In this document: positions 1 through 64,000 of the stretch, piece after piece
Numbering within the stretch: position 1 is the first letter of the stretch
Layout of the letters: every line of letters begins with the position of its first letter
IMG/VR virus record: IMGVR_UViG_3300042305_001483
Direction: 5' to 3' (one strand)
Source of the DNA: a virus
DNA: 64,000 bases
Translations under genes and position numbers: made by a program
The notes under the pieces: generated by a model
Databases searched by the model: none
The model's input: only the letters and a program-made list of their open reading frames with translations
Told to the model about the DNA's origin: nothing

Positions 1-1
1 C

Positions 2-289
2 CTTTGTGATCGACTTCCTAGAAAAATTTTTAAATATAGGATATATTTTAAAAATAAATTTCCGCTAGATAAAAGACAGCAATTTCTTCAATGGGCTGAA
101 AAAAATTACGATAAAATTTCGCTCAGTTATACCAGCAAAAGATGGATGCGTGGTGAAAGATCGTGGGCACAAGATCCATTTGGATATGTAAAAGATGACA
201 AAAGTCTTAGCATGATCGGTCTTCAACTAAGCGGATTTGTTAAAAGTATTGATGAATTTGTCGAAAGGAATCAAGCATTGGTAACATAA
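2..289 (+). CDS. 3' part of a hypothetical protein running in from outside the window
   Basis: Open frame from base 2 (LCDRLPRKIFKYRIYF...NQALVT) to TAA at 287-289; not in the ORF track because it has no start. Confidence 0.75.
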   Translation, partial: LCDRLPRKIFKYRIYFKNKFPLDKRQQFLQWAEKNYDKISLSYTSKRWMRGERSWAQDPFGYVKDDKSLSMIGLQLSGFVKSIDEFVERNQALVT

Positions 290-300
290 ATATATGTTAC
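281..300 (+). promoter_or_regulatory. T4-type late promoter core TAAATA (287-292) inside an 8 bp hairpin next to the ATG at 302
   Basis: GTAACATA-AATA-TATGTTAC inverted repeat; TAAATA recurs ahead of many structural genes in this window. Confidence 0.6.
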
Positions 301-301
301 T

Positions 302-739
302 ATGCCAGCACTAAGTCAAAGTTTAACATTTACACAAAATTCAACCAGTACTGTTCTACTCAGTTACCCCAATACAGGAACAACCGCCCTTACCTATATT
401 AGCGACCGCATAAAAGGCGACGGCTATTATAACGGAAGTGGCGGTTTTCATACTGTTCAGTTACAAATTAGTGATTTTGTAGGAAAATTTTCAATTGAAG
501 GTTCTCTTGCATCAAATCCAACTTCAACTGACTGGTTTACAGTAGAGTTAGGATTGCCTAATAATCAAAGCATCGATACTTCAGGGTTGATCAGTGACGC
601 TAATATTACTTCTATTCAATATTCCACAGCAACAACTTTAGTTAAAACCTACAATTTTATAGGAAATTTAGTCTGGGTTAGAGCAAAAATTAGTGAATTT
701 ACAGAAGGTACTGTAAACAGCATCAAATATAATCACTAG
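302..739 (+). CDS. Hypothetical virion structural protein (beta-rich)
   Basis: S/T-rich 145 aa ORF after a late promoter, first in an operon with fibre genes. Confidence 0.55.
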
Positions 740-749
740 GAATATACAA

Positions 750-3700
750 ATGGCCAAGCAAACAATTAACATAGGTACTGGTGAAACTTCAGGTGATGGC
801 GAAAGTTTAAGATCTGCTTTTCAAAAAGTAAATTCCAACTTTGACGAATTATATATTACACCCGGTATTTCCGGACCAAGTGGACCGACTGGTGCAGCAG
901 GAAGTAGTGGACCAACTGGTGCAGCAGGAAGTAGTGGACCAACTGGTGCAGCAGGAAGTAGTGGACCAAGTGGACCAACTGGTGCAGCAGGAAGTAGTGG
1001 ACCAAGTGGACCAACTGGTGCAGCAGGAAGTAGTGGACCAACCGGACCTCAAGATTTTTCAGCAATATCGGAGCACGTTTTACCGGCAGCAGATTTAACC
1101 TACGATCTTGGATCTACCTCTAGTCAATGGCGTAGTTTGTATGTTGGCACAGGAACAATTTATATCGGTGGAATTCCTTTAAGTGTAACAACCAGTGGTT
1201 CTTTAACGATTAGTGGATCTCCTGTAGTTACATACAGCACTAGTGGTAATTTTGTTGTTAATGGTAACACAGTATTAGGCGGCGGTCTACATACTATCAC
1301 TGTTCCAGCTGAAGTAGGTTCTACTTACAAAGGCCTACACGTAGCCTATGGTAGAGTGCATTCTAACGGTAATTCCAGCGAACTTAATGTTAGTAAAATT
1401 GTCATACACAAACCAGCAGCATCTACAGTAACCATAGACCCTGTAGGCAATCGAGATGATTTTCGAGTCAGCGAAATCAGCAGCAGTGATGTCCTTGCTA
1501 TGTTTGTCTTATACGGCAATGTCAACGGTGCTAAACCTTTAACCGATTTACAGGCATTCGCTGAAGCAGCTATTGACACAGTTATTCTAGATGAGGGACA
1601 GGAAGGTGTGTATAACAGTGTAGAACAAATGAAAACATTGTTCTACGAAAATCATGAAACTCTAGCAGCAGCAGCAAATGGTCTAGACACTGACTTTGTA
1701 TTTTATAGGACCAGCTTATCTACACTTAATGGCGGCCCAACTGTAACACGTCAAGGTTCGGGAGCAGTATTTGATGTAAGTAATAACGGCGACGGAACTT
1801 ATTCTATTGCGTCAATTGTTAACAGCGGAACTAACTATCTACCAGGACATAGAATCAGCATATCAGGAGAAATATTTGGCGCTACTGTTGGTGCGGCATC
1901 TGCTATGATAGTAACCAACGGACCTAATCTTAACTGGTCTAATACCGACGTATCTGGAGCCGACGGAATGGATTTCTCATTCACGGTAGACGAAAATGGT
2001 AATGCCACAGTTACTAATATTACTAATGGCGGCACTGATAAGACTGTTGGATACACATTTACCTTACTAGGAACTGCATTAGGTCTAGCAACTCCGGCAG
2101 ATGATATTAATTTTGAAGTAACCGCAATTACTTTTGCTCCCTACGATGCCATAATCACAGTTACATCAGTGACTGATACTACTATTGTTGCTGTCGAAGT
2201 CACTGGCACTGCGCCAGACTCTAGTTCAACAGTTTATACAAATGTCACTGGCACAAACTATAATGTAGGTTCAGGATTTACTGTAGCCAGTGTATCCAGT
2301 AGTAGTATTAGTTCAAACAGTATAGGAACTAACTATGTTGTAGGTGATGTCTTAACTCTATTAGGAGAAAACATCACCAACGGCACAACTCCAACAAACA
2401 ACATTACTATAACAATCGACGCCGTTGACGGCCTTGGCCAAGCATATAATTATACTAGTTCAGGAACAATACCACAAGTTTGGCCAACTAATAATATCAA
2501 CGACGGTGGTAACGATCAATACGATACAGCCAACTATATTAGAACCAATCTTGCCGATCGAATATCCTATAACAATGGCGCGACTGTAGTAGACGGAACA
2601 GCAGCATTTGGCACAGGAAGTTCTTACAGTTTTGTTTACAACACCGGAACATTTGGTCTGTTTGCCACAGGAACTAGTGTTACCTTTGTCGAAACCAATG
2701 GTAACAGCGGTGCTGACAGCAACAGCATTACTGATTCAGGACATATTTACGGTCCAAGCACAACAACATCAACCTATGACAATGCTGTTACACACCTTAA
2801 TCTTGTAGGTGATGTTTATGCTGGTCCGCTGGTAACTTTTGTAAAAGCTGACAATACCAATACTGTTGACATTATAATCGCAGACGATGGTGATGGAGCA
2901 GGTGTTGGCATTACTAGAGGCGAAGAAAACGGTATATACAATCCGTATAGAGAAGACGGTTGGGACAGTGATGTTAGCCCTAGCGGCACACTATGGAACA
3001 TAGATGGATGGAATGATTTAAGCAATGTAGAGTCAAGAACCTACAGAAACTTGTATGCAGCATTCGGCAATGGCGGATTAGGTAATAAGATTGTAGGCGC
3101 AGAGTGCGTGATGTATCTGCCAGACAACGGCAAATACTATGCCGTTAAATTTACTCAATGGACACAAGGTGGCGGCGGTGGATTTGCTTACACTCGCAGA
3201 GAACTAGATCTCGAAAGTCTACAAGAAGGCATACGTTTCAACGACGGTTCTGTATTGAAATCCGCAGAAGGCATCGGTCGTGTTAAGTTAGAATCACCGG
3301 GCAATCGTAGAATTGAAGAAGTCTATGGATTTAAGCAAGTCGTAGTCACTGAAATAATTACTACTAATCTAACTGCTACAGCATCAAGAAGTGCGGTAAG
3401 CGAGAATAGAATCTGGGTCGACACTACTACAACTACAATAGATAATGTACTAAACAATTATACTCTTGCTGGAATTTGGGATAGTAATACTATAGAATTT
3501 AGTTTAGATAATGCCACTTGGTACAAGTATAACGGTGGAATCAGCGCTGACGGGAACGAAAGAGCATATGGATTAAATCTTCCTGGTGGTATTTTAAACT
3601 ACAACGCGGGTGATACGGTTTGGTTTAGATACAGCACAGGGGGAGAACCTGTGATATGGTGGGATAAGAATGAACTACCCGGAGGGGGAGGCTACTTCCG

Positions 3701-3959
3701 TGGTGCTGTTATAGACTATCATGCCTACGATCGTAATGCAGGAACATTAGTTGGCACCATACACATTGTCGATGATAATGGTAACGAACATGTAGCCCAC
3801 ACCGAAGTTACTAGTGGTGGCACTGAAAGTGAAAATGTAATACTGTGGCTGCAGGACAACGAAGGCCAACTCAAGTTTAGGCGTATAGACGGTGTCGGAA
3901 CTACTATAAAAATACAGTGGACTGCTAAAGTATTCTACGGTTCAGAAACTTGGGATTAA
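750..3959 (+). CDS. Tail-fibre/appendage-like protein with gp9/gp10-like N-terminus and collagen-like segment
   Basis: MAKQTINIG...[22 protein letters not shown]-terminus, Gly-X-Y repeats, [12 protein letters not shown] motif, repeated G-rich beta modules. Confidence 0.7.
873..1048 (+). repeat. Tandem repeat encoding collagen-like (GPTGAAGSS)n
   Basis: Five near-identical 27 bp units GGACCAACTGGTGCAGCAGGAAGTAGT with interspersed 9 bp GGACCAAGT units. Confidence 0.95.
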
Positions 3960-3974
3960 TTAGGGGCAAAATAA

Positions 3975-6044
3975 ATGACACGAGTAAGAAGACTAAACGT
4001 AAGTCAAGTTGAAGGTGGAGGATCAAACGATAACAATACCAACAAAATTCGCCCCTACGGTGAACTTGCTCTTTATGTTGGTGATAACAATAAATTAGAA
4101 CTGTTAATGTTTGACGGTGTTCGCACACATGTAAACAGCAAAGTTTTAAGCAAAGGCACATTCTACGGTGGAGATGCCGACAGCAGTGACGGATTAAATT
4201 ATGATTCTATTAAATTAGTTCCTGATGAGTTCTTAAGACGAGACGGTAGTGACCAATATGTTATCATTGAACCTACAGGCGGCGAACCAGGACATGTTCA
4301 CATTAGAGCAGGTGGCTCTATAGATTCTAGCACTGCCGACTTATTTTTAGGCGGTGAAAAAAATAATGTGCGTGTCAGTGACACTAATGATCGTGTGACT
4401 ATTACCACAGATGCTGGTTTTGACGATATTACACGCACTTGGACTTTTGACGCCAACGGTGATTTAGTGTTTCCCGGAGCAACTAGTAAAATAGGTGAAA
4501 GCGAACCTGGACTGGTAGTATTCAGCGATAACAGATTTGCCATATTAACCAACGCAGCTACTACATCAAGCCAATCTTGGATATTTGATACAGATGGCGA
4601 TTTAACATTTCCTAGTAATCTGGTTATAACTCCTATAGGCGATTTTGCTCCAGTAACTGGAACATTCATTACTCAAGCTCCTGGTGAATTTTTAGGTATA
4701 GTTTCAACAGGAGACGGGGGTGGCAGTCAAATAGGTTGGGCAGAAAATGCCTTTGTTCCAGGTAGGACGGCCGCATTAGCATTTAATGCCGGTAATGCTG
4801 GAGATGTGGATATCATAACCGGTGACTACACAGGGACTGTTTATACTTGGATTTTTAGAGCAAATGGTATTCTAGAATTACCTGGCGGTGGGGAAATTAC
4901 ATCCAATGAAATCACCAATGAAGTATTTGGAACTACAACAACTTCTTTAACATTAGTTCCGGCTGGTGCAACTGACGCAGGTCAGCGTTTAGAAATATAC
5001 TCAACTATCGGAGATGAAGGTAATCATTTACATCTAACTTCTGGTAGCACATCTACTGAACTATATTTAGGTAATGATTCTCAATATGTTAAATTAGGCT
5101 CATCGGGTGAAATAGAAGTCAGTGCCCAAAGTGGATTGACGTTGCGTGGCGAAGGAGCAGGGTCTTATGCCTACCTAACATTACCAAACAATGTTGATTC
5201 GTCATCGACTATGGTAACATTGAACAATTCCAATGGTGATGTTTTAATACGAGCAGCAGAACCCAGTGACCCAGCTCCTCAACAATGGGCTTTTGGTAAA
5301 GATGGTAGTTTAAAATTTACAGATGGCACATCAACTATTAGAGCTCTTAATACAACCACCGACGGCCTACCAGGATTGAGTTTATTTGCTCCAGAGAGAA
5401 TATTCCTTGGCATTAGTGGCACAAGCACAAATTGGAGTTGGGACTTTAGAAACTACGGTCAAAGTGACTACTCTACAGATAAAAAACCTGCGGTAATGTT
5501 GCCGGGCGGTAGCGTAATTGAGGAAGATCTAACAAATCCTCTATTGAATAATGGAATGGCGGGTCCATTGACCGTAAGCAGCCAAGATAACTTAACTTTA
5601 AGAACTAATACTTTAGACGAAGCGCAATCTCCGACAGCAACTTACGATTGGGTGTTCGGTAAAGATGGCGTCTTAACATTCCCTAACGATGATTTAACGG
5701 TTAGCAGTATTGAAAACGAGTCAAGAATATGGACAACGGCCACAGACATCACCGTATACCGCAACGGTCAAGATGGTTATGGCATAAAAGAAAATGAAGT
5801 AAGTGTCTATGTTAGTAACAGTAAAATCACTCAAGTTGTTCCAACAGGTTTAGAGATAGTCAACGGTTCATTAAAATTCCCAGACTCTACCATACAGACT
5901 ACTGCTTTTATAATTGGAACTGCTCCACTAAGTTCCACATCTACAGGCACAGCAGGAACAATTGCATACGATGCAAGTTATTTTTATGTTTGCACCGCAA
6001 CCAATAGCTGGCAAAGAATTGGTTGGGATCCAACACCTTGGTAA
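3975..6044 (+). CDS. Tail-fibre-like protein with repeated WxFxxDGxLxFP modules
   Basis: Five WxFxx(D/N)GxLx(F/L) repeats; C-terminal GTAGTIAYDASYFYVCTATNSWQR motif typical of phage fibres. Confidence 0.65.
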   Translation: MTRVRRLNVSQVEGGGSNDNNTNKIRPYGELALYVGDNNKLELLMFDGVRTHVNSKVLSKGTFYGGDADSSDGLNYDSIKLVPDEFLRRDGSDQYVIIEPTGGEPGHVHIRAGGSIDSSTADLFLGGEKNNVRVSDTNDRVTITTDAGFDDITRTWTFDANGDLVFPGATSKIGESEPGLVVFSDNRFAILTNAATTSSQSWIFDTDGDLTFPSNLVITPIGDFAPVTGTFITQAPGEFLGIVSTGDGGGSQIGWAENAFVPGRTAALAFNAGNAGDVDIITGDYTGTVYTWIFRANGILELPGGGEITSNEITNEVFGTTTTSLTLVPAGATDAGQRLEIYSTIGDEGNHLHLTSGSTSTELYLGNDSQYVKLGSSGEIEVSAQSGLTLRGEGAGSYAYLTLPNNVDSSSTMVTLNNSNGDVLIRAAEPSDPAPQQWAFGKDGSLKFTDGTSTIRALNTTTDGLPGLSLFAPERIFLGISGTSTNWSWDFRNYGQSDYSTDKKPAVMLPGGSVIEEDLTNPLLNNGMAGPLTVSSQDNLTLRTNTLDEAQSPTATYDWVFGKDGVLTFPNDDLTVSSIENESRIWTTATDITVYRNGQDGYGIKENEVSVYVSNSKITQVVPTGLEIVNGSLKFPDSTIQTTAFIIGTAPLSSTSTGTAGTIAYDASYFYVCTATNSWQRIGWDPTPW

Positions 6045-6047
6045 ATA
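6042..6047 (+). promoter_or_regulatory. Late promoter core TAAATA
   Basis: 7 nt upstream of the ATG at 6055; no Shine-Dalgarno in between. Confidence 0.55.
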
Positions 6048-6054
6048 TTAAATT

Positions 6055-6537
6055 ATGCGTATACTAGACTTAATCGAATCAGATAATACTATTAGAACTG
6101 GAGATGTATTTGCTCTAGAGCTTGATAACGGACTTCTTATAGAATCTGTTATCGTTGGATTTATGAATGACGGAGTTGTTATTCAAGGTGATGACACGGT
6201 GTTATCATATCTATCACATACCCCTGTCCAAGAATCTATCACTAAATTTACAGAAATGCAACTGGCAATCATGGAGGGCGGTGGCAGTCTTGATGAAGCC
6301 GAATATCAAGGACGCAATGTTCAGTTAGGTAAACCCATGTCTGGTGATGTTAAAAAATCTAAAGTTTATGTAAAAGGTCCAAAAGGAAATGTTGTCAAAG
6401 TCAATTTTGGCGATAAAAAGATGAAGATTAAAAAGTCTAATCCTAAACGTCGCAAAAGTTTTAGGGCTAGACATAATTGTGCTAATCCCGGGCCGCGGTG
6501 GAAAGCAAGATATTGGTCTTGCAGAGCATGGGAGTAA
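6055..6537 (+). CDS. Probable internal head protein with basic C-terminal domain
   Basis: Leader MRILDLIE; internal LDE then a basic domain RRKSFRARHNC...KARYWSC that I recognise from T4-like phage proteins. Confidence 0.55.
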   Translation: MRILDLIESDNTIRTGDVFALELDNGLLIESVIVGFMNDGVVIQGDDTVLSYLSHTPVQESITKFTEMQLAIMEGGGSLDEAEYQGRNVQLGKPMSGDVKKSKVYVKGPKGNVVKVNFGDKKMKIKKSNPKRRKSFRARHNCANPGPRWKARYWSCRAWE

Positions 6538-6541
6538 TCTA

Positions 6542-6907
6542 ATGTTCTTAAAAGAATTTTTCAGCAAACCTATTGACATTGATCATAATCAAAAAAATAA
6601 AAATCAAATGCAAAATTTTGACGATGACTTATTTTGGTTTATTTTAGATAATGATCGGTTGCATAAAGAACATTTTTTTCCAATTTCTAAAAAAATAAAA
6701 TCATTAGACGAATGTGGCGATCGACAAATATACGAATTGTTTATGCCAATGGTCGTAGACGGTTGTAAAAACTTTTATGAAGACAAAAAAATGTCCGGTA
6801 GGATGAATAAAAAATTTCCTCAAGAAATGAGAGAAGGCATTTGTAAAAGGTTGTATGACCACTATTGTGAAAATTATGGTTTGAGAAATAAAAATGAAAA
6901 TCTTTGA
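6542..6907 (+). CDS. Hypothetical protein, probable head protein (start moved from 6479 to ATG 6542)
   Basis: GGAG at 6531 then ATG 6542 in frame; begins MFLKEFF; removes the overlap with the upstream gene. Confidence 0.6.
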   Translation: MFLKEFFSKPIDIDHNQKNKNQMQNFDDDLFWFILDNDRLHKEHFFPISKKIKSLDECGDRQIYELFMPMVVDGCKNFYEDKKMSGRMNKKFPQEMREGICKRLYDHYCENYGLRNKNENL

Positions 6908-9900
6908 AATTATAAATATCTTTCAAAATAAAAAATTAACTGAAGGCGGTAATGCTCAAGTCGCCGATAGAGATAATCCAGAGATTGTATATTCTGCTGA
7001 AAAAATTGATCTTGAAAAAACTAACAGAACTCAGGCTGCTAATTTAGTAAAACAAACAATTAATGCGTTGAATCAAAGTTTTCAATCCATTTATAAAGAA
7101 CCAATTTTTGGAGAAGAATTATTTAAATCAAACGAATATTTAAGCGGAAGTTCTAAACACTTTTTTAATACTGCTGGAATTTCAGATCAAGAATTTACAA
7201 AATATAAACAAAAAGTCGGCGATATCGATGTACAATGCGATGTAGATCAAAAACCACAGATACAAAAATTTTTAGATGATCATTATAAACAACAGTTTGG
7301 TCCAGGAAGATTATTGGGATATTCTTCTTCTGCGGAACAATTCAATTCAATTTTTCGTATCGACGAAATTGGACTAAATGTTCAAATTGATTTTGAATTT
7401 GGGCAATATGATAAAGAATTAGGTCACCCCACCGAATGGTATAAATTTAGTCATAGTTCAGAGTGGGACGATATTACCGCAGGCATTAAGGGTGTATTTC
7501 ATAAATGGATTTACAGAGCATTACCTGCTGCTAAAGTAACTCCAAAGCACATAGCAGCATATAAAGGCTCGGGAAAAAATCGTGCTATTAATATAGAACC
7601 AGAACCTACTCAATCAAAAGATATAAGTTTTGCAGTAGGAAGCAGTCAGGGAGGTGGAGCAAGTTATAAATTCTCTCCTTACTTAGATCCGCAAACTGGA
7701 AAACCTATGGATATAAAAGGTGTTCCTGTACAACAAGAATTGCCCAGCGCTCAAAGAACTTATATACAAAATTTAGATCAACAGTTCGAAATGTTTTTTG
7801 GAGTGCAGCCCAGCGGAAACGATAAAACTTTACAAAAAAGTTATGTAGGGACTTTAGAACTAATGAACAAATATTTAGATCAAAGTCAAATAACTGCTGC
7901 ATTTGAAGAATTTATAAAAATTTGTTTTGACGAAGCAGCACAGATGATCGATCGAGATAATCCAGAATCCGATGCTGAGGCAAAATTTGCCGCAATTGAT
8001 AAAGGACTAGAAATTTTAAAAATTTCAAACAAAAAACAATTACGAGATCAAGCAGTAGCAATGGCAAAAATATATTCAGATGAATATTTTGATTTACAAC
8101 AATTTAAGAAATGGTTTGATAGTTTACCTAAAGAAAAACAAGATGCTATCAATGTAACCAGCAAAGGTGCTGCTAGAAAAGATATTCAGTATAATTCTCT
8201 TAGAAAAAAATTAAAAGCAGCCGGACAATGGCCTATTAATGTATTAACAGAAGAAGATGCCAAGCCAAATTATGGTAGGCAAGGTATTGAACACATTTAT
8301 AGTCGTAGACCCGACGGTACTCCAAGTAGTACAGAAATGAAGCCTGCTGCATTCGTAGAATTATGCGACGAAATAGCACAACTAGGCGGAAATTTAGATA
8401 ATATACAGATAAATTTAAAAGTCGACGGAATGGGTATGAGATTCGGTAAAGACGAATCTGGAGAGCCATTTTTTATTACTAGCAGTAGATCAGATCCAGT
8501 TAGATTAAAAGATGTAGGATCATTCTTGGCTTATAATCAAGAATTAGTAAAAAAAGGTGAATTAGATCCGAACAGCGAATTAGGTAAAGCCGCAATTGCA
8601 AGAGCAATTAATTATGACAAGGCTGCTGAAACAATTTTAAAAAGTAAATTTATTCAAACTTTACCCCCCGACACAATTGTACAAGCAGAAATGATGTACG
8701 ATTCGAATATGACTCCAGACAGTCAAGGATTTAAAACATTTGTTAATATTCCTTACGATGTAAAAAAATTAGGGAAAGTAATGACGTTGGCCCCGTTCAT
8801 GGTTAAAAAGTATTCAACTAAAGAACGAATACCCGATGAACAAAATATAATTAAAAAATTACTATCAACAAGTGATTCTAACATTAAAATTATTTCAAAC
8901 GAATTAGATCAATCAGGAATAAATGTTGGTAAAATAATTGCTCCTGTTGTCAATTTGCCTGCAGATTTGCGGGCAACACTGACTAGCAGAAAACCAGCAG
9001 ACAGAGCCATTAGAGATGCTCAAGTAATTCCTGTATTAGATAAAGCAAGGGCAGAATTAAGTAAGGCAATTATTGATAGTCCAAAATTAAAAGGTATGGA
9101 TATGCTAGGCCCATACAACGAAGGTATTGTTGGAAACATGCCTAGTGGAAGACTATTTAAAGTTACAAGTCCCTTGATGAAAGAAAAAATATTACAAAAG
9201 CAATCATTTGGATCTGTTGAAAAAAGATCTGCGGTTGTTGCCATGGGTAGTTTTGCTGGACATAGAGGTCATGAACAGTTAATAAGTATTGCCATAGATA
9301 GAGCAAATAAAGAAGGAGCGACTCCATTTGTATATGTAGGTGGTAAAGTAGGACCAGATGATCCATTTCCTGTAGAAACAAAATTAGAAACTCTTAGAAA
9401 ACTATTTCCAGGAGTAGGCATATTAAGTGTAGACGCACAATTTGATTTACAAACAGATAAAGCAACAATTGGTCAATTTGGTAAGAAAGTCGAATATGAA
9501 CTAATGAAAAAACCGCCGTATTTTAATCATATTATTATAGCAGTAGGCGAAGACAGAAAAGCATTTGCAGATGGGTTAGTTGCATGGGCAACCAATAGAT
9601 TTGGAAACCATCCAAATCTAAAGCATGTTAAATGGGAAGAAGATATAAGTTCTCGAAATGAAGAAGCAGGCGGAACTGGTGTAAGCACTACTCAAATGAG
9701 AAATGCATTAAAAACTATGCCTGAAAATCAAGCCCTTCAAATATGGAGCAAAGGTTTTAATGTAGAAAAATTAGGTGTTGAATATATCAAACACCTAATG
9801 GATGTTGCAAGAAAAAATATGAATATCCAACCTCCCGCTGCTGCTCCCGTAGTAGAATCATCTATATTTGATCCTGTACCTGGAAAAATAAATGTAGGTG

Positions 9901-10151
9901 ATTTAGTTTCATTTAAAGGTTCTAGCGAAACATGGAAAGTAATAGCAGTTAATTTAGATCGATCTAAAGCAAAAATAAAATCAGTTGACACAGGAATGAT
10001 TCATAAATTCGACACTGAAAATCTTTATAAAATTAATAATAAAGATTATACATCAGAAACTAGATTGTTTAATGCACTATTAAGGTTAAATTTTACCAAT
10101 GAAACAGTATTACATCACTCAAGAAAATATCGCACAAGACAGCCCCGATGA
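6894..10151 (+). CDS. Multidomain nucleotidyltransferase: Pol-beta-type NTase + ATP-dependent ligase-like domain + HxGH (cytidylyltransferase/NadD-like) domain + SH3/KOW-like tail
   Basis: LSGSS..GDIDV..VQIDF; KVDG..QAEM..EGIV..FKV; HRGH..VGEDR..VSTTQMR; VGDLVSFKGSSETWKV. Confidence 0.7.
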   Translation: MKIFEIINIFQNKKLTEGGNAQVADRDNPEIVYSAEKIDLEKTNRTQAANLVKQTINALNQSFQSIYKEPIFGEELFKSNEYLSGSSKHFFNTAGISDQEFTKYKQKVGDIDVQCDVDQKPQIQKFLDDHYKQQFGPGRLLGYSSSAEQFNSIFRIDEIGLNVQIDFEFGQYDKELGHPTEWYKFSHSSEWDDITAGIKGVFHKWIYRALPAAKVTPKHIAAYKGSGKNRAINIEPEPTQSKDISFAVGSSQGGGASYKFSPYLDPQTGKPMDIKGVPVQQELPSAQRTYIQNLDQQFEMFFGVQPSGNDKTLQKSYVGTLELMNKYLDQSQITAAFEEFIKICFDEAAQMIDRDNPESDAEAKFAAIDKGLEILKISNKKQLRDQAVAMAKIYSDEYFDLQQFKKWFDSLPKEKQDAINVTSKGAARKDIQYNSLRKKLKAAGQWPINVLTEEDAKPNYGRQGIEHIYSRRPDGTPSSTEMKPAAFVELCDEIAQLGGNLDNIQINLKVDGMGMRFGKDESGEPFFITSSRSDPVRLKDVGSFLAYNQELVKKGELDPNSELGKAAIARAINYDKAAETILKSKFIQTLPPDTIVQAEMMYDSNMTPDSQGFKTFVNIPYDVKKLGKVMTLAPFMVKKYSTKERIPDEQNIIKKLLSTSDSNIKIISNELDQSGINVGKIIAPVVNLPADLRATLTSRKPADRAIRDAQVIPVLDKARAELSKAIIDSPKLKGMDMLGPYNEGIVGNMPSGRLFKVTSPLMKEKILQKQSFGSVEKRSAVVAMGSFAGHRGHEQLISIAIDRANKEGATPFVYVGGKVGPDDPFPVETKLETLRKLFPGVGILSVDAQFDLQTDKATIGQFGKKVEYELMKKPPYFNHIIIAVGEDRKAFADGLVAWATNRFGNHPNLKHVKWEEDISSRNEEAGGTGVSTTQMRNALKTMPENQALQIWSKGFNVEKLGVEYIKHLMDVARKNMNIQPPAAAPVVESSIFDPVPGKINVGDLVSFKGSSETWKVIAVNLDRSKAKIKSVDTGMIHKFDTENLYKINNKDYTSETRLFNALLRLNFTNETVLHHSRKYRTRQPR

Positions 10152-10407
10152 TTGCTATCTTGCACCCGACGATCCCGCACATCAAATAAAAAGACTTCAG
10201 TTTTTAGGAGGTCTAGGCGGACAAGCAAGATTAGCGGAATATAATCAACAGACTGCGCAATCTAGATTAAATCAAGGTGGTAACATTACAACAACCGCAG
10301 CAGAAAATGCTCGTATTATGCGTGAAAAAAATATTCAGCCAGGAACAGAAGAATGGTTTAAACTTTGGTTCAGTAAACCCTACCTAACTGGCGAACGTAA
10401 AATTTAA
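10099..10407 (+). CDS. Hypothetical protein, possibly head-associated
   Basis: 102 aa ORF in the late cluster with a PGTEEWFKLWFSKP motif; overlaps the upstream gene by 53 nt. Confidence 0.6.
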   Translation: MKQYYITQENIAQDSPDDCYLAPDDPAHQIKRLQFLGGLGGQARLAEYNQQTAQSRLNQGGNITTTAAENARIMREKNIQPGTEEWFKLWFSKPYLTGERKI

Positions 10408-10413
10408 TAAATA
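10408..10413 (+). promoter_or_regulatory. Late promoter core TAAATA
   Basis: 7 nt upstream of the dps ATG. Confidence 0.55.
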
Positions 10414-10420
10414 TACGATC

Positions 10421-10855
10421 ATGGAACAATTACACCAATTAGCAAAAATAGCATTTGCCAGCGAGTTTAGTTTTTATCTAAAAGCACACCAATTCCATTG
10501 GAACGTAGAAGGTATGTTTTTTGAACCTTTGCATAATCTATTTGGTAAAATTTACGAAGAAGTTTATGAAAGCATAGATGTGTTTGCTGAACAAATTCGT
10601 AGTTTAGATACATATATGCCCGGCAGTTACACTAGACTTAATATGTTAACACAAGTCGAAGACGAAACAGAAATCTTCGACGGTAAGCAAATGGTTGCTG
10701 AATTGCTTAAAGATAATGAAAAAATGAAAGTTATCTTAAAGAAATTGTTCGAAGTCAGTGAAGCAGCAGGCGAACATGGATTTAGTGATTTTATTGCTAG
10801 TAGATTAGATGCTCATGCTAAACACGGTTGGATGTTAAAGGCAACACTTAAATGA
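10421..10855 (+). CDS. dps: Dps / DNA-binding ferritin-like protein
   Basis: HQFHWNVEG..F..LH.LF..IYEE....D..AEQIR ferroxidase signature; KHGWML C-terminus. Confidence 0.93.
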   Translation: MEQLHQLAKIAFASEFSFYLKAHQFHWNVEGMFFEPLHNLFGKIYEEVYESIDVFAEQIRSLDTYMPGSYTRLNMLTQVEDETEIFDGKQMVAELLKDNEKMKVILKKLFEVSEAAGEHGFSDFIASRLDAHAKHGWMLKATLK

Positions 10856-11217
10856 GAGCACGCGAATTCATGGTTGAACGCAAAGGCGGAAAAATGACCA
10901 AGCGTCAACAAAATCCTACCCGCGGCGTTAACAAATACACTGATGACGATAAGTGGAATAGCGATTACAAATTATATAGATTGGGCTTGGCACTGGCTGC
11001 AACTGATGGAAAAACAATGCCAGAGATGGATGAAGAAAGTTGGATCGGTAGATATAAAAGTCTACATCCATATAGTCAATGTGATCAAGATATGATCAAT
11101 GTTGCGGCTAAAGTAGCCGGAGTTAATATACACGATGTAAACAAAGGTGACATGAGAAGTCAAGAAACACCAGATACTTATACAGTAAGTCCAGTGGCGA
11201 ATTGGAGTAAAAAATGA
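10852..11217 (+). CDS. Probable internal head protein
   Basis: Leader MRAREFMVE resembles the T4 capsid-targeting sequence MKTYQEFIAE. Confidence 0.55.
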   Translation: MRAREFMVERKGGKMTKRQQNPTRGVNKYTDDDKWNSDYKLYRLGLALAATDGKTMPEMDEESWIGRYKSLHPYSQCDQDMINVAAKVAGVNIHDVNKGDMRSQETPDTYTVSPVANWSKK

Positions 11218-13163
11218 ACGAAGAATTTAAAAAAGTTAAATTACCTAATGAAACTAGGTACGTTTTAGAAACAACAACTGCAGGTGCTATTGGAACGAAT
11301 AGTATTGCTACTGCGGAAAAACCCCTAGGTGAACTTCAAAGACGACAGACAATTTCTGTGCCTGTTAATCAGAAGCCTCGTCAAGGTCCGATGAAATCAC
11401 AGACCGGTGCAGGTGCGCATCGTGATAAGAAAAAAGAACAAAAACAAGGTAAAGAAAAACATCGTAAGCCTTTTGATGAAGAGAAAGGTGTAGCAGAAGG
11501 AATTGAACAAGCCGATCTAAGTCCAGAGGTTATTGAAATATCCAAGGATCTTTATAAATCCTTGCGTCGTTCAGCCAGAGATTCGTTACGAGCCAAAAAA
11601 ACTATGTTAGTTATTAAGATAACCCGTGAATTGACCCCTCAAGAAAAAAAACTAGTAGATGACACTATGAATCAATCTGGTATTGAGTATCAGATCAAAA
11701 ATAATGTAAACGATTATGTGTATGGAACCTATAAAAATACATTAATCGGTATACCATATACACAATCTACTACGGAACAAGGTGTGGCGGAAACAACAGG
11801 TGACGAAAAATTTGATAAATCAATGAGAAAAATGACTGGAAAAATTACTCCAGGCGATGCTGACGAGATGTGGCCGACACAAGAATTTGAACCAGTTGAT
11901 CTTGATCCATCATACTTGCCAAGTATGGAAAAATACAAGGCAAAATTATTTCCATTGGCTTACCAATACTGGACTGACGGCGACAATGCAGATGAATTAA
12001 GGGCATTAGGATGGGAACCCGATTATGGCGACGACTATGTTATGGTGGTGCTGTCTGGCATCGGACACGACGGTCACATTCAATACGACAAATATGATTT
12101 TGATGCTGAAGATGAAAACAATGAAGGTGTGGCGGAAGGCGATCAAGAACCTGACCACGAAATTAGCATGGCCAGCAACGAACTCCAAAGTATCATGTCT
12201 GATGCTAAAAAATTATTAGTTCTAATCAAACGTTATAGCGAGATGGAAGGGCTAGAAGCATGGCAACAAAGTAAAATTACTAAATCGGCAGATTATTTAA
12301 CTGCTGTATTGCGCAGCATCGGTGGAGAACAAGGTGCGTTAGAATCTCAAGTTAATGAGTACGAAACCCACACTTATAAAGATAGTCAAGGCAATGTATG
12401 GCGTGTCAACGACGAGGGCGAAAAAGAATTACTTCGTGGAGCACCGGGCAGTAGTTATGGCGGTAGCAGATATGGATCAAGATATCCTAGTAGATCATAT
12501 TCAAAGCCTTCAGGAATGTATTTTTATAACGTAAAACCTGGGCAAGAAAATGATGCACAATCTGCTGGTTTAAAACAAAGCAAAAGTGGAAAATGGTATT
12601 CGACTTATCAAAATTCACAAGCAGATAAATTATTTGGTCCAGGAAAGTTTTGGCAACCAAAAAATGAAGCAAGTGTAGCGGAAGGTATGAATTCTTTATC
12701 ATTCTGGAAGCGTGAAGCACAAAAGGCCGGTGGTGCTGCCAATATTGATTGGTATGCTATTGGCGTCGAACACGGCAAACAAGGTATTGTAATGAATCCT
12801 CCATATGGTGTAGGCGCTAAAGCCGTAACATTATACGGCAAAGGATTAGATGCCGGTCAGCAAGGTGTAGCGGAAGGCAAGAAAAAAGGTGTAGATGGTA
12901 AAGCCTGCTGGAAAGGTTACAAACGTATGGGCACTAAAAAGAAAGGTGGCCGCACTGTAGACAACTGTGTACCAGTAGGCGAGGATTCTTATATCGAAAG
13001 TCTTATGAATCAACTATATGAAAAGGCTCCTCCAGGAGACAAATATGAACGTATAGTCAAGCATATTAAAGCAGGATATAGAAAAGACGGTAAACTAACT
13101 GATGTAGAAAAACGCAAGGCCTACGGTGCTGCTTGGAAGGCAAAAAATAAATCAAAAAAGTAA
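11214..13163 (+). CDS. Modular polyprotein with GVAE junctions, probable protease-processed head protein
   Basis: Five (G/S)VAE motifs separate unrelated modules, including WQQSKITKSADYL and CWKGYKRMGTKKKGG..NCVP. Confidence 0.7.
   Translation: MNEEFKKVKLPNETRYVLETTTAGAIGTNSIATAEKPLGELQRRQTISVPVNQKPRQGPMKSQTGAGAHRDKKKEQKQGKEKHRKPFDEEKGVAEGIEQADLSPEVIEISKDLYKSLRRSARDSLRAKKTMLVIKITRELTPQEKKLVDDTMNQSGIEYQIKNNVNDYVYGTYKNTLIGIPYTQSTTEQGVAETTGDEKFDKSMRKMTGKITPGDADEMWPTQEFEPVDLDPSYLPSMEKYKAKLFPLAYQYWTDGDNADELRALGWEPDYGDDYVMVVLSGIGHDGHIQYDKYDFDAEDENNEGVAEGDQEPDHEISMASNELQSIMSDAKKLLVLIKRYSEMEGLEAWQQSKITKSADYLTAVLRSIGGEQGALESQVNEYETHTYKDSQGNVWRVNDEGEKELLRGAPGSSYGGSRYGSRYPSRSYSKPSGMYFYNVKPGQENDAQSAGLKQSKSGKWYSTYQNSQADKLFGPGKFWQPKNEASVAEGMNSLSFWKREAQKAGGAANIDWYAIGVEHGKQGIVMNPPYGVGAKAVTLYGKGLDAGQQGVAEGKKKGVDGKACWKGYKRMGTKKKGGRTVDNCVPVGEDSYIESLMNQLYEKAPPGDKYERIVKHIKAGYRKDGKLTDVEKRKAYGAAWKAKNKSKK
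11485..12878 (+). repeat. Dispersed in-frame direct repeat, consensus AAGGTGTRGCGGAAGG, 5 copies
   Basis: Copies with the G/S codon at 11487, 11781, 12126, 12672 and 12864. Confidence 0.85.
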
Positions 13164-13203
13164 GTGAGCAGGAACCGCAAGATCCGGCACAGGATCCTGC
13201 TCA
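13135..13203 (+). promoter_or_regulatory. Candidate programmed -1 ribosomal frameshift signal
   Basis: SD-like GGAAGG 13135-13140, in-frame A_AAA_AAG 13154-13160 followed by TAA, 9 bp stem TGAGCAGGA/TCCTGCTCA 13165-13203. Confidence 0.65.
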
Positions 13204-13381
13204 AGATAAACCTAAATTAAAGCCGGCAGTAAAATTAACTCCTGCCGTGTCATTGGATCAATGGGAACAAACTTTTTTAGATGCTGACCCAGAAAGATAT
13301 CATCAATTTAGAAATAAAACTCCTGCTAAAAAAATTCAAATGGCACAGTCTGCTAGAAAACACGCTATTGAGAAAAACTGA
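13160..13381 (+). CDS. Start-less -1 frame ORF (73 aa), predicted frameshift extension of the 11214 polyprotein
   Basis: VSEQEPQDPAQDPAQDKPK...ARKHAIEKN*; fills the gap exactly and its TGA overlaps the next ATG (TGATG); the frame is closed upstream by TAA 13148-13150. Confidence 0.7.
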   Translation, partial: VSEQEPQDPAQDPAQDKPKLKPAVKLTPAVSLDQWEQTFLDADPERYHQFRNKTPAKKIQMAQSARKHAIEKN

Positions 13382-13809
13382 TGAGAAATTTTATAACATT
13401 AGTCGAATCGGCAAATAAAGGTTGCCCAATTGCCACACATAACATAGATATTAATTTAAAAAATCGGCAAAAAGCCATAGACGAATATCACTACGGGCCA
13501 GCCAATCCCGATAAACCAGAAGATTATTGGAAAAAATCTGCTAAGATATTTGGAGTAAGTGAGACAACTGCTAAAACAATGCGATGCGGTAATTGTGCAG
13601 CATTCGATGTTAGCGATAGCATGAGGGAATGCATTGCAACTGGGATTAAAGGCAACGAAAAAAATATTGACCCAAACGCAACTATAAATCTCAGCGATCT
13701 AGGATATTGTAATTTTTTACATTTTAAATGTGCAGGTAGTCGCAGTTGTAAAGCATGGGTTACCGGAGGCCCAATTACTGAAAAAGATAAAGGTAAGAAA
13801 GCAGATTAA
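13381..13809 (+). CDS. Cys-rich protein, possible HiPIP-like Fe-S or Zn binder, with head-targeting-like leader
   Basis: MRNFITLVE leader; RCGNCAAF...GYC..LHFKCAGSRSCKAW. Confidence 0.5.
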   Translation: MRNFITLVESANKGCPIATHNIDINLKNRQKAIDEYHYGPANPDKPEDYWKKSAKIFGVSETTAKTMRCGNCAAFDVSDSMRECIATGIKGNEKNIDPNATINLSDLGYCNFLHFKCAGSRSCKAWVTGGPITEKDKGKKAD

Positions 13810-13810
13810 C

Positions 13811-14374
13811 ATGAGATTTAAAGAGTTAAATGAAATTAGTCCTCCGACCTTTAAGGGTAGTTTAACTCCCGATCTGCTAAAAAGTAAACTTTGGCTATGC
13901 CAAAATTTAAAAGTGTTAAATCGAGAAAAATTCTCAACAATTTATATATTAGGATCGTGGTACGGCACAATGGCAATAATGCTAGACCGATGCGGAATAA
14001 AATTTAAAAAAGTGATTAATGTTGATTTAGACAAAAATCATATTGCTATTTCTAAAAAAATACTTTCAGCATTAAAAATAAATCATCAGTGTATCCAAAA
14101 AGATGTTAACACGTTAAAATTTGAACAATTGGATAAAAACAGTCTAATTATTAACACTTCAATAAACGACATTAATGGAACAGAATGGTTTGATAAAATT
14201 CCAGATGGGACATTGATAGCACTACAAAGTAGAAACAATGCCAACGGAGTATACGATACATTAGAAGAATTAGATCAAGAATTTTTTCTTACTGATACCT
14301 TAGTTTTAGACGAAAAAACTTTCGAAGATCCAGAGACTCAATATCAAAGATTTATGAAAATTGGCATTAAATGA
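13811..14374 (+). CDS. Class I SAM-dependent methyltransferase-like protein (start moved to ATG 13811)
   Basis: IYILGSWYG motif I-like, VINVDLD, IINTS; leader MRFKELNE. Confidence 0.6.
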   Translation: MRFKELNEISPPTFKGSLTPDLLKSKLWLCQNLKVLNREKFSTIYILGSWYGTMAIMLDRCGIKFKKVINVDLDKNHIAISKKILSALKINHQCIQKDVNTLKFEQLDKNSLIINTSINDINGTEWFDKIPDGTLIALQSRNNANGVYDTLEELDQEFFLTDTLVLDEKTFEDPETQYQRFMKIGIK

Positions 14375-14375
14375 T

Positions 14376-14405
14376 TTGACTTTAATCCTTTAATTTTTAT
14401 ATAAT
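14376..14405 (+). promoter_or_regulatory. Sigma70-type early promoter
   Basis: TTGACT-18 nt-TATAAT, followed by AAGGAG SD. Confidence 0.7.
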
Positions 14406-14425
14406 TAAATTATTAAGGAGAAATT

Positions 14426-14695
14426 ATGAGTAAATCATTCGGGACCCCCGAGCAGGCCAAAATTAAACAAATTATTTCAGAAGGTGTTACTGTTCTACAA
14501 GAAATTCAAGATCTTACTGAAGGGCTAAATGAAACTATTAAAGCCGTTGCACAAGAGTTAGATGTTAAACCCAGTGTAATTCGAAAAGCAATTCGTATTG
14601 CACTTAAAGATCAATGGGATCAGGTATTCCGTGAATTTGATGACCTCGAAACTATTGTCGATATCAGCGGACATGCTAATCGCCGTGAAGACTAA
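14426..14695 (+). CDS. T4 DsbA/GapR-like dsDNA-binding protein
   Basis: 89 aa helical protein with IKAVAQELDVKPSVIRKAIRIA pattern. Confidence 0.6.
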   Translation: MSKSFGTPEQAKIKQIISEGVTVLQEIQDLTEGLNETIKAVAQELDVKPSVIRKAIRIALKDQWDQVFREFDDLETIVDISGHANRRED

Positions 14696-14697
14696 AA

Positions 14698-14988
14698 ATG
14701 TTAGATTTGTTAAAGCCAACATTTGATTGGATTCGAGATGACTTTCGTTCTTATCCTTTTAGGTTCATTGTTGAGTTGGGTGCTTGGGCAATATCTATTG
14801 GTTGTGCAATCACAATGGCCCTTACAGTCCCAACGCCGCCGCTTCTCGTTCTATATCCTATTTGGATTACAGGTTGTGCTATGTACGCTTGGGCTGCTTA
14901 CACTCGTCAATCCTTCGGAATGCTCGCAAACTATCTATTACTTACCACAATCGATTCAGTGGGTTTAATTCGGATGTTAATACAATGA
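14698..14988 (+). CDS. Small membrane protein
   Basis: 96 aa with about three hydrophobic segments. Confidence 0.65.
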   Translation: MLDLLKPTFDWIRDDFRSYPFRFIVELGAWAISIGCAITMALTVPTPPLLVLYPIWITGCAMYAWAAYTRQSFGMLANYLLLTTIDSVGLIRMLIQ

Positions 14989-15089
14989 TTAGATTATTAA
15001 AATCACTTTTCCAAAAGTGGAGACAAAAAAAGCAATTAAAACAAAGAATTAAAGAATTGCGAAAAAGAGATCCATTTATCTATAAATGA
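14985..15089 (+). CDS. Small basic protein (34 aa)
   Basis: MIRLLKSLFQKWRQKKQLKQRIKELRKRDPFIYK; ATGA overlaps at both ends. Confidence 0.55.
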   Translation: MIRLLKSLFQKWRQKKQLKQRIKELRKRDPFIYK

Positions 15090-15961
15090 AAATTTTTGGA
15101 ATTAACGCACTCAATCACGACACAAGTATATGCGTGTTCGATAAAGACATACTTTTTCATAAAAAATCAAAAAACAGTCTTTATTTAACTAATGATCTTG
15201 TGGAAGAAGCAAAGAAATTTGGAAATCCAGATGTGATTGCGTGGTACGAAAACCCTTGGCTTAAAAAAACAAGACAGATCTATGCCGGTCAATTTAAAGA
15301 TGCATTATCTTTTAAAAATTTGCCGTCTGTATATCTAAAACAATTTAATTTAAATTCAATTCCTATTTTTTATGCACCCCATCATCTAAGTCATGCACAT
15401 TTTGGTGTTTATTCTAGCGGTTTTGATAATACGGCTGTACTAGTAGTAGATGCTATCGGAGAGTGGAATACTGTCAGCATTTGGAATTACAGTTATGGAA
15501 ATTTTGAACGTGTTATGGTTAAAAACTACCCATATAGTTTAGGTTTATTTTATTCAGCATTTACAGAGTTAATTGGATTAAAACCAGTTCGAGATGAATC
15601 TGTATTAATGAATATAAGTCAAAAAGGAAATCCTTGGATTTACCACGATAAAGTTAAATCTTATTTAGATAAAAATTTGCATAAAGGAATATGGGATTGG
15701 GACGTTAACACAAGTAATAGCAACGATACAATTAATATTGCGGCTTCGGTTCAGTTTGTGTTCGAGAAAGAAATTATTAAATTAGCCAATATTGCAAGGC
15801 AGTATAGTAATAAACTTGTATTTACTGGAGGTTGTGCGTATAATAAATTTGTACACAACAAAATTAAGATTTTATTCAAAGATTTTCATGTGCCAAATTT
15901 TCCCGGTGATGCCGGTTCTAGTATAGGTGCCGCTTTATATATCAGCAAAAAAATTCTATAA
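15086..15961 (+). CDS. Carbamoyltransferase (NodU/CmcH/TobZ family), Kae1-like domain only
   Basis: NHDTS, HHLSHA, VVDAIGEW, SLGLFYS, GGCAYN, GDAGSSIGAA; no YrdC-like C-terminal domain. Confidence 0.8.
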   Translation: MKIFGINALNHDTSICVFDKDILFHKKSKNSLYLTNDLVEEAKKFGNPDVIAWYENPWLKKTRQIYAGQFKDALSFKNLPSVYLKQFNLNSIPIFYAPHHLSHAHFGVYSSGFDNTAVLVVDAIGEWNTVSIWNYSYGNFERVMVKNYPYSLGLFYSAFTELIGLKPVRDESVLMNISQKGNPWIYHDKVKSYLDKNLHKGIWDWDVNTSNSNDTINIAASVQFVFEKEIIKLANIARQYSNKLVFTGGCAYNKFVHNKIKILFKDFHVPNFPGDAGSSIGAALYISKKIL

Positions 15962-16033
15962 TAAATAATTTTGTTCAAGGTTAGCGAGCCATAATTCGCA
16001 TTATTAAGGTTAACCGGCCATAAACGGTAGGAG
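15962..16033 (+). promoter_or_regulatory. TAAATA box plus tandem hairpin leader of the DNA polymerase gene (candidate translational operator)
   Basis: AAGGTTA-GCGA-GCCATAAT-TCGC and AAGGTTA-ACCG-GCCATAAA-CGGT directly before the AGGAG SD. Confidence 0.6.
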
Positions 16034-16038
16034 AAAAA

Positions 16039-18711
16039 ATGAGTTACGTTGATGCTATCTGGGATAGAGAAAAGGACACCGTTTTTGTTGTTGAACGAGA
16101 CAATAAGAAAGGCAGAATTTATCAAGAATATCCTGCAAGATATATTTTTTATTACCCCGATACAAAAGGGAAACACCGATCAATATACGGAGAAAGTCTA
16201 AGTCGTGTATTGTGCAAGAATTACAAAGACTTTCAAAAAGAACAACGAGTTTATAGCAATCATAAACTTTTTGAACATGACATTAATCCAATCTTTAGAA
16301 CATTAGAAGAAAACTATTTAGGTCGAGATGCACCAAAATTACATGCAGCATTTTTTGACATCGAAGTAGATTTTGATCCCGAAAGAGGATACGCTAGTCC
16401 AGATGATGCATTTATGCCAATAACGGCAATTACTGTATGTCTTCAATGGCTTGATGTCTTAGTAACACTAGCAGTTCCACCAAAAACACTAACTATCAGT
16501 CAAGCAACCGAATTAGTTAAAGACTTCCCCAACACTCACTTGTTCGAAACTGAAGGTGAAATGTTAGAAATGTTCTTACAATTAATTGAAGATGCAGATG
16601 TGTTAAGCGGATGGAACAGCGAAGGTTTTGATATTCCTTATACTGTTAATAGAGTTGCAAAAGTTTTAAGTAAAGACGACACTAGAAGTTTCTGCTTATG
16701 GAATAAGTTTCCTAAAAAGCGTGAATATGAAAAATTTGGTAAAGCCGCAACTACTTACGACTTAGTCGGTCGTGTACATATGGACAGTCTCGAACTATAT
16801 CGCAAGTATACATATGAAGAACGACATAGTTATAGATTAGATGCTATCGCTGAATACGAATTAGGTGAAACTAAAACAGTTTACGAAGGAACCCTAGATC
16901 AGTTATATAACAATGACTTTCGAAAGTTTATAGAATATAACAGACAGGACGTTTCTCTGTTAGATAAACTAGATAAAAAATTAAAATTTTTAGATCTAGC
17001 CAATACAATTGCACACGAAAATACAGTTTTGCTACAAACAACACTCGGGGCTGTTGCTGTCACTGAACAGGCTATTATTAATGAATCACATCAGAGAGGA
17101 TTGATTGTTCCTAGCAGATCAAACAGAGACGAATTAGGAGATACACAAGCCGCAGGTGCATATGTTGCATACCCTAAAAAAGGTCTTCACGACTGGATAG
17201 GATCAATGGACATTAACAGTCTATACCCTTCAGTAATTCGTGCGTTAAACATGGGTCCAGAAACTATTGTAGGACAATTAAGACCTGTAAAAACTGATCA
17301 ATTTATACATGAGCAAATGAATTTGCATAAAAAATCGTTTGCAGCAGCATGGGAAGGTATGTTTGGTACATTTGAGTATGAGGCTGTCATGCGGCAAGAT
17401 CGAGCATTTGAAATTACGTTAGATTTAGAAAACGGAGAGACTCATATTTTAAGTGCGGCTCAAGTTTATCAACTTATTTTTGAAAATAATAAGCCATGGA
17501 TGTTAAGTGCTAACGGAACAATTTTTAGTTACGAAAACGAAGGTATTATTCCCGGATTGCTAAAAAGATGGTATTCAGAACGTAAAGAGTTACAGGCTAA
17601 ATTAAAGGAAGCAATTAAAGCCGAAAATAAAATTGAAGAAGAATATTGGGATAAAAGACAACTAGTTAAAAAGATTAATCTAAACAGTTTATACGGAGCC
17701 ATTCTTAATGTCGGATGTAGATTTTTTGATAAAAGAATTGGTCAGAGCACTACGTTAACTGGAAGACAAATTGCCAAGCACATGGCTAGCAAAATTAATG
17801 AAGTAATTACTGGAGAATACGATCACACTGGAAAGAGCATCATTTATGGTGATACTGACTCTGCTTACTTCAGTGCATACAGTACATTAAAAATTGACAT
17901 TCAGAAAAACTTAGTCCCCTGGGATAAAGATATTGTTATTCAACTTTATAACACTATTGCAGAAACAGTTAATGCCACTTTTCCTCATTTTATGCAAGAT
18001 TCATTTCATTGTCCAAAATCTAGAGGAGAAGTAATTAAAGCAGGTAGAGAAATTGTTGCCAGTAAAGGCCTCTTTATTACAAAGAAAAGGTATGCTGTTC
18101 TTTATTACGACAAAGAAGGTAAAAGACTAGACGTCGACGGTAAACCTGGTAAAATTAAAGCAATGGGATTAGACTTAAAACGTGCAGATACTCCAGAATT
18201 TATGCAGATATTTTTAGAAGAAATTTTAACCAAGGTACTAAACGGTGCTCAAGAAAAAGAAATATTGGAGAGAATTAGTGAGTTCAGAACAGAATTTAAA
18301 ACTCGCCCAGGATGGGAAAAAGGTTCGCCCAAACGAGCCAACAACATTACAGAATACGAAGATAAAGAGAAGAAGGCTGGCAAGGCAAATATGCCTGGTC
18401 ATGTCCGAGCAAGTATTAATTGGAATACGCTCCGTAAGATGAATGGTGACAAATATTCTATAGGAATCGTTGATGGAATGAAAGTCATCGTCTGCAAAAT
18501 GAAAGATAATCCCCTAGGATTTACCAGTGTTGCATATCCTGTAGACGAACTTAGACTACCTAAATGGTTTCAAGAATTACCGTTTGATCATGCAGAAATG
18601 GAAGCCACAATTATTAACAACAAATTAGACAACCTAATTGGTGTTTTAGAGTGGGACCTAAACTCAACTAAAGATGATAATATGTTCGGAAAATTGTTTT
18701 CCTTTAATTAA
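16039..18711 (+). CDS. gp43: Family B DNA polymerase (T4 gp43-like) with 3'-5' exonuclease
   Basis: FDIEVD, GWNSEGFDIPY, DINSLYPS, KINLNSLYG, YGDTDS, KKRYA. Confidence 0.97.
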   Translation: MSYVDAIWDREKDTVFVVERDNKKGRIYQEYPARYIFYYPDTKGKHRSIYGESLSRVLCKNYKDFQKEQRVYSNHKLFEHDINPIFRTLEENYLGRDAPKLHAAFFDIEVDFDPERGYASPDDAFMPITAITVCLQWLDVLVTLAVPPKTLTISQATELVKDFPNTHLFETEGEMLEMFLQLIEDADVLSGWNSEGFDIPYTVNRVAKVLSKDDTRSFCLWNKFPKKREYEKFGKAATTYDLVGRVHMDSLELYRKYTYEERHSYRLDAIAEYELGETKTVYEGTLDQLYNNDFRKFIEYNRQDVSLLDKLDKKLKFLDLANTIAHENTVLLQTTLGAVAVTEQAIINESHQRGLIVPSRSNRDELGDTQAAGAYVAYPKKGLHDWIGSMDINSLYPSVIRALNMGPETIVGQLRPVKTDQFIHEQMNLHKKSFAAAWEGMFGTFEYEAVMRQDRAFEITLDLENGETHILSAAQVYQLIFENNKPWMLSANGTIFSYENEGIIPGLLKRWYSERKELQAKLKEAIKAENKIEEEYWDKRQLVKKINLNSLYGAILNVGCRFFDKRIGQSTTLTGRQIAKHMASKINEVITGEYDHTGKSIIYGDTDSAYFSAYSTLKIDIQKNLVPWDKDIVIQLYNTIAETVNATFPHFMQDSFHCPKSRGEVIKAGREIVASKGLFITKKRYAVLYYDKEGKRLDVDGKPGKIKAMGLDLKRADTPEFMQIFLEEILTKVLNGAQEKEILERISEFRTEFKTRPGWEKGSPKRANNITEYEDKEKKAGKANMPGHVRASINWNTLRKMNGDKYSIGIVDGMKVIVCKMKDNPLGFTSVAYPVDELRLPKWFQELPFDHAEMEATIINNKLDNLIGVLEWDLNSTKDDNMFGKLFSFN

Positions 18712-18720
18712 AAAAAATTG

Positions 18721-18749
18721 TTGACTTTTATCATTAACCTAAATAAAAT
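18721..18749 (+). promoter_or_regulatory. Sigma70-type promoter overlapping a TAAATA box (18740-18745)
   Basis: TTGACT-17 nt-TAAAAT. Confidence 0.65.
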
Positions 18750-18766
18750 AACAGAAAGGATTTTAT

Positions 18767-19501
18767 ATGAAAGATATTTTACAAGACATTGTTAGTCACA
18801 CACACAGCCTGGGATTCCTTAATATTGTTAGGGTAACCGGCACAGATGAAAAAACACAAATCGACAGCATGGCCGATGATCGAACTGTTATCATGTTTGC
18901 AGAAACATCTAATCCGTACGAAGACATGATCGGAGTATTTGGAATGGCACAAATGAATAAACTAAAATATTTGTTAGATTGCCCCGAATATAAAGAAGGT
19001 GCAAAAATTGAAGTAGTCAAAACTGACAAAAACGGAGAAACTTTTCCATCCGGACTACTTTTTGAAAATGCTTTAAAAGATTTTAAAAACGATTATCGTT
19101 TTATGAATTCCGAAGTTATTAATATTAAACTTCAAACAGTTAAATTTAGAGGCGTTAAGTGGGATGTCGAAGTTCAACCAAGCATTGCTAGTGTACAAAG
19201 ATTTGCATTCCAAGCAGCAGCAAATAGCGAACATGCTACATTTTTAACAAAAACTGACAGCAATAATTTAAAATTTATTTTCGGTGATGCAGCAAGTCAC
19301 GGTGGTGAATTTATTTTCGCACAAAATGTCACAGGTAGTCTAAACAAAAATTGGTCTTGGCCTGTGTTACAGGTATTGAGCATACTCAAAGCATCCGATG
19401 TTAACAATTGCAAAATGAGTATCAGCAATGAAGGTGCTCTACAAATTACACTGGACAGCGGCCTAGCAACTTACAAATATATTATTCCAGCATTGACATG
19501 A
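18767..19501 (+). CDS. Probable sliding clamp (gp45/PCNA-like)
   Basis: 244 aa, directly after the polymerase, clamp-like size and C-terminus (GALQITLDSGLATYKYIIPA). Confidence 0.55.
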   Translation: MKDILQDIVSHTHSLGFLNIVRVTGTDEKTQIDSMADDRTVIMFAETSNPYEDMIGVFGMAQMNKLKYLLDCPEYKEGAKIEVVKTDKNGETFPSGLLFENALKDFKNDYRFMNSEVINIKLQTVKFRGVKWDVEVQPSIASVQRFAFQAAANSEHATFLTKTDSNNLKFIFGDAASHGGEFIFAQNVTGSLNKNWSWPVLQVLSILKASDVNNCKMSISNEGALQITLDSGLATYKYIIPALT

Positions 19502-19854
19502 TTACAAGTCTATCATCTGGAAAATACATAACTGTTAACGGCTCTTCTGGATCGTATTATAATAATTCTTCTCAGACGTTTACAGGCATGTTACGCTATC
19601 ATAGCGGCGGACGAGTTGAAGTTTTTGATGGTACTTCTTGGATGCAGGTTAATTCAAATCAATTTGTAGATTTAAGCCCAGATACTCAAATAATTATAGA
19701 ATGGGCAAGAAGTAAGATGATAGAAGATCAAGAATTAGAAAAACTAAGCCAAGAACATCCTGCTGTTAAAGCCGCATATGAAAATTTAAATCATGCAAAA
19801 GAACAGTTAAAAGCAACAATTATATTGAGTAAAGATGAAGAAACCACCAGTTAA
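19498..19854 (+). CDS. Hypothetical protein
   Basis: ORF overlapping both neighbours, as in a coupled operon. Confidence 0.65.
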   Translation: MITSLSSGKYITVNGSSGSYYNNSSQTFTGMLRYHSGGRVEVFDGTSWMQVNSNQFVDLSPDTQIIIEWARSKMIEDQELEKLSQEHPAVKAAYENLNHAKEQLKATIILSKDEETTS

Positions 19855-21388
19855 CTTAACCCCATTACAAAAAGACTATGCTGTATATTTGCCAGCTATT
19901 AGTAGTTTCTACAGTACCTATGTTGCCAAGCAACGCCTAGAAGAATTTGTTCCTAAAGATCGAATTCCTAAAGGATTTGATCGCGGTATTGAGGGAATGA
20001 ATTTCTTAAATGAAGAACAAGGATACTTTACCTACAAATATGCTCTTTATTCAGCAGGCCATGCACAATTAGATCTTCAAAAAAGTCTAGAACAAGAGTC
20101 TATGATTCAACAACGTGATCGTGGACAAACTATGATTTTAGGAGATTCTGGTGGATACCAGATTGGTAAAGGTGTTCTTAAATTTGATTGGTTAAATTTT
20201 GAAGGTGCAGAAGCAAATAAAACACGTCAAAAAATTCTAGAATGGCTAGAACTAACTGCTGACTGGTCTATGATGTTAGACGTTCCAACTTGGGCCTGTG
20301 ATCATATACACAGTCCTAAAACTGGACTAAAGACATTTGAAGATTGTCTAGAAAAAACACGTTTCAATAACGATTACTTTCTTAAGAATCGCTTAGGTCA
20401 AACTAAATGGCTAAATGTTCTACAGGGATCAGATTGGGATACTGCGGAACAATGGTACAATGGTGTAAAAGAATTTAGTGACTCCACAGGTCAGTACGCT
20501 GGCAAAGAAGCAGAAGGGTGGGCCTTTGGTGGTGCTAATATGTGTAAGATGGACATTACTCTTAAAAGATTAATGACCATGAGGGAAGATGGAATGCTGA
20601 AAGGCAAAAATTGGATCCACTTCCTGGGCACTGCTCAATTAGATTGGAGTTGTTATCTTACATTAATCCAAAGACAACTAAGGAAACATATCAATGAAGA
20701 AGTTACCATATCTTTTGATTGCGCCTCACCGTTTATCGCAACTGCACACGGGCTTGTCTACACAGACAGTTCACACCAAGCCAAAAGGTGGAGTGTTATT
20801 ATGGACAAAGCACCAGATAACAAATCACTTTCAAAATCAGACATCCCATTCCCATGGAAATCAGAAATCGCTGATAGGTTAACTATGGGAGACATTTGCT
20901 GGTATGCTCCGGGAATGTTAAACAAAGTAGGTAAAGAAGGTAAAACTTCTTGGGATAGTTTTGCTTACGCTCTAATGATGGGCCATAATGTTTATTGCCA
21001 TATTGCAGCAGTGCAAAAAGCACAACAATTAATGGACATCGAATCTGCAAGATTTAATCCAAATTGGAGATTGTCGGGAATCGAAGGTAAAAAAGAAAAA
21101 GAATATAGCGAATGGGTTCCAAATCGAATACTTTACTTTAAAAACTTTTTAGATGAATTGTTTTCCACAAATACTAAAAAAGAAGCATTTGATCTAATTG
21201 AACAAGCATTGCCATTTATAAAAAGTTTGGAAGGCGCTAGACTACAAGGCGGTCCTGCTCAAAACAATTTTAGAGTTTTATTTAAATCTAGCGAAATTAA
21301 AAAAGAAGAAATTGATCTTGCTAACCCAGATGACGACGAATTAAGAGCCTTAGAAGAAAGTATTACAGGAGAATTAAATGCCTCGTAA
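19835..21388 (+). CDS. dpdA: TGT-fold 7-deazaguanine DNA transglycosylase (DpdA/DpdA2-like)
   Basis: LGDSGGYQI, MMLDVP, NVLQG, GWAFGG, HFLG, SFDCAS motifs; queE and a QueD-like gene nearby. Confidence 0.8.
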   Translation: MKKPPVNLTPLQKDYAVYLPAISSFYSTYVAKQRLEEFVPKDRIPKGFDRGIEGMNFLNEEQGYFTYKYALYSAGHAQLDLQKSLEQESMIQQRDRGQTMILGDSGGYQIGKGVLKFDWLNFEGAEANKTRQKILEWLELTADWSMMLDVPTWACDHIHSPKTGLKTFEDCLEKTRFNNDYFLKNRLGQTKWLNVLQGSDWDTAEQWYNGVKEFSDSTGQYAGKEAEGWAFGGANMCKMDITLKRLMTMREDGMLKGKNWIHFLGTAQLDWSCYLTLIQRQLRKHINEEVTISFDCASPFIATAHGLVYTDSSHQAKRWSVIMDKAPDNKSLSKSDIPFPWKSEIADRLTMGDICWYAPGMLNKVGKEGKTSWDSFAYALMMGHNVYCHIAAVQKAQQLMDIESARFNPNWRLSGIEGKKEKEYSEWVPNRILYFKNFLDELFSTNTKKEAFDLIEQALPFIKSLEGARLQGGPAQNNFRVLFKSSEIKKEEIDLANPDDDELRALEESITGELNAS

Positions 21389-21590
21389 AAAAGAAACAGT
21401 AAAAGAAAAAGATGTAAAATGGCCCAAAATTATTCAAGGTAGTCATAGTACCAGAACCGAATATGAAGATGGTCGAGTAGAATTCGTTACAGATTGGGAT
21501 GCTCTTCAAAAAGATGTTCATAATGCATTGACAGAATATGAAAATTCCGTTAAACTAAAAAAGTCAAAAACTTCAAAAGTTAAAAAATGA
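21378..21590 (+). CDS. Hypothetical protein
   Basis: GGAG SD, coupled ORF. Confidence 0.6.
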   Translation: MPRKKETVKEKDVKWPKIIQGSHSTRTEYEDGRVEFVTDWDALQKDVHNALTEYENSVKLKKSKTSKVKK

Positions 21591-22099
21591 AAAGAAATTA
21601 CGCATCTGGTGTTAACGAAAACATTGTTTTCTTTACTGGCAAAGAAGTAGAACGGACTCCAGCATACGGAATGACTACATTATTTGTAGTAGGTATTCAA
21701 TCCGTAGAATCTATTGCACTTAAAATGCAAGGTTGTGAGCATATCTTCTTTGGTGCTAACCATAGTTATAATCCTCAAACTTATGACGAACATAAGGCTT
21801 GGGAAGAAATGATCCAATTTTTCCTTGATAGAGATTATCTATGCAGTCTTGATATTCCGATGAATCAAGTCGAAGAATTTCATGAAGGTGGTCTTTGCGA
21901 ATATGATAATTTTATTCCGCAAATTCGTGTACCAATTCCGTATATTAAACTTTGGAATTACAATACGATGCTCAAAATTGATGACAAAGGTTTTAATTCA
22001 ACTAACCCCGGTGTGTGGTCACACAGTCTACATACACTAATGGATCGTAGTAAATTTACAGACTGGAATCAATATAATAAGGACAACGTGCTTCAATGA
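21587..22099 (+). CDS. Hypothetical protein in the deazaguanine cluster
   Basis: 170 aa ORF coupled to the QueD-like gene; EVERTPAYG..TLFVVG, HIFFGANHS. Confidence 0.7.
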   Translation: MKRNYASGVNENIVFFTGKEVERTPAYGMTTLFVVGIQSVESIALKMQGCEHIFFGANHSYNPQTYDEHKAWEEMIQFFLDRDYLCSLDIPMNQVEEFHEGGLCEYDNFIPQIRVPIPYIKLWNYNTMLKIDDKGFNSTNPGVWSHSLHTLMDRSKFTDWNQYNKDNVLQ

Positions 22100-22482
22100 A
22101 TACCGAACAATCCATGATTTGGGTAACTTTCCAAAAAGAAGGCATTCATCATTATCCAGACGCTAGGTTTAATCCTAAACTAGTTACTAATGATGAATAT
22201 GATGTAAGTTTTTTAGGTTATCCACATAGACACATTTTTCATTTCAAAGTATATATCCAAGTTCATCACGATGATCGTGATATTGAATTTATTCAATTTA
22301 AACGTTGGCTCGAAAGCCTATACAACGAAGGCACACTCGAACTCAACCACAAATCCTGCGAAATGATTGCAAGAGATCTTCATGCAACCATTAACGCAAG
22401 ATACCCAGTCCGAGAGGTCTGGATTAGTGTAAGTGAAGACAACGAAAATGGTTGCTTCATTAAATTTCCATCAACCCTTTAA
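22096..22482 (+). CDS. dpdL: QueD/PTPS-like T-fold protein of the DpdL type (probable CDG decarboxylase)
   Basis: LGYPHRHIF (LxxxHRHxF) in place of the QueD CxxxHGH motif; SCEMIA, VSED.ENG. The DpdL motif is recalled, not searched. Confidence 0.65.
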   Translation: MNTEQSMIWVTFQKEGIHHYPDARFNPKLVTNDEYDVSFLGYPHRHIFHFKVYIQVHHDDRDIEFIQFKRWLESLYNEGTLELNHKSCEMIARDLHATINARYPVREVWISVSEDNENGCFIKFPSTL

Positions 22483-22499
22483 TTTAAGGTATTTTTAAA

Positions 22500-22703
22500 A
22501 TGGCATTGTCTCCTAACGTTCAACGCACTCTTGTTATGAAGCCCGAAGTGACTAAGATCTTCGATGATCTTGAAGCGTGGCTCGATCATTGTCGGTTTAA
22601 TCTGCTCAAGTATGACGAGAGAGATCTTTACAAATCCCCCGAATACAAAGCATGGGCTAAGGAAAAAGGAAAAAAGACAAAAAGTTATAAGAGACATTCA
22701 TAA
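22500..22703 (+). CDS. Hypothetical protein
   Basis: AAGGT SD; 67 aa ORF ending just before a terminator. Confidence 0.65.
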   Translation: MALSPNVQRTLVMKPEVTKIFDDLEAWLDHCRFNLLKYDERDLYKSPEYKAWAKEKGKKTKSYKRHS

Positions 22704-22704
22704 T

Positions 22705-22733
22705 AAAAAAGCCGCATTATGCGGCTTTTTTTT
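22705..22733. terminator. Bidirectional intrinsic terminator
   Basis: A6-GCCGCA-TTA-TGCGGC-T8 between convergent genes. Confidence 0.88.
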
Positions 22734-23577
22734 AGATCTTTTCTTTTGGAACCCAAAATCTATCCATCTTTTTAGGTACTACTTGCCAATCTCTACCCAG
22801 TACTGTACCATCATTAAGTGTTTGAACATAATCAATATCATTCATATATTCACACAGTTCTTGTGCAGTATAACCAGCACGTAAACATTGTTTTTCTACC
22901 ATTTCTGTTTGAATAACAGGCCTATCTCTATCGATCAAAGTCCTAGCACCTTTAATAACAGGCAATTCCCATCCTTCAACATCGATTTTGATTCCATCAA
23001 CTTCTGTAAATCCAAAACTATCTAATGTTTTAACTTCGACTGAATATTTAATTTTTTCAACTTTTGGTTCTCGACGTTTTGCCCATCCACTTTTAGTCAA
23101 CTGCATTTCTCCTTCTGGGACAATATGATTATGGCCAGCATTTCTTGGATGACAATACATTTCAGTATTGTATGCTTTATCACTAAGTGCATATGGAAAA
23201 ATTTCAACTTTCCCCACAGGCGCTAAACTTGCCCAAGAATCATCTGCTAATTTATACCATCCGTCGCTGTCAATAAATGTAGATTGATTATGTTGTAAGT
23301 TTTCTTCAAACCAACTTCTTACCCAAGGTGTAGGTTCAAAACTTTTTACTTGTTTTGCCCATGTTGCATATTCAATAGTGTTATTTCCAATATTTGCACC
23401 AACATCGATCAATGTTCTTGCATTTTTAGTTAGATCTCTGAATCTTCGTAAATTACTAATTTGATAACCTCTTCCTGCCAATCTTTGAAGGTATAATGTA
23501 TCCTGGTCTTCTAAAATAAATTTTCTTCCTATGCGATTGGTAATATAAGTAGTTGCGGGACTATAAACTTGTGTCAT
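22732..23577 (-). CDS. FkbM-family SAM-dependent methyltransferase
   Basis: IDVGANIG, SFEP, TLDS, IKIDVEGWELPVIKGA. Confidence 0.9.
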   Translation of the reverse strand: MTQVYSPATTYITNRIGRKFILEDQDTLYLQRLAGRGYQISNLRRFRDLTKNARTLIDVGANIGNNTIEYATWAKQVKSFEPTPWVRSWFEENLQHNQSTFIDSDGWYKLADDSWASLAPVGKVEIFPYALSDKAYNTEMYCHPRNAGHNHIVPEGEMQLTKSGWAKRREPKVEKIKYSVEVKTLDSFGFTEVDGIKIDVEGWELPVIKGARTLIDRDRPVIQTEMVEKQCLRAGYTAQELCEYMNDIDYVQTLNDGTVLGRDWQVVPKKMDRFWVPKEKI

Positions 23578-23616
23578 ATAATATCCTTAAAATTGTTGAA
23601 GATATTTATGACACAA
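23569..23616 (-). promoter_or_regulatory. Late promoter TAAATA (23608-23603) inside a long hairpin that covers the SD and ATG of the FkbM gene
   Basis: TTGTGTCATA/TATGACACAA 10 bp arms plus inner AATATCTT/AGGATATT. Confidence 0.65.
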
Positions 23617-23640
23617 TTTTTTTAAAGTAAGGATTCGTGA

Positions 23641-24714
23641 ATGTCAATTTATATAATAGATCTAGAACCGGTTGAATCTAGATACACAGCACAATGGAAA
23701 GATCATGTACCAGAACTTCTTAAAAAAACAGGACATCAAATTCAAGTTATTAGTGGCCCTAAAGATATTCCTAATGCCACTACTCCTGGTGCCTTTCTTA
23801 ATTTTGGGGGGACTAATGTTTATAAGTCTAGCCAAGTTGAGCAACTGGGTCGTTTATTTTGCGCCGGAGCAATTAAGTCTGGTGATCATTTTCTGTTTAC
23901 TGATGCTTGGCATCCTGGTATCATAAACTTAAAATACATGAGTGAACTTCTTAACATCCCAGTTAAGATTCACGCTCTGTGGCATGCCGGTAGTTATGAT
24001 CCACATGATTTCTTAGGCCGACTTATCAATGATGCACCATGGGTTAGACATGCCGAAAAAAGTTTTTTTCATGCCATCGATCATAACTATTTTGCAACTA
24101 AATTCCATATTGAAATGTTCATGGAAAATCTTTTAGGAGTAGATTTTAGAACAGGTGCGATGAGATACATGGAAAATAAAAATATCATCAGGTCTGGCTG
24201 GCCTATGGAATATATGGAAAAAACACTTGAGCCTTTTAAAGGTCTCACAAAGAAAAATCAAATTGTTTTCCCTCATCGAATTGCTCCAGAAAAACAAGTA
24301 GAAATTTTTAGAGATCTTGCCAAACATTTACCACAGTACAATTTTGTAGTTTGCCAAGATCAACAACTAACAAAAGACGAATATCATAAAATTTTAGGCG
24401 AATCTAAAATAGTATTCAGTTGCAGTCTACAAGAAACACTAGGTATAGGCTGTTATGAAGGTGCGTTAGTGGGTGCAATCCCAATGGTTCCAGATCGGCT
24501 TTCCTATAAAGAAATGTATTACGAAGGGTTTAAATACCCTAGCCAATGGACCGAATCTTGGAAGTCTTATGAAATTCACCGACGAGAAATTTGCTTTTCT
24601 ATAATTAGATTTATTGACAACTACGATAAACATCTTGTTTATCTAGAAAAACAGGCAACAGATCTTACAAATTATTTTTTCAGTGCAAATTCGTTATTGG
24701 AGAATTTTAAATGA
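23641..24714 (+). CDS. GT-B fold glycosyltransferase (GT4-like)
   Basis: VFPHRIAPEKQ, SLQETLGIGCYEG, PDRLSYKEM (E-x7-E type C-terminal domain). Confidence 0.8.
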   Translation: MSIYIIDLEPVESRYTAQWKDHVPELLKKTGHQIQVISGPKDIPNATTPGAFLNFGGTNVYKSSQVEQLGRLFCAGAIKSGDHFLFTDAWHPGIINLKYMSELLNIPVKIHALWHAGSYDPHDFLGRLINDAPWVRHAEKSFFHAIDHNYFATKFHIEMFMENLLGVDFRTGAMRYMENKNIIRSGWPMEYMEKTLEPFKGLTKKNQIVFPHRIAPEKQVEIFRDLAKHLPQYNFVVCQDQQLTKDEYHKILGESKIVFSCSLQETLGIGCYEGALVGAIPMVPDRLSYKEMYYEGFKYPSQWTESWKSYEIHRREICFSIIRFIDNYDKHLVYLEKQATDLTNYFFSANSLLENFK

Positions 24715-25184
24715 AATGGTTACTAAATATTCTTGAAAAGAATAATCGAAAAAGAATTGTATTGGATAGACAATCAAATGAACCATATCTCGAACGCTAT
24801 TATCTATTTCTCCGCGACAGAAAATGGTTTCCTTTCAATGTGTTCTTGCACAAGTTTCTTAAGTCAGACCCCGATGATGTGCATGATCATCCATGGCCTT
24901 ACGCTACTTTAATTCTCAAGGGTGGTTACTACGAATGGGTTCCACAATTTAATTCTACTGGAAAAAAGATTGGCGAAATACGTCATTGGAGGGGACCCGG
25001 TCATTTTCGTGTATGCCGGTCTACTTCGTATCATCGCATCGAACTTGCCGAAGGAGTAGAATGCTGGACAATGTTTATGCCAGGACCTCAACGTCGCGAA
25101 TGGGGGTTCTTAATTCCAGGACAAGAACATGATCGTTGGGTACACAACAACGTATACTTAAAACATAAATCAAAAAATGGATAA
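24711..25184 (+). CDS. Cupin-fold protein
   Basis: HKFLKSDPDDVHDHPW..LILKGGYYE..HRIEL. Confidence 0.75.
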   Translation: MKWLLNILEKNNRKRIVLDRQSNEPYLERYYLFLRDRKWFPFNVFLHKFLKSDPDDVHDHPWPYATLILKGGYYEWVPQFNSTGKKIGEIRHWRGPGHFRVCRSTSYHRIELAEGVECWTMFMPGPQRREWGFLIPGQEHDRWVHNNVYLKHKSKNG

Positions 25185-25551
25185 AAATAAAGAATTAGAA
25201 ACTGCCGATGTCCCTTGGACAAATCCCATTAACGAAGATTATCATGTCACTGTTTACCGAGATGGATATCCTGTTTCTCTCGGACACCTGTTGTTCGTTC
25301 CCAATTACAACACTCCAGAAGTTATTCAAGATGCATTTTACGATGCATATAAGGCAGGACTAGAATTAGTAAAGTCTGGAAAGGCAGATGGGTTTAACAT
25401 TGGGTTTAATTTTGGTAGTGCCGCAGGACAAACTGTAATGTATCCTCATGTGCATTTAATTCCTAGATACGAAGGTGATGTTGAAGATCCCGTTGGAGGA
25501 GTAAGAAACGTTATTCCAGGAAAAGGTAATTATAGAAAGTGGCCTAAATGA
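25177..25551 (+). CDS. HIT-family nucleotide hydrolase
   Basis: [14 protein letters not shown]; [26 protein letters not shown]. Confidence 0.9.
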
Positions 25552-26654
25552 GAATCGAAGACGAAATTAAGTTAGATTTTAAAGACGTATTAATTCGCCC
25601 AAAGCGTAGTACACTTAGTAGTCGCAAAGAAGTTGATTTAAATCGCACTTACAAATTTAAACATAGCGGGTGGGAATGGACTGGTGTTCCAATCATGGCT
25701 GCTAACATGGACGGAGTGGGTACTTTTAATATGGCGGAAGCATTGCAAGAACATAAAATGTTTACTTGTCTTGTTAAAAGTTATCTACTGAATGATTTTA
25801 TTTACATGCAAGAACTTATCAATGGTAAGCATTTTGCCGTTAGTACAGGCACCAGTGACAAAGATTGGACCAAATTACAGCAAATTCTAAATACGTATCC
25901 AGAATTACATTTTATATGTATCGATGTAGCAAACGGTTATAGTGAACACTTTGGAGACTTTGTTGCTAAGGTCCGTGCTAGATATCCTACACATACTATT
26001 ATTGCAGGTAATGTAGTTACTGCTGACATGACACAGGAGTTAATTTTACGTGGAGCAGATATTATTAAAGTTGGTATTGGGCCTGGTAGTGTTTGCACTA
26101 CTCGTATTCAGACAGGTGTTGGCTATCCGCAATTATCCGCTATTATTGAATGTGCCGATGCCGCTCATGGTCTTGGTGGACACATCATTGCTGACGGCGG
26201 CTGTACTTGTCCTGGAGATGTAGTCAAAGCATTTGGGGCCGGTGCTGACTTTGTAATGCTAGGCGGTATGCTAGCCGGTCATGATGAAGGTGGTGGGGAA
26301 GTAATTACAAATTATTTTAAAACCAATGAAGTCCTAACCAAAGAATTTGATAAAAATGGTGATTTGCTAATTCATAACTATAAAGTTGAAGTAAAAAAAT
26401 TTGTTGAATTTTATGGCATGAGTAGTGATACTGCAATGGATAAACACCACGGCGGAGTAGCAAGTTATCGTAGTAGTGAGGGTCGCACAGTTACAATTCC
26501 ATATCGAGGAAAAGTGAACGATACTGTATTAGATTTATTAGGCGGGTTAAGAAGTGCTTGTACTTATGTAGGTGCACCTACATTAAAACAACTTAGTAAG
26601 TGTACCACATTTGTGAGAGTAAGCAGACAAATAAACGATGTGTTTGTTAAATAA
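25548..26654 (+). CDS. guaC: GMP reductase
   Basis: [60 protein letters not shown]. Confidence 0.96.
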
Positions 26655-27498
26655 TTTTTGTTATTTTTTGATCGTAAATTGACGTACAGGCTTGCATTTT
26701 ACATGGTTCGGGTTCTTTTAACAAATCAAAATTTTTAAAAATATTTCCATGATTGGTATTATTGCAATCTGAACCAGAAATGTAACCTTCTGCCGATATT
26801 TTTAATTTTTCAATTCCGGCAAAACATTTTTTTCCTGTAAATGAGGGACTGGTCTCTAGTATTTCAACCCATTTTTGTTTAAAAGTTTCTTCTTGTTTTC
26901 CTCGATTTTTATCAACCCATTCTTTTCCAAATAATTTTTCTAACTGATTTTCTGTATACGGCAACAATCCTAACATATATTCGGCACTTTTATATAAAGC
27001 AGTTTTTTCTACATGCATATTATGCATTTCTTGTACTAACTCGGCCCTGTTCCAATCTTCATCGAAATAGTCAGGTCTAATTGGAACCATCATTTTAAAA
27101 GTTGTACTCTTAGATTTAAAAGTTTGAATTATATAATTAATAAGATTAGGATTTTGCCAATAATGATAAGTTAAAATCAAATTATCTAAATTAGGTTCAA
27201 TAGCAAACCAGTCTAACCAAAGTTTTCCACCGTTGGTACTTAATGTTGTTGTTCCACCATTTTCTTTACACAGTTTTAACAACATTGGAAATTCAAAAAA
27301 TTCTAACGGTTCTCCTCCATCAAATTTCCAATTAATTATTCTCCCCATACTATTAAAATGCTCTATCATTTTTTTAGCAACTGACATGTATTCATCAAAA
27401 TGCCTAATACCGCCTCCCCAAAATTTTGAAGGACAGTATGAACATCCGCCTGTGCAATAATTATGAATGGTCCAAGAAATTTCAGTTTTATTATTCAT
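26647..27498 (-). CDS. Radical SAM protein with C-terminal Cys (twitch/SPASM-like) motif
   Basis: [17 protein letters not shown]-terminal CFAG..C..C..C. Confidence 0.85.
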
Positions 27499-27503
27499 TG
27501 CTC

Positions 27504-27532
27504 TTGATTTTTCTAAATATTAGTAATATACT
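27504..27532 (+). promoter_or_regulatory. Sigma70-type promoter for queE, divergent from a TAAGTA late-like box (27538-27533, minus strand)
   Basis: TTGATT-17 nt-TATACT. Confidence 0.6.
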
Positions 27533-27555
27533 TACTTATTATTCAAGGAATAAAA

Positions 27556-28404
27556 ATGGCAAAAATTAAAGTTAGTGAACTATTTTATTCTATCCAGGGA
27601 GAAGGAAGATATATGGGCGTGCCTAGTGTGTTCTTAAGAACATTTGGGTGCAACTTTACCTGTGATGGATTTGGAATGCCTAAAGGAGAAAAATCAAATG
27701 AACGACACAATGTGGCAAGTCGTATTTCAGAGTTTAAACAGTATAGAGATTTACCTCTTGTTCATACCGGTTGTGATTCTTATGCTAGTTGGGATCCTAG
27801 GTTCAAAGACCTTTCACCTATGGTTGAAACGGATGGCCTTGCGGAGGATATCGTCAACCTCTTACCATACAAAAGATGGACGAGGGAACATTTAGTCATT
27901 ACTGGAGGCGAACCTCTTTTGGGATGGCAACGTGCTTATCCAGAGTTACTAGAACATCCAAAGATGCAGAGTCTTAAAGAAATTACATTCGAGACGAACG
28001 GTACTCAAAGATTAGACGAAAAATTTAAAAAATATCTAAAAGAATGGCAAACTGCTAACCGTGATCGAGAAATTACTTTTAGTGTCAGTGCAAAACTTCC
28101 TGCAAGCGGTGAACTGTGGGAAGATGCAATTAAACCAGATATTGTATATGATTATTCCACAGTCGGTTATACGTATCTTAAATTTGTCGTAGCCACAGAA
28201 GATGACATTAAAGATGCGTTAATGGCAATGGGAAAATTTAGAGACGAAGGTTTCCTTGGTGAAGTATATCTTATGCCTGTTGGAGGCGTCGAAAGTGTTT
28301 ATAATTTAAATAATAAAAACGTAGCACTGGCATGTATGAAACACGGTCTTAGGTACAGTGATAGATTACAAGTACCGCTTTTTAAGAACGAGTGGGGAAC
28401 TTAA
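27556..28404 (+). CDS. queE: 7-carboxy-7-deazaguanine synthase
   Basis: ELFYSIQGEG, FLRTFGCNFTC...GCDS, ITGGEPLL, FETNGT, RLQ. Confidence 0.92.
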   Translation: MAKIKVSELFYSIQGEGRYMGVPSVFLRTFGCNFTCDGFGMPKGEKSNERHNVASRISEFKQYRDLPLVHTGCDSYASWDPRFKDLSPMVETDGLAEDIVNLLPYKRWTREHLVITGGEPLLGWQRAYPELLEHPKMQSLKEITFETNGTQRLDEKFKKYLKEWQTANRDREITFSVSAKLPASGELWEDAIKPDIVYDYSTVGYTYLKFVVATEDDIKDALMAMGKFRDEGFLGEVYLMPVGGVESVYNLNNKNVALACMKHGLRYSDRLQVPLFKNEWGT

Positions 28405-28405
28405 A

Positions 28406-28852
28406 ATGAATAAATTTATAGAAAAACTTTTTGGTATTGATAAAATCAAAGCAGAAACTGAAGCAAACATTCGTGCAGCAGAAGAAGCCAAAAAACAAGC
28501 AGAAGAAGCAATCGCCGCTGCTGAAACCGCAAAAGAAACAGAACGTTTAGCCAAATTAAGTCCAAAAGAGTTAGCAACAGAACGAAAAGAACCCTGGGTT
28601 GCGGTTTTAGATACCCATGTAAATAAAGATAATCTCAGAAACGGTTTTTTTGAACTTGACTGGAATGAATATTTTGTGTTATCGTTACGTGAATCTGGTT
28701 ACACCGGAGAAACTGAAGAAGCAGTAGTAGATCAATGGTTTCAGGAACTATGTAAAAACATAGGATCAGAATCCGGTGTTAACATGGAAAGAAGAGGAAG
28801 TGGCTATGTCAATCGAGCACTTCGTGATGATGGTATGACTGAGGTTTATTAA
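28406..28852 (+). CDS. Hypothetical protein (start moved to ATG 28406)
   Basis: MNKFIEKLFG..., coiled-coil segment, GFFELDWN motif. Confidence 0.7.
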   Translation: MNKFIEKLFGIDKIKAETEANIRAAEEAKKQAEEAIAAAETAKETERLAKLSPKELATERKEPWVAVLDTHVNKDNLRNGFFELDWNEYFVLSLRESGYTGETEEAVVDQWFQELCKNIGSESGVNMERRGSGYVNRALRDDGMTEVY

Positions 28853-29838
28853 TGGCTACATATATTCTTGTCGATACTGCTAATACTTTTTTTAGAGCAC
28901 GCCATGTTGTTAGAGGCAGTCTCGAAGATAAAGTGGGCATGAGTCTCCATACTGTATTTGGTAGTATTAGAAAAGCATGGAGAGATTTTAACGGCGATCA
29001 TGTTGTCTTTTTCCTAGAAGGGAGATCATGGCGTAAAGATTTTTACGAACCCTATAAAAGGCAGCGTTCAGAAGCAAGAGCAGCACTATCTCCTAGAGAA
29101 GCAGAAGAAGATCGTACCTTTTGGGAAACATTTGATCAATTTAAAGATTTTGTTATCAACAAGACAAACTGCACAGTATTGCATAATCAGCAACTAGAAG
29201 CAGACGATCTTATTGCTGGCTGGATTCGTTTTCATCCTAAAGATACACACATTATCATCAGTACAGACGGCGATTTCGCGCAATTAATTGCACCGAATGT
29301 AAAACAATATAATGGTGTAACTGGAGTTACTACTACACATGAAGGATACTTCGACGAAAAAAATCGCCCTGTTGTAGATAAAAAAACAAAGCAAATTAAA
29401 CCGGCTCCGGATCCCGAATGGTTACTTTTTGAAAAATGTATGAGGGGTGACACTAGCGATAACATTTTTAGTGCGTATCCGGGTGTAAGAGAAAAAGGAA
29501 CAAAGAATAAAGTTGGTCTAAGAGATGCGTTTGCAGATAGAAACAGCAAAGGATGGGCATGGAACAATCTCATGCTACAGAAATGGATTGATCACGAAGG
29601 GGTTGAGCATCGTGTGCTAGACGATTACTATCGCAATGTTAAACTTTGTGACCTTAAGGCCCAGCCTGATGATATTCAGAAAATCATCGACGATACCATT
29701 ATTGCAAATAAAAATTCAAAAAATGTTGAACAGGTGGGGATTAGACTTTTGAAGTTCTGTTCAACATATGATCTTCAAAAAATTAGTGAGCAAATACAAA
29801 GTTATTCAGAACCGTTGAATGCGAGGTATACCACATGA
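28852..29838 (+). CDS. rnh: T4 RNase H-like 5'-3' exonuclease / flap nuclease
   Basis: ILVDTAN, SWRK..Y..YK, EADDLIA, STDGDF.QL, GDTSDNI. Confidence 0.92.
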   Translation: MATYILVDTANTFFRARHVVRGSLEDKVGMSLHTVFGSIRKAWRDFNGDHVVFFLEGRSWRKDFYEPYKRQRSEARAALSPREAEEDRTFWETFDQFKDFVINKTNCTVLHNQQLEADDLIAGWIRFHPKDTHIIISTDGDFAQLIAPNVKQYNGVTGVTTTHEGYFDEKNRPVVDKKTKQIKPAPDPEWLLFEKCMRGDTSDNIFSAYPGVREKGTKNKVGLRDAFADRNSKGWAWNNLMLQKWIDHEGVEHRVLDDYYRNVKLCDLKAQPDDIQKIIDDTIIANKNSKNVEQVGIRLLKFCSTYDLQKISEQIQSYSEPLNARYTT

Positions 29839-30302
29839 TTATTTCAAAAAATATTGTCCCAAACAAAGAATGGATTTTAGAAGACGAACAAGGAAAAATT
29901 GGATCTATTTCAAAAAAGAAAAAAGGTTACGACTTTCTTAGAAAAGGTCAAAAATTTGAATTTAAAAATCTAAACGAAATCAAAAAAGAGTTAGGAATAC
30001 AAACATTAGAAAATTCTAACCCTTCTCCTTGTGTAGAAGAAAAGTACGAAATTTACGACTATCCGTGTAGTTCCAAACCGTTTAATCCTTTATACAACAT
30101 ACGAAAAAAATTACCGTTATTTTCTAAAAGCAATAAAAGTAAAAGCCAATATTGTGCAGGATATTATTTGGTAAAATTTAGAAAAGGATGGGTAAAAAGT
30201 TTTTGTCCAAAATTAATTACTATAGAACGATATCAGCATCACGGTCCATTTAAAACAGATACTGATACAAAACTATTTTTAAACAAAATTAATAAAATAT
30301 GA
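29835..30302 (+). CDS. Hypothetical protein
   Basis: Coupled ORF. Confidence 0.7.
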   Translation: MIISKNIVPNKEWILEDEQGKIGSISKKKKGYDFLRKGQKFEFKNLNEIKKELGIQTLENSNPSPCVEEKYEIYDYPCSSKPFNPLYNIRKKLPLFSKSNKSKSQYCAGYYLVKFRKGWVKSFCPKLITIERYQHHGPFKTDTDTKLFLNKINKI

Positions 30303-30520
30303 AACATCTAAATACTTTACCAATTGAAGATTTTTTAGATAAAGCAAGGATTGCTATTAAATCAAATCAAAAATCAATCACTTTAACTTTGCAAGAAGTT
30401 ATCAATTTACAAAGTAGTTTAGCAATTGTAATGACAAAATTAGCAGGTGATTTAGATCAAAAAGCATCGACTCCTACACCTAGTATGGTCCAAATAAAAA
30501 TGGACGGCGGAAAATTCTAA
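30299..30520 (+). CDS. Hypothetical protein
   Basis: Coupled ORF ending MDGGKF. Confidence 0.65.
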   Translation: MKHLNTLPIEDFLDKARIAIKSNQKSITLTLQEVINLQSSLAIVMTKLAGDLDQKASTPTPSMVQIKMDGGKF

Positions 30521-30530
30521 TTATACATAA

Positions 30531-30565
30531 TAAATATACACGTACTTTTTGGAGATACGTGTATA
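30531..30565 (+). promoter_or_regulatory. Late promoter TAAATA (30531-30536) overlapping a 10 bp hairpin that encloses the GGAG SD
   Basis: TATACACGTA (30535-30544) / TACGTGTATA (30556-30565). Confidence 0.7.
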
Positions 30566-30567
30566 CT

Positions 30568-30867
30568 ATGAGCCGCCCAAAACCAAAAATTTTATTAGAG
30601 ATTGTAAATAAGAAAAATTATAAAACAGATCAAGTTTTAGAATCCGATGCCATTTGGGCTGTTTTTTACAAAGGTAAACCAATAAATTTAAAAACTTCAA
30701 GTTTGTTAGGGGAATCTACGGGTCCAAAATACAAAAAAGTTAGTTTTTCAAATAGTGGTCATGCCTTCAATTTGGCTGAAAAATTAAATAAAATATTTGA
30801 TACAGACGAGTTTTCTGTTTATAAGTTAACTACTGGTCAAAAAATTAATAATGAATCCGAAATTTAA
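30568..30867 (+). CDS. Hypothetical late protein (alternative GTG start at 30559)
   Basis: MSRPKPKILLE...KYKKVSFSNSGHAFNLAEKLN. Confidence 0.7.
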   Translation: MSRPKPKILLEIVNKKNYKTDQVLESDAIWAVFYKGKPINLKTSSLLGESTGPKYKKVSFSNSGHAFNLAEKLNKIFDTDEFSVYKLTTGQKINNESEI

Positions 30868-31249
30868 TATAACCACACTAATAGCAAAAATTTTAAATCT
30901 TCCCTGTGACGAAAAAAATATAAAAAAATATACTCGAGTATGGTGGGTAAACCCAAGAGACAAACGAACTGGAGGTCTTCAACTTACCGAAAAAGGGTTT
31001 GAAGTATTCCAAAAGTCAAATATAAAACACTACGAAATAGTATTAGAATCTCCAATTATATACACAAACAGTATGATAGTTTGGTTAGACAACAAAATAG
31101 ATTGTCCTTACTTTTTAACTAATAAAAAAATATTTGTATTTGGTGAAAAAACTGCTGTCCAATTGTTATTGTTTTCCGGAGACTTAAACAAAATGAAACG
31201 GGCTCAAGACAGATTTCAGCAAAAAGTCCTTGACAATTCGTTGCGGTGA
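30851..31249 (+). CDS. Hypothetical protein
   Basis: Coupled ORF. Confidence 0.7.
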   Translation: MNPKFNITTLIAKILNLPCDEKNIKKYTRVWWVNPRDKRTGGLQLTEKGFEVFQKSNIKHYEIVLESPIIYTNSMIVWLDNKIDCPYFLTNKKIFVFGEKTAVQLLLFSGDLNKMKRAQDRFQQKVLDNSLR

Positions 31250-31258
31250 CGCTAATAT
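31230..31258 (+). promoter_or_regulatory. Sigma70-type promoter
   Basis: TTGACA-17 nt-TAATAT. Confidence 0.65.
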
Positions 31259-31291
31259 AATAAAACAAACTTAAACTTTAGAAGGTGTTTT

Positions 31292-32377
31292 ATGGCAAAA
31301 GAAGCAATGTCTGCTAACAGAACTGTCAGCCCTAACGAAGCAAAATTTGCTCTTCGTAAGGCTATTAAAAAGCAACGTCCAATTTTCATGTGGGGTCCTC
31401 CAGGTATTGGTAAATCTGATATTATTAAACAACTCGGAGACGAACAAGGTCGTGAAGTTGTCGACGTTAGATTAAGTCTATGGGAACCTACTGACATTAA
31501 GGGCATTCCTTATTACAACAGTCAATTGAACTCTATGAGTTGGGCTCCTCCTGCAGAACTTCCTACTGATCCAGAATCTACTGCTATTCTATTCCTAGAC
31601 GAACTCAACTCTGCGGCTCCTGCTACTCAGGCTGCTGCTTATCAACTAATTTTGAACCGTAGAGTTGGAACATATGTTTTGCCAAAAGGCGTGGCAATTG
31701 TTGCTGCCGGAAATAGAGAAACTGACAAAGGTGTTACATATCGTATGCCTGCACCGCTGGCTAATAGATTTGTTCATATCGAACTTCGTGTTGATTTTGA
31801 TGATTGGCACCAATGGGCTGTTATGAATCGTCTGCATGAACAAGTTGTTGGTTACATCGGCTTTGCCAAGCAAGATCTTTACGATTTTGATCCAAGGAGC
31901 GCCAGTAAGGCTTTTGCTACTCCTCGTTCTTGGAGTTTTGTTAGTGAACTTCTCGAAGACGACGACGTTAGCGAAAATACATTAACCGATCTTGTAGCAG
32001 GTGCTATTGGAGAAGGGCTTGCTGTTAAGTTTATGGCTCACCGTAAGGTTGCCAAACAAATGCCTAAGCCCGAAGATATCCTTAAAGGTAAAGTTAAAAA
32101 GTTCGAAATTAAAGAAATTTCTGCAATGTATTCTTTGACCATTAGTCTTTGCTACGAACTACAAGAAGCAGACAAGAAAAAAGTCATTGAGTGGGACGAA
32201 ATGGCTGATAATTTCTTTGGATTTATGATGAACAATTTCCCAACTGAACTTGTTGTTATGGGTGCTAAGGTTGCTTTAACTAATTATCAACTTCCGTTTG
32301 ATGCTAGCAAACTAAGCAATTTTGATAAATTCCACGACAAATACGGAAAATATATTATCCAAGCAATGGAAGGTTAA
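31292..32377 (+). CDS. MoxR-like AAA+ ATPase
   Basis: Walker A GPPGIGKS, Walker B LFLDELN, AAGN, PLANRF, TPRSW. Confidence 0.92.
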   Translation: MAKEAMSANRTVSPNEAKFALRKAIKKQRPIFMWGPPGIGKSDIIKQLGDEQGREVVDVRLSLWEPTDIKGIPYYNSQLNSMSWAPPAELPTDPESTAILFLDELNSAAPATQAAAYQLILNRRVGTYVLPKGVAIVAAGNRETDKGVTYRMPAPLANRFVHIELRVDFDDWHQWAVMNRLHEQVVGYIGFAKQDLYDFDPRSASKAFATPRSWSFVSELLEDDDVSENTLTDLVAGAIGEGLAVKFMAHRKVAKQMPKPEDILKGKVKKFEIKEISAMYSLTISLCYELQEADKKKVIEWDEMADNFFGFMMNNFPTELVVMGAKVALTNYQLPFDASKLSNFDKFHDKYGKYIIQAMEG

Positions 32378-32403
32378 TAAAAAGGCCCTGCAGGGCCTTT
32401 TTA
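32378..32403. terminator. Intrinsic terminator (perfect palindrome)
   Basis: TAAAAAGGCCCTGCAGGGCCTTTTTA. Confidence 0.85.
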
Positions 32404-32404
32404 A

Positions 32405-32433
32405 TTGACTTTAAATAAAAAAACTTATATAAT
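32405..32433 (+). promoter_or_regulatory. Sigma70-type early promoter
   Basis: TTGACT-17 nt-TATAAT, then AGGAG SD. Confidence 0.8.
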
Positions 32434-32458
32434 GTATTATGTCTAACAGGAGAAATTT

Positions 32459-33712
32459 ATGTCGTCAGTGATGAAACAAGAACGCCAAAAAAATCAAGAT
32501 TGGGTCGGAAAAAAATTTAATGAATCTGAAAAAGCAAAAATTCTTGATAAACTAATTACTGCTCGTGTGGGATTGTTGCTTCGCCATCCCTTTTTTGGTA
32601 ATTTGGCCACTCGCATGAAATTAGTAGATGCCAGTGACTGGTGTCCAACGCTGGCTACTGACGGTCGCAATTTTTACTTTAATTACGGGTTTGTTAATAA
32701 ATTGACTCCAAAAGAATGCGAATTTGGTTTCGCACACGAAGTACTTCATAATGTGTTTGACCATATTGGACGTCGCGAAGGAAGAGATCCTCGACTGTCT
32801 AATATTGCCGCAGACTTTGCAGTTAATCAAATTCTTGTAGATGAAAAAATTGGAAGTGTTCCGAAATGGATACAAATTTTTCAACTTGACAAATATCGAG
32901 GAAAGGCCTACGAAGAAATTTATTCAGACCTTTACGATAATGCTGAAAAAATTAATATCGACGAACTTGGAGAATTGCTAGACGAACATTTAGACGGTGA
33001 GGGCGACGACGGAGATGGAGATGATGGCAATGACGGAAAAGGTAAACGTCCAAAATTGACTCCAGAAGAACGTAAAGCAATTAGAGACGAAATTAAAGAA
33101 GCAATGGTAGCAGCCGCGCAAAGTGCAGGCGCTGGTAGGGTTCCAGCAGGTGTTGCTCGCCTTATTAAAGACTTTACTGAGCCGAAGATGGATTGGAGAC
33201 AATTACTTCGAATGAATATTCAAAGTATTCTAAAAAGTAATTTTAGTTTTGCCCGTCCAAATCGTAAAAGTCAACATTCAGGTGCTATCCTTCCGGGCAT
33301 GATGAACGAAGAAACTATCGATGTTTCTGTTGCTATTGATATGTCTGGAAGTATTTCAGACGTCCAAGCAAAAGATTTTATCAGCGAAGTAAAAGGAATC
33401 ATGGATGAATACGTAGATTTTAAACTGGATATTTGGTGCTTTGATACCGAAGTTTATAACTATGCAAAATTCACTGGTGATAACGCAGATGAAATTGTTT
33501 CTTATGAAGTTAAAGGCGGGGGCGGAACTGACTTTGAAGCAAACTGGGGGTTTATGAAGAACGAAAACATCACTCCCAAAAAATTCATTATGTTTACTGA
33601 CGGCTATCCTTGTGGAAGTTGGGGTGACGAAGATTACTGCGATACCCTTTTTGTAATTCACGGAAACGAATCTATTATTGCTCCATTTGGTCAAACTGCA
33701 TATTATAAATAA
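32459..33712 (+). CDS. HEXXH metallopeptidase-like + VWA domain protein (DUF2201-like), partner of the MoxR ATPase
   Basis: TLATDG, AHEVLH, MIDAS DMSGS, GGGGTDF, FTDG. Confidence 0.88.
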   Translation: MSSVMKQERQKNQDWVGKKFNESEKAKILDKLITARVGLLLRHPFFGNLATRMKLVDASDWCPTLATDGRNFYFNYGFVNKLTPKECEFGFAHEVLHNVFDHIGRREGRDPRLSNIAADFAVNQILVDEKIGSVPKWIQIFQLDKYRGKAYEEIYSDLYDNAEKINIDELGELLDEHLDGEGDDGDGDDGNDGKGKRPKLTPEERKAIRDEIKEAMVAAAQSAGAGRVPAGVARLIKDFTEPKMDWRQLLRMNIQSILKSNFSFARPNRKSQHSGAILPGMMNEETIDVSVAIDMSGSISDVQAKDFISEVKGIMDEYVDFKLDIWCFDTEVYNYAKFTGDNADEIVSYEVKGGGGTDFEANWGFMKNENITPKKFIMFTDGYPCGSWGDEDYCDTLFVIHGNESIIAPFGQTAYYK

Positions 33713-33728
33713 ACTAGGTATATTATGC
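33698..33728 (+). promoter_or_regulatory. Exact T4 late promoter TATAAATA (33704-33711) inside a hairpin covering the ATG at 33725
   Basis: GCATATTATA/TATATTATGC, 9 of 10 positions paired. Confidence 0.6.
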
Positions 33729-34012
33729 CATTAAATAGGGGAAAAATAAATCCATTAAATGTTCTGGGTTTAAGAAAACTATCTTTTATCCCAGAACATT
33801 TTTCTAAAATATCTATTGATCACAAAACAGATATCAAATTATTAGAACACTGGATTGAATATAACTTAAATAGCAGATATGGTATTCAACAGAGATTTAG
33901 CATAGATGATGACAGAAAAATGATCAATGTAATTGATATTGGATTAGAAGATCCGAGAGAATTAACTATGCTTACTGTAGGTTGTCAATACATACATAAA
34001 AAAAGGAACTAA
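33725..34012 (+). CDS. Hypothetical protein
   Basis: ORF after late promoter. Confidence 0.65.
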   Translation: MPLNRGKINPLNVLGLRKLSFIPEHFSKISIDHKTDIKLLEHWIEYNLNSRYGIQQRFSIDDDRKMINVIDIGLEDPRELTMLTVGCQYIHKKRN

Positions 34013-34013
34013 A

Positions 34014-34238
34014 ATGGAAAATTTAGATAATACAAAAAATACACCAGAAAATAAAACACCAGATTTAACAATTGCAGATCTTACAAATTTAAGAGCAGTG
34101 GTTGATGTTGCAGTAAGACGAGGTGCATTTAGTGCATCAGAAATTTCCGGTGTTGGTTCTGTCTATGATAAACTTAATGCATTTTTAAACGCATTACAGC
34201 AACCTAAGTCAGAAGAACCAAATAAAGCACCACAATAA
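34014..34238 (+). CDS. Hypothetical protein
   Basis: AAGGA SD; LTIADL..L..VVDVA.RRGAF motif. Confidence 0.7.
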   Translation: MENLDNTKNTPENKTPDLTIADLTNLRAVVDVAVRRGAFSASEISGVGSVYDKLNAFLNALQQPKSEEPNKAPQ

Positions 34239-34248
34239 GGAGAAATAA

Positions 34249-34854
34249 ATGAAACATGTGGGAAAAATGAAAAACAATGCAGCAAGAGTTGCAGTTGTTT
34301 TTAGAACATTGCCCGGAGAAGCAAATAATGCATTAGTAGTAGGAACTTCCGGACTTCCTGATGCATATCACGACTCTCTAATGAGTCTTATTGAAAGTGA
34401 CACAGGTCAACAAGCAAATGAATTAGCAGATGTATTAGCGTCCCGTCGTTTTCCAGATGGGGAAATAATGCTTCAATGGCTACATTCAAGAGGGCAACTG
34501 AAAAAGGTTCCCACTAGTTTAGTTTTAATGACTCCTAATACTCAAACTGCGATTCCATTGGACCAAGTAAATCAGGCTATTGCAGAAAGTAAAGGAATTC
34601 GTGTTGAAGATCTAGCAGTAGGTGAAAATTTAACCGCAGTTGAATCAAAAACTACTGAAACCAAACCAACTCGTCAACGAGAAGAAATCATCGTCGATAC
34701 TACGGAAACTACAACTCAAGACTCACCTATTACACCTTCCGATCTTAGATCGATGGCTGACAAACTGTTTAAAGAAGCGCAGGCTCTTAGGAGAAAAGCA
34801 GACGAGATTGATCCGCCTGCAAAAAAAACAAAGACAGTTAAAGCGGAAGCATGA
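34249..34854 (+). CDS. Hypothetical protein
   Basis: AAGGAG SD; 201 aa. Confidence 0.75.
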   Translation: MKHVGKMKNNAARVAVVFRTLPGEANNALVVGTSGLPDAYHDSLMSLIESDTGQQANELADVLASRRFPDGEIMLQWLHSRGQLKKVPTSLVLMTPNTQTAIPLDQVNQAIAESKGIRVEDLAVGENLTAVESKTTETKPTRQREEIIVDTTETTTQDSPITPSDLRSMADKLFKEAQALRRKADEIDPPAKKTKTVKAEA

Positions 34855-35333
34855 TCAACTGTATAGTTGCAGTAGAACGCAACCAGGGCATTGGATTTGA
34901 AGGTCAAATGCCCTGGCCTCGCCTTACCGGCGACATGCGTTGGTTCAGAGAACAAACTACTGATCAAATTGTTATTATGGGTCGAAAAACTTGGGATAGT
35001 ATTGGTGCAAAAATTTTGCCTAATAGAATTAACTTAGTGTTAAGTAGATCTAAAATTAAAGGTCCAGATTTTTGTTCAGACGACCCAGATAGACTTTTAC
35101 AGTACTCTAGAATGTTTTATCCTTTTAAAGAAATTTTTATCATCGGCGGAAGTGCCGTTTATCAGCATTATCTTGATATTGTAGATCGATTTTACGTTAC
35201 AGAAATTGATGCAGATTATAAGTGTGATACATTCTTTGATTTAAATTATGTTCGAGAAAACTTTACAAAAATAAAAGAACATGCTACATTTAATGAACCA
35301 ATCAAATACACAATAAAAGAATATAATTTATGA
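34851..35333 (+). CDS. folA: Dihydrofolate reductase
   Basis: GIGFEGQMPW, DMRWF, IMGRKTWDS, LPNRIN, IIGGS, CDTFF. Confidence 0.96.
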   Translation: MINCIVAVERNQGIGFEGQMPWPRLTGDMRWFREQTTDQIVIMGRKTWDSIGAKILPNRINLVLSRSKIKGPDFCSDDPDRLLQYSRMFYPFKEIFIIGGSAVYQHYLDIVDRFYVTEIDADYKCDTFFDLNYVRENFTKIKEHATFNEPIKYTIKEYNL

Positions 35334-36214
35334 AACATCAAGAATTTGTATATCTAAACGCATTGAAAGATATTTTAGAGAACGGCGAACATAGGCCGGA
35401 CAGAACCGGCACAGGAACTATTAGTAAATTTGGTGTTCCGATGCGTTTTAATTTAGAAAACGAGTTTCCCGCAATCACAACTAAAAAATTAGCGTGGAAA
35501 TCAGTAGTTAGCGAACTACTGTGGTTTATTGAAGGCAGTGGCGACGAAAACAGATTGAAAGAAATTCTCCATGGTGAACGATATATCGATAAAAAAACTA
35601 TCTGGACTGAAAATGCCAATGCACCATATTGGGTTGAAAAAAGATTAAAACGGCATGCCGGAGATCTTGGAAGAATATATGGAGTTCAATGGCGGAAATG
35701 GCGACAACCACTAATTCGAATTAACAAAGTCATTTTACAAAATTTAGATCAATTGCAAAATTTAATTGACGGTATTAAAAAAGATCCATACGGTCGGCGC
35801 CATATAATCACTGCATGGAATCCAGGAGAACTAGACTTAATGGCATTGCCTCCATGTCATATGATGGCACAATTTTATGTAGCAAATGGGAAACTTAGTT
35901 GCCAAATGTATCAGCGTTCAGCAGATATGTTCTTAGGTGTTCCGTTTAATATTGCATCATATGCTTTGTTTACACATATGATTGCTCAAGTTACTAATTT
36001 AAAAGTAGGAGAATTAATTGTTGTGTTAGGAGATGCACACATCTATGAAAATCATATAGAGCAGGTAAAAGAACAACTTACAAGAAATCCTTTACCATTT
36101 CCTACACTGAGTTTAAATTCAGAGATTAAAGATATCAATAAGTTTACAATGGACGATGTACAGTTGTTAAATTATAACAGCCACGATACCATTAAAGCAC
36201 AGATGGCTGTTTAA
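35330..36214 (+). CDS. thyA: Thymidylate synthase
   Basis: DRTGTGT, ELLWF, MALPPCH, YQRSADMFLGVPFN, GDAHIY. Confidence 0.97.
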   Translation: MKHQEFVYLNALKDILENGEHRPDRTGTGTISKFGVPMRFNLENEFPAITTKKLAWKSVVSELLWFIEGSGDENRLKEILHGERYIDKKTIWTENANAPYWVEKRLKRHAGDLGRIYGVQWRKWRQPLIRINKVILQNLDQLQNLIDGIKKDPYGRRHIITAWNPGELDLMALPPCHMMAQFYVANGKLSCQMYQRSADMFLGVPFNIASYALFTHMIAQVTNLKVGELIVVLGDAHIYENHIEQVKEQLTRNPLPFPTLSLNSEIKDINKFTMDDVQLLNYNSHDTIKAQMAV

Positions 36215-37467
36215 ATTAAAATTTCAATTAATCCCTTTATTCCAGAATAGTCAACCAAAGATTTTCCTAAAACTGCATTTGGGTTATCACCCTGTCTATA
36301 TGCCTCTGCATATCCAGGATAAGAACTAGTAACTAACAGTTCACCTTTTTTAATAGGTCCAATTACTTTACAAAAAACTCTGCCCCTTAATGCAACATAA
36401 GGATGTGTTTTATCATCTCCTGCTGCTGCATTCATCATATAAGCAGGATTTTTAGAAATAACCCCTGCAACTGAGGTATCTGCTCTGTTGTGTGTTTCAG
36501 TTATTTCTTTTTTCCCACCTATTACTACCACAGTTCCAACATCGTATGATTGATCTGTTTCATATCTTTCTGCTAGGTCTGCATAATAAGCACTGGTCGC
36601 AACTCCCCTAAATAAAACAGAATTTACAGATCTTTCAGTAGGGTTATAGAAAAACGTAGATGTAGAATATATTTCTGTTGCTTTTAAAACTGAAGTAGAA
36701 GTATTAACGTATGGAATTGGAAAATTTCCTGTTGGTGGAGAAATTTTCATAGTTAACCCAATCGCCGAGGTTGCTGTATTTGCTTCTACAGCATGGCGTG
36801 CTGAACCCCAAAAATAATTCCCAGAAGATTCAGAATTTCCAGTAATTGCATCTGCACCAATTAATGTAATTCCTTTTGATACTTTAGTTACAGAAAAATT
36901 ATTATATATAGGATACTTAGGAAACGGAGATTCAGTTGCAAGGTCAACTGTAAAAGTCTCGGCTGATGCAACGGCAATAACTTCATTATTAATCCCCACT
37001 ACCGCCTTAATCATATATTTTTTAGCACGATCTTCTGCGCTGTCTTCGATGTCCCCCCTCCACTGTGCTCTAGTATCAGCACCGCTAGGAGGACCGATTA
37101 ACCCAAATTCTGATCCATTAAATGCGTATAGTTGTTCTTCAAATGTATTATACCAAAGATCTCCAATTTTTGGCTGTAATGGAGTATCTGTAGAATTGGT
37201 TAAATTTGCTAGAGATTTCCAACGCTCGCCATCAAACGCATTTACGTTTTTATTACTTGTATCAAACCACAGTTGACCTTCAATAGGCTTAGGTGGACTA
37301 ATAGTATTAGCAAAATTTTCTAAAAGTTTAACAAAATTTTCATTTTGCCATTCGCCATAACCTGCATAATTTCTACCAACAAAAATTAAATCTGTATTAG
37401 TATCAATTGTAGCATCTTGAACTACAGCAATTGTAGTTCCATTAGTTTTGTTTAAAATATATGGCAT
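36211..37467 (-). CDS. Tail fibre/baseplate-associated protein with C-terminal chaperone-like domain
   Basis: N-terminal GRNYAGYG..NF.KLLENFA..P..GQLW domain; YADLAERY..VALRGRV..KV.G..KKG.LLV C-terminus. Confidence 0.7.
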   Translation of the reverse strand: MPYILNKTNGTTIAVVQDATIDTNTDLIFVGRNYAGYGEWQNENFVKLLENFANTISPPKPIEGQLWFDTSNKNVNAFDGERWKSLANLTNSTDTPLQPKIGDLWYNTFEEQLYAFNGSEFGLIGPPSGADTRAQWRGDIEDSAEDRAKKYMIKAVVGINNEVIAVASAETFTVDLATESPFPKYPIYNNFSVTKVSKGITLIGADAITGNSESSGNYFWGSARHAVEANTATSAIGLTMKISPPTGNFPIPYVNTSTSVLKATEIYSTSTFFYNPTERSVNSVLFRGVATSAYYADLAERYETDQSYDVGTVVVIGGKKEITETHNRADTSVAGVISKNPAYMMNAAAGDDKTHPYVALRGRVFCKVIGPIKKGELLVTSSYPGYAEAYRQGDNPNAVLGKSLVDYSGIKGLIEILI

Positions 37468-37470
37468 ACA

Positions 37471-38436
37471 TTAATCCTGAAATACAATATTGTTGTTTAT
37501 TGTGGTATAACTATTCAAATAGTTGTCAACCGGTCTCCACAATAAAACACCACCAAAATCTTCTATTTGAAAATGTCGAATAGATATTTTTGCATTATAT
37601 TGACAAAGAACTTTTACTTCAGAACCCGCTTTAAATGTACTTGTACTAAACAAATAAGGTAAAACCTTTGTTCTCAATGCATCATTACTCGATTGAATTC
37701 TTGTGTCATTTGTAGAAGTCGATCCTGTCTGTGTATCGCCGTAAGAAGTAATATCTAAATAAGTCGTTAGATTTTTATCATATACAGTATTACCACGGAC
37801 ATACAAATCTCCCCTAATGTCAAGTGTACCTAATAATGTTACCCCGGACACTACTTCAGTAACCTGAGAAGTATTAAAATATACTGTAGAACTTGATGTC
37901 GACATATCAAATGTCGCAGTTGTTATCAATGCAGTAGGTCGACCATATGAATATAAAACTGCAACATTTTGTTCTTGATTAAAATCATTTTCTAAAATAG
38001 GAGTTGCCGGCCTATCTAAACCAAATTTTCCATATAAAGATGATACTTGCGGTCCAATAACTTTAAATTTATTTCCATCCCATATATTCAATTGACTATT
38101 GACAGTATCATACCATAAATCTCCAGTACTAGTAGAACTAAATCCGCTGTCAGAAACAGATGCACCGTCTAAAGTCTTCCATCCTGTTCCGTCCCAAACA
38201 GTCAATTTTTTTAATGTAGTGTTAAACCAAACTTGACCAACTTGCGGGCTTCTGGGTTGATTAGCCGAAGATGATGCAAAGTTTGTTAATAATCTTGTAA
38301 AATTATTATTTAAATACTGACCATAATTATTTAAATTTTGGCCGAATAAATCCAAACTAGTAGAAACAGAATCTACTTCTCCTGTCGGTAAAGTTAATAA
38401 AACTGTTCCATCATTATTATAAATTACATAGGCCAT
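37471..38436 (-). CDS. Tail fibre/baseplate-associated protein (paralogous N-terminus)
   Basis: TSLDLFGQN..YG..NF.RLL.NFA..GQVW; GDLWYDT. Confidence 0.7.
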   Translation of the reverse strand: MAYVIYNNDGTVLLTLPTGEVDSVSTSLDLFGQNLNNYGQYLNNNFTRLLTNFASSSANQPRSPQVGQVWFNTTLKKLTVWDGTGWKTLDGASVSDSGFSSTSTGDLWYDTVNSQLNIWDGNKFKVIGPQVSSLYGKFGLDRPATPILENDFNQEQNVAVLYSYGRPTALITTATFDMSTSSSTVYFNTSQVTEVVSGVTLLGTLDIRGDLYVRGNTVYDKNLTTYLDITSYGDTQTGSTSTNDTRIQSSNDALRTKVLPYLFSTSTFKAGSEVKVLCQYNAKISIRHFQIEDFGGVLLWRPVDNYLNSYTTINNNIVFQD

Positions 38437-38440
38437 TATT

Positions 38441-40216
38441 TTATCTCTTTATTATGTAATGAATTGGAATGCCTCCGGCAGCAGATGTAACTCCTGTCAA
38501 ATTAGGCAAATTAAAATTAGCACCAGACCCACCATAGGTATATCCAATTACTGTGAATAATTTTGAATCTGTAATAATATTTTTCGATGATCCATTGCAA
38601 ATATACCAATCATTTTGCATTAATGTTGTTAAAGTTGATGTACCGTATGCTGTTATCATTCCAGTTTGAAATATCTGAGCATATACATCTGAAAGAAAAT
38701 CAGATTTACTAATTTTGTTTAATTGACCAGATGCAATAGTGGATGTATCAACTACAAGAATCGTTTGAGTAGCGGTAGTAGATGTAGTTAAAACTTGTCC
38801 AGTAATTAATTGTGAAGTCGCTGTTGTTACTAAATTCACATTGCTAGTTCCGTTAAATGAAACAGGCGAGGATGTTTGAACTTGTCCGGAGATAGAAAAA
38901 TTTCGCCCAACTTCAAGTTGTGAAGAAGTAGTTACCGCCCCGTAAATAGTAATTGGCGAGGAAGGACTTCCAATTTTAGAAACAAATATCTGTCTAAATG
39001 CTTTAATTGGAGATCCTAGATCATATGAATCGTTTGCCGCCGGTTCAATAATTACTCCAGAACCCACAGCGGCTCCAACGACCACCTTTCCAGTTAATGT
39101 ACTGATCCCACTTACTCTTAAATTTTCATTTATATTGACACTTTTAGCAAAGGAAGAAAGTCCGCTAACACTTAATGCCAATGATGTTGTAGTAAGATTT
39201 AATGTATTTGAAAATCTTCCAGAACCTAATACGTCAAACGTTGACTGAGGATCAGGATTGTTAACCCCAACCGTATTTAAAGATCCAACAAATTTAATAT
39301 AAGACTTATTGGTTATTCCTACTGTAAAGTTAGACGTTTGATTTGTGTATTCTACTTTGCCGCCAGCATTCGAAAAAACATTAATCTGTTCACCAGAATC
39401 AGCGTTTCTAATTTGTATTCCTGCTGAAGATTCTACTCTAAATGTTCCCGTATGCGTTTGAGGGGTTAATAAAGATTTGTTTTTTAATACTTCAGTTGCC
39501 CTTATTGACAATGTCGGAGAAATATATAAAGAAGTAGCACTTTCTGCCACACCGTTATATCTTGCCGGTATTCTTCTAGTTAAATTTGTTCCAGGTTTTA
39601 TAGTAGAAAAACCATCAATAACAGTTCTAGGTGTAAATTCATTGTATGCTAAAATTTCAACAACCTTGCCATTAATCCAATTTAATATTACAGGATAAGT
39701 TACATTGGGATCAATATTACTCTGTAGCCTAACTGTTTCAGAACCAGACTTTAGTTCGCCTGCTTCTATATTTGGCCCAACTGTGATCCAACTACTTTGA
39801 TTTCTAATCTTTACTTGATACGATGAAGTATCAACCCAAAGATCTCCAACTTTTACGTTTTGACTGTAACTTAAACTTGGATCTTGAGCCTGCTGAAACA
39901 CTCCATTAGTAGGTTGCCATCTATTGCTTGTATTCGATCCGTTATTGACTCGCAACACACTTCTTTCGGGATTACTTGTATCATACCATAACTGGCCTTT
40001 TATAGAATTAATTGGCGGATTAGGTCCGGCAAAATTTTCTAACAATTTAAGAAAATTTTGCGAAATATCTTGTCCGTAATTAGTATAACCCGAACCAACA
40101 AGATCTAAACTTGTACTGTAATTATTTTTTCCACTGCCAACAGAAGTACCAAGAACTTCAATAACTTCAGTATTATTAGGATCTGAAAAAGTTAAAGTAA
40201 AAATATATGATGACAT
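38441..40216 (-). CDS. Short tail fibre-like protein with tail-collar domain
   Basis: Same N-terminal domain; C-terminal TGMITAYG..WYICNG..LFTVIGYTYGG..FNLPNL collar motif. Confidence 0.8.
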   Translation of the reverse strand: MSSYIFTLTFSDPNNTEVIEVLGTSVGSGKNNYSTSLDLVGSGYTNYGQDISQNFLKLLENFAGPNPPINSIKGQLWYDTSNPERSVLRVNNGSNTSNRWQPTNGVFQQAQDPSLSYSQNVKVGDLWVDTSSYQVKIRNQSSWITVGPNIEAGELKSGSETVRLQSNIDPNVTYPVILNWINGKVVEILAYNEFTPRTVIDGFSTIKPGTNLTRRIPARYNGVAESATSLYISPTLSIRATEVLKNKSLLTPQTHTGTFRVESSAGIQIRNADSGEQINVFSNAGGKVEYTNQTSNFTVGITNKSYIKFVGSLNTVGVNNPDPQSTFDVLGSGRFSNTLNLTTTSLALSVSGLSSFAKSVNINENLRVSGISTLTGKVVVGAAVGSGVIIEPAANDSYDLGSPIKAFRQIFVSKIGSPSSPITIYGAVTTSSQLEVGRNFSISGQVQTSSPVSFNGTSNVNLVTTATSQLITGQVLTTSTTATQTILVVDTSTIASGQLNKISKSDFLSDVYAQIFQTGMITAYGTSTLTTLMQNDWYICNGSSKNIITDSKLFTVIGYTYGGSGANFNLPNLTGVTSAAGGIPIHYIIKR

Positions 40217-40219
40217 ATT

Positions 40220-40840
40220 TTAAGTTCCAGTACTCAAACTTTGAATTCTAATTGTATAATCAATTTGAATCATTCTGTTTAAAGATTTTTGAACAGGATG
40301 GAAAATTACATGAGTTAACAAATCTCCAGTATTCGGACCGTCTGGGTTAAATGCCCTTAACCCTAATTCGTCAAAAACAAATGGACTATCTAAATTAGTT
40401 TCATTGTCAAATGCAGACTGACCACTAGGTTCTCCAAAATCTAATAAACAACTTATTAAAATATCTGTGTAAACAGTGCCTTCTATGTGCCTAGTTTCCA
40501 TGAAATTTCTTGCAGGATCTAAAGAATAACTGCTCTTAGAATCTACATTTTTATAATAGGTTTGATTATATAAAGTTGCACCTCTACCAATGGAATTTGG
40601 AGTTAGATAAGTAATAACGCCATTTGTTACTCTAGTCCCTCCGTTACCAAAAACCATTTCGGAAATGATTCCTCGTCCTTGATTAGAAATACTTTGAGCA
40701 AGTGCAATAGAAAAATTTTCATAATGAATTGCATTTCGTTTGTTAATAAAAATTTCTCCAGTACTAGGATCAAATATTTTTATATGACCTTGAATACTAA
40801 ACGCACCGGTCTCATGTTTTAAATCTTGTTTGTTATTCAT
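40220..40840 (-). CDS. Baseplate/tail structural protein
   Basis: GHIKIFD..NAIH..FGNGG..FDELGL..LLTHVIFHPVQKSLNR.IQIDYT; preceded by TAAATA. Confidence 0.7.
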   Translation of the reverse strand: MNNKQDLKHETGAFSIQGHIKIFDPSTGEIFINKRNAIHYENFSIALAQSISNQGRGIISEMVFGNGGTRVTNGVITYLTPNSIGRGATLYNQTYYKNVDSKSSYSLDPARNFMETRHIEGTVYTDILISCLLDFGEPSGQSAFDNETNLDSPFVFDELGLRAFNPDGPNTGDLLTHVIFHPVQKSLNRMIQIDYTIRIQSLSTGT

Positions 40841-40845
40841 AATGG

Positions 40846-40851
40846 TATTTA
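40846..40851 (-). promoter_or_regulatory. Late promoter core TAAATA
   Basis: 5 nt upstream of the ATG at 40840. Confidence 0.55.
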
Positions 40852-40862
40852 TCCATATAATT

Positions 40863-41540
40863 TTATCGAATTTCTACAATAGTTTCATTACTAGGTTTTA
40901 ATTTTCTAATTTTATCTGTTAAGTGTTGAGGAATATTATAATTATCGTATCCAACTATTTTATTTTCATGGTATACTGCTTTTAATAAACATGGATTAGA
41001 GACATCACTATGATCTTGCATGTATCCCACACCCAATGCAACTAAAGCATATTCGTCTGTATAACCTAAAGCATTGGCTACATTTTTTGAATCAAAACAA
41101 ATAGAAAATCCTGTATCTAACCCAAGATCTTCAGCAATTGTCATTACTACGCCTGCACCAATTCCAGATTCTAAAAATGCCTTTTGTATTCTTTTTTCAA
41201 ATCTATATTTTTGAATTGCCCAATTTTCTTCAGTTCCGTCAACTTCCTTATATCTAGTTACCCACATAAAAAGATATTGTGCAAGTAGTTGCCCGTTAAA
41301 ATATTTAACAACACCGGGTCCTAATAATTTATTATTTTCATCAGCCCAAGCATAGTTATCGTAAATATTTTTTTTAATATCATAAGAATTTGGACCAAAA
41401 ATGACACATTTTTGTTCGTATCCGCATTGTTTACTAGGAACTCGATATAAGTTTTCAATAATAGTATCAATTTTTTCTTTTTCTACTACTCTTGTATAAT
41501 CCCACCATCTTGCGGTAATTCTATTTTCTAAGTATGTCAT
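40863..41540 (-). CDS. Nitroreductase-fold flavoprotein
   Basis: LENRITARWW, RVPSKQ, ESGIGAG..AEDLGLDTGF, ALGVGY. Confidence 0.7.
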   Translation of the reverse strand: MTYLENRITARWWDYTRVVEKEKIDTIIENLYRVPSKQCGYEQKCVIFGPNSYDIKKNIYDNYAWADENNKLLGPGVVKYFNGQLLAQYLFMWVTRYKEVDGTEENWAIQKYRFEKRIQKAFLESGIGAGVVMTIAEDLGLDTGFSICFDSKNVANALGYTDEYALVALGVGYMQDHSDVSNPCLLKAVYHENKIVGYDNYNIPQHLTDKIRKLKPSNETIVEIR

Positions 41541-41560
41541 ATTGTTCCTTCAAAAAATTA

Positions 41561-44500
41561 TTAATTTGAATTTCCGTAATACCATTTATCAGGAATTTCT
41601 GTAGAATGTCGCCTTATGAACTTAGATTGAATTGACTCGGATTCCATCAACGATGTTGATGTATTCCAATAATTTCCTATTTTTTGTTCTATTTCAACTT
41701 TAGTTCTTAAAGTAAAATCTTCAACATGAATATTTAATTCAAAATTACCAGTTGATTCATTAAATTTAACAGTAAATTCTGGATCAAGTGTTCTTAAACT
41801 TGTAGACGTAGAATCGTATGCTAAATTGTAATCATGTACTTTAGACGCAGTTTTTCTCAACAGTCTACCACCAAATTTAACAGAAATCTGATCGTTAAGG
41901 TACTGCTCTAAACCATTTGTTGTACTTAATATAATACCATCTCCACCAGACTGATACATAGTTCCGGTGTTAATAACAAATGAACTTGAACTAATAGCAA
42001 TCGTGTACGTTCCATTAGAATTTGTAACAGTATTAACAACATATGTTCCAGTGGCTTCAGATGTTATATGATACTGTTTCTTAATGGTATCAGTATAAGG
42101 AATAAATTGTTGAGGGCTTTGATCAAAGACTTTTGTTCCAACATCGGATATTTCTGCAGGAGAAGTACCCATAGTACCCCTTCTAAGTCCGCTTAGTACA
42201 TTACTATCTTTAGAGAAAAATTCAATTCTTTCGCTATCGACGAATATAACTCCCGGAATATTTCTGTGGAAATTAGGAGGTATTAAACTTGAAGAATCTG
42301 TTACATGAATTTCAGTATCAGTTAACTTTAATTCTTTAGTTAATCTTGTACCGTAAAAATTAGATAATCTAGAATATGTGGTTCTATTAAAAATGTCATT
42401 AAATATTTTATATCCATAAACTAAATTAGATCGTAATGTTGTCGAAACATATGAAATAGTAATTTCGTCATCAGATTGAATACTAATAGAATTGTTTAGT
42501 GAAACTGTTCTAAAATCATCCAAAATAGTAAAATCATTGTTAGCAATCAAATATTGTTTATTCAATGCTACCCAAACATATCTACTATCAGATACCGGCA
42601 ATCCTAAAGTAAATTTTAGACCAGCATCGCCTTTAAATCTTTCCGTCCTCAACATCATTCCATCATAATCAGCAAATGATATAACTTTAACTGAACTAGA
42701 AGGTTGAATTGGAGTTGTAAAAATTATAGTGTTATTATTAATTACATAATCAAAATTAACTAATGATTCAATTGCTAAAATTGCGCCGTTAGATGCTATT
42801 CCAGATGATATTGTCACTGTACCAGTAACACTATTAATAGAATAATCAAAACCAGGAGCAAGCAATCGACCGTTTAAATAGACTTTAATATTTGAATTAG
42901 TATATGTTCCCGGAGGACGGCTTGTATTGTCAATATTGAAAGTTGTTGTCGATCCATCCAATTTATAGTAATTAACATCAGGAGGATTTAAACGCTTTCT
43001 GCCTTTAACTAAAGTAGTCGAATCTGGTTCATATACTTCAACAAATACTTGAGCACTTAACGGCTCAGTTGTTCCTAATAAATTTGTGACCAAAATACTA
43101 GAAGTAGGTGCTGCAATACTAAATTGTTCTTCAAATATTTGACTAAATTTTCCAAAATTAGATTTTAAAAACCAAGCCTGGATTGTTCGTTTACTGTCTG
43201 CAATATTAGTTACCCTAACTGCCGCCCTCTTATTTTTTGGTCCCGCAGGTATTAGTTCGTAATTGCTAGAATTAACTTCACGACCGTCTATTGTCACATA
43301 TACACTTCTTATATCATCAATAAACGCAGAACTAATCAATGTCGCAGTACTCTGTCCATATTCAGTTAATAACGTAACCGAGTCTGCAACATATTCTCCG
43401 CCAATAGTTAATAAATTGTAACCTACTTTACCGTTAACATCTTGAGGCGCAATATACAATTCATCATTCATAACGTAAAATTGAGAAGAGGTTGTAAAGA
43501 AATACTCATCAACAACTCCACTGCTAGGAGGTTCATATATTCTATCTAACATCTTTCCTTCGAAATTTACAGTTATATAAATTGATTCTTCTAAAGGTAC
43601 TCCCAATTTAAACGATGATATAGCGTTTGCACTAATAGGGACTATACCGGACATTGCAATCGGCGACGATTTATTTTCTTGAGTAAACACATTGATAGAA
43701 ACAGATTCATATGTATTACCTTTAACATGCTCTTCCGGTGATTGACCAATATTTTGAGATATTAATCCACTACCGTCAATAACTAAATCACCAGGATTAA
43801 TGCCAAGGGCTCCTACAAAATTTCCAGAACCGTTCCACGACCCTGCACTTATTTCAGTATCTAATTCATCAAAACTAAAGTTATCTTTCCAAAATTCTAC
43901 AATTGGATATCCATACAAATCAACTTTTATTTTGTTTGTTACATTTGAATTTAGATTAAAAATTTCAACATTATATGTGTTATTTGAAGTAGTTGAAACA
44001 TTATAATAACTTCCATACAATAGATCGTTTACATATATGGTAACCGTAGAAACACTGTTAAATAAAACATTTGTGTCATAGGCCACTGTTGAAGTATTAG
44101 ATACTAAATTTTCAAAAGAATAAATGTTGTAAAGAGAATTTACATTAACTTCATTAAATACCGCCGGAACAGTTACCTTTGCAGTTACACCTAAAGTTTT
44201 TACTGTTGATGTTGTCAATAATGTAATAGCGTGTGTTCCGGTTCCTACAGCAGTAAATCTATCTGTTCCAGAATTAGTAACAATATATTTTCCGTCAAAT
44301 CCTAAAATAGTTCCGTCGTCAACTCCGGATATTTCTATAATAGAACCACTAGTTATTTTTCCATTAAAATCTTCGGTAGTAAAAAATACTATATTTCCTT
44401 GAGTAGTTAAGGAATCAGATATAATTCGTTTTAATCTGTATTCAGAATTTGCAATAGAAACTGTTTTAGTAGAAGTATTAACAGCAGATACTACTGCATC

Positions 44501-47500
44501 ACTTCTTATATGAGATGTAGAAGTATTTGTTAATAAAATTTTCTGACCAATACTTACACCTTCAACAGAATCTAGATAAAGAACTGTTCCAGAATAATTT
44601 ATATTTTTAACTAATTTAGCCGAAGTATAATAGTTAACTAAATTTGACCACGCTGAATCGTTATCAAAATAACCGTAATTCCATGGTAACGAATAACCAA
44701 AATTTAACCCTTGAATTACTGTATTTTTATATTCTGCTCCCGACATCAATAGCGGGATTTCTTTACCTACCATATCGTCCGTTGGTTGATAAAATTTGTT
44801 AATTCTATCAACAGCATGATAAATTGATATATTTTTCTCGTAGGTAATTTTAAATTTTTGTCCTAATTTTGGAATATAATTTAAAAATACAAACTCACAA
44901 TATTGACTTGTATAATTATTAATATTTTCTGTAAAATATTCAATTGTATAATCAGTTGAAAAAATAATTTTACTATCCAATAAAGGAACAATTTTTGATT
45001 TATTCGGTTGCGCTAACCATGTTAATCTAAATCTATTATTTCCAGTACACTCAAAAGTTTCAGTAATTCTAGAACTATCTATTTCTTCATTAACTCCAGT
45101 TCTATCAAATTTAATGCCTAATATATTTTTTCTAATATAATCATTGCCTAATTCTACCGAAACCTTTGCAGGTTTTACAACATTTGGGCCGCCACCGACT
45201 ATAGTAACAGTAGGTGGTCGAACATATCCGCTTCCAGGATTTGAAACTAAAACTTTAAATACTCCGCCATTTCGAATATATGCTTCTGCAGTTGCTCCAC
45301 TGCCTGTATCACCGAGTGCAGGAGTTATAACTACCGTAGGATTCTGTGTGTATCCTTCTCCGTTGTCAGCAACTAAGACATTCTTAACATAATATTTGTA
45401 ATTGTCAGCCCACCATTTCCAAGGATACTCAGTAATCTCACTACTTGTCAATCCAACTAATTCATAACTGTTTGAAACAGTATTAAAATATGCAGGCAAA
45501 TCAAAATCTGTAGATACACTATTTGAAGTTTCATTTGTTAATGAGTATTTTGATGTGTAAGATCTAATTTTTGTTCTATATGGTTTTACTTCTCTAATAT
45601 AATCTTCGAAATAGTTTTCGTTGTCTAACCTATAAACTGATTTTTGATCTAATTCGCCAACTTGATTGTTAACAGAAATAAAACTAGTTTTAAATACCCA
45701 ATCTAAAAGTTTTTGTTCAGTAAATGCATATCGAACTGCTTTAAAGAAGAATAAATTCCAATTTATTTTTAGATTACCTACAAAAATATCGTCTTTTAGG
45801 GCATATAAAATATGATTTAATTCTTGATCAGGAATTTGATCATATAAAGTTTCTTCCAATGTAGCAGCGTCATAGGAATAATTAGATTCTTTAAAATTCC
45901 AAATTTCATCAGAAATTTGAATTGTTCCATTTTGGCTATAGACAATTTTATATTGTAGGGCAAAATCTCCTATTTGATCACTATCTAATTTTTCTAGAAT
46001 TATGTATCGACCATCACCTACATTATTGATTTTTACATAATCACCCGTGACAGTAGAAGACGCTATCGGCAATTCTGTTGGATCTTTTAATACTACTGCG
46101 TAGTCTTTATAACCATTGTAATTTTCGTCTACCCAATCTACATAATTCCAATACAACGGAGTATTATAAGATTGTGTCTGAATTCTTGTCCAATTTTTAA
46201 ATTCATAATTGAAAAGATGTTTAGTCCACCTGTTTCCGTATTCTGAATTTGTTCGAACAATCGTCGTGTGCCCTCTTATAATAATTTTTTCTGAACTATC
46301 TAAATTTCCTAGATAATTTTTTCCAGGGTTAGAAATTATTACATTAATAACTCTTCCACTTCCGTCAATTTCAGATAATAGTTCGGCACCTTCTCCAGAA
46401 CTAGAAAGTATTTCAATTTTTGGAGGAATGCTATACCCAAAACCAGGATTTATAATTTCAACACTAACTACTTTTCCATTATATGTACTATAGATTAGTT
46501 CTGCTTGTGAGAATTTAGAAATATCAATTTGATCTAATTCTTCTAAATCATCAACAATAAAATCATACTCTCTAGATAAAATATCTGGTATTTCTTCTTT
46601 CTTATTTAGGTTAGTAAAATCATAAAACCCAGTAATTTTATTTTTTATTAGTACAGAATTAGTAAACTCAACAAGATTTCTTAACGCCAATAATCTATCT
46701 TTAAACATTGATTGACGAGGTCTTATTTCTATGCCATACCTATTTCTTACTGATAAATTTAAATCAGGAACTGTTTGACCTAAATCATCGTGACCTAATA
46801 AACTATCAAATAACTTTTTAGTTAACGTGGTAGTTGGGACACTGTCTTTATTTCCTTCTTCTAATAGCAACCATTCTGTATGTTTAGGAATATTATTATT
46901 AATTTCATCAAATGAAATGTTTGAATTAATTCTATCGCCGACTAAAATTGGTTGAACATTCGCAAACGAAATAGCATTTTGAGACAATATCGATGCAAAT
47001 CTTATTCCATTTGCAGCAGGATCTAAAATCAAATTAGCAACTTGTATAGCACTGATTCTTCTATTACGAGAATTAGGTACAGTAACTTTATTTTTTACCC
47101 AGAAATAATAAACATTCTCAAAAGAATTAGTAACATTGTTGAACACCTGTTTAACAGACATTACTGAATTATCTGGATATTTTGGTTGTCCGCTAATTCC
47201 TTTTGTTAATCCTTCATTAGTATCTGCTTGCGCAGCCCATTCTGACGGCAATAAATCGGATTTAACCCATTCGTAAATATCTATACTTGATCCAGGAAAA
47301 ATTTTACCCCAATTATTTTTTCTAAATATTTCATCGCCCTGTTCATACCATAGATATTTAACAGTACTTAGATCCCACCATAAATCACCTATATGGTCAT
47401 CAATCCAACTAGAATTTGAATCTACAGAATTTAATGCAGTTCCTATCGAATACATTGCAGGATCAAACGTAGATTTGTATTTTAACTCTTGTTCTGCTAA

Positions 47501-50500
47501 TCCTATAATTTTTCCTTTTACAGGATCAAAAATATCTAGATACTCAATTATTTCTTCTTTAAAAGAATCTATTAATTTAATACTTTTGATTTTTTGAGAA
47601 TCTACTAGATTTGGTTGATTTCTTAAAACTTTCCAACTGTTGATTGAAGTATCTAATTTGTCAAATTTAAAGAACGTAGAATCGTCTAGAGAAGTAGCAT
47701 TTTTAATCCACGGTGCGCCTACAAGAATAAAATCATTTAGAGAAGACACAGAAAAACCAAATCTACTTCCTTCTAAAATTGAAGAATCGCTTAATTCTTC
47801 AGATTGAATAAAATATCCATCTAAGTTGTTGAAAACATAAACAGTTCCAGAATCGTCAACAGGTGAAATAAATTCTGTGCTTCCTTTATCAAATGTTGTT
47901 TTTCCTACATTTGAATTTTCATCAAATACATAAGTTGATGATCTATTTCTTCCAAGAGCGCCTACTGTTAAAATATCTTCATTCTTGTTTAGAGAAATAC
48001 TTACTCCAAATTTTAAATCTGTAGTAAACGATGGATTTTCTATAATTTGATTTAAGACGTAAGTTCCAGTAGATGTTAAATTTGTAGCAGAATAAACTGC
48101 AATATTTCCAAATGTACCATCACTATTTTTTATGTCAGGAGACGAAATTAATAAGAATTTTCCTGACGATGAAACAAAAATATCAGAACCAAATGTTCGA
48201 TTTTCTTCAAACGGAGAATATATAACTTGCTTTGAAACTAAATTTTTATTAAAAATTTCCACCAACCCTGTTTTACTACCGGTTGTAAATCCAGGTGCCG
48301 AAACTGCAATAAAATTTCCATTATCGCTTCCGGATATTTTTTCACCCCACTTACTGTATTGAGTAAGTATTACGGAAGAAGTTAAAGATATACCAGCGGT
48401 ATGTTGAACTAAACTTATTGCGTTAGAATCAGTAGAAGTAGTTAAATGATATGCAAACACAAATCCAGTTGATGTATTGTTAACTCCATCGCCAGGTGCT
48501 CCAATTAATACTGTCGTAGCAGTTGATTTGTTAACTTTATCAACATATATTGTATTTCCGAATCTTAAATAATTTGCTTTAGCAGATGTGTTAGAGTAAG
48601 AGCCTGGAGCAAGCAATATTGCTACAGTTTCTTCCTCTTCTACTGTAGATTTTTCTCTACTAATTTTTACTAATCCTTCAGAAATAAATCCCTTAGAACT
48701 TCCCGTGCCCGTACTAAAAGAAATTGTTCCAGTGTTGTTAGTAATAATATTAGATGCTTTAGGTGCTCCAGCAAAAATTAATTCTTTACCATCATCATAA
48801 TTTAATGTATATCCAAATTCAGAATTTGTCGATGTACTGCAATAAATTTTGTTGTTTGAATTTAAAATGTATTCGAACAACTTATCTAATATATTCTGTT
48901 TTTGGTTGTAAACCCATATTCTTCCAACACTATTAGCACTACCGCTGTTCCAAGATGGAGAAGAAACTAAAACAACTTGAGAATTGTCTCTAGCATAAAT
49001 TGAATACCCTAATTCTTGTCCAAAAGGATTACCCAAAGAATTAAAATAGGTTCCTGTACTATAATTTTTAACTTTTTCATAGACAGACCACTTTTGATCA
49101 ACTTTATCTACCCAAATTTTTTCTCCGTTTTCAAATTTATATAATTCTTTAAACTCTGAAACTTTTAAAAAATCTTCAAATCTAACTGATTGAAATTTAA
49201 AAATACTACCTAGTTCAACAAGATCGTCGTCTACAATCGAAGATAGAGTAGAATCAACTGTAAATTGATTTAATTTTGGTACTGCTTTAACATTATAGAT
49301 ACCGTTTACTTGATCATTAAAATTAACAACGGAAACAATATCTCCAATTTTTAAATCATGAAATAGATCACAAGAAAATGTGATATCAATTCCAGGTGAA
49401 CTTACAAACACTCCTGTAATTTTTGCTGTTTGTTTAGAATACCTGTAAACGTCCCAATTTCCATTGTCTAAAAATCCTATCCATATTGTATCTTTTTCAT
49501 TTAATAAATTGTTGTTTGCAATATCAAGAATACTGTTAGTGTTGTATGCTGTTACATTTACATCATCGGGTCTAACATAACCTGCTGAAGGAAATTGAAA
49601 TAAACTTTCGTCTTGCACTTCATTTTTACTAATCTTAAATACGTCATTTATTTCAAAATTTGTAGGCTTAATTAAAATATCTTCTGATAGAATATAATTA
49701 ATTAAGTTATTTTTTTCTGCAGGAACTTCATTGCTAAACTTAACAATATAAGGATTTTCTAAAGAATTTCCTTCATTTAATTTAAATTCTACTTCTTGGA
49801 ATGTTTCGTATCCACCATAATGACCGACTCTAAATGCCCACTCTTCAGTAAAATTAATACTTCCTTTTCTAGCATAAGATCCAACTTTTACAATTTTATC
49901 TAATGCGTTTTTGGTTCCTTTTTCTTTAATGTAACCTTGATAAAATTTATACTGAGTTGTTGGGTTAGTAAAAATGTTATTTAAATAAGGTCTCTCAGAG
50001 TAACCTATTAGGTGTTGCGCTAATTGTTGTTGAGAGATATCAAAATTATCAATATCTAAACTGTAAAAATCTTCAAACTGATTAATCTTATAAGAAAAAT
50101 TAGGCAATAAATCTGGAGAAGGTTGTTCTCTTAATTTCGACCATTCATTAAAATTAAAAAATTCACTTCCCACAATTTTAATGTTTGATTGATAATAAAC
50201 TCCATTATACCTAACAATTGAACCCGGCAAGTAGGAAACAAATGGTTTCCAATCGCCAACAAAAACTTCATCATAAACAAATCCCGGACTAAAGAAATCA
50301 CCGTTCCAATTTGCTGTTCTAAATCCAGAAATTTTTAATCTTCTTTGTCTGTAGCCGGTGTCTAAATCATAAATTATATCATTGAATAATGTCCTATTAT
50401 CAAAAATCATTGCATGTTCTTTTTGTACAGTATTCAATAATGCAAAAAACAATCCTTCTTCAGTGTTAACAGTTTCGATGACACAAATACCATCATCTCT

Positions 50501-53500
50501 AGATAACTTAATATTTTCTTTTGGAAAACTTTTTCCATCTGCTTTTAATAAGTTATATTCATAAGAATTATAATTGATATCATCAACTATAGAATTCTTA
50601 TTTCCAAATTTTAAAGATTTTGCAAAAGGACTAATTGTTATGAGATTATTATTACTCCAATTTTGAGTTGTCCAAAATAAAAATTCTTTCGCGGAAAATT
50701 TCCAATCTAATATCTCAGTTAGGTCATTATCATACTGATCAAATATAAAACCATTTGATTCTAACCAACGACTGTAACCTAAAATAACATTATAAACTTC
50801 TTGAATTGTAGAATACATTGTTCCATACGGAATACGAACAGACCTTGATTCAAATAAAGATGGGACTAAAACAGTAACTCCGCCTTTTACTGGTAATTTT
50901 GATATTGGTTGGAATAATGTAGGATCAAAATTTGAAGAAGCATTATGACCAACTTTTACTCTATAGTATGAATTATTGTATCTAACCAGTTGACCTGATT
51001 TATAATACCTAGTGGTATTAACGTTGGCTGTAGTTGTATCAGAAAAAGTTACACTAGAATTTGCATTACCAGTAATGCTAGACCATTCAGTAAACGGTTC
51101 TGCAATCCCTCCGACCGTAACTGATTTTGAATTTCCAGATATAATAGCAGGAAAAATTTCAAAATATGGATTTGATTTATCGTATCCTTTAATTAAAAAT
51201 TTTCCATTGTATTTTTGAATTACAATACCAGAAATTCTAAATGATTGAATTGTATTACTTTTATTTAAAATAAGGTCATAATTTTCAGGAGGTAAAATGG
51301 CGCCCTGTGACATAGAAGAAACATCAACAGTGTCCATAATCAATTGAATTTTGTTTTTACTTGTAAATCCTCCCAATTTATGAAATAGATTAAAGTCTAA
51401 GAAAGACAAATCATTTTTTAAAGTGTTTAAATAATTGAGATTTTTCAATCTACCATATTCTATAATTAAATTTCCAAATCCAGAACTTTGGTTATTTTCA
51501 TTATCTAAAATTAACTTATTTGGGTTCAAATATAAATCATCATTGTATAAAATTTGATTTAATTCATTAATAGTTGTCCTACTAACATCAAACAATTTAG
51601 AAGTATATGAACAAGGATCAAGTAAGGCCGCTACAATGTTTAATGCAAAAGGCCAAAGACTGCTTCTTCTCCATGCAACTTCTGCAGGACTGAAATCTCC
51701 AAATTTCCAATCTTGTTGTTTTTCAAATATAGAAGATTCTGATACTAAAAATGTATCAGGAGATTTTAAATTTCCAAATTCATCTACCGGTATAATAGAT
51801 AACAATCCAGATCTTGCATAATTTAAGTTATATCTATTTTCTCCTCGAATGTATCCATTACTCAAGTCTGTCCAAAGCAATACATTTGAAGATGTATACG
51901 GTGCTAATCCGTAAGTAGTTGTCCACCAGTTTGGTCTTTCATTAAAACCCAACATTTCCCACGGTGTTAAATGAGGCTTATCTGTATCATAAAAATACTG
52001 GTATATTCCTCGCCATGAACCGCTTACATTTTTTGAAAATAAAGTATCAACAGTTGTTGAATAGTTAAATGTAAAAGGATTTGTTTCATCAAAGGTTGTA
52101 TTTGACGAAAAATTAACATTAAATTGATTTGTCCAATTTATAAATTCTTTTATTAAAATATTATTAGAGTCGTCGATTGTATATCTGTTGATTCTGAAAG
52201 CACCAGAAATGACAGAATTCATATCAAACAATTTAGAATTGTAACTTACTTTGATATTGTTATAAATTCTTTTTTCAAATTCTAAAATAATTTGATCCCT
52301 GTAATCACCATATGCCTTTGTTAAACTTCCATCGTGTCCAAGTATCATCGTCACTGGACCTTGTACATAAGAAGTATCTTCGACTATTGCAGGTTTAAAT
52401 TTTGGATACAACCCCAATTTGCTAGGAGTCGGTGGCACAAAAGATCCTGTGGTGTCGTTATAAAAATAAATTTTAATTTTATCTCCAGTAGATAAATTTG
52501 ATAATATTTCTACTGTCGAGTCTAACGAATTTATTTGATAATCTTGACCGTTAATTAGTAAACTATCATTTACATACACAGAAAGTGCATTAAAACTTAA
52601 CTTTGTATTGTCAAAATTATCTCTAATAGGGTAAATTTTATTAACTACGATACCAACCGTAAATTCAGTAACAATTTTGTCTTCACCATAAGGTACCATA
52701 TCGGACCTGTAAAATAAAGAATCTATATTGTTGTTTCTGTTAATATACTTCAGTGCAATATCTAATGCTTCTGCAGGAGAAAACTGACTTTCAATCTTTC
52801 CTAATGTGTCAAACAAATTTAATTTATATTGGTTATATAAGTACCCAACAAATCTTAAGGAATCTAAAACATTATGATCTTTTTTTGCTAAAAATAATTT
52901 TGAATATACTAGCGGAGTAGAATTAATTATAAGCCTTGTACCAAATTTTGAATAATTGCTTAAATCTCTTAAATTGCTTTTTCCCGGAAATTGTCCTTGA
53001 AAATTTGTAATTTTTGGTATCATCGATCCTACATGATCTGATAATTCACTTAATGTAAAACTAGAAATTGGACCATTTAATGGATTGTTAGTTAAGTTTA
53101 AAACAGGTTCATAAAATCCGTTGTTGTTTGGAGAATTATTAGAAAATATATTAAAATAAATGGCATCATTTTCTTTTAGCGGCTGTGAAAATGTGACCGT
53201 TGCTGTTTGATTAAAAGAAACTGTAGATTGAACAATATTATTGTTAACATAAGAAATTACTTGAGTAGATGTATCAAAAGGATAATCTAATGATTTTAAT
53301 TCTATTGTTGTTGTATTTGTTTGAACCGTTTGATTTTCAACAATTGGAATTTTATATCCTTCCGCCGAAGACCAAACATTAACTAAAAAGTTACCTAATT
53401 TTAAATATCCTAATGCAAGACTTTTTTGAGAAGTTACGTTATCAATAGTAACATTTATTGTATCAGTAGTGAAATAGTTTTTAAAAAGATAGTTTCCTAT

Positions 53501-55282
53501 TCCCGAATTATTATTCTTTAAAGGAAATCCTAAAATTGAATCAGAAATTCCACTACCAATTTCGTAACCAAAAATCTTTGTTCCCGAAAAATCATTAGTT
53601 ATTTCTTGTTTAGTAAAACTAATACCATTTTTATCAAACAAATCAAACAACGGAGCATCATTTATAGAGGCATGTTGCTGACCAAATTTCCAGTTTTTAT
53701 CGTCAGCACTGAAATACCATTCAGTTCCTCCATAAATATTTCCAAGATTAATTGCTACAGAGTCTAAGTCATTAGGGTTATAAAATTCTACTAATTTTAT
53801 CACAGTAGAATCTAAAAACGGATCATAATTTATAGATTTAATTAATTCATCGCCTATTTCTTTAATCCAAGTCGACTGGCTTAGATTGAAATACCATCTA
53901 GATTCTGATTGAGAATTTCCATTTTTAATATAAACTAAATCTCTATCTTTTGTTTTATAAAATTCAACTAATCTTAATTTTAGAACTGAGTTGTCATTGA
54001 ATTGTTGAACTCTATAAATAATTCCTCTTTTGGTTAAATCAGCAGCAGCATTATAAACCACTAATTGATTTTCTAATAAGGGTACACCGTCTATTGAAGA
54101 ACTAACAACTCCATTTAAAAGTGAAGTTAAATTTGTAGTTGCTGTATCAATTAAGTTAATTTGAATTCTATTTTTAAATTCAATGCTGTAAATTTTTCCT
54201 TTTACATTTTCATTTAAATCATTGTTGAAAATAACTTTTTGTCCGCCTTCAACTAACACACCGTCTACATAATAACCGTATGTTCCATCAATTTGATCAA
54301 AAGCGTTAGTTGTTATTGTATCTATTAAATCAACATTGCCAATTCCCTTAACACCATAATTGTATAGTTTTAAATTTGCTTTAAATTCTATAATTGGTCT
54401 CTTTGCTTTACTTTGAACAGGATAAATTGGTGATTTATTATTAATCAGAGCAACAGTCTTAATTACATCTTCATGAAACCATCGATTATATCTAGTCCAA
54501 GGATTTAAATCATTGCTAGATTTATTAATTGTGATATATTCGGGTGTTCCGGGAAGTTTTCTGTCGCCGTCAAAGGGCAACGAATCAAACGGTGCATTAT
54601 CAAATTTTTCGTTAAAAGTTTCTGCAAAATTCTTATTAATTTCTAATTTGTCAAAATCAACTAAAACAATAGAATCTCCTACCCCTTCAACGATATATTC
54701 TCTACCAACGCTTATTTCAAATCCATTATAAGTTTCATTTTTACTAAATGTTAATTTCATACCATTGGATAATTTGTATCCATAACTAGTAGTATAATTT
54801 TGATTTCCTAAAATAGATGGCAAAACATTTGAAGACAAATTGTCAATTAGTATTGATTCAGGACCCGACGGTAACCAGTAATAAAAAGAATAGTTGATTA
54901 GTTTATCCCAGTCAATTAATGGATCGTATGCACTAAACTCATTTTTAAAAAGTTTATTATGATCTTGTGTATTTCCACCTTGATTTTTTATTTCATTTAA
55001 TAAATCATCATATGCAATAGCATCTTTTACATTTGACAGAGAATCTTTAATAATTAAAGCCGGCTCTAACTGATAATTTCTTCTTAATGGGGTATCTTTT
55101 TCTAAATAAAGATCTAAAATTGTATTATAATTAGGTGTTAATTTTGAACCAATAAATGCATTAATTCTTTCAAGTTCGGGCTCTTGAATAAATTGATCAA
55201 TGGTGCTAGATAAAAATTTAGAATTTTTTTCTGATCTAATATATTCAGGAAGAAGATTTACGGTTTTTCTTTTTTCTGCCAT
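41561..55282 (-). CDS. Giant baseplate wedge protein (gp7-like, 4573 aa)
   Basis: Follows gp6; N-terminal NLLPEY..KFL; FG-GAP-like propeller repeats, NPG.GY..PP repeats, YIREVKPYRTKIR. Confidence 0.75.
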   Translation of the reverse strand: MAEKRKTVNLLPEYIRSEKNSKFLSSTIDQFIQEPELERINAFIGSKLTPNYNTILDLYLEKDTPLRRNYQLEPALIIKDSLSNVKDAIAYDDLLNEIKNQGGNTQDHNKLFKNEFSAYDPLIDWDKLINYSFYYWLPSGPESILIDNLSSNVLPSILGNQNYTTSYGYKLSNGMKLTFSKNETYNGFEISVGREYIVEGVGDSIVLVDFDKLEINKNFAETFNEKFDNAPFDSLPFDGDRKLPGTPEYITINKSSNDLNPWTRYNRWFHEDVIKTVALINNKSPIYPVQSKAKRPIIEFKANLKLYNYGVKGIGNVDLIDTITTNAFDQIDGTYGYYVDGVLVEGGQKVIFNNDLNENVKGKIYSIEFKNRIQINLIDTATTNLTSLLNGVVSSSIDGVPLLENQLVVYNAAADLTKRGIIYRVQQFNDNSVLKLRLVEFYKTKDRDLVYIKNGNSQSESRWYFNLSQSTWIKEIGDELIKSINYDPFLDSTVIKLVEFYNPNDLDSVAINLGNIYGGTEWYFSADDKNWKFGQQHASINDAPLFDLFDKNGISFTKQEITNDFSGTKIFGYEIGSGISDSILGFPLKNNNSGIGNYLFKNYFTTDTINVTIDNVTSQKSLALGYLKLGNFLVNVWSSAEGYKIPIVENQTVQTNTTTIELKSLDYPFDTSTQVISYVNNNIVQSTVSFNQTATVTFSQPLKENDAIYFNIFSNNSPNNNGFYEPVLNLTNNPLNGPISSFTLSELSDHVGSMIPKITNFQGQFPGKSNLRDLSNYSKFGTRLIINSTPLVYSKLFLAKKDHNVLDSLRFVGYLYNQYKLNLFDTLGKIESQFSPAEALDIALKYINRNNNIDSLFYRSDMVPYGEDKIVTEFTVGIVVNKIYPIRDNFDNTKLSFNALSVYVNDSLLINGQDYQINSLDSTVEILSNLSTGDKIKIYFYNDTTGSFVPPTPSKLGLYPKFKPAIVEDTSYVQGPVTMILGHDGSLTKAYGDYRDQIILEFEKRIYNNIKVSYNSKLFDMNSVISGAFRINRYTIDDSNNILIKEFINWTNQFNVNFSSNTTFDETNPFTFNYSTTVDTLFSKNVSGSWRGIYQYFYDTDKPHLTPWEMLGFNERPNWWTTTYGLAPYTSSNVLLWTDLSNGYIRGENRYNLNYARSGLLSIIPVDEFGNLKSPDTFLVSESSIFEKQQDWKFGDFSPAEVAWRRSSLWPFALNIVAALLDPCSYTSKLFDVSRTTINELNQILYNDDLYLNPNKLILDNENNQSSGFGNLIIEYGRLKNLNYLNTLKNDLSFLDFNLFHKLGGFTSKNKIQLIMDTVDVSSMSQGAILPPENYDLILNKSNTIQSFRISGIVIQKYNGKFLIKGYDKSNPYFEIFPAIISGNSKSVTVGGIAEPFTEWSSITGNANSSVTFSDTTTANVNTTRYYKSGQLVRYNNSYYRVKVGHNASSNFDPTLFQPISKLPVKGGVTVLVPSLFESRSVRIPYGTMYSTIQEVYNVILGYSRWLESNGFIFDQYDNDLTEILDWKFSAKEFLFWTTQNWSNNNLITISPFAKSLKFGNKNSIVDDINYNSYEYNLLKADGKSFPKENIKLSRDDGICVIETVNTEEGLFFALLNTVQKEHAMIFDNRTLFNDIIYDLDTGYRQRRLKISGFRTANWNGDFFSPGFVYDEVFVGDWKPFVSYLPGSIVRYNGVYYQSNIKIVGSEFFNFNEWSKLREQPSPDLLPNFSYKINQFEDFYSLDIDNFDISQQQLAQHLIGYSERPYLNNIFTNPTTQYKFYQGYIKEKGTKNALDKIVKVGSYARKGSINFTEEWAFRVGHYGGYETFQEVEFKLNEGNSLENPYIVKFSNEVPAEKNNLINYILSEDILIKPTNFEINDVFKISKNEVQDESLFQFPSAGYVRPDDVNVTAYNTNSILDIANNNLLNEKDTIWIGFLDNGNWDVYRYSKQTAKITGVFVSSPGIDITFSCDLFHDLKIGDIVSVVNFNDQVNGIYNVKAVPKLNQFTVDSTLSSIVDDDLVELGSIFKFQSVRFEDFLKVSEFKELYKFENGEKIWVDKVDQKWSVYEKVKNYSTGTYFNSLGNPFGQELGYSIYARDNSQVVLVSSPSWNSGSANSVGRIWVYNQKQNILDKLFEYILNSNNKIYCSTSTNSEFGYTLNYDDGKELIFAGAPKASNIITNNTGTISFSTGTGSSKGFISEGLVKISREKSTVEEEETVAILLAPGSYSNTSAKANYLRFGNTIYVDKVNKSTATTVLIGAPGDGVNNTSTGFVFAYHLTTSTDSNAISLVQHTAGISLTSSVILTQYSKWGEKISGSDNGNFIAVSAPGFTTGSKTGLVEIFNKNLVSKQVIYSPFEENRTFGSDIFVSSSGKFLLISSPDIKNSDGTFGNIAVYSATNLTSTGTYVLNQIIENPSFTTDLKFGVSISLNKNEDILTVGALGRNRSSTYVFDENSNVGKTTFDKGSTEFISPVDDSGTVYVFNNLDGYFIQSEELSDSSILEGSRFGFSVSSLNDFILVGAPWIKNATSLDDSTFFKFDKLDTSINSWKVLRNQPNLVDSQKIKSIKLIDSFKEEIIEYLDIFDPVKGKIIGLAEQELKYKSTFDPAMYSIGTALNSVDSNSSWIDDHIGDLWWDLSTVKYLWYEQGDEIFRKNNWGKIFPGSSIDIYEWVKSDLLPSEWAAQADTNEGLTKGISGQPKYPDNSVMSVKQVFNNVTNSFENVYYFWVKNKVTVPNSRNRRISAIQVANLILDPAANGIRFASILSQNAISFANVQPILVGDRINSNISFDEINNNIPKHTEWLLLEEGNKDSVPTTTLTKKLFDSLLGHDDLGQTVPDLNLSVRNRYGIEIRPRQSMFKDRLLALRNLVEFTNSVLIKNKITGFYDFTNLNKKEEIPDILSREYDFIVDDLEELDQIDISKFSQAELIYSTYNGKVVSVEIINPGFGYSIPPKIEILSSSGEGAELLSEIDGSGRVINVIISNPGKNYLGNLDSSEKIIIRGHTTIVRTNSEYGNRWTKHLFNYEFKNWTRIQTQSYNTPLYWNYVDWVDENYNGYKDYAVVLKDPTELPIASSTVTGDYVKINNVGDGRYIILEKLDSDQIGDFALQYKIVYSQNGTIQISDEIWNFKESNYSYDAATLEETLYDQIPDQELNHILYALKDDIFVGNLKINWNLFFFKAVRYAFTEQKLLDWVFKTSFISVNNQVGELDQKSVYRLDNENYFEDYIREVKPYRTKIRSYTSKYSLTNETSNSVSTDFDLPAYFNTVSNSYELVGLTSSEITEYPWKWWADNYKYYVKNVLVADNGEGYTQNPTVVITPALGDTGSGATAEAYIRNGGVFKVLVSNPGSGYVRPPTVTIVGGGPNVVKPAKVSVELGNDYIRKNILGIKFDRTGVNEEIDSSRITETFECTGNNRFRLTWLAQPNKSKIVPLLDSKIIFSTDYTIEYFTENINNYTSQYCEFVFLNYIPKLGQKFKITYEKNISIYHAVDRINKFYQPTDDMVGKEIPLLMSGAEYKNTVIQGLNFGYSLPWNYGYFDNDSAWSNLVNYYTSAKLVKNINYSGTVLYLDSVEGVSIGQKILLTNTSTSHIRSDAVVSAVNTSTKTVSIANSEYRLKRIISDSLTTQGNIVFFTTEDFNGKITSGSIIEISGVDDGTILGFDGKYIVTNSGTDRFTAVGTGTHAITLLTTSTVKTLGVTAKVTVPAVFNEVNVNSLYNIYSFENLVSNTSTVAYDTNVLFNSVSTVTIYVNDLLYGSYYNVSTTSNNTYNVEIFNLNSNVTNKIKVDLYGYPIVEFWKDNFSFDELDTEISAGSWNGSGNFVGALGINPGDLVIDGSGLISQNIGQSPEEHVKGNTYESVSINVFTQENKSSPIAMSGIVPISANAISSFKLGVPLEESIYITVNFEGKMLDRIYEPPSSGVVDEYFFTTSSQFYVMNDELYIAPQDVNGKVGYNLLTIGGEYVADSVTLLTEYGQSTATLISSAFIDDIRSVYVTIDGREVNSSNYELIPAGPKNKRAAVRVTNIADSKRTIQAWFLKSNFGKFSQIFEEQFSIAAPTSSILVTNLLGTTEPLSAQVFVEVYEPDSTTLVKGRKRLNPPDVNYYKLDGSTTTFNIDNTSRPPGTYTNSNIKVYLNGRLLAPGFDYSINSVTGTVTISSGIASNGAILAIESLVNFDYVINNNTIIFTTPIQPSSSVKVISFADYDGMMLRTERFKGDAGLKFTLGLPVSDSRYVWVALNKQYLIANNDFTILDDFRTVSLNNSISIQSDDEITISYVSTTLRSNLVYGYKIFNDIFNRTTYSRLSNFYGTRLTKELKLTDTEIHVTDSSSLIPPNFHRNIPGVIFVDSERIEFFSKDSNVLSGLRRGTMGTSPAEISDVGTKVFDQSPQQFIPYTDTIKKQYHITSEATGTYVVNTVTNSNGTYTIAISSSSFVINTGTMYQSGGDGIILSTTNGLEQYLNDQISVKFGGRLLRKTASKVHDYNLAYDSTSTSLRTLDPEFTVKFNESTGNFELNIHVEDFTLRTKVEIEQKIGNYWNTSTSLMESESIQSKFIRRHSTEIPDKWYYGNSN

Positions 55283-55283
55283 T

Positions 55284-58200
55284 TTAAGTTCCGCTTGATG
55301 TTACAATATTCGAAGATGACTTTAATTGCGACGCAGTTATAGCACTTATTACTTCGATATCATTAATTGATACTGAATGAATAAAAAGTTCATTCGGTTG
55401 ACTTGAAATTTCATAAAAACTTCCGAACCCTGAATTACCTTTTGGTACTATAACAAAGTTAGTTATGTCTGGAGTTAACTTGTTCATTACGTATGTAGAA
55501 AGTTCACTAAAATAAAAAGTTTGTCCAAATTCCCAATTTTCTAAAGAGAAAAATTCATTTATAGCATTTAAAATTTTAGTTTTTATATCATTATCAGTTA
55601 TTAGTCTTTCGTTATTTTTTACTGCTTTAAATGTTGCTTGCAAATTAGGATCTGCTTTTTCTCCAAATAAAATTTTATACTTTACAGGATGAAAAATAAT
55701 TTCATCACTAATAGATTTAATGTTGTCTAATTTTGATTTATAGTTTTGTTCTAAACTTTGCGTAGTTGGCGCAAGTGGTTCTTGATTAACCACTCCTGAT
55801 AGATATTGTCTAAATTCATTATCATACGAAACTGTTAAAAGATATATATCAATAATATTTGATTTACTCGGATCTATTCTTCTATTGTTTCCACTATTGT
55901 GTGTATATTGAAACTTTAAATCAGCCCTTCCTGATCTTCCTATATAGTTTTCGTCAAATATCAAAGTTGAAGTTTCTGTAGACCACTTTTTTACCACATT
56001 CTCGTTTGGATTATAAAAATAAAATAAATCTCCATTATTAATCGGTTGGTTAATTGGATTCAAAAGATAACTATTCCAATTATCTTCTGATTCAATAGCA
56101 TCTCTTACATCTGTAGTTAATCTATAAATGCCATCAGAATCTAATTTAAAATAAACAAATTTATTATCGCCGACAATTTTATCAAAAGAATCAGGATCTT
56201 CAATTTGACCTAGCGTGTTAAAATCATAAAAATTTATTTTAACTTTTCTAGGATTTACATAGCCATCTTTTTCTATTGTAGGACTTTCAATTTGCCATAG
56301 AAAATCATTACCTAATTCTCCAGTAATATTTGAACTTTGTACCCAAACTCCTGACATTTTTTGAAATATAGTTCCATTAGTAGTGTTCAAATAATAAGAC
56401 CCATCCTGTCCAATAGTATTAGAAGGATTTGTAGGGCCTCCAAACCATTTTGGTATACCTGTTGGAACTGAATTTACCGATAATACATTAATTTTATCTT
56501 TTAAAACTGTATTATCATTAAAATTGTAATTCACAGAAGAGTTGTCAACAAAAAATGCTGTTTTTTGATTACTTTCAAAAACAAAATTTAAAGTTCTATA
56601 AGTTACTTTATATTTTTTACCAGTCCATACAAATGAAATTATCCAACTTGAATCTAATCCTATATCTTCGATATTATTTTGATTTGCTAACGAAAATGCA
56701 TCTTGAAGATTTAAATTAGAATTTAAAATAAATTGCCATTCCCTCGAAACAGAATCAATTGTTAAACCAAAATTTCTTTGTCCTAAACAAAAATTAGAAA
56801 TTTCATTTTCTAAACCAAAAGACAGCAAATTGTTATACTTGGGTATAACTTCTGTAGGAATAGCACTATTTGAATTTGTACCGTCACCGGGAATTTTTGT
56901 TGAAAAAATTATAGGACCAGTGCCGTCGTCGAGCGCACCAAGCCCACCGTTTGAACCATCTAATACTACCTGTTTTACCATCGACCAAAAATATATTTTT
57001 CCACCAGATGGAATAATATTTGATGTTGGAATAGTCTTAATGTTGTTGTTATCGTCAAAATACTTGCCGGTAGGAGCAATGAATTTTACTAAAGCACCTG
57101 GAGTTATATATTTTAAATTAGATATAGAAAATGTTCCAACTGAAAAAACTTGAGATCCTAAATTAAAATATCCTCTACTTTCGTTAGGAATTTTGTTAAC
57201 TTCGGTCCATCTTATACCTAAATATGCTAAATCAATTTTAGAATACTTGTCTAAATAAAAATTTTTTAATTTTGAACTATTAACAATAGGCGCTAATTGA
57301 TTTTTAATTACAGAAAGTATTTGAGATCGGCTGGCAAAATCAAATTCAAAAAATTCTTCTATTTCTTCTTTATACAAAATCCCGTCATCTGCAAAAATGT
57401 TTGTTTGACTATACTTTCCTGTTACATCAGAAATATCAAAATATTTGCTTAATCCACTAGAAATTCTATTAATACTTTTAACTTTTAAAATATCAGACCC
57501 GGCATTTAATGGAGAAATGTTATAATCTTCTCCAGTAATCATTCTATTTTGTGTGTAATAAAGTTGAGGTGCTTTTAACTGTATACTAGCATTTGATTCT
57601 GGGCCAGCACTATTGCTTACCGTATATTCAAGACTTAGCGTTAGTTGCAATTCTTGAGACTGACCAAATGAATTAAAATATGGAATAGTAATAACTACTC
57701 CAGACATCTGCTCTGGTTTAATTATATAACTTAAACCATTGCTCTGTCTGTAAAATAATCGAAAATCTCCTTTAGGTAAATCTCCAAAAACGCCATCAGC
57801 AAAATTTAAATCAATTTGATCATCATTTCTAGTTGATACAGCATATATAGATCTCAAACTTTGATTTAAACTATTATAAATTACGTTATTTCCTAGTAAT
57901 GCCGGGACTTGAGTCCATAATGTACTATAATTTCCGTTTTTGTCTAATTGCCATAACCAAACATCAGAATTATTAATATTAGGAGTATTAACGCCAACAA
58001 TTTCATTAGGTACCGGATTATCTAAACTAAAGTTCGCCAAACTTAATGTTCCTTGTCTAAAATGAACTAAAAATCCTGTATTTGGACTAGCCGAGCCTTG
58101 ATTGTCATTTTTATAAATTAAACTAAATGATTTTCCAGGTGCTGGCGAATCTTCATAAATGTACGATTCTCCTGTAAAAGTACAAGGAACAATTTCAAAA

Positions 58201-58823
58201 TTCATTGACACCCCATTAATAACTTTTGAAAAATTAAAAATAGGCACATCATTATTAGAACTGTTAACTACATACCTTTCTGTTAACGCTCCAGATATTG
58301 TATCTCTATCAACTGGATTGCCAAACGCTGTAGTCATTGCAGAATTCATTATGTTGACAAATTGCTGATACCAATCTTGATTTGTTGGATCGTTCCACGC
58401 AATAACTGTGTTTGCTAAATTTACACCGTTTGCATCAAAAACATTATCTGTAGTAGAAATAGCAGTAACTTTTAAAAATCCGTTTGCTGGAACATTTCTT
58501 GCAGGATTATAACTAATTAACTGTGCTAATCTTAAAATACTCTCACGACGTTCAGCAGTTTCTAAAAAGTTTTCTCTAGCATTTAAGTCAATTCTAAAAC
58601 TTAAATTTTGGCCAAGGTACGCAATTAAATCAATTAACGCAATGTATTCACTACTGTCAATGAAGTCATTAAATTCTTCAGGATAATTTTCACGAAGATA
58701 AGAAATCATTACCCTTTTAAGGGTTTCAAAATCATAACTTTTAAAATCGGCATTTTTAAAAGATTGGTATACTTTTTTCCAATCTTCTGCCACTAATAAT
58801 TTTGTATTTGTAGATGGAATCAT
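55284..58823 (-). CDS. gp6: Baseplate wedge subunit (T4 gp6-like)
   Basis: DFETLK..YL..FNDF..S..LIDLIAY..ENFLETAERRESILRLAQLISY; QNRMITGEDY. Confidence 0.88.
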   Translation of the reverse strand: MIPSTNTKLLVAEDWKKVYQSFKNADFKSYDFETLKRVMISYLRENYPEEFNDFIDSSEYIALIDLIAYLGQNLSFRIDLNARENFLETAERRESILRLAQLISYNPARNVPANGFLKVTAISTTDNVFDANGVNLANTVIAWNDPTNQDWYQQFVNIMNSAMTTAFGNPVDRDTISGALTERYVVNSSNNDVPIFNFSKVINGVSMNFEIVPCTFTGESYIYEDSPAPGKSFSLIYKNDNQGSASPNTGFLVHFRQGTLSLANFSLDNPVPNEIVGVNTPNINNSDVWLWQLDKNGNYSTLWTQVPALLGNNVIYNSLNQSLRSIYAVSTRNDDQIDLNFADGVFGDLPKGDFRLFYRQSNGLSYIIKPEQMSGVVITIPYFNSFGQSQELQLTLSLEYTVSNSAGPESNASIQLKAPQLYYTQNRMITGEDYNISPLNAGSDILKVKSINRISSGLSKYFDISDVTGKYSQTNIFADDGILYKEEIEEFFEFDFASRSQILSVIKNQLAPIVNSSKLKNFYLDKYSKIDLAYLGIRWTEVNKIPNESRGYFNLGSQVFSVGTFSISNLKYITPGALVKFIAPTGKYFDDNNNIKTIPTSNIIPSGGKIYFWSMVKQVVLDGSNGGLGALDDGTGPIIFSTKIPGDGTNSNSAIPTEVIPKYNNLLSFGLENEISNFCLGQRNFGLTIDSVSREWQFILNSNLNLQDAFSLANQNNIEDIGLDSSWIISFVWTGKKYKVTYRTLNFVFESNQKTAFFVDNSSVNYNFNDNTVLKDKINVLSVNSVPTGIPKWFGGPTNPSNTIGQDGSYYLNTTNGTIFQKMSGVWVQSSNITGELGNDFLWQIESPTIEKDGYVNPRKVKINFYDFNTLGQIEDPDSFDKIVGDNKFVYFKLDSDGIYRLTTDVRDAIESEDNWNSYLLNPINQPINNGDLFYFYNPNENVVKKWSTETSTLIFDENYIGRSGRADLKFQYTHNSGNNRRIDPSKSNIIDIYLLTVSYDNEFRQYLSGVVNQEPLAPTTQSLEQNYKSKLDNIKSISDEIIFHPVKYKILFGEKADPNLQATFKAVKNNERLITDNDIKTKILNAINEFFSLENWEFGQTFYFSELSTYVMNKLTPDITNFVIVPKGNSGFGSFYEISSQPNELFIHSVSINDIEVISAITASQLKSSSNIVTSSGT

Positions 58824-58841
58824 AATTTTAACTCGATACCA

Positions 58842-58847
58842 TATTTA
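58842..58847 (-). promoter_or_regulatory. Late promoter core TAAATA
   Basis: 18 nt upstream of the gp6 ATG. Confidence 0.5.
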
Positions 58848-58869
58848 TTTTTAAAATAAACTGCATACT

Positions 58870-59307
58870 TTATTCTGCAAGAAGGCCAAGTTTTTGATCA
58901 AACATTAACCTCAATTGCGTACTTTGATTTGTCTCAGTTAAATTCAAAGTAATTTCTAATAAAAATCCCTGTTCGTATTCTCTTATATCAATCTGTGTAG
59001 GATATGTTCTAGGATCAAAAGTACAAATTGTTTTTATATCATTAGTTAACAATTCTCTTGTTTCTTCAGTTAAAGGTTCCATTAATAAATCCCAAATTAT
59101 TGTTCCAAACTGAGGATTCATCACCCTACTACCTTTTCTAGTATTAAAATGATTTAAAATATTTTGTTTGATAAGATCATAATCATACAATTTTGATCCA
59201 AAGTTTAATGGGTTAACTGTACTAAACCCTTTATAAAATTGGCTTAATTTATTAGTATGAGTTTCTCTGTAATTAGAAACATTAATTTCAATAGTTTTGT
59301 AAGGCAT
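58870..59307 (-). CDS. gp25: Baseplate wedge subunit (T4 gp25-like)
   Basis: LIKQNILNHFNTRKGSRVMNPQFG..IWDLLMEP..DPR. Confidence 0.9.
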   Translation of the reverse strand: MPYKTIEINVSNYRETHTNKLSQFYKGFSTVNPLNFGSKLYDYDLIKQNILNHFNTRKGSRVMNPQFGTIIWDLLMEPLTEETRELLTNDIKTICTFDPRTYPTQIDIREYEQGFLLEITLNLTETNQSTQLRLMFDQKLGLLAE

Positions 59308-59312
59308 AATAA

Positions 59313-59318
59313 TATTTA
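59313..59318 (-). promoter_or_regulatory. Late promoter core TAAATA
   Basis: 5 nt upstream of the gp25 ATG. Confidence 0.55.
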
Positions 59319-59320
59319 TT

Positions 59321-61645
59321 TTAACCTCCAGACCCGGTTCTTATAGGATTTCCCTGACCATCTGTTACAATTCCACCAGAGCCTGTTCCTAAAAGTTGTC
59401 CTTGCAACTGACCTAAAAAGCATTCATAAAAACCTTTTTTCTTTGCTTTAATATCAGCAGTATTATTTCCAACAGCCTTGCAAGCGGCTTCAAAATAACC
59501 AGGATTAGTTTGATCTAATTTAACTCTGTCTAGTAGATATATAACTGCGGATTCCGCTGCAAGATCTGGTCTGTTTAATAGTTTAGGATTTTTAACTAAA
59601 TCCCATTTCATTAATTTTCCATATTTTTCATAGTTGGCTCGACCGGTTATTTGTATATAGCCTCGGCCAATAAATTTTGTTCCGTCACCAGGTTCTTTAT
59701 TTCCTAATTCTCTACCTTTTGCGCCTTGATACCCATATAAAAATTCAGGTAAACTATTATTAGGATTTCCTGCATACTTTTCTGCAAGGCTTCGATCTCC
59801 TTTAAATATACTAGGAAACACTTGTAACAATCGATTAGCAGTATAATTAAAATTTTCTTCTTTTACTTCCCATAATGTTTCTCCTCCGCAAATCCCCAAT
59901 AACGAAGCGACTGCATAAGGACTTTTTAACCCATATTTTTCTGCGGCAGTTTTTAAAGCATCTATCCCAAACCCAGATGTTCCTTTGTTAATTGCTCTAG
60001 CATATTCAATTGTACAAGTTCCCGGAACAACTACTGGAGGGTTTGTTGGTTCAACTGGCGGTGTATTTTGACTTACTTGTCCCGATGCTCGAGCAGCAGC
60101 AGAAGCAGGATTTGGAGGGATTCCGTCGGCTGTTCTATCTGCCAATGTTACATCTGTTTTGGGCGGTTCTACTTTTGGAGGATTAATGTTTTCGTGTTGA
60201 TCCCACGGTTCGTGTGTTGGAACCCTCTGCATAATACTTTTAATATCTGGTGCTTTATAAAATTCTCCGTTTGACCAACCAGAGTTTGCTTTTCTATTAG
60301 GTAAAGTGAATAAAGGCAAATCTGGAGGAATTGCTGCATTTTCTGCACTGCTAGGTGCGGCAGCAGCAGGGCCATTCAAATGAATTACTGACCCGCTTGC
60401 TATAATTTGTCCGTTGGCGCCTAAATTTAGTGTTGCAGCAGTTCCTATGTTGATATTTGATTCTGCTCCTATATTAAAACTTGCGCCCGCTGTTTCTTTA
60501 ATATCACCGGCGACATTTAAATTAAACGAATTAGCAACCGAAACTTTAGCCACTCCCCCAATCGTTTTATCATAAGTTTTCGTAACAGAAATTTTGGCAT
60601 CTTTATCAACATTTAAAAAATAATGGCCGACAATATTTGTTTCCATGTTTCCATCGGCCCTAATGTGTATGTTGCGACCTGCTTCTAAATTTATATCTCT
60701 ATCTGCTCTAAAATTAAAATCATTTTCAGTATGAATACTAACACTATCCTGAGCAAAAATATCAATCTTACCGTTACTAGTTAATTCAATCCATGCTGTA
60801 CCTTTACTGTTAGCAATGTAGATTAAATCTTGACTATTATGCATTAATATTTGATGCCCGGTGCGTGTTCTTAATCTTACTAATTCATTTTGACCATTAA
60901 CATCCCCGTCATCCATTACAAAAGTTGTACCACCCAATCTGCTTACAGGTATCCTTGCTTTAGATTGATATCCAATTTCTCCACGTTTTGCACCGGGGCT
61001 ATCATCAATGGGCCCTGGTGTAGATATTCCGAATACTCCGCTAGGTATTTCTCTTCTTGCAGAACTAGACGTAACACCTCTTGTAGTATCTAGTAATAAA
61101 CCTTGTTGCAATAGCCTATCAGCAAAAGGATGAACAGGTTTGGTAAATTTGTCAACACTTAAAGAAAACTTTCGAGAAGATTTATGAAATTCAGCAACTG
61201 GTAACAAATCTGTACCGTATTTTCTTCGTTGCTCGTCCGTAATAGCAGATTGTTTTGATGCTGCAATTCCAGGAATCATGTGATTTTGAAACATGTCAGA
61301 AACACAACCAAACCAATATCCCTGATTAGGATCCCCGTCAATAAACACAACCATAACTGTTGATCCAATGTCCGGAGGTACTGCCCACCATCCGTAACTT
61401 TTTTGAACATCGTTAAAATCAGAACTGTTAGTGCCTTCGTATTTTATGCTTGTATTTCCTGCAAATGGACTTAAATATCTAACAATATATGTTTCTGCTT
61501 GAAGATCAAAATCTGGTGCTACACCTTTAAATAGTGCAACTTCTAAACTTCCCATATAAGTGGGATCTAGGTGATTTCTAACCTCTGCTAAAAAAGGGCC
61601 GGGCGACCCTAATTTTGCCGAGCGTCTTTTTTCAAAATTTGCCAT
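59321..61645 (-). CDS. gp5: Baseplate hub/tail spike (gp5-like) with C-terminal GH19 lysozyme domain
   Basis: OB-fold PPDIGSTVMVVF, RTRTGHQI, beta-helix repeats, IHLNGP; GET..EENFNY..GDG.KFIGRGYIQITGRANY. Confidence 0.85.
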   Translation of the reverse strand: MANFEKRRSAKLGSPGPFLAEVRNHLDPTYMGSLEVALFKGVAPDFDLQAETYIVRYLSPFAGNTSIKYEGTNSSDFNDVQKSYGWWAVPPDIGSTVMVVFIDGDPNQGYWFGCVSDMFQNHMIPGIAASKQSAITDEQRRKYGTDLLPVAEFHKSSRKFSLSVDKFTKPVHPFADRLLQQGLLLDTTRGVTSSSARREIPSGVFGISTPGPIDDSPGAKRGEIGYQSKARIPVSRLGGTTFVMDDGDVNGQNELVRLRTRTGHQILMHNSQDLIYIANSKGTAWIELTSNGKIDIFAQDSVSIHTENDFNFRADRDINLEAGRNIHIRADGNMETNIVGHYFLNVDKDAKISVTKTYDKTIGGVAKVSVANSFNLNVAGDIKETAGASFNIGAESNINIGTAATLNLGANGQIIASGSVIHLNGPAAAAPSSAENAAIPPDLPLFTLPNRKANSGWSNGEFYKAPDIKSIMQRVPTHEPWDQHENINPPKVEPPKTDVTLADRTADGIPPNPASAAARASGQVSQNTPPVEPTNPPVVVPGTCTIEYARAINKGTSGFGIDALKTAAEKYGLKSPYAVASLLGICGGETLWEVKEENFNYTANRLLQVFPSIFKGDRSLAEKYAGNPNNSLPEFLYGYQGAKGRELGNKEPGDGTKFIGRGYIQITGRANYEKYGKLMKWDLVKNPKLLNRPDLAAESAVIYLLDRVKLDQTNPGYFEAACKAVGNNTADIKAKKKGFYECFLGQLQGQLLGTGSGGIVTDGQGNPIRTGSGG

Positions 61646-61657
61646 ATTATTCTTCCA

Positions 61658-64000
61658 TTATTCTAACGGTGGTAGTCCTAATCTTTTTCTAATTATTGGA
61701 TCATCACCTGTATAAGGAGGCGCATTGGGATCATTTAATTTATTAAACAGTCGATCAAGTGGACTTGGAGAAGATGCATTACTTCCAAATTTAGACCCAA
61801 CTGATCCTAATATACTTTTATCTTTTACAGATTTACTTCCTATTTGATTCGAAATTAATTTTGACGAAGTTTCATACTTATCTTTAATAATAGTACTATC
61901 AATTCTATTTTCAGTCGAAATTAAATTTTTATAAGGATTAATTTCAAAATTTTGAGGGTTATTTGAAACTTGACTTAATAAATCTTCTGGTACAATATTC
62001 GTTGACAAATTTTTAAAACTTCTAGACCCATATAAGTCTGCAAGACCTTGCACTCCTTTTTTAGAAACTACAGATCTTGCATAACTTTTGTCAATCTCAG
62101 ATAAAGGATTAGGTGCAACAGAATATGGCGCAGTAGGAGGAATATTTGGAATCTTGCTCGACGGCAATATATCAAACGCTAAACCTGTATCCACGGCTTG
62201 TTCTAAATTAACATCAGAGGGAATAGATTTTGATAGGTCTTTTATTTGCCCTAAAACTTTACTTTGTAATTTAGGATCAATACCAGATAAAGAAGAAGGA
62301 TTAATTCCTACGCCGGCAGCAACTGCTTCTGGATCTGCAGGACCTCCGGCAAAAGATTTAATTTTATCTCCAACTTTTCCAACAAACTTTCCAACATCAT
62401 TTGCCATTCCAGAAACTGCATTTAAGGTATCTTTACCTAACTTCTTAAAAGGCTCTACTGTACCTGAAAATTGATTTTCAGGCAAACTAGTATCAGCAGG
62501 GTTTGTTATAGAAACAGTTGCCCCCTCACCAATTCCAGAACCGACATTAGATTGATTTTTAATAGATTTTAATGCAGAATTAATAACTCCTGTTGCTAAT
62601 AACCCTATAGCTCTTTCTTTAGGCAAATTTCCAGTAAGAACATTTGTAGCAATTGCCAATGCTGCTGCAGAATCTATATCTCCCTTGGCTCGATCAAATA
62701 AACCACCAGGATTAATAGAAGGTTGAGGAATTCTTGAAACTGCTGGTACTATATCTTTAGCCTGTCTAGAATTAATATAAAGTCCTGTAACACTGTTTTG
62801 CATTCTTGATCCTTGAAAGATTGCAGATGAAGGAATGTTATTTGACATTAATCTAATGTTTGATGAGACATCAACTGGCAAAGGTTGTCCAATAACAGAT
62901 GATCCTGCAAATAATCCGCTAGGTCTGCCTGCCAGTCCATAGGATCTAGTTAAATTAGTAACAGGAGTACCACCAAGACCACCGCTGGGAGGTGGAGGGG
63001 GTGGAGGAGGTGCCTCTTCTTGAATTTGATCTGCGGCAGTTGTAGCAGAAGATCCTTGGCTAAGTTGTTCTGCTATCGTTGCAGAACTAGGTCTAAAACT
63101 AGCACCCCTAGCAGTTGAAGAATCAGCCCTAACTTGATCAACAGGATCACTTGTTTGAACTAACAGCGTTTTTGGATCAGTAGGTTTTACACTATAATCT
63201 AATATTTGACCAGGTACTCTAATAACACTTAAAGTTTGTTTAAACACACCTTCTCTAAAAGTACTTAAAATTTCAGTAACTTGATATGATCCACTAAAAG
63301 GTACTCTATTTTTATCAAAAAACATAGTACCTCCGTTTTCTAAAGGTAAAATATCAATTGGATTTCTAAAATTAATTGTTATTAAAAGTTGTCCGTAAAG
63401 ATGATTCGCTTCGCCATTTTTATTTAGACCTCTTTTTTCTGGTTCCAAATTTATATTGCCTATACCGCCGGTTATTAAAAATAATGGATCGCCTAAAATT
63501 TCTAATTTTCCATCAACAAGACTTGCTTTAGAATTAACTACAGCCTCATGCATATGTCTCGCCATAACAGAATATGGATCGTCTAATGGCTGACTTGCAT
63601 TACCTCCATATGCTTGAACTGGAGTAATTGCTATCTTTTTAGGTGGAAGAGGAACTTGCGATTGTTTTTGATCTCCAACAGTCGGTGATTCTGCTCCAAT
63701 TTTTTTACCACCATCACTAGTAGATCCAAGTTGAGAACTAGGCCTTTTATCATTAGCCATAGCAGCAGGTAATGCTTCAAAAAACAATGTATTAAAATTT
63801 AATCTAAAATTTATAACATCATAGTTTTGACCAGTATATATGTAATTATATTCTCTTAAACTTAATTTTTTAAGTTCAGATTCATTAATAATTGCATCTG
63901 AATAATTTGGTATTTCTGTATAATGAATCTTATATGGTGAAACAACATATGTAATATTTTGTGCTGGTTTTTTTGTTACTTTATTAATTCCGTTTTTTAA
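61658..64000 (-). CDS. Baseplate hub protein (gp27-like), 5'-partial, with low-complexity C-terminal extension
   Basis: Frame stays open to the window edge (REYNYIYTGQNYDV); LEILGDP, FSGSYQV..F..GVFKQTL; directly upstream of gp5. Confidence 0.65.
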   Translation of the reverse strand, partial: LKNGINKVTKKPAQNITYVVSPYKIHYTEIPNYSDAIINESELKKLSLREYNYIYTGQNYDVINFRLNFNTLFFEALPAAMANDKRPSSQLGSTSDGGKKIGAESPTVGDQKQSQVPLPPKKIAITPVQAYGGNASQPLDDPYSVMARHMHEAVVNSKASLVDGKLEILGDPLFLITGGIGNINLEPEKRGLNKNGEANHLYGQLLITINFRNPIDILPLENGGTMFFDKNRVPFSGSYQVTEILSTFREGVFKQTLSVIRVPGQILDYSVKPTDPKTLLVQTSDPVDQVRADSSTARGASFRPSSATIAEQLSQGSSATTAADQIQEEAPPPPPPPPSGGLGGTPVTNLTRSYGLAGRPSGLFAGSSVIGQPLPVDVSSNIRLMSNNIPSSAIFQGSRMQNSVTGLYINSRQAKDIVPAVSRIPQPSINPGGLFDRAKGDIDSAAALAIATNVLTGNLPKERAIGLLATGVINSALKSIKNQSNVGSGIGEGATVSITNPADTSLPENQFSGTVEPFKKLGKDTLNAVSGMANDVGKFVGKVGDKIKSFAGGPADPEAVAAGVGINPSSLSGIDPKLQSKVLGQIKDLSKSIPSDVNLEQAVDTGLAFDILPSSKIPNIPPTAPYSVAPNPLSEIDKSYARSVVSKKGVQGLADLYGSRSFKNLSTNIVPEDLLSQVSNNPQNFEINPYKNLISTENRIDSTIIKDKYETSSKLISNQIGSKSVKDKSILGSVGSKFGSNASSPSPLDRLFNKLNDPNAPPYTGDDPIIRKRLGLPPLE

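Follow-up and report, generated by a model that had tools for sequence, protein, structure and literature searches.

How can one phage reading frame hold a series of unrelated protein modules while the same few codons recur between them, and what are those codons for? The question arises from a polyprotein ORF of 649 residues (11214..13163, plus strand, as are all parts of the locus described below) in an uncultured virus of IMG/VR (IMGVR_UViG_3300042305_001483), of which a stretch of 64,000 nucleotides, hereafter the window, was analysed. On the explanation that we favour, the source would be a T4-related jumbo myophage of ~350 kb; the array is absent from the cultured relatives Phosso, Atu_ph07 and Vibrio phage 2.275.O.

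Architecture of the polyprotein

Five in-frame repeats of the pattern (K/Q/E/A)[GS]VAE[GT] lie at 11484, 11778, 12123, 12669 and 12861, spaced by 294, 345, 546 and 192 nt, exactly as an earlier note on this DNA had described. That note also held that the repeats separate unrelated modules; this is borne out by module against module comparison, in which the best pair is no better than E = 0.8, and a sixth, decayed junction can be added, giving seven mutually unrelated modules with pI values of 9.8, 6.5, 4.1, 4.5, 9.3, 8.3 and 9.9. None of the modules has a start or stop codon of its own.

The basic module 1 (11214..11498; residues 1–95) is a constant N-terminal ‘head’ module: it forms the N terminus of ~68 of the 120 homologues listed, with a conserved leader that reads MNEEFKK...TRYVLE in the window and M-x-x-E-F-K-K ... 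T-R-Y-V-L-E in general. It is followed by junction 1 (11484..11501; AAAGGTGTAGCAGAAGGA, encoding KGVAEG), which is degenerate at three silent sites, and by module 2 (11499..11792; residues 96–193), an alpha/beta domain in the structure model for which no close relatives were found. Junction 2 (11778..11795; CAAGGTGTGGCGGAAACA, QGVAET) leads to the very acidic module 3 (11793..12137; residues 194–308), and junction 3 (12123..12140; GAAGGTGTGGCGGAAGGC, EGVAEG) to module 4 (12138..12362; residues 309–383), which is predicted to form a helical hairpin (pLDDT 80–94) and occurs in other contexts in >40 homologues. The decayed sixth junction (12345..12365; GAACAAGGTGCGTTAGAATCT) encodes EQGALES at residues 378–384, where homologues read EQGVAEG and then continue into diverse modules. 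Module 5 (12363..12683; residues 384–490) combines, in the model, a small beta sheet, a G/S/Y-rich stretch and an alpha/beta domain (pLDDT 96–98), and ends at junction 4 (12669..12686; GCAAGTGTAGCGGAAGGT, ASVAEG), where pLDDT dips. Module 6 (12684..12875; residues 491–554) and junction 5 (12861..12878; CAAGGTGTAGCGGAAGGC, QGVAEG) precede the basic module 7 (12876..13160; residues 555–649), which joins a beta-hairpin part with two Cys (CWKGY...NCVP), found widely in IMG/VR, to DUF6321-like helices.

In the model of the C-terminal half, small domains are folded and pLDDT falls at each junction between them, and the linkers, being of low model confidence, are probably flexible; for the N-terminal half, AlphaFold gave a poor model (pLDDT 52). 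A Foldseek search of the C-terminal half against the PDB and BFVD returned no informative fold match, and Pfam and PHROG scans of the polyprotein matched only PHROGs of unknown function, on the last module. In relatives, the same scans identify GNAT, nucleotidyltransferase, T7 gp0.7-like kinase, SutA RNAP-binding and ParB-like modules, and three relatives match ‘virion structural protein’ PHROGs. A literature search on the motif strings and DUF6321 found nothing relevant.

Modules are exchanged at the junctions

The earlier note had proposed that the motif acts as a recombination or microhomology junction. Comparison of related loci upholds this, since modules are replaced, transferred and duplicated with breakpoints inside the motif. 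Two independent contigs (L219 and L220) match the window at 99.9% identity over 5736–11500 and 12124–19163, and carry a different cassette in between: the 623-nt segment holding modules 2 and 3 (11501..12123) is replaced by an unrelated single module of 221 nt, the left breakpoint lying inside junction 1 and the right one inside junction 3. Natural alleles of this kind, in which 99.9% identical genomes differ by whole cassettes, imply that exchange is ongoing today in lakes or seas.

Transfer is seen for module 3, which is a cassette of recent exchange. Window positions 11778–12136 are 98.9% identical to contig L006, as against 72.7% for the DNA polymerase region; the flanks cannot be aligned, and the shared block begins inside junction 2 and finishes inside junction 3. 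The module is likewise 98.9% identical at the nucleotide level to L009 and L010, and 84% identical to L012, as against 72.7% and 67%, respectively, for the DNA polymerase regions. Duplication is evident in contig L171, which holds an exact, motif-bounded tandem repeat.

The same behaviour is found across the family. High-identity blocks between polyprotein genes have both ends in the motif in 21 of 43 cases (0.29 expected), alignments to 120 database homologues terminate preferentially at the junctions, and modules of conserved length reappear beside different neighbours. The results on block and alignment ends come from nucleotide blocks and query-anchored ends, which replaced a noisy protein-level test of alignment ends (similar medians, modest enrichment); aligning the full-length protein together with fragments in MAFFT gave a misalignment that was not used. 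Recombination at the junction is thus observed directly.

Conservation of the junction at the DNA level

The junctions share the consensus CAA GGT GTG GCG GAA GGC. With ≤1 mismatch to its 12-nt core, the window holds six sites where 0.70 would be expected, a number reached by no shuffle, and five of the 12 VAE tripeptides in the contig (~40,000 residues) fall within the polyprotein ORF. One further GVAE, in a tail-fibre-like ORF (38441–40216), lacks the flanking consensus and was taken as chance.

Codon choice at the motif departs from that of the genome. Alanine is encoded by GCG in four of the five repeats, as the earlier note had pointed out, and GCG makes up only 7.1% of Ala codons genome-wide (binomial probability ~1e-4). 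Valine is encoded by GTR at all five junctions and by GTT at none, against a background of 7.8% GTG and 47% GTT. The part of the earlier argument that rested on the constant use of GAA for glutamate falls away, because GAA already accounts for 89% of background Glu codons and the five of five here are uninformative.

Related phages show the same preference on a larger scale. The exact 18-mer was found in >120 IMG/VR contigs from T4-related jumbo phages of ~350–400 kb, always in the QGVAEG frame, and it is an isolated island of identity, with flanks that are unconserved across viral contigs. Over 323 junctions from 101 distinct ORFs, GTG is used in 87%, GCG in 87% and GGT in 89%, with GGC following; in ORFs found by protein similarity only, both GTG and GCG are present at 26 of 27 junctions, the backgrounds being 6–19% and 4–9%, respectively. 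Two codons before the glycine, a third-position G is preferred (AAG/GAG/CAG over AAA/GAA) in these AT-rich genomes. Genes carry up to seven motif copies in the loci examined, and one database homologue has as many as nine sites under a loose definition. For stable orthologous junctions, a single usable pair was available to gauge the conservation of silent sites. Matches to the 18-mer in bacterial genomes were single, near chance and mostly in high-GC genomes, a few resembling phage contigs binned into MAGs.

Conserved nucleotides of this kind might in principle act in the mRNA, by pausing translation between domains, by offering an internal Shine–Dalgarno-like site, or as a structured or protein-bound RNA. 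Rare codons at domain boundaries could indeed slow translation, and the motif is a G+C-rich island within an AT-rich mRNA. Nevertheless, motif-centred windows of 81 nt fold only 1.4 kcal/mol better than controls, which matches the effect of G+C content alone, and the duplex with the anti-Shine–Dalgarno sequence is weak, at −6.6 kcal/mol where a genuine site gives −15.6 kcal/mol; the RNA-structure and Shine–Dalgarno readings were rejected on these grounds. As the flanks also show neither conservation nor covariation, and the identity blocks ending in the motif would be left unexplained, we regard a role in the mRNA as very improbable.

A mechanism at two levels, DNA and protein, is to be preferred. 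At the DNA level, as the exchanges above show, the junction of 15–18 nt serves as a frame-preserving microhomology at which whole modules are replaced, transferred, deleted or duplicated; general recombination of the UvsX/RecA type would pair it with a copy in a co-infecting relative or elsewhere in the same gene. Only junctions that keep the consensus can take part, and recent cassettes therefore carry near-perfect copies whilst old junctions decay; in the window, decay has touched silent sites at junction 1, and residues as well at the sixth junction. A RecA/UvsX-type general recombinase is encoded in three complete motif-bearing genomes, and exchange via general recombination is most likely. 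Passive microhomology alone may be an incomplete account of 87% silent-site conservation, however, and gene conversion, selection or a dedicated enzyme may be the restoring force.

The last of these deserves separate consideration. A homing-type endonuclease or a recombinase of unknown type might read the 18-mer and drive cassette exchange, the array then being an in-frame analogue of an integron; the silent-site conservation, including the preferred third-position G ahead of the motif in AT-rich genomes, is very strong, the 18-mer stands alone as an island of identity, and an HNH endonuclease gene lies within the window. On the other hand, the three motif-bearing genomes that are 97–100% complete encode neither a tyrosine recombinase (PF00589, also absent from the window's own contig, all control genomes giving a match) nor a serine recombinase (Resolvase), which extends to whole genomes the earlier note's remark that no recombinase is visible in the window. 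No nuclease or recombinase is conserved beside the polyprotein genes across ~100 loci, no attC-like structure was found at the motif, and T4-type phages are known to recombine at short conserved motifs by their general machinery (PMC2839356, PMC3157838). We therefore think it unlikely that a dedicated enzyme reads the motif, and the larger proposition, a true in-frame cassette system for a virion-delivered effector polyprotein that is cut at the same site by the head protease, is given the same low standing.

The ‘integron-like array’ of the earlier note consequently survives as an analogy only. Integron gene cassettes likewise form arrays in which a recurring recombination site sets off units that can be exchanged; here, there is no site-specific recombinase such as IntI, nor attI/attC hairpins, independent ORFs or promoter logic.

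The junction as a putative prohead protease site, and known relatives of the system

At the protein level, all five junctions read V-A-E followed by G or T, that is, a hydrophobic-x-Glu sequence and a small residue, the pattern of T4-type cleavage. The earlier note had stated that T4 gp21 cuts after glutamate in hydrophobic-X-E motifs, which agrees with the literature, where cleavage after Glu is reported and Alt is cut at ITE-6 and LTE-619 (PMC5694885), and with the sites in the T4 record (IAE|A and FLTE|A). The sequence (E/K)-Q-G-V-A-E|G would thus provide a flexible, exposed site at which a prohead protease of the gp21 type could act. Loading of the chain into the prohead would take place once, probably via its constant N-terminal module or leader, and cutting would then yield small internal proteins of ~60–115 residues that leave with the DNA as T4 IPI–III do. 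Identification of the junction as a prohead protease site, and of the modules as capsid cargo, is inferred; the protease-site half is plausible, with indirect support that includes the probably flexible linkers of the structure model, and we judge the two-level reading as a whole, with exchange of DNA at the junction and cleavage of packaged cargo at the same place, to be reasonably probable.

Several observations from relatives point the same way. S77/gp21 proteases are encoded by nine of 16 large motif-bearing contigs, and also by a complete genome (G002) and by a carrier of the orthologous polyprotein locus (G004). In relatives, YLAE|S/T is found in the capsid protein at the position expected, and the scaffold protein contains several [LI]AE sites that use ordinary codons. 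A gp21-type protease and a capsid gene were not found on the window's own contig, which is 35% complete.

A different view is that the motif is a recombination joint only, the protein remaining an intact multidomain chain in which GVAE is a tolerated translation, and perhaps never being packaged (for example, as an early host-takeover protein). The DNA-level role is the only one demonstrated directly, the polyprotein locus adjoins DNA polymerase and replication-type genes rather than head genes, and GNAT, nucleotidyltransferase, T7 gp0.7-like kinase and SutA modules could all work in the cytoplasm. Variation within the motif argues otherwise: the middle base of the Val and Glu codons is invariant whilst silent sites and the P4 and P2 residues vary, so hydrophobic-x-Glu is kept at the residue level, with P3 always hydrophobic and P1 always Glu, and in L012 LAE is retained at two junctions despite changes to 3–5 of the 12 core bases. 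The ‘virion structural protein’ matches also speak against a purely recombinational role, as do leaders resembling the T4 capsid-targeting sequence (CTS, ~10 residues of the MKTYQEFIAE type) on neighbouring genes and stand-alone homologues. The upstream gene (10852..11217), which overlaps the polyprotein start by 4 nt and belongs to a family conserved beside the polyprotein across 17 loci, begins MRAREFMVE, and the downstream gene (13381..13809) begins MRNFITLVE; with MRILDLIE and MRFKELNE, such leaders occur in four of eight genes of the cluster against four of 137 elsewhere, on a pattern chosen post hoc. Stand-alone cyanophage homologues of module 7 begin MKTFKQ[FL]REE, and T4 IPI begins MKTFKEF. 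The chance that the junction is a recombination joint and nothing else is accordingly, in our estimate, small. The T4 late promoter (TATAAATA) is depleted rather than enriched, and scans for sigma-70 promoters and terminators gave matches at chance level or lower.

If the two-level reading is correct, one short sequence would serve both the release and the evolution of cargo: many small proteins would be loaded by a single targeting signal and freed by the head protease, and their modules could be swapped between distant phages with the reading frame intact. The hundreds of junction-bounded modules would form a self-delimiting catalogue of candidates for anti-defence or host-takeover functions, and the junction could be a design rule for phage-delivered protein cargo.

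Known systems share parts of this arrangement. Polyvalent proteins (Iyer et al. 2017, PMC5512222) also place many unrelated effector-type domains in one chain, with overlapping domain types (ParB-like, nucleotidyltransferase, kinase), and are delivered with DNA and thought to be processed; they are cut by an embedded zincin-like peptidase (MPTase), whereas Pfam/PHROG scans covering the present polyprotein and 62 relatives revealed no peptidase domain, and neither a conserved linker nor a DNA-level junction is described for them. In the PeSL cassettes of T4-type phages (Arbiol et al. 2010, PMC2839356), which their authors liken to integrons, repeated short sites move ORFan cassettes by homologous recombination, without a dedicated recombinase. 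PeSLs differ in being an intergenic early promoter and stem-loop around whole genes; the element described here is coding, unstructured and in frame within one ORF. The glycine-rich motifs of gp38 and the His boxes of gp37 (Tetart, Desplats and Krisch 1998; PMC3157838) are, like the junction, short coding motifs at which variable segments are swapped in frame. They show no sequence similarity to it, and belong to the structural core of one folded tail-fibre adhesin domain rather than to interdomain linkers or protease sites. The idea of Krisch and colleagues for T-even phages, that conserved motifs are recombination sites, is carried by the present locus to jumbo phages that are uncultured and into the interior of one gene.

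The closest parallel is with the T-even internal proteins IPI, IPII and IPIII and with Alt, whose capsid-targeting sequence is cut away by the gp21 prohead protease. They too come from T4-related phages (gp21 homologues being present in relatives of the window phage), and are small, unrelated, fast-evolving cargo proteins whose sole common element is a short signal ending in hydrophobic-x-Glu; Ip1–3 are injected anti-restriction proteins (PMC12373910). Here, however, the units are fused in frame in one ORF rather than encoded by separate genes with their own starts and leaders, and the element they have in common, QGVAEG, would act as a linker inside the chain where the internal proteins have a leader at the N terminus. 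The IP loci are hypervariable, and their conserved elements are thought to channel shuffling, according to the account of Repoila 1994 given in PMC2839356; in T4 the first 32 nt of ipII and ipIII, encoding MKTYQEFIAE, are identical.

Module exchange at the polyprotein junctions

The ORF at 11214–13163 (+ strand; 649 aa) encodes a polyprotein whose seven modules are mutually unrelated, with compositions as described in the earlier note, and whose five 18-nt junctions (starting at 11484, 11778, 12123, 12669 and 12861) all lie in frame where that note placed them, encoding KGVAEG, QGVAET, EGVAEG, ASVAEG and QGVAEG. The 12-nt core of the motif, at up to one mismatch, matches six times in the window versus 0.70 expected, and five of the 12 VAE tripeptides in the ~40,000 aa counted for the 125.5-kb contig fall in this ORF.

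The central result is that modules are exchanged at the junction. A role for the motif as a recombination junction had been proposed from the sequence, and alignment bears this out: related loci differ by whole modules, with breakpoints inside the motif. Two loci, L219 (JGI 3300043571) and L220 (from an independent Logan assembly), are each 99.9% identical to the window over 5736–11500 and 12124–19163, whilst modules 2 and 3 (11501–12123; 623 nt) are replaced in both by one unrelated module of 221 nt. Divergence sets in within junction 1, from the last base of its Val codon onwards, and ends at AAGGTGTGG of junction 3, where the sequences are identical again; the junction is here caught during exchange between nearly identical genomes. 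Junction 1 has the perfect consensus in L219 and has drifted at three silent sites in the window.

Over 11778–12136, the window is 98.9% identical to a further locus, L006 (also L009 and L010), with 72.7% identity to L006 in the syntenic DNA polymerase region. Junctions 2 and 3 contain the left and right ends of this block, and its flanks are unalignable; in L012, the same block is 84% identical to the window and the polymerase region 67%. Comparison of polyprotein genes yielded 43 distinct nucleotide blocks of ≥85% identity with both ends internal. In 21 of these, each end falls no more than 13 nt from a motif centre (0.29 expected); counted singly, 56 of the 86 ends lie within this distance. 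For the 120 database homologues listed, alignment ends cluster at aa 90–98, 184–190, 294–314, 481–495 and 548–558; a further cluster at aa 371–388 led us to recognise a sixth, decayed junction (EQGALES; 12345–12365), where homologues have EQGVAEG and, after it, a wide range of modules. Modules also recur at constant length (55, 69, 73, 76, 79 and 105 aa) beside differing neighbours. In locus L171 (2–2209), a 67-aa unit between motifs is repeated exactly in tandem (100% nucleotide identity over 168 nt); L134 has one copy of it, preceded by the same module as in L171.

Conservation and spread of the junction DNA

The use of GCG for Ala in four of the five repeats, remarked on in the earlier note, is indeed off-background, GCG making up only 7.1% of Ala codons genome-wide. 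Val is encoded by GTA or GTG in all five motifs (GTG, 7.8% genome-wide) and by GTT, which accounts for 47% of Val codons genome-wide, in none. The accompanying point that Glu is always GAA stands as an observation, but carries no information on conservation since GAA is 89% of background.

Scanning related phages and comparing silent codons with background revealed that the motif is widespread and its rare GTG and GCG codons are kept, as conservation at the DNA level had implied. An IMG/VR scan by protein similarity gave 461 relatives; 27 junctions in ORFs picked by protein, without selection on DNA, are nearly all GGT GTG GCG GAA, with GTG in 26 of 27 (local background 6–19%) and GCG likewise in 26 of 27 (4–9%). 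The exact 18-mer CAAGGTGTGGCGGAAGGC is present in, at the least, more than 120 viral contigs; among the matches listed, it is always framed as QGVAEG, the ORFs around it are long (median 548 aa), and the flanking DNA shows no conservation at all. Across 323 junctions in 101 distinct ORFs, GTG (87%), GCG (87%) and GGT (89%) predominate, GGC comes next in sequence, and third-position G is preferred in the codon two before Gly. A search of 596 Gb of bacterial and archaeal genome sequence yielded no more than 56 stretches with the 18-mer; all except one contain it just once, most lie in high-GC genomes, and a few resemble phage contigs in MAG bins. The silent-site conservation may reflect selection, gene conversion or simple turnover.

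The first 32 nt of T4 ipII and ipIII are identical, so a targeting and cleavage signal doubling as DNA homology has precedent, the likeness being that the signal is also shared at the DNA level. What is new is that the element is a linker inside a single ORF, with up to seven copies per gene in fetched loci (one database homologue has up to nine by a looser definition), and that it is common to more than 100 uncultured jumbo phages; a literature search found no published description of it.

Putative protease site and recombination mechanism

The junction would, judging from sequence, also be a site for a gp21-type protease. In-frame variants of the 12-mer that differ at one or two bases always keep the middle base of the Val and Glu codons, whilst silent positions, P4 and P2 vary; the residue-level invariant is therefore hydrophobic-x-Glu, the class of site that T4 gp21 cuts. 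L012 retains LAE at both junctions with 3–5 of the 12 core bases changed. Homologues of gp21, gp22 and gp23 are encoded by two relatives: G004, where the orthologous polyprotein locus lies, and G002, whose genome is complete. The capsid protein of both carries ...KYLAE/S or T, with the cut expected after E, ~36 residues upstream of the GVQPM motif, compared with FLTE/A 48 residues before it in T4. In the scaffold of these relatives, [LI]AE occurs several times and is spelt with ordinary codons; rare codons are therefore unnecessary for the protein function. Nine of 16 further large contigs have a gp21-type protease. An AlphaFold model of aa 305–649 (pLDDT 73) has small confident domains, with pLDDT dips at the junction positions (aa 374–384, 485–494 and 517–555), and we count module size (median 79 aa) as matching the T4 internal proteins (95–193 aa).

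The three complete motif-bearing genomes examined encode no tyrosine or serine recombinase, and all three encode a RecA/UvsX homologue. Genes conserved beside the polyprotein genes encode a large nucleotidyltransferase-like protein, a Dps-like protein, small leader-bearing proteins and DNA polymerase, with no nuclease or recombinase amongst them. An RNA/DNA structure element and a Shine–Dalgarno site were rejected as candidates, the motif having neither a notable fold nor Shine–Dalgarno character. Given the lack of a dedicated recombinase, nuclease neighbour or fold, general recombination at microhomology is the simplest mechanism; it has already been proposed for T-even PeSL cassettes, IP loci and gp38 motifs, which the junction resembles in this use of short homologies (PMC2839356, PMC3157838).

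The candidate cargo locus and the phage

The modules are predicted to be packaged virion cargo. About 68 of the 120 homologues listed share the N-terminal module followed by differing cassettes, and genes around the polyprotein start with T4 CTS-like leaders (MRAREFMVE, MRNFITLVE, MRILDLIE and MRFKELNE), found in four of eight genes in the cluster versus four of 137 elsewhere, with a pattern chosen post hoc. The leader cluster spans 6055–14374, which may be a packaged-cargo locus adjoining DNA polymerase. Cultured T4-like cyanophages encode homologues of the last module as stand-alone proteins, which start MKTFKQ[FL]REE (compare MKTFKEF in T4 IPI and MKTYQEFIAE in IPII/III); the products of adjoining genes start MKDFKKLREE. 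Relatives' modules are mostly of unknown function by domain scans, but include GNAT, nucleotidyltransferase, ParB-like, T7 gp0.7-like kinase and SutA RNAP-binding domains, and three matches to 'virion structural protein' PHROGs. G002 (400 kb) encodes two large proteins of 649 and 733 aa (L214, 283300–287400; L215, 166300–170400) with single junctions, KQGVAEN and NQDVAEN, ~60–80 aa from the C terminus; by analogy, these tails may be removable, as in T4 Alt, from which cleavage at LTE-619 removes the 63 C-terminal residues (PMC5694885).

Several further features of the locus were observed. The protein encoded at 6894–10151 (1085 aa; phrog_19290 plus a cytidyltransferase/FAD_syn-like domain) also starts with a CTS-like leader (MKIFEIINIF...LTE), and members of its family adjoin polyprotein genes more consistently than any other neighbour (39 loci); in T4-like cyanophages a cytidyltransferase gene adjoins the stand-alone DUF6321 gene, suggesting old synteny. 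A Dps/ferritin-like gene (10421–10855; PF00210, 5.9e-20) is kept next to the polyprotein in 29 loci. Within the 218-nt gap 3′ of the polyprotein, a 44-aa ORF (13248–13382), whose TGATG end overlaps the next gene's start, is among the annotated genes of L219. Proteins of 179 aa in the cultured Synechococcus phages S-H9-1 and S-WAM2 (L279, L280) join an MKTFKQLREE leader to a DUF6321 part and end, at the C terminus, in a helix resembling module 4 of the window (WVQSKITLAADY versus WQQSKITKSADY), the same modules thus being fused in another order without GVAE linkers.

The window encodes T4-type baseplate homologues of gp6, gp25 and gp5 and a gp43-type DNA polymerase. The source contig, an IMG/VR record, is rated 35% complete, implying a genome of ~350 kb, and contigs with the motif come from ~340–400 kb phages. 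The genome record analysed stops at window position 63122 and does not include the final 878 bases (63123–64000). By DNA polymerase, the closest isolates are two jumbo phages, Phosso (52%) and Atu_ph07 (47%); the motif array was found in neither. The T4 late-promoter octamer TATAAATA is depleted across the whole window (3 versus 11.5 expected), so this clade probably uses another late promoter. Immediately 3′ of the gp6-like baseplate wedge gene lies a giant ORF of 4573 aa (41561–55282, − strand), whose product is probably a giant baseplate or fibre protein.

Follow-up and report, generated by a model that had tools for sequence, protein, structure and literature searches.

At the 3' end of the modular polyprotein gene P0001 of an uncultivated freshwater jumbo myophage (IMG/VR record IMGVR_UViG_3300042305_001483; the window is the whole 64,000-nucleotide stretch analysed), sequence comparison reveals a conserved frameshift signal, and the gene very probably (about 0.87) undergoes a programmed −1 ribosomal frameshift there; the form of recoding is familiar, and this is a further, well-supported case of it. 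Most ribosomes would decode AAA AAG and stop at the adjoining TAA (13161), releasing a polyprotein of 649 aa. A fraction of them, held over the slippery heptamer A_AAA_AAG by a hairpin that starts 4-6 nt downstream, would re-pair both lysyl-tRNAs one base back (on AAA AAA) and translate 73 more codons in the −1 frame, yielding a predicted trans-frame product of 649 + 73 = 722 aa; this product gains a Pro/Gln-rich linker and the two-helix C-terminal unit that is conserved in the family. The TAA could itself prolong the pause over the heptamer. We infer the slip itself and its efficiency from this arrangement, by which the C-terminal unit, joined in some relatives by additional modules, would be made at a fixed, sub-stoichiometric ratio. 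The features are listed in Table 1.

Table 1. Features at the 3' end of the polyprotein gene, in window coordinates.
Feature	Position	Strand	Remarks
0-frame polyprotein gene P0001	11214..13163	+	649 aa; carries the family's conserved N-terminal leader
SD-like GGAAGG	13135..13140	+	13 nt 5' of the heptamer; from the codons TGG AAG G, at the module end AWKAKNK
Slippery heptamer A_AAA_AAG	13154..13160	+	X_XXY_YYZ phase; 0-frame codons AAA AAG
0-frame stop TAA	13161..13163	+	directly 3' of the heptamer; ends the short product
−1 frame extension	13160..13378	+	73 codons
Pro/Gln-rich linker	13160..13231	+	hairpin lies inside it
Stimulatory hairpin (putative)	13165..13203	+	arms 13165-13173 and 13195-13203
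Conserved C-terminal unit	13232..13378	+	predicted two helices
−1 frame stop TGA	13379..13381	+	overlaps the next gene's ATG at 13381
Next gene	13381..13809	+	142 aa

A preliminary description of this DNA had read the end of the gene as TCA AAA AAG TAA, with the heptamer in the correct phase, and had proposed a dnaX-style −1 frameshift that adds a module. The reading of the sequence is correct, and the proposal now has strong comparative support, from 49 cassettes, from the absence of an A7 version in IMG/VR, from selection on the coding sequence and from in-frame relatives. AAAAAAG occurs in the window at chance level (48 observed, 50.5 expected), so that the site in a single sequence proves little; the cassette goes beyond chance because 49 distinct versions of it, from metagenome contigs, conserve the phase, the stop, the spacer, the stem and the module in the −1 frame. 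The heptamer, whose conservation in relatives had been suggested as a check, is in phase in all 49, as AAAAAAG in 39 and as AAAAAAA in 10, and TAA adjoins it in 48; the remaining one (L032) has TCC TAG instead. As in canonical −1 signals, the heptamer is in phase, a stable structure follows it (the class norm is ~5-9 nt), and the −1 frame is conserved and coding, lacks a start of its own and has homologues that are read in frame. High rates of slipping at A_AAA_AAG require that a single tRNA-Lys decode both codons (PMC5009743); no tRNA genes are encoded within the window.

Homopolymers are prone to indels, and the same arrangement would arise from an assembly or sequencing error, or from a recent inactivating deletion of one nucleotide in an A7 run, the true or ancestral gene being an in-frame fusion; module fusions of this kind exist in relatives, and one clade (L013, L060, L061) has a decayed copy of the module. 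The probability of this is close to nil: the identical A6G cassette recurs in 7 further independent assemblies from different samples, and a pattern scan of IMG/VR found C-A6-GTAAG(Y)GAGCAGGA in 31 contigs and the in-frame A7 version in 0, so that the run of six is not an assembly error. Moreover, the module in the −1 frame is under purifying selection across 49 distinct sequences, and the in-frame relatives miss the entire cassette, more than a single base.

As the preliminary description had it, the −1 frame is blocked just upstream of the heptamer by a TAA, has no start codon near its 5' end, begins with VSE and stays open for 73 codons, up to a TGA overlapping the ATG of the next gene. The TAA lies at 13148-13150, 3 codons before the heptamer; no ATG, GTG or TTG precedes a GTG at 13247, and the extension begins VSEQEP. 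Across the relatives the frame is closed 3-28 codons upstream in 49/49 cassettes, and it encodes the same module in every one. Protein identity of the extension among relatives is 44-77%, indels are only multiples of three, and diversity at the three codon positions is 0.33/0.30/0.51 in the linker and 0.21/0.16/0.48 in the C-terminal unit; because third positions vary most and all indels are multiples of three, the region from the heptamer to the module is translated, and the −1 peptide is, on this comparative pattern, under coding (purifying) selection. For peptides of the longer product, QEPQDPAQDPAQDK is an example source of one that bridges the junction at the heptamer or falls within the linker; the tryptic peptide VSEQEPQDPAQDPAQDKPK belongs to the linker and does not cross the junction.

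These observations also bear on the idea that the module is a separate small gene of ~44 aa, initiated at the internal GTG 13247, and that the open frame upstream is incidental. Gene callers do report a 44-aa ORF here (P0003), and the corresponding column is ATG in 29/34 cassettes (GTG in the window), so that some independent initiation may occur there. As an account of the locus it is nevertheless highly improbable: the 29-40 codons upstream of this column are open in 49/49 cassettes, with triplet indels and a coding substitution pattern, and separate initiation is unlikely because no SD precedes the column and because four relatives (L001, L022, L023, L040) have GTT, GTC, GTA or ATC in it, none of them a possible start. 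The Met is rather a residue of the unit, since L046, an in-frame fusion, has it too (TTDMTVDQW).

It is such in-frame relatives that establish where the unit belongs, against a gene of its own. In more distant, longer members of the family (L046, L049, P0012, P0018, P0052, P0114 and others) the unit forms the in-frame C-terminus of the polyprotein; these fusions came from an exhaustive profile search, a word-index search for longer homologues having missed them. They lack the whole cassette, which aligns as an insertion inside an otherwise continuous unit. Relatives with a plain in-frame fusion and no hairpin had been named beforehand as grounds for rejecting the frameshift; they exist, but they do not have this force: they reveal the module to be part of the polyprotein, which supports the frameshift reading. 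The unit has the motif KL.P...LD.W..F..ADP.RYHQF(K/R)NKTP.KK..MA..A and appears in an AlphaFold model of the tail as two helices (mean pLDDT 75). A Foldseek search of this model against the PDB gave no match at E <= 0.001, so the fold offers no functional lead; Pfam and PHROGs assign the tail to no family, and tblastn against annotated phages finds no match for it. In some relatives (L003, L036, P0010) the −1 frame contains further modules, with QGVAEG and ENF(A/V) junctions.

Immediately downstream of the heptamer, RNAfold reproduces the stem that had been proposed between 13165-13173 and 13195-13203: it has 9 bp, slightly extended at the distal end, and a folding energy of -18.4 kcal/mol (z = -2.4; 4/200 shuffles fold as well). 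Its constant core pairs AGCAGG (13167-13172) with CCUGCU (13196-13201) and is invariant in 34/34 cassettes tabulated; in the window, 4 nt separate the heptamer from the first pair and 6 nt from this core, and the spacer (scored as 5 nt) and the stem are the same in 49/49 distinct cassettes. The loop, by contrast, differs in sequence and in length, the arms lying 22, 25, 34 or 40 nt apart, with all length changes multiples of three. The hairpin is present in all 34 cassettes folded, at energies of -15.6 to -25.4 kcal/mol, and 82% of cells are paired across the stem versus 23-41% when the partners are slid. The stem is kept in relatives; compensatory change in it, which the preliminary description had suggested as a check, is weak. 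A single pair varies in both arms (GC 4 and UA 4 in one tabulation; GC 13, AU 2 and UA 5 in another), most of the stem is constant, and 38/500 shuffles reach the covariation score. Structural support comes from frozen synonymous sites instead. The stem overlaps conserved residues (EQE/DP, PA), and its codons are GAG in 34/34, CAG in 33/34 and CCT GCT in 34/34 cassettes, whereas Pro, Ala, Glu and Gln codons elsewhere are variable: all four stem codons are frozen at their synonymous sites, versus 1 of ~27 other conserved degenerate codons (Fisher estimate ~2e-4).

Two further roles for these nucleotides were considered and rejected. Complementary 5-mers between the loop and the sequence downstream, which might form a pseudoknot, are found in the window (CCGGC/GCCGG) and in another clade (CCGAC/GUCGG), about as often as the chance rate estimated for segments of these lengths, and not in the long-loop clades; nor is the hairpin a likely terminator, since nothing resembling one lies at 12800-13900. 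A third element, the SD-like GGAAGG, does lie 13 nt upstream of the heptamer as noted earlier; it is made by Trp-Lys codons and is not conserved. Close relatives have it weakened to GGAAAG, another clade has GAGGAA at another spacing, and the clade of L001, L022 and L023 does not have it. With spacing and strength varying and one clade without it, a role as a conserved stimulator is not supported: it is probably an optional or incidental one.

A slip could in principle also occur during transcription, with an extra A inserted by RNA polymerase where the template encodes A6 or A7, and the edited mRNA being translated normally into the fusion. The site is a homopolymer, with A7 in 10/49 cassettes, and in a sister clade the C-terminal unit is broken at an A10 run (A10-G-TAA; in L062, near position 3700) inside it, long enough for the polymerase to slip. 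Runs on which this happens typically have at least 9 A/T; the A10 of the sister clade fits, and the window, with A6 followed by G, does not. Six A are short for efficient slippage by a bacterial polymerase. The strict phase, the fixed spacer and the hairpin with its frozen synonymous sites all fit a ribosome, and a polymerase needs none of them; the dnaX gene of Thermus does work by transcriptional slippage (PMC5009743), but for the present cassette we consider this mechanism improbable and retain the ribosomal frameshift.

The gene that carries the signal is itself a mosaic. The modules of P0001 are mutually unrelated and are joined by five (G/S)VAE(G/T) junctions; its relatives have the leader and QGVAEG junctions in common, with the modules shuffled. 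P0001 has no Pfam match, and its PHROG matches are only to families of unknown function; around it lie a ferritin/Dps-like gene, small unknown genes, a carbamoyltransferase and a family B DNA polymerase. Megablast of the locus against annotated phages gave no match, and tblastn of the polyprotein against them matched individual modules only, each a small separate gene of cyanomyoviruses; literature searches yielded no description of this polyprotein family or its frameshift. A prohead-type protease would later cut the modules apart at hydrophobic-X-Glu sites, for which the VSE at the start of the extension is a candidate; searching the 125-kb record (35% complete) with the Pfam prohead protease family PF03420 gave no match, a negative that carries no weight, as control genomes are equally silent. 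The next gene, which has no family in Pfam or PHROGs, may be translationally coupled to the frameshifted ribosomes, since its ATG overlaps the TGA that ends the extension.

Gene callers miss the extension and give only a 44-aa orphan ORF; the polyprotein family is consequently wrongly annotated in dozens of freshwater jumbo-phage contigs. The cassette adds a well-conserved, simple bacterial-type −1 signal outside the usual contexts of tail chaperones, dnaX and insertion sequences, and its natural variants form a comparative series: A_AAA_AAG versus A_AAA_AAA, loops of four lengths, cassettes with and without the SD, in-frame relatives, and A10. It also suggests that what the phage doses in these cargo-like polyproteins is the C-terminal unit, and thereby offers a handle on the function of this large, uncharacterised family. 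A tentative extension of this thought, which we regard as rather less probable than its negation, is that the unit is dosage-critical and that sister clades recoded it independently, one by a transplantable heptamer-stop-hairpin cassette before it, the other by A10-G-TAA inside it. If so, recoding would set the number of polyprotein copies bearing the unit, which might for instance anchor or release capsid-packaged cargo. It would then gate the downstream gene's translation as well, since in both the window and the A10 clade the shifted-frame stop overlaps the next ATG.

Among the closest known systems is E. coli dnaX, which likewise combines A_AAA_AAG with a simple stem-loop a few nt downstream, and the window has an upstream SD-like sequence as well, at 13 nt from the heptamer where the dnaX element has its own at about 10 nt. 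The Rfam model of the DnaX element (RF00382) aligns over its full length (positions 1-65) to 13135-13204, with a score of 20.6 bits (E 0.016-0.037) that lies below the gathering score of 35 bits. P0001 is not a dnaX (DNA polymerase III tau/gamma) gene, and the biology is unrelated: in E. coli the shift shortens the product and the SD is part of the signal, whereas here the shift lengthens the product and the upstream SD is not conserved in the phage cassettes. The order of events is that of the reversed dnaX arrangement (PMC5009743), in which the 0-frame stop directly follows the site and ribosomes that shift make the longer product. IS3-family elements of the IS911 type (PMC5009743) also use A_AAA_AAG with a downstream structure, in bacteria, to make a fusion protein from orfA and orfB; their product is a transposase, their stimulatory structure is more elaborate, and they have no relation in sequence or function to the phage cassette. 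In retroviral gag-pol and coronavirus ORF1a/1b (PMC10885494), as here, a −1 shift just before the 0-frame stop extends a polyprotein; there a protease processes the product and the added modules are present at a lower molar ratio, while processing here is only predicted. These are eukaryotic RNA viruses, many with pseudoknot stimulators, whose extensions are enzymes; the modules added in this dsDNA phage are small and have no known function.

[quoted passage not shown] Neither Pfam nor PHROG matches indicate homology of P0001 to tail assembly chaperones, and lambda G/GT sits between the tail tube and tape measure genes, where P0001 does not; the extension here, moreover, is a module of a polyprotein. 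The lambda-type frameshift maintains a fixed product ratio and is conserved across many phages (PMC5009743).

The polyprotein consists of unrelated segments split by five (G/S)VAE(G/T) junctions. A preliminary description had proposed that a dnaX-style -1 frameshift at its end adds one more module, and re-reading the window sequence finds all of its coordinates correct. The TGA that ends the -1 frame overlaps the ATG (13381) of a gene for a 142-aa protein. AAAAAAG occurs 48 times in the window against 50.5 expected, which is chance level; the window sequence alone is therefore only suggestive.

Coordinates of the shift site and related features (window positions unless a metagenome locus, L-number, is named)
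Feature	Position	Strand	Remarks
0-frame polyprotein ORF	11214-13163	+	649 aa
Slippery heptamer A_AAA_AAG	13154-13160	+	X_XXY_YYZ phase, because the ORF ends TCA AAA AAG TAA
-1 frame closing stop	13148-13150	+	blocks the frame upstream of the heptamer
-1 frame extension	from 13160	+	73 codons (VSEQEPQDPAQDPAQDKPKLKPAVKLTPAVSLDQWEQTF...), ends at TGA 13379-13381
Hairpin arms	13165-13173 with 13195-13203	+	RNAfold, -18.4 kcal/mol, z = -2.4
A10-G-TAA site	L062:3690-3770, L063:2520-2600		in-frame A11 form L064:2880-2955

Relatives were collected by a protein-pattern scan using the 73-aa tail (13 IMG/VR loci) and by an alignment-based scan (40 metagenome loci); a search with P0003, a 44-aa ORF predicted here by gene callers, adds seven assemblies, drawn from different samples, in which the cassette (heptamer, 0-frame stop, spacer and hairpin leading into the -1 frame tail) is identical. 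Among the 49 distinct 210-nt versions across all fetched loci, the heptamer is A_AAA_AAG in 39 and A_AAA_AAA in 10, and in phase in every one, so that its conservation in relatives is confirmed. TAA directly adjoins it as the 0-frame stop in 48/49 (L032 has TCC TAG), a stop closes the -1 frame 3-28 codons upstream, and all 49 keep a spacer of 5 nt to GAGCAGGA and a YHQF(K/R)N module in the -1 frame. DNA pattern scans find the A6 cassette in 31 IMG/VR contigs and an A7 form in none. The tails range from 71 to 318 codons, the long ones (L003, L036 and the protein representative P0010) adding modules with QGVAEG or ENF(A/V) junctions, like the 0-frame part. Since 49 distinct relatives keep the cassette, some with further -1 frame modules, an assembly error or fresh mutation is ruled out. 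As far as sequence comparison can tell, it is the relatives, not the single sequence, that decide the frameshift case.

In some relatives the -1 frame runs 230-320 codons (L003:4001-4864, L036:2265-3218; P0010), with ENFVAE, ENFADG or QGVAEG between the extra modules; one of these modules is basic, KRHG(I/V)NTK.SVSSLRKTAKQGGRKGQLAHW.ANMKAGRAKK.

At codon positions 1/2/3, diversity averages 0.33/0.30/0.51 across the linker and 0.21/0.16/0.48 across the module, and length differences between tails are multiples of three without exception. The module might instead start by itself at an internal column, where the window has GTG (13247) and 29 of 34 cassettes have ATG; this is a poor explanation, because the column holds the non-start codons GTT, GTC, GTA or ATC in L001, L022, L023 and L040, no SD precedes it, and the internal Met is also present in the in-frame fusion L046.

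The hairpin core AGCAGG/CCUGCU is constant in all 34 cassettes tabulated, while the sequence between the arms is free to vary, with lengths of 22, 25, 34 or 40 nt; in 15 short-loop sequences the paired fraction of cells is 82%, and sliding the 3' partners lowers it to 23-41%. The stem is conserved in its core, but compensatory change is weak: one pair (GC/UA) changes on both sides, and a score as high as the observed one arises in 38 of 500 shuffles. The stronger argument is synonymous-site constraint. The stem codons are GAG (34/34), CAG (33/34) and CCT GCT (34/34), whereas all other conserved Pro, Ala, Glu and Gln codons of the tail use two to four codons; all 4 stem codons are constant or nearly so, compared with 1 among about 27 other degenerate codons that are conserved (Fisher estimate ~2e-4, indicative only, as the sequences are related). 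No terminator-like site is present at the locus, and a pseudoknot between the loop and downstream sequence finds no support.

The SD-like GGAAGG reported upstream is present in the window, as the TGG AAG G codons of the module end AWKAKNK, but is not conserved: the sequence is GGAAAG in close relatives and GAGGAA in another clade, where its anti-SD pairing ends about 5 nt before the heptamer (6-7 nt by direct reading), and the L001/L022/L023 clade has nothing comparable upstream of the heptamer. GGAAGG may help frameshifting in the window's phage.

An exhaustive profile search finds the C-terminal unit, the conserved end of the tail, in 159 cluster representatives; in most long ones it forms the last ~50 residues, in frame (P0012, P0018, P0052, P0101, P0114; L046, L049). 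These share with P0001, the window's polyprotein, the N-terminal leader MN.EFKK...T.Y(V/T)LE... and QGVAEG junctions, and differ in internal modules. In the junction alignment they run unbroken through ...D.Y.ESL....(L/V).E-KL.P...D.W..F..ADP.KYHQFKNKTP.KK..., and in frameshift relatives an insert, KK-VSEQEP...PAQ...P, separates the helix from KL.P. Because in-frame relatives read through this junction without a break, the cassette is an insertion in a unit continuous elsewhere; because at least five different modules precede it, it behaves as an invariable 3' terminal piece in a system of shuffled modules. AlphaFold predicts for the tail a pair of helices (32-41, 55-72; core pLDDT 85-91) and a disordered linker, and the fold has no match in the PDB.

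Across the polyprotein family (11214-13163; P0012, P0018, P0052, P0084, P0100, P0105), leader and C-terminal unit are conserved and the internal modules, joined by QGVAEG, are shuffled freely; single modules match small stand-alone genes (e.g. DUF6321) in Synechococcus and Prochlorococcus myoviruses.

About 35 representatives end ...FKNKTPEKKK, encoded by CCA G-A10-G TAA TGG CC; the last 18 residues of the unit (VMATAALYKARQPKVKKQ) lie in the -1 frame, whose TGA overlaps the next ATG. Nine contigs (L062, L063, L065-L071) have A10 and only L064 the in-frame A11; in IMG/VR the counts are seven and zero. This is a putative second site of recoding or slippage for the family, where polymerase slippage competes seriously with ribosomal slippage as an explanation. 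In a third clade (L013:3970-4150, L060:2970-3150, L061:2970-3150) the module lies in frame after the polyprotein, but a TAA replaces a sense codon (two such TAAs in L013) and the KK A-run is 1 nt shorter; this copy is probably decaying.

The IMG/VR record holding the window (125.5 kb, 35% complete by CheckV) is read as a jumbo myophage fragment. Among its genes are those for a T4 gp5-like baseplate protein, a tail-collar protein and a family B DNA polymerase, and a single ORF of 4573 codons (41561-55282, minus strand) adjoins one of 1179 codons among tail/baseplate-like genes. A 1069-aa protein (750-3959, plus strand) with a collagen triple-helix repeat close to its N-terminus (Pfam PF01391) is probably a fibre. 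The samples with relatives are mostly JGI metagenomes, which we take to be freshwater.

In-phase heptamer, stop, spacer, hairpin and a start-less coding -1 frame are conserved together. With this cassette in 49 relatives and the module an in-frame C-terminus elsewhere, the proposed addition of one module is supported, and ribosomal -1 frameshifting at A_AAA_AAG very probably (roughly 0.87) extends the window's polyprotein. A minority of ribosomes would slip to give a 722-aa product, keeping the C-terminal unit, and the extra modules of some relatives, sub-stoichiometric; a head protease would process the polyprotein at hydrophobic-X-Glu sites. VSE at the tail start is a candidate cleavage site, whose conservation may reflect RNA constraint, since spacer and 5' stem arm encode it. 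The 0-frame stop lies 217 nt upstream of the ATG of the 142-aa gene, which has only a weak SD (GAG). As only frameshifted ribosomes terminate there (13379-13383), the frameshift could also tune this gene by translational coupling.

Literature searches found no publication on this polyprotein family or its frameshift. Phage frameshifts are known chiefly from tail assembly chaperones, and in some cases from capsid and other genes (PMC10885494); in lambda G/GT, a low-level -1 shift fixes the product ratio (PMC5009743). Both dnaX and IS elements shift at A_AAA_AAG, which is especially shifty if one tRNA-Lys reads both AAA and AAG; in the 'reversed' dnaX arrangement this site precedes the 0-frame stop, and only the shift yields the long product (PMC5009743). 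Over its full length, the Rfam model of the DnaX frameshift element aligns with 13135-13204 (SD-like region, heptamer, spacer AGUGA and stem), but it reaches 20.6 bits against a gathering score of 35; the element therefore lies outside the Rfam DnaX family, although it would work like dnaX.
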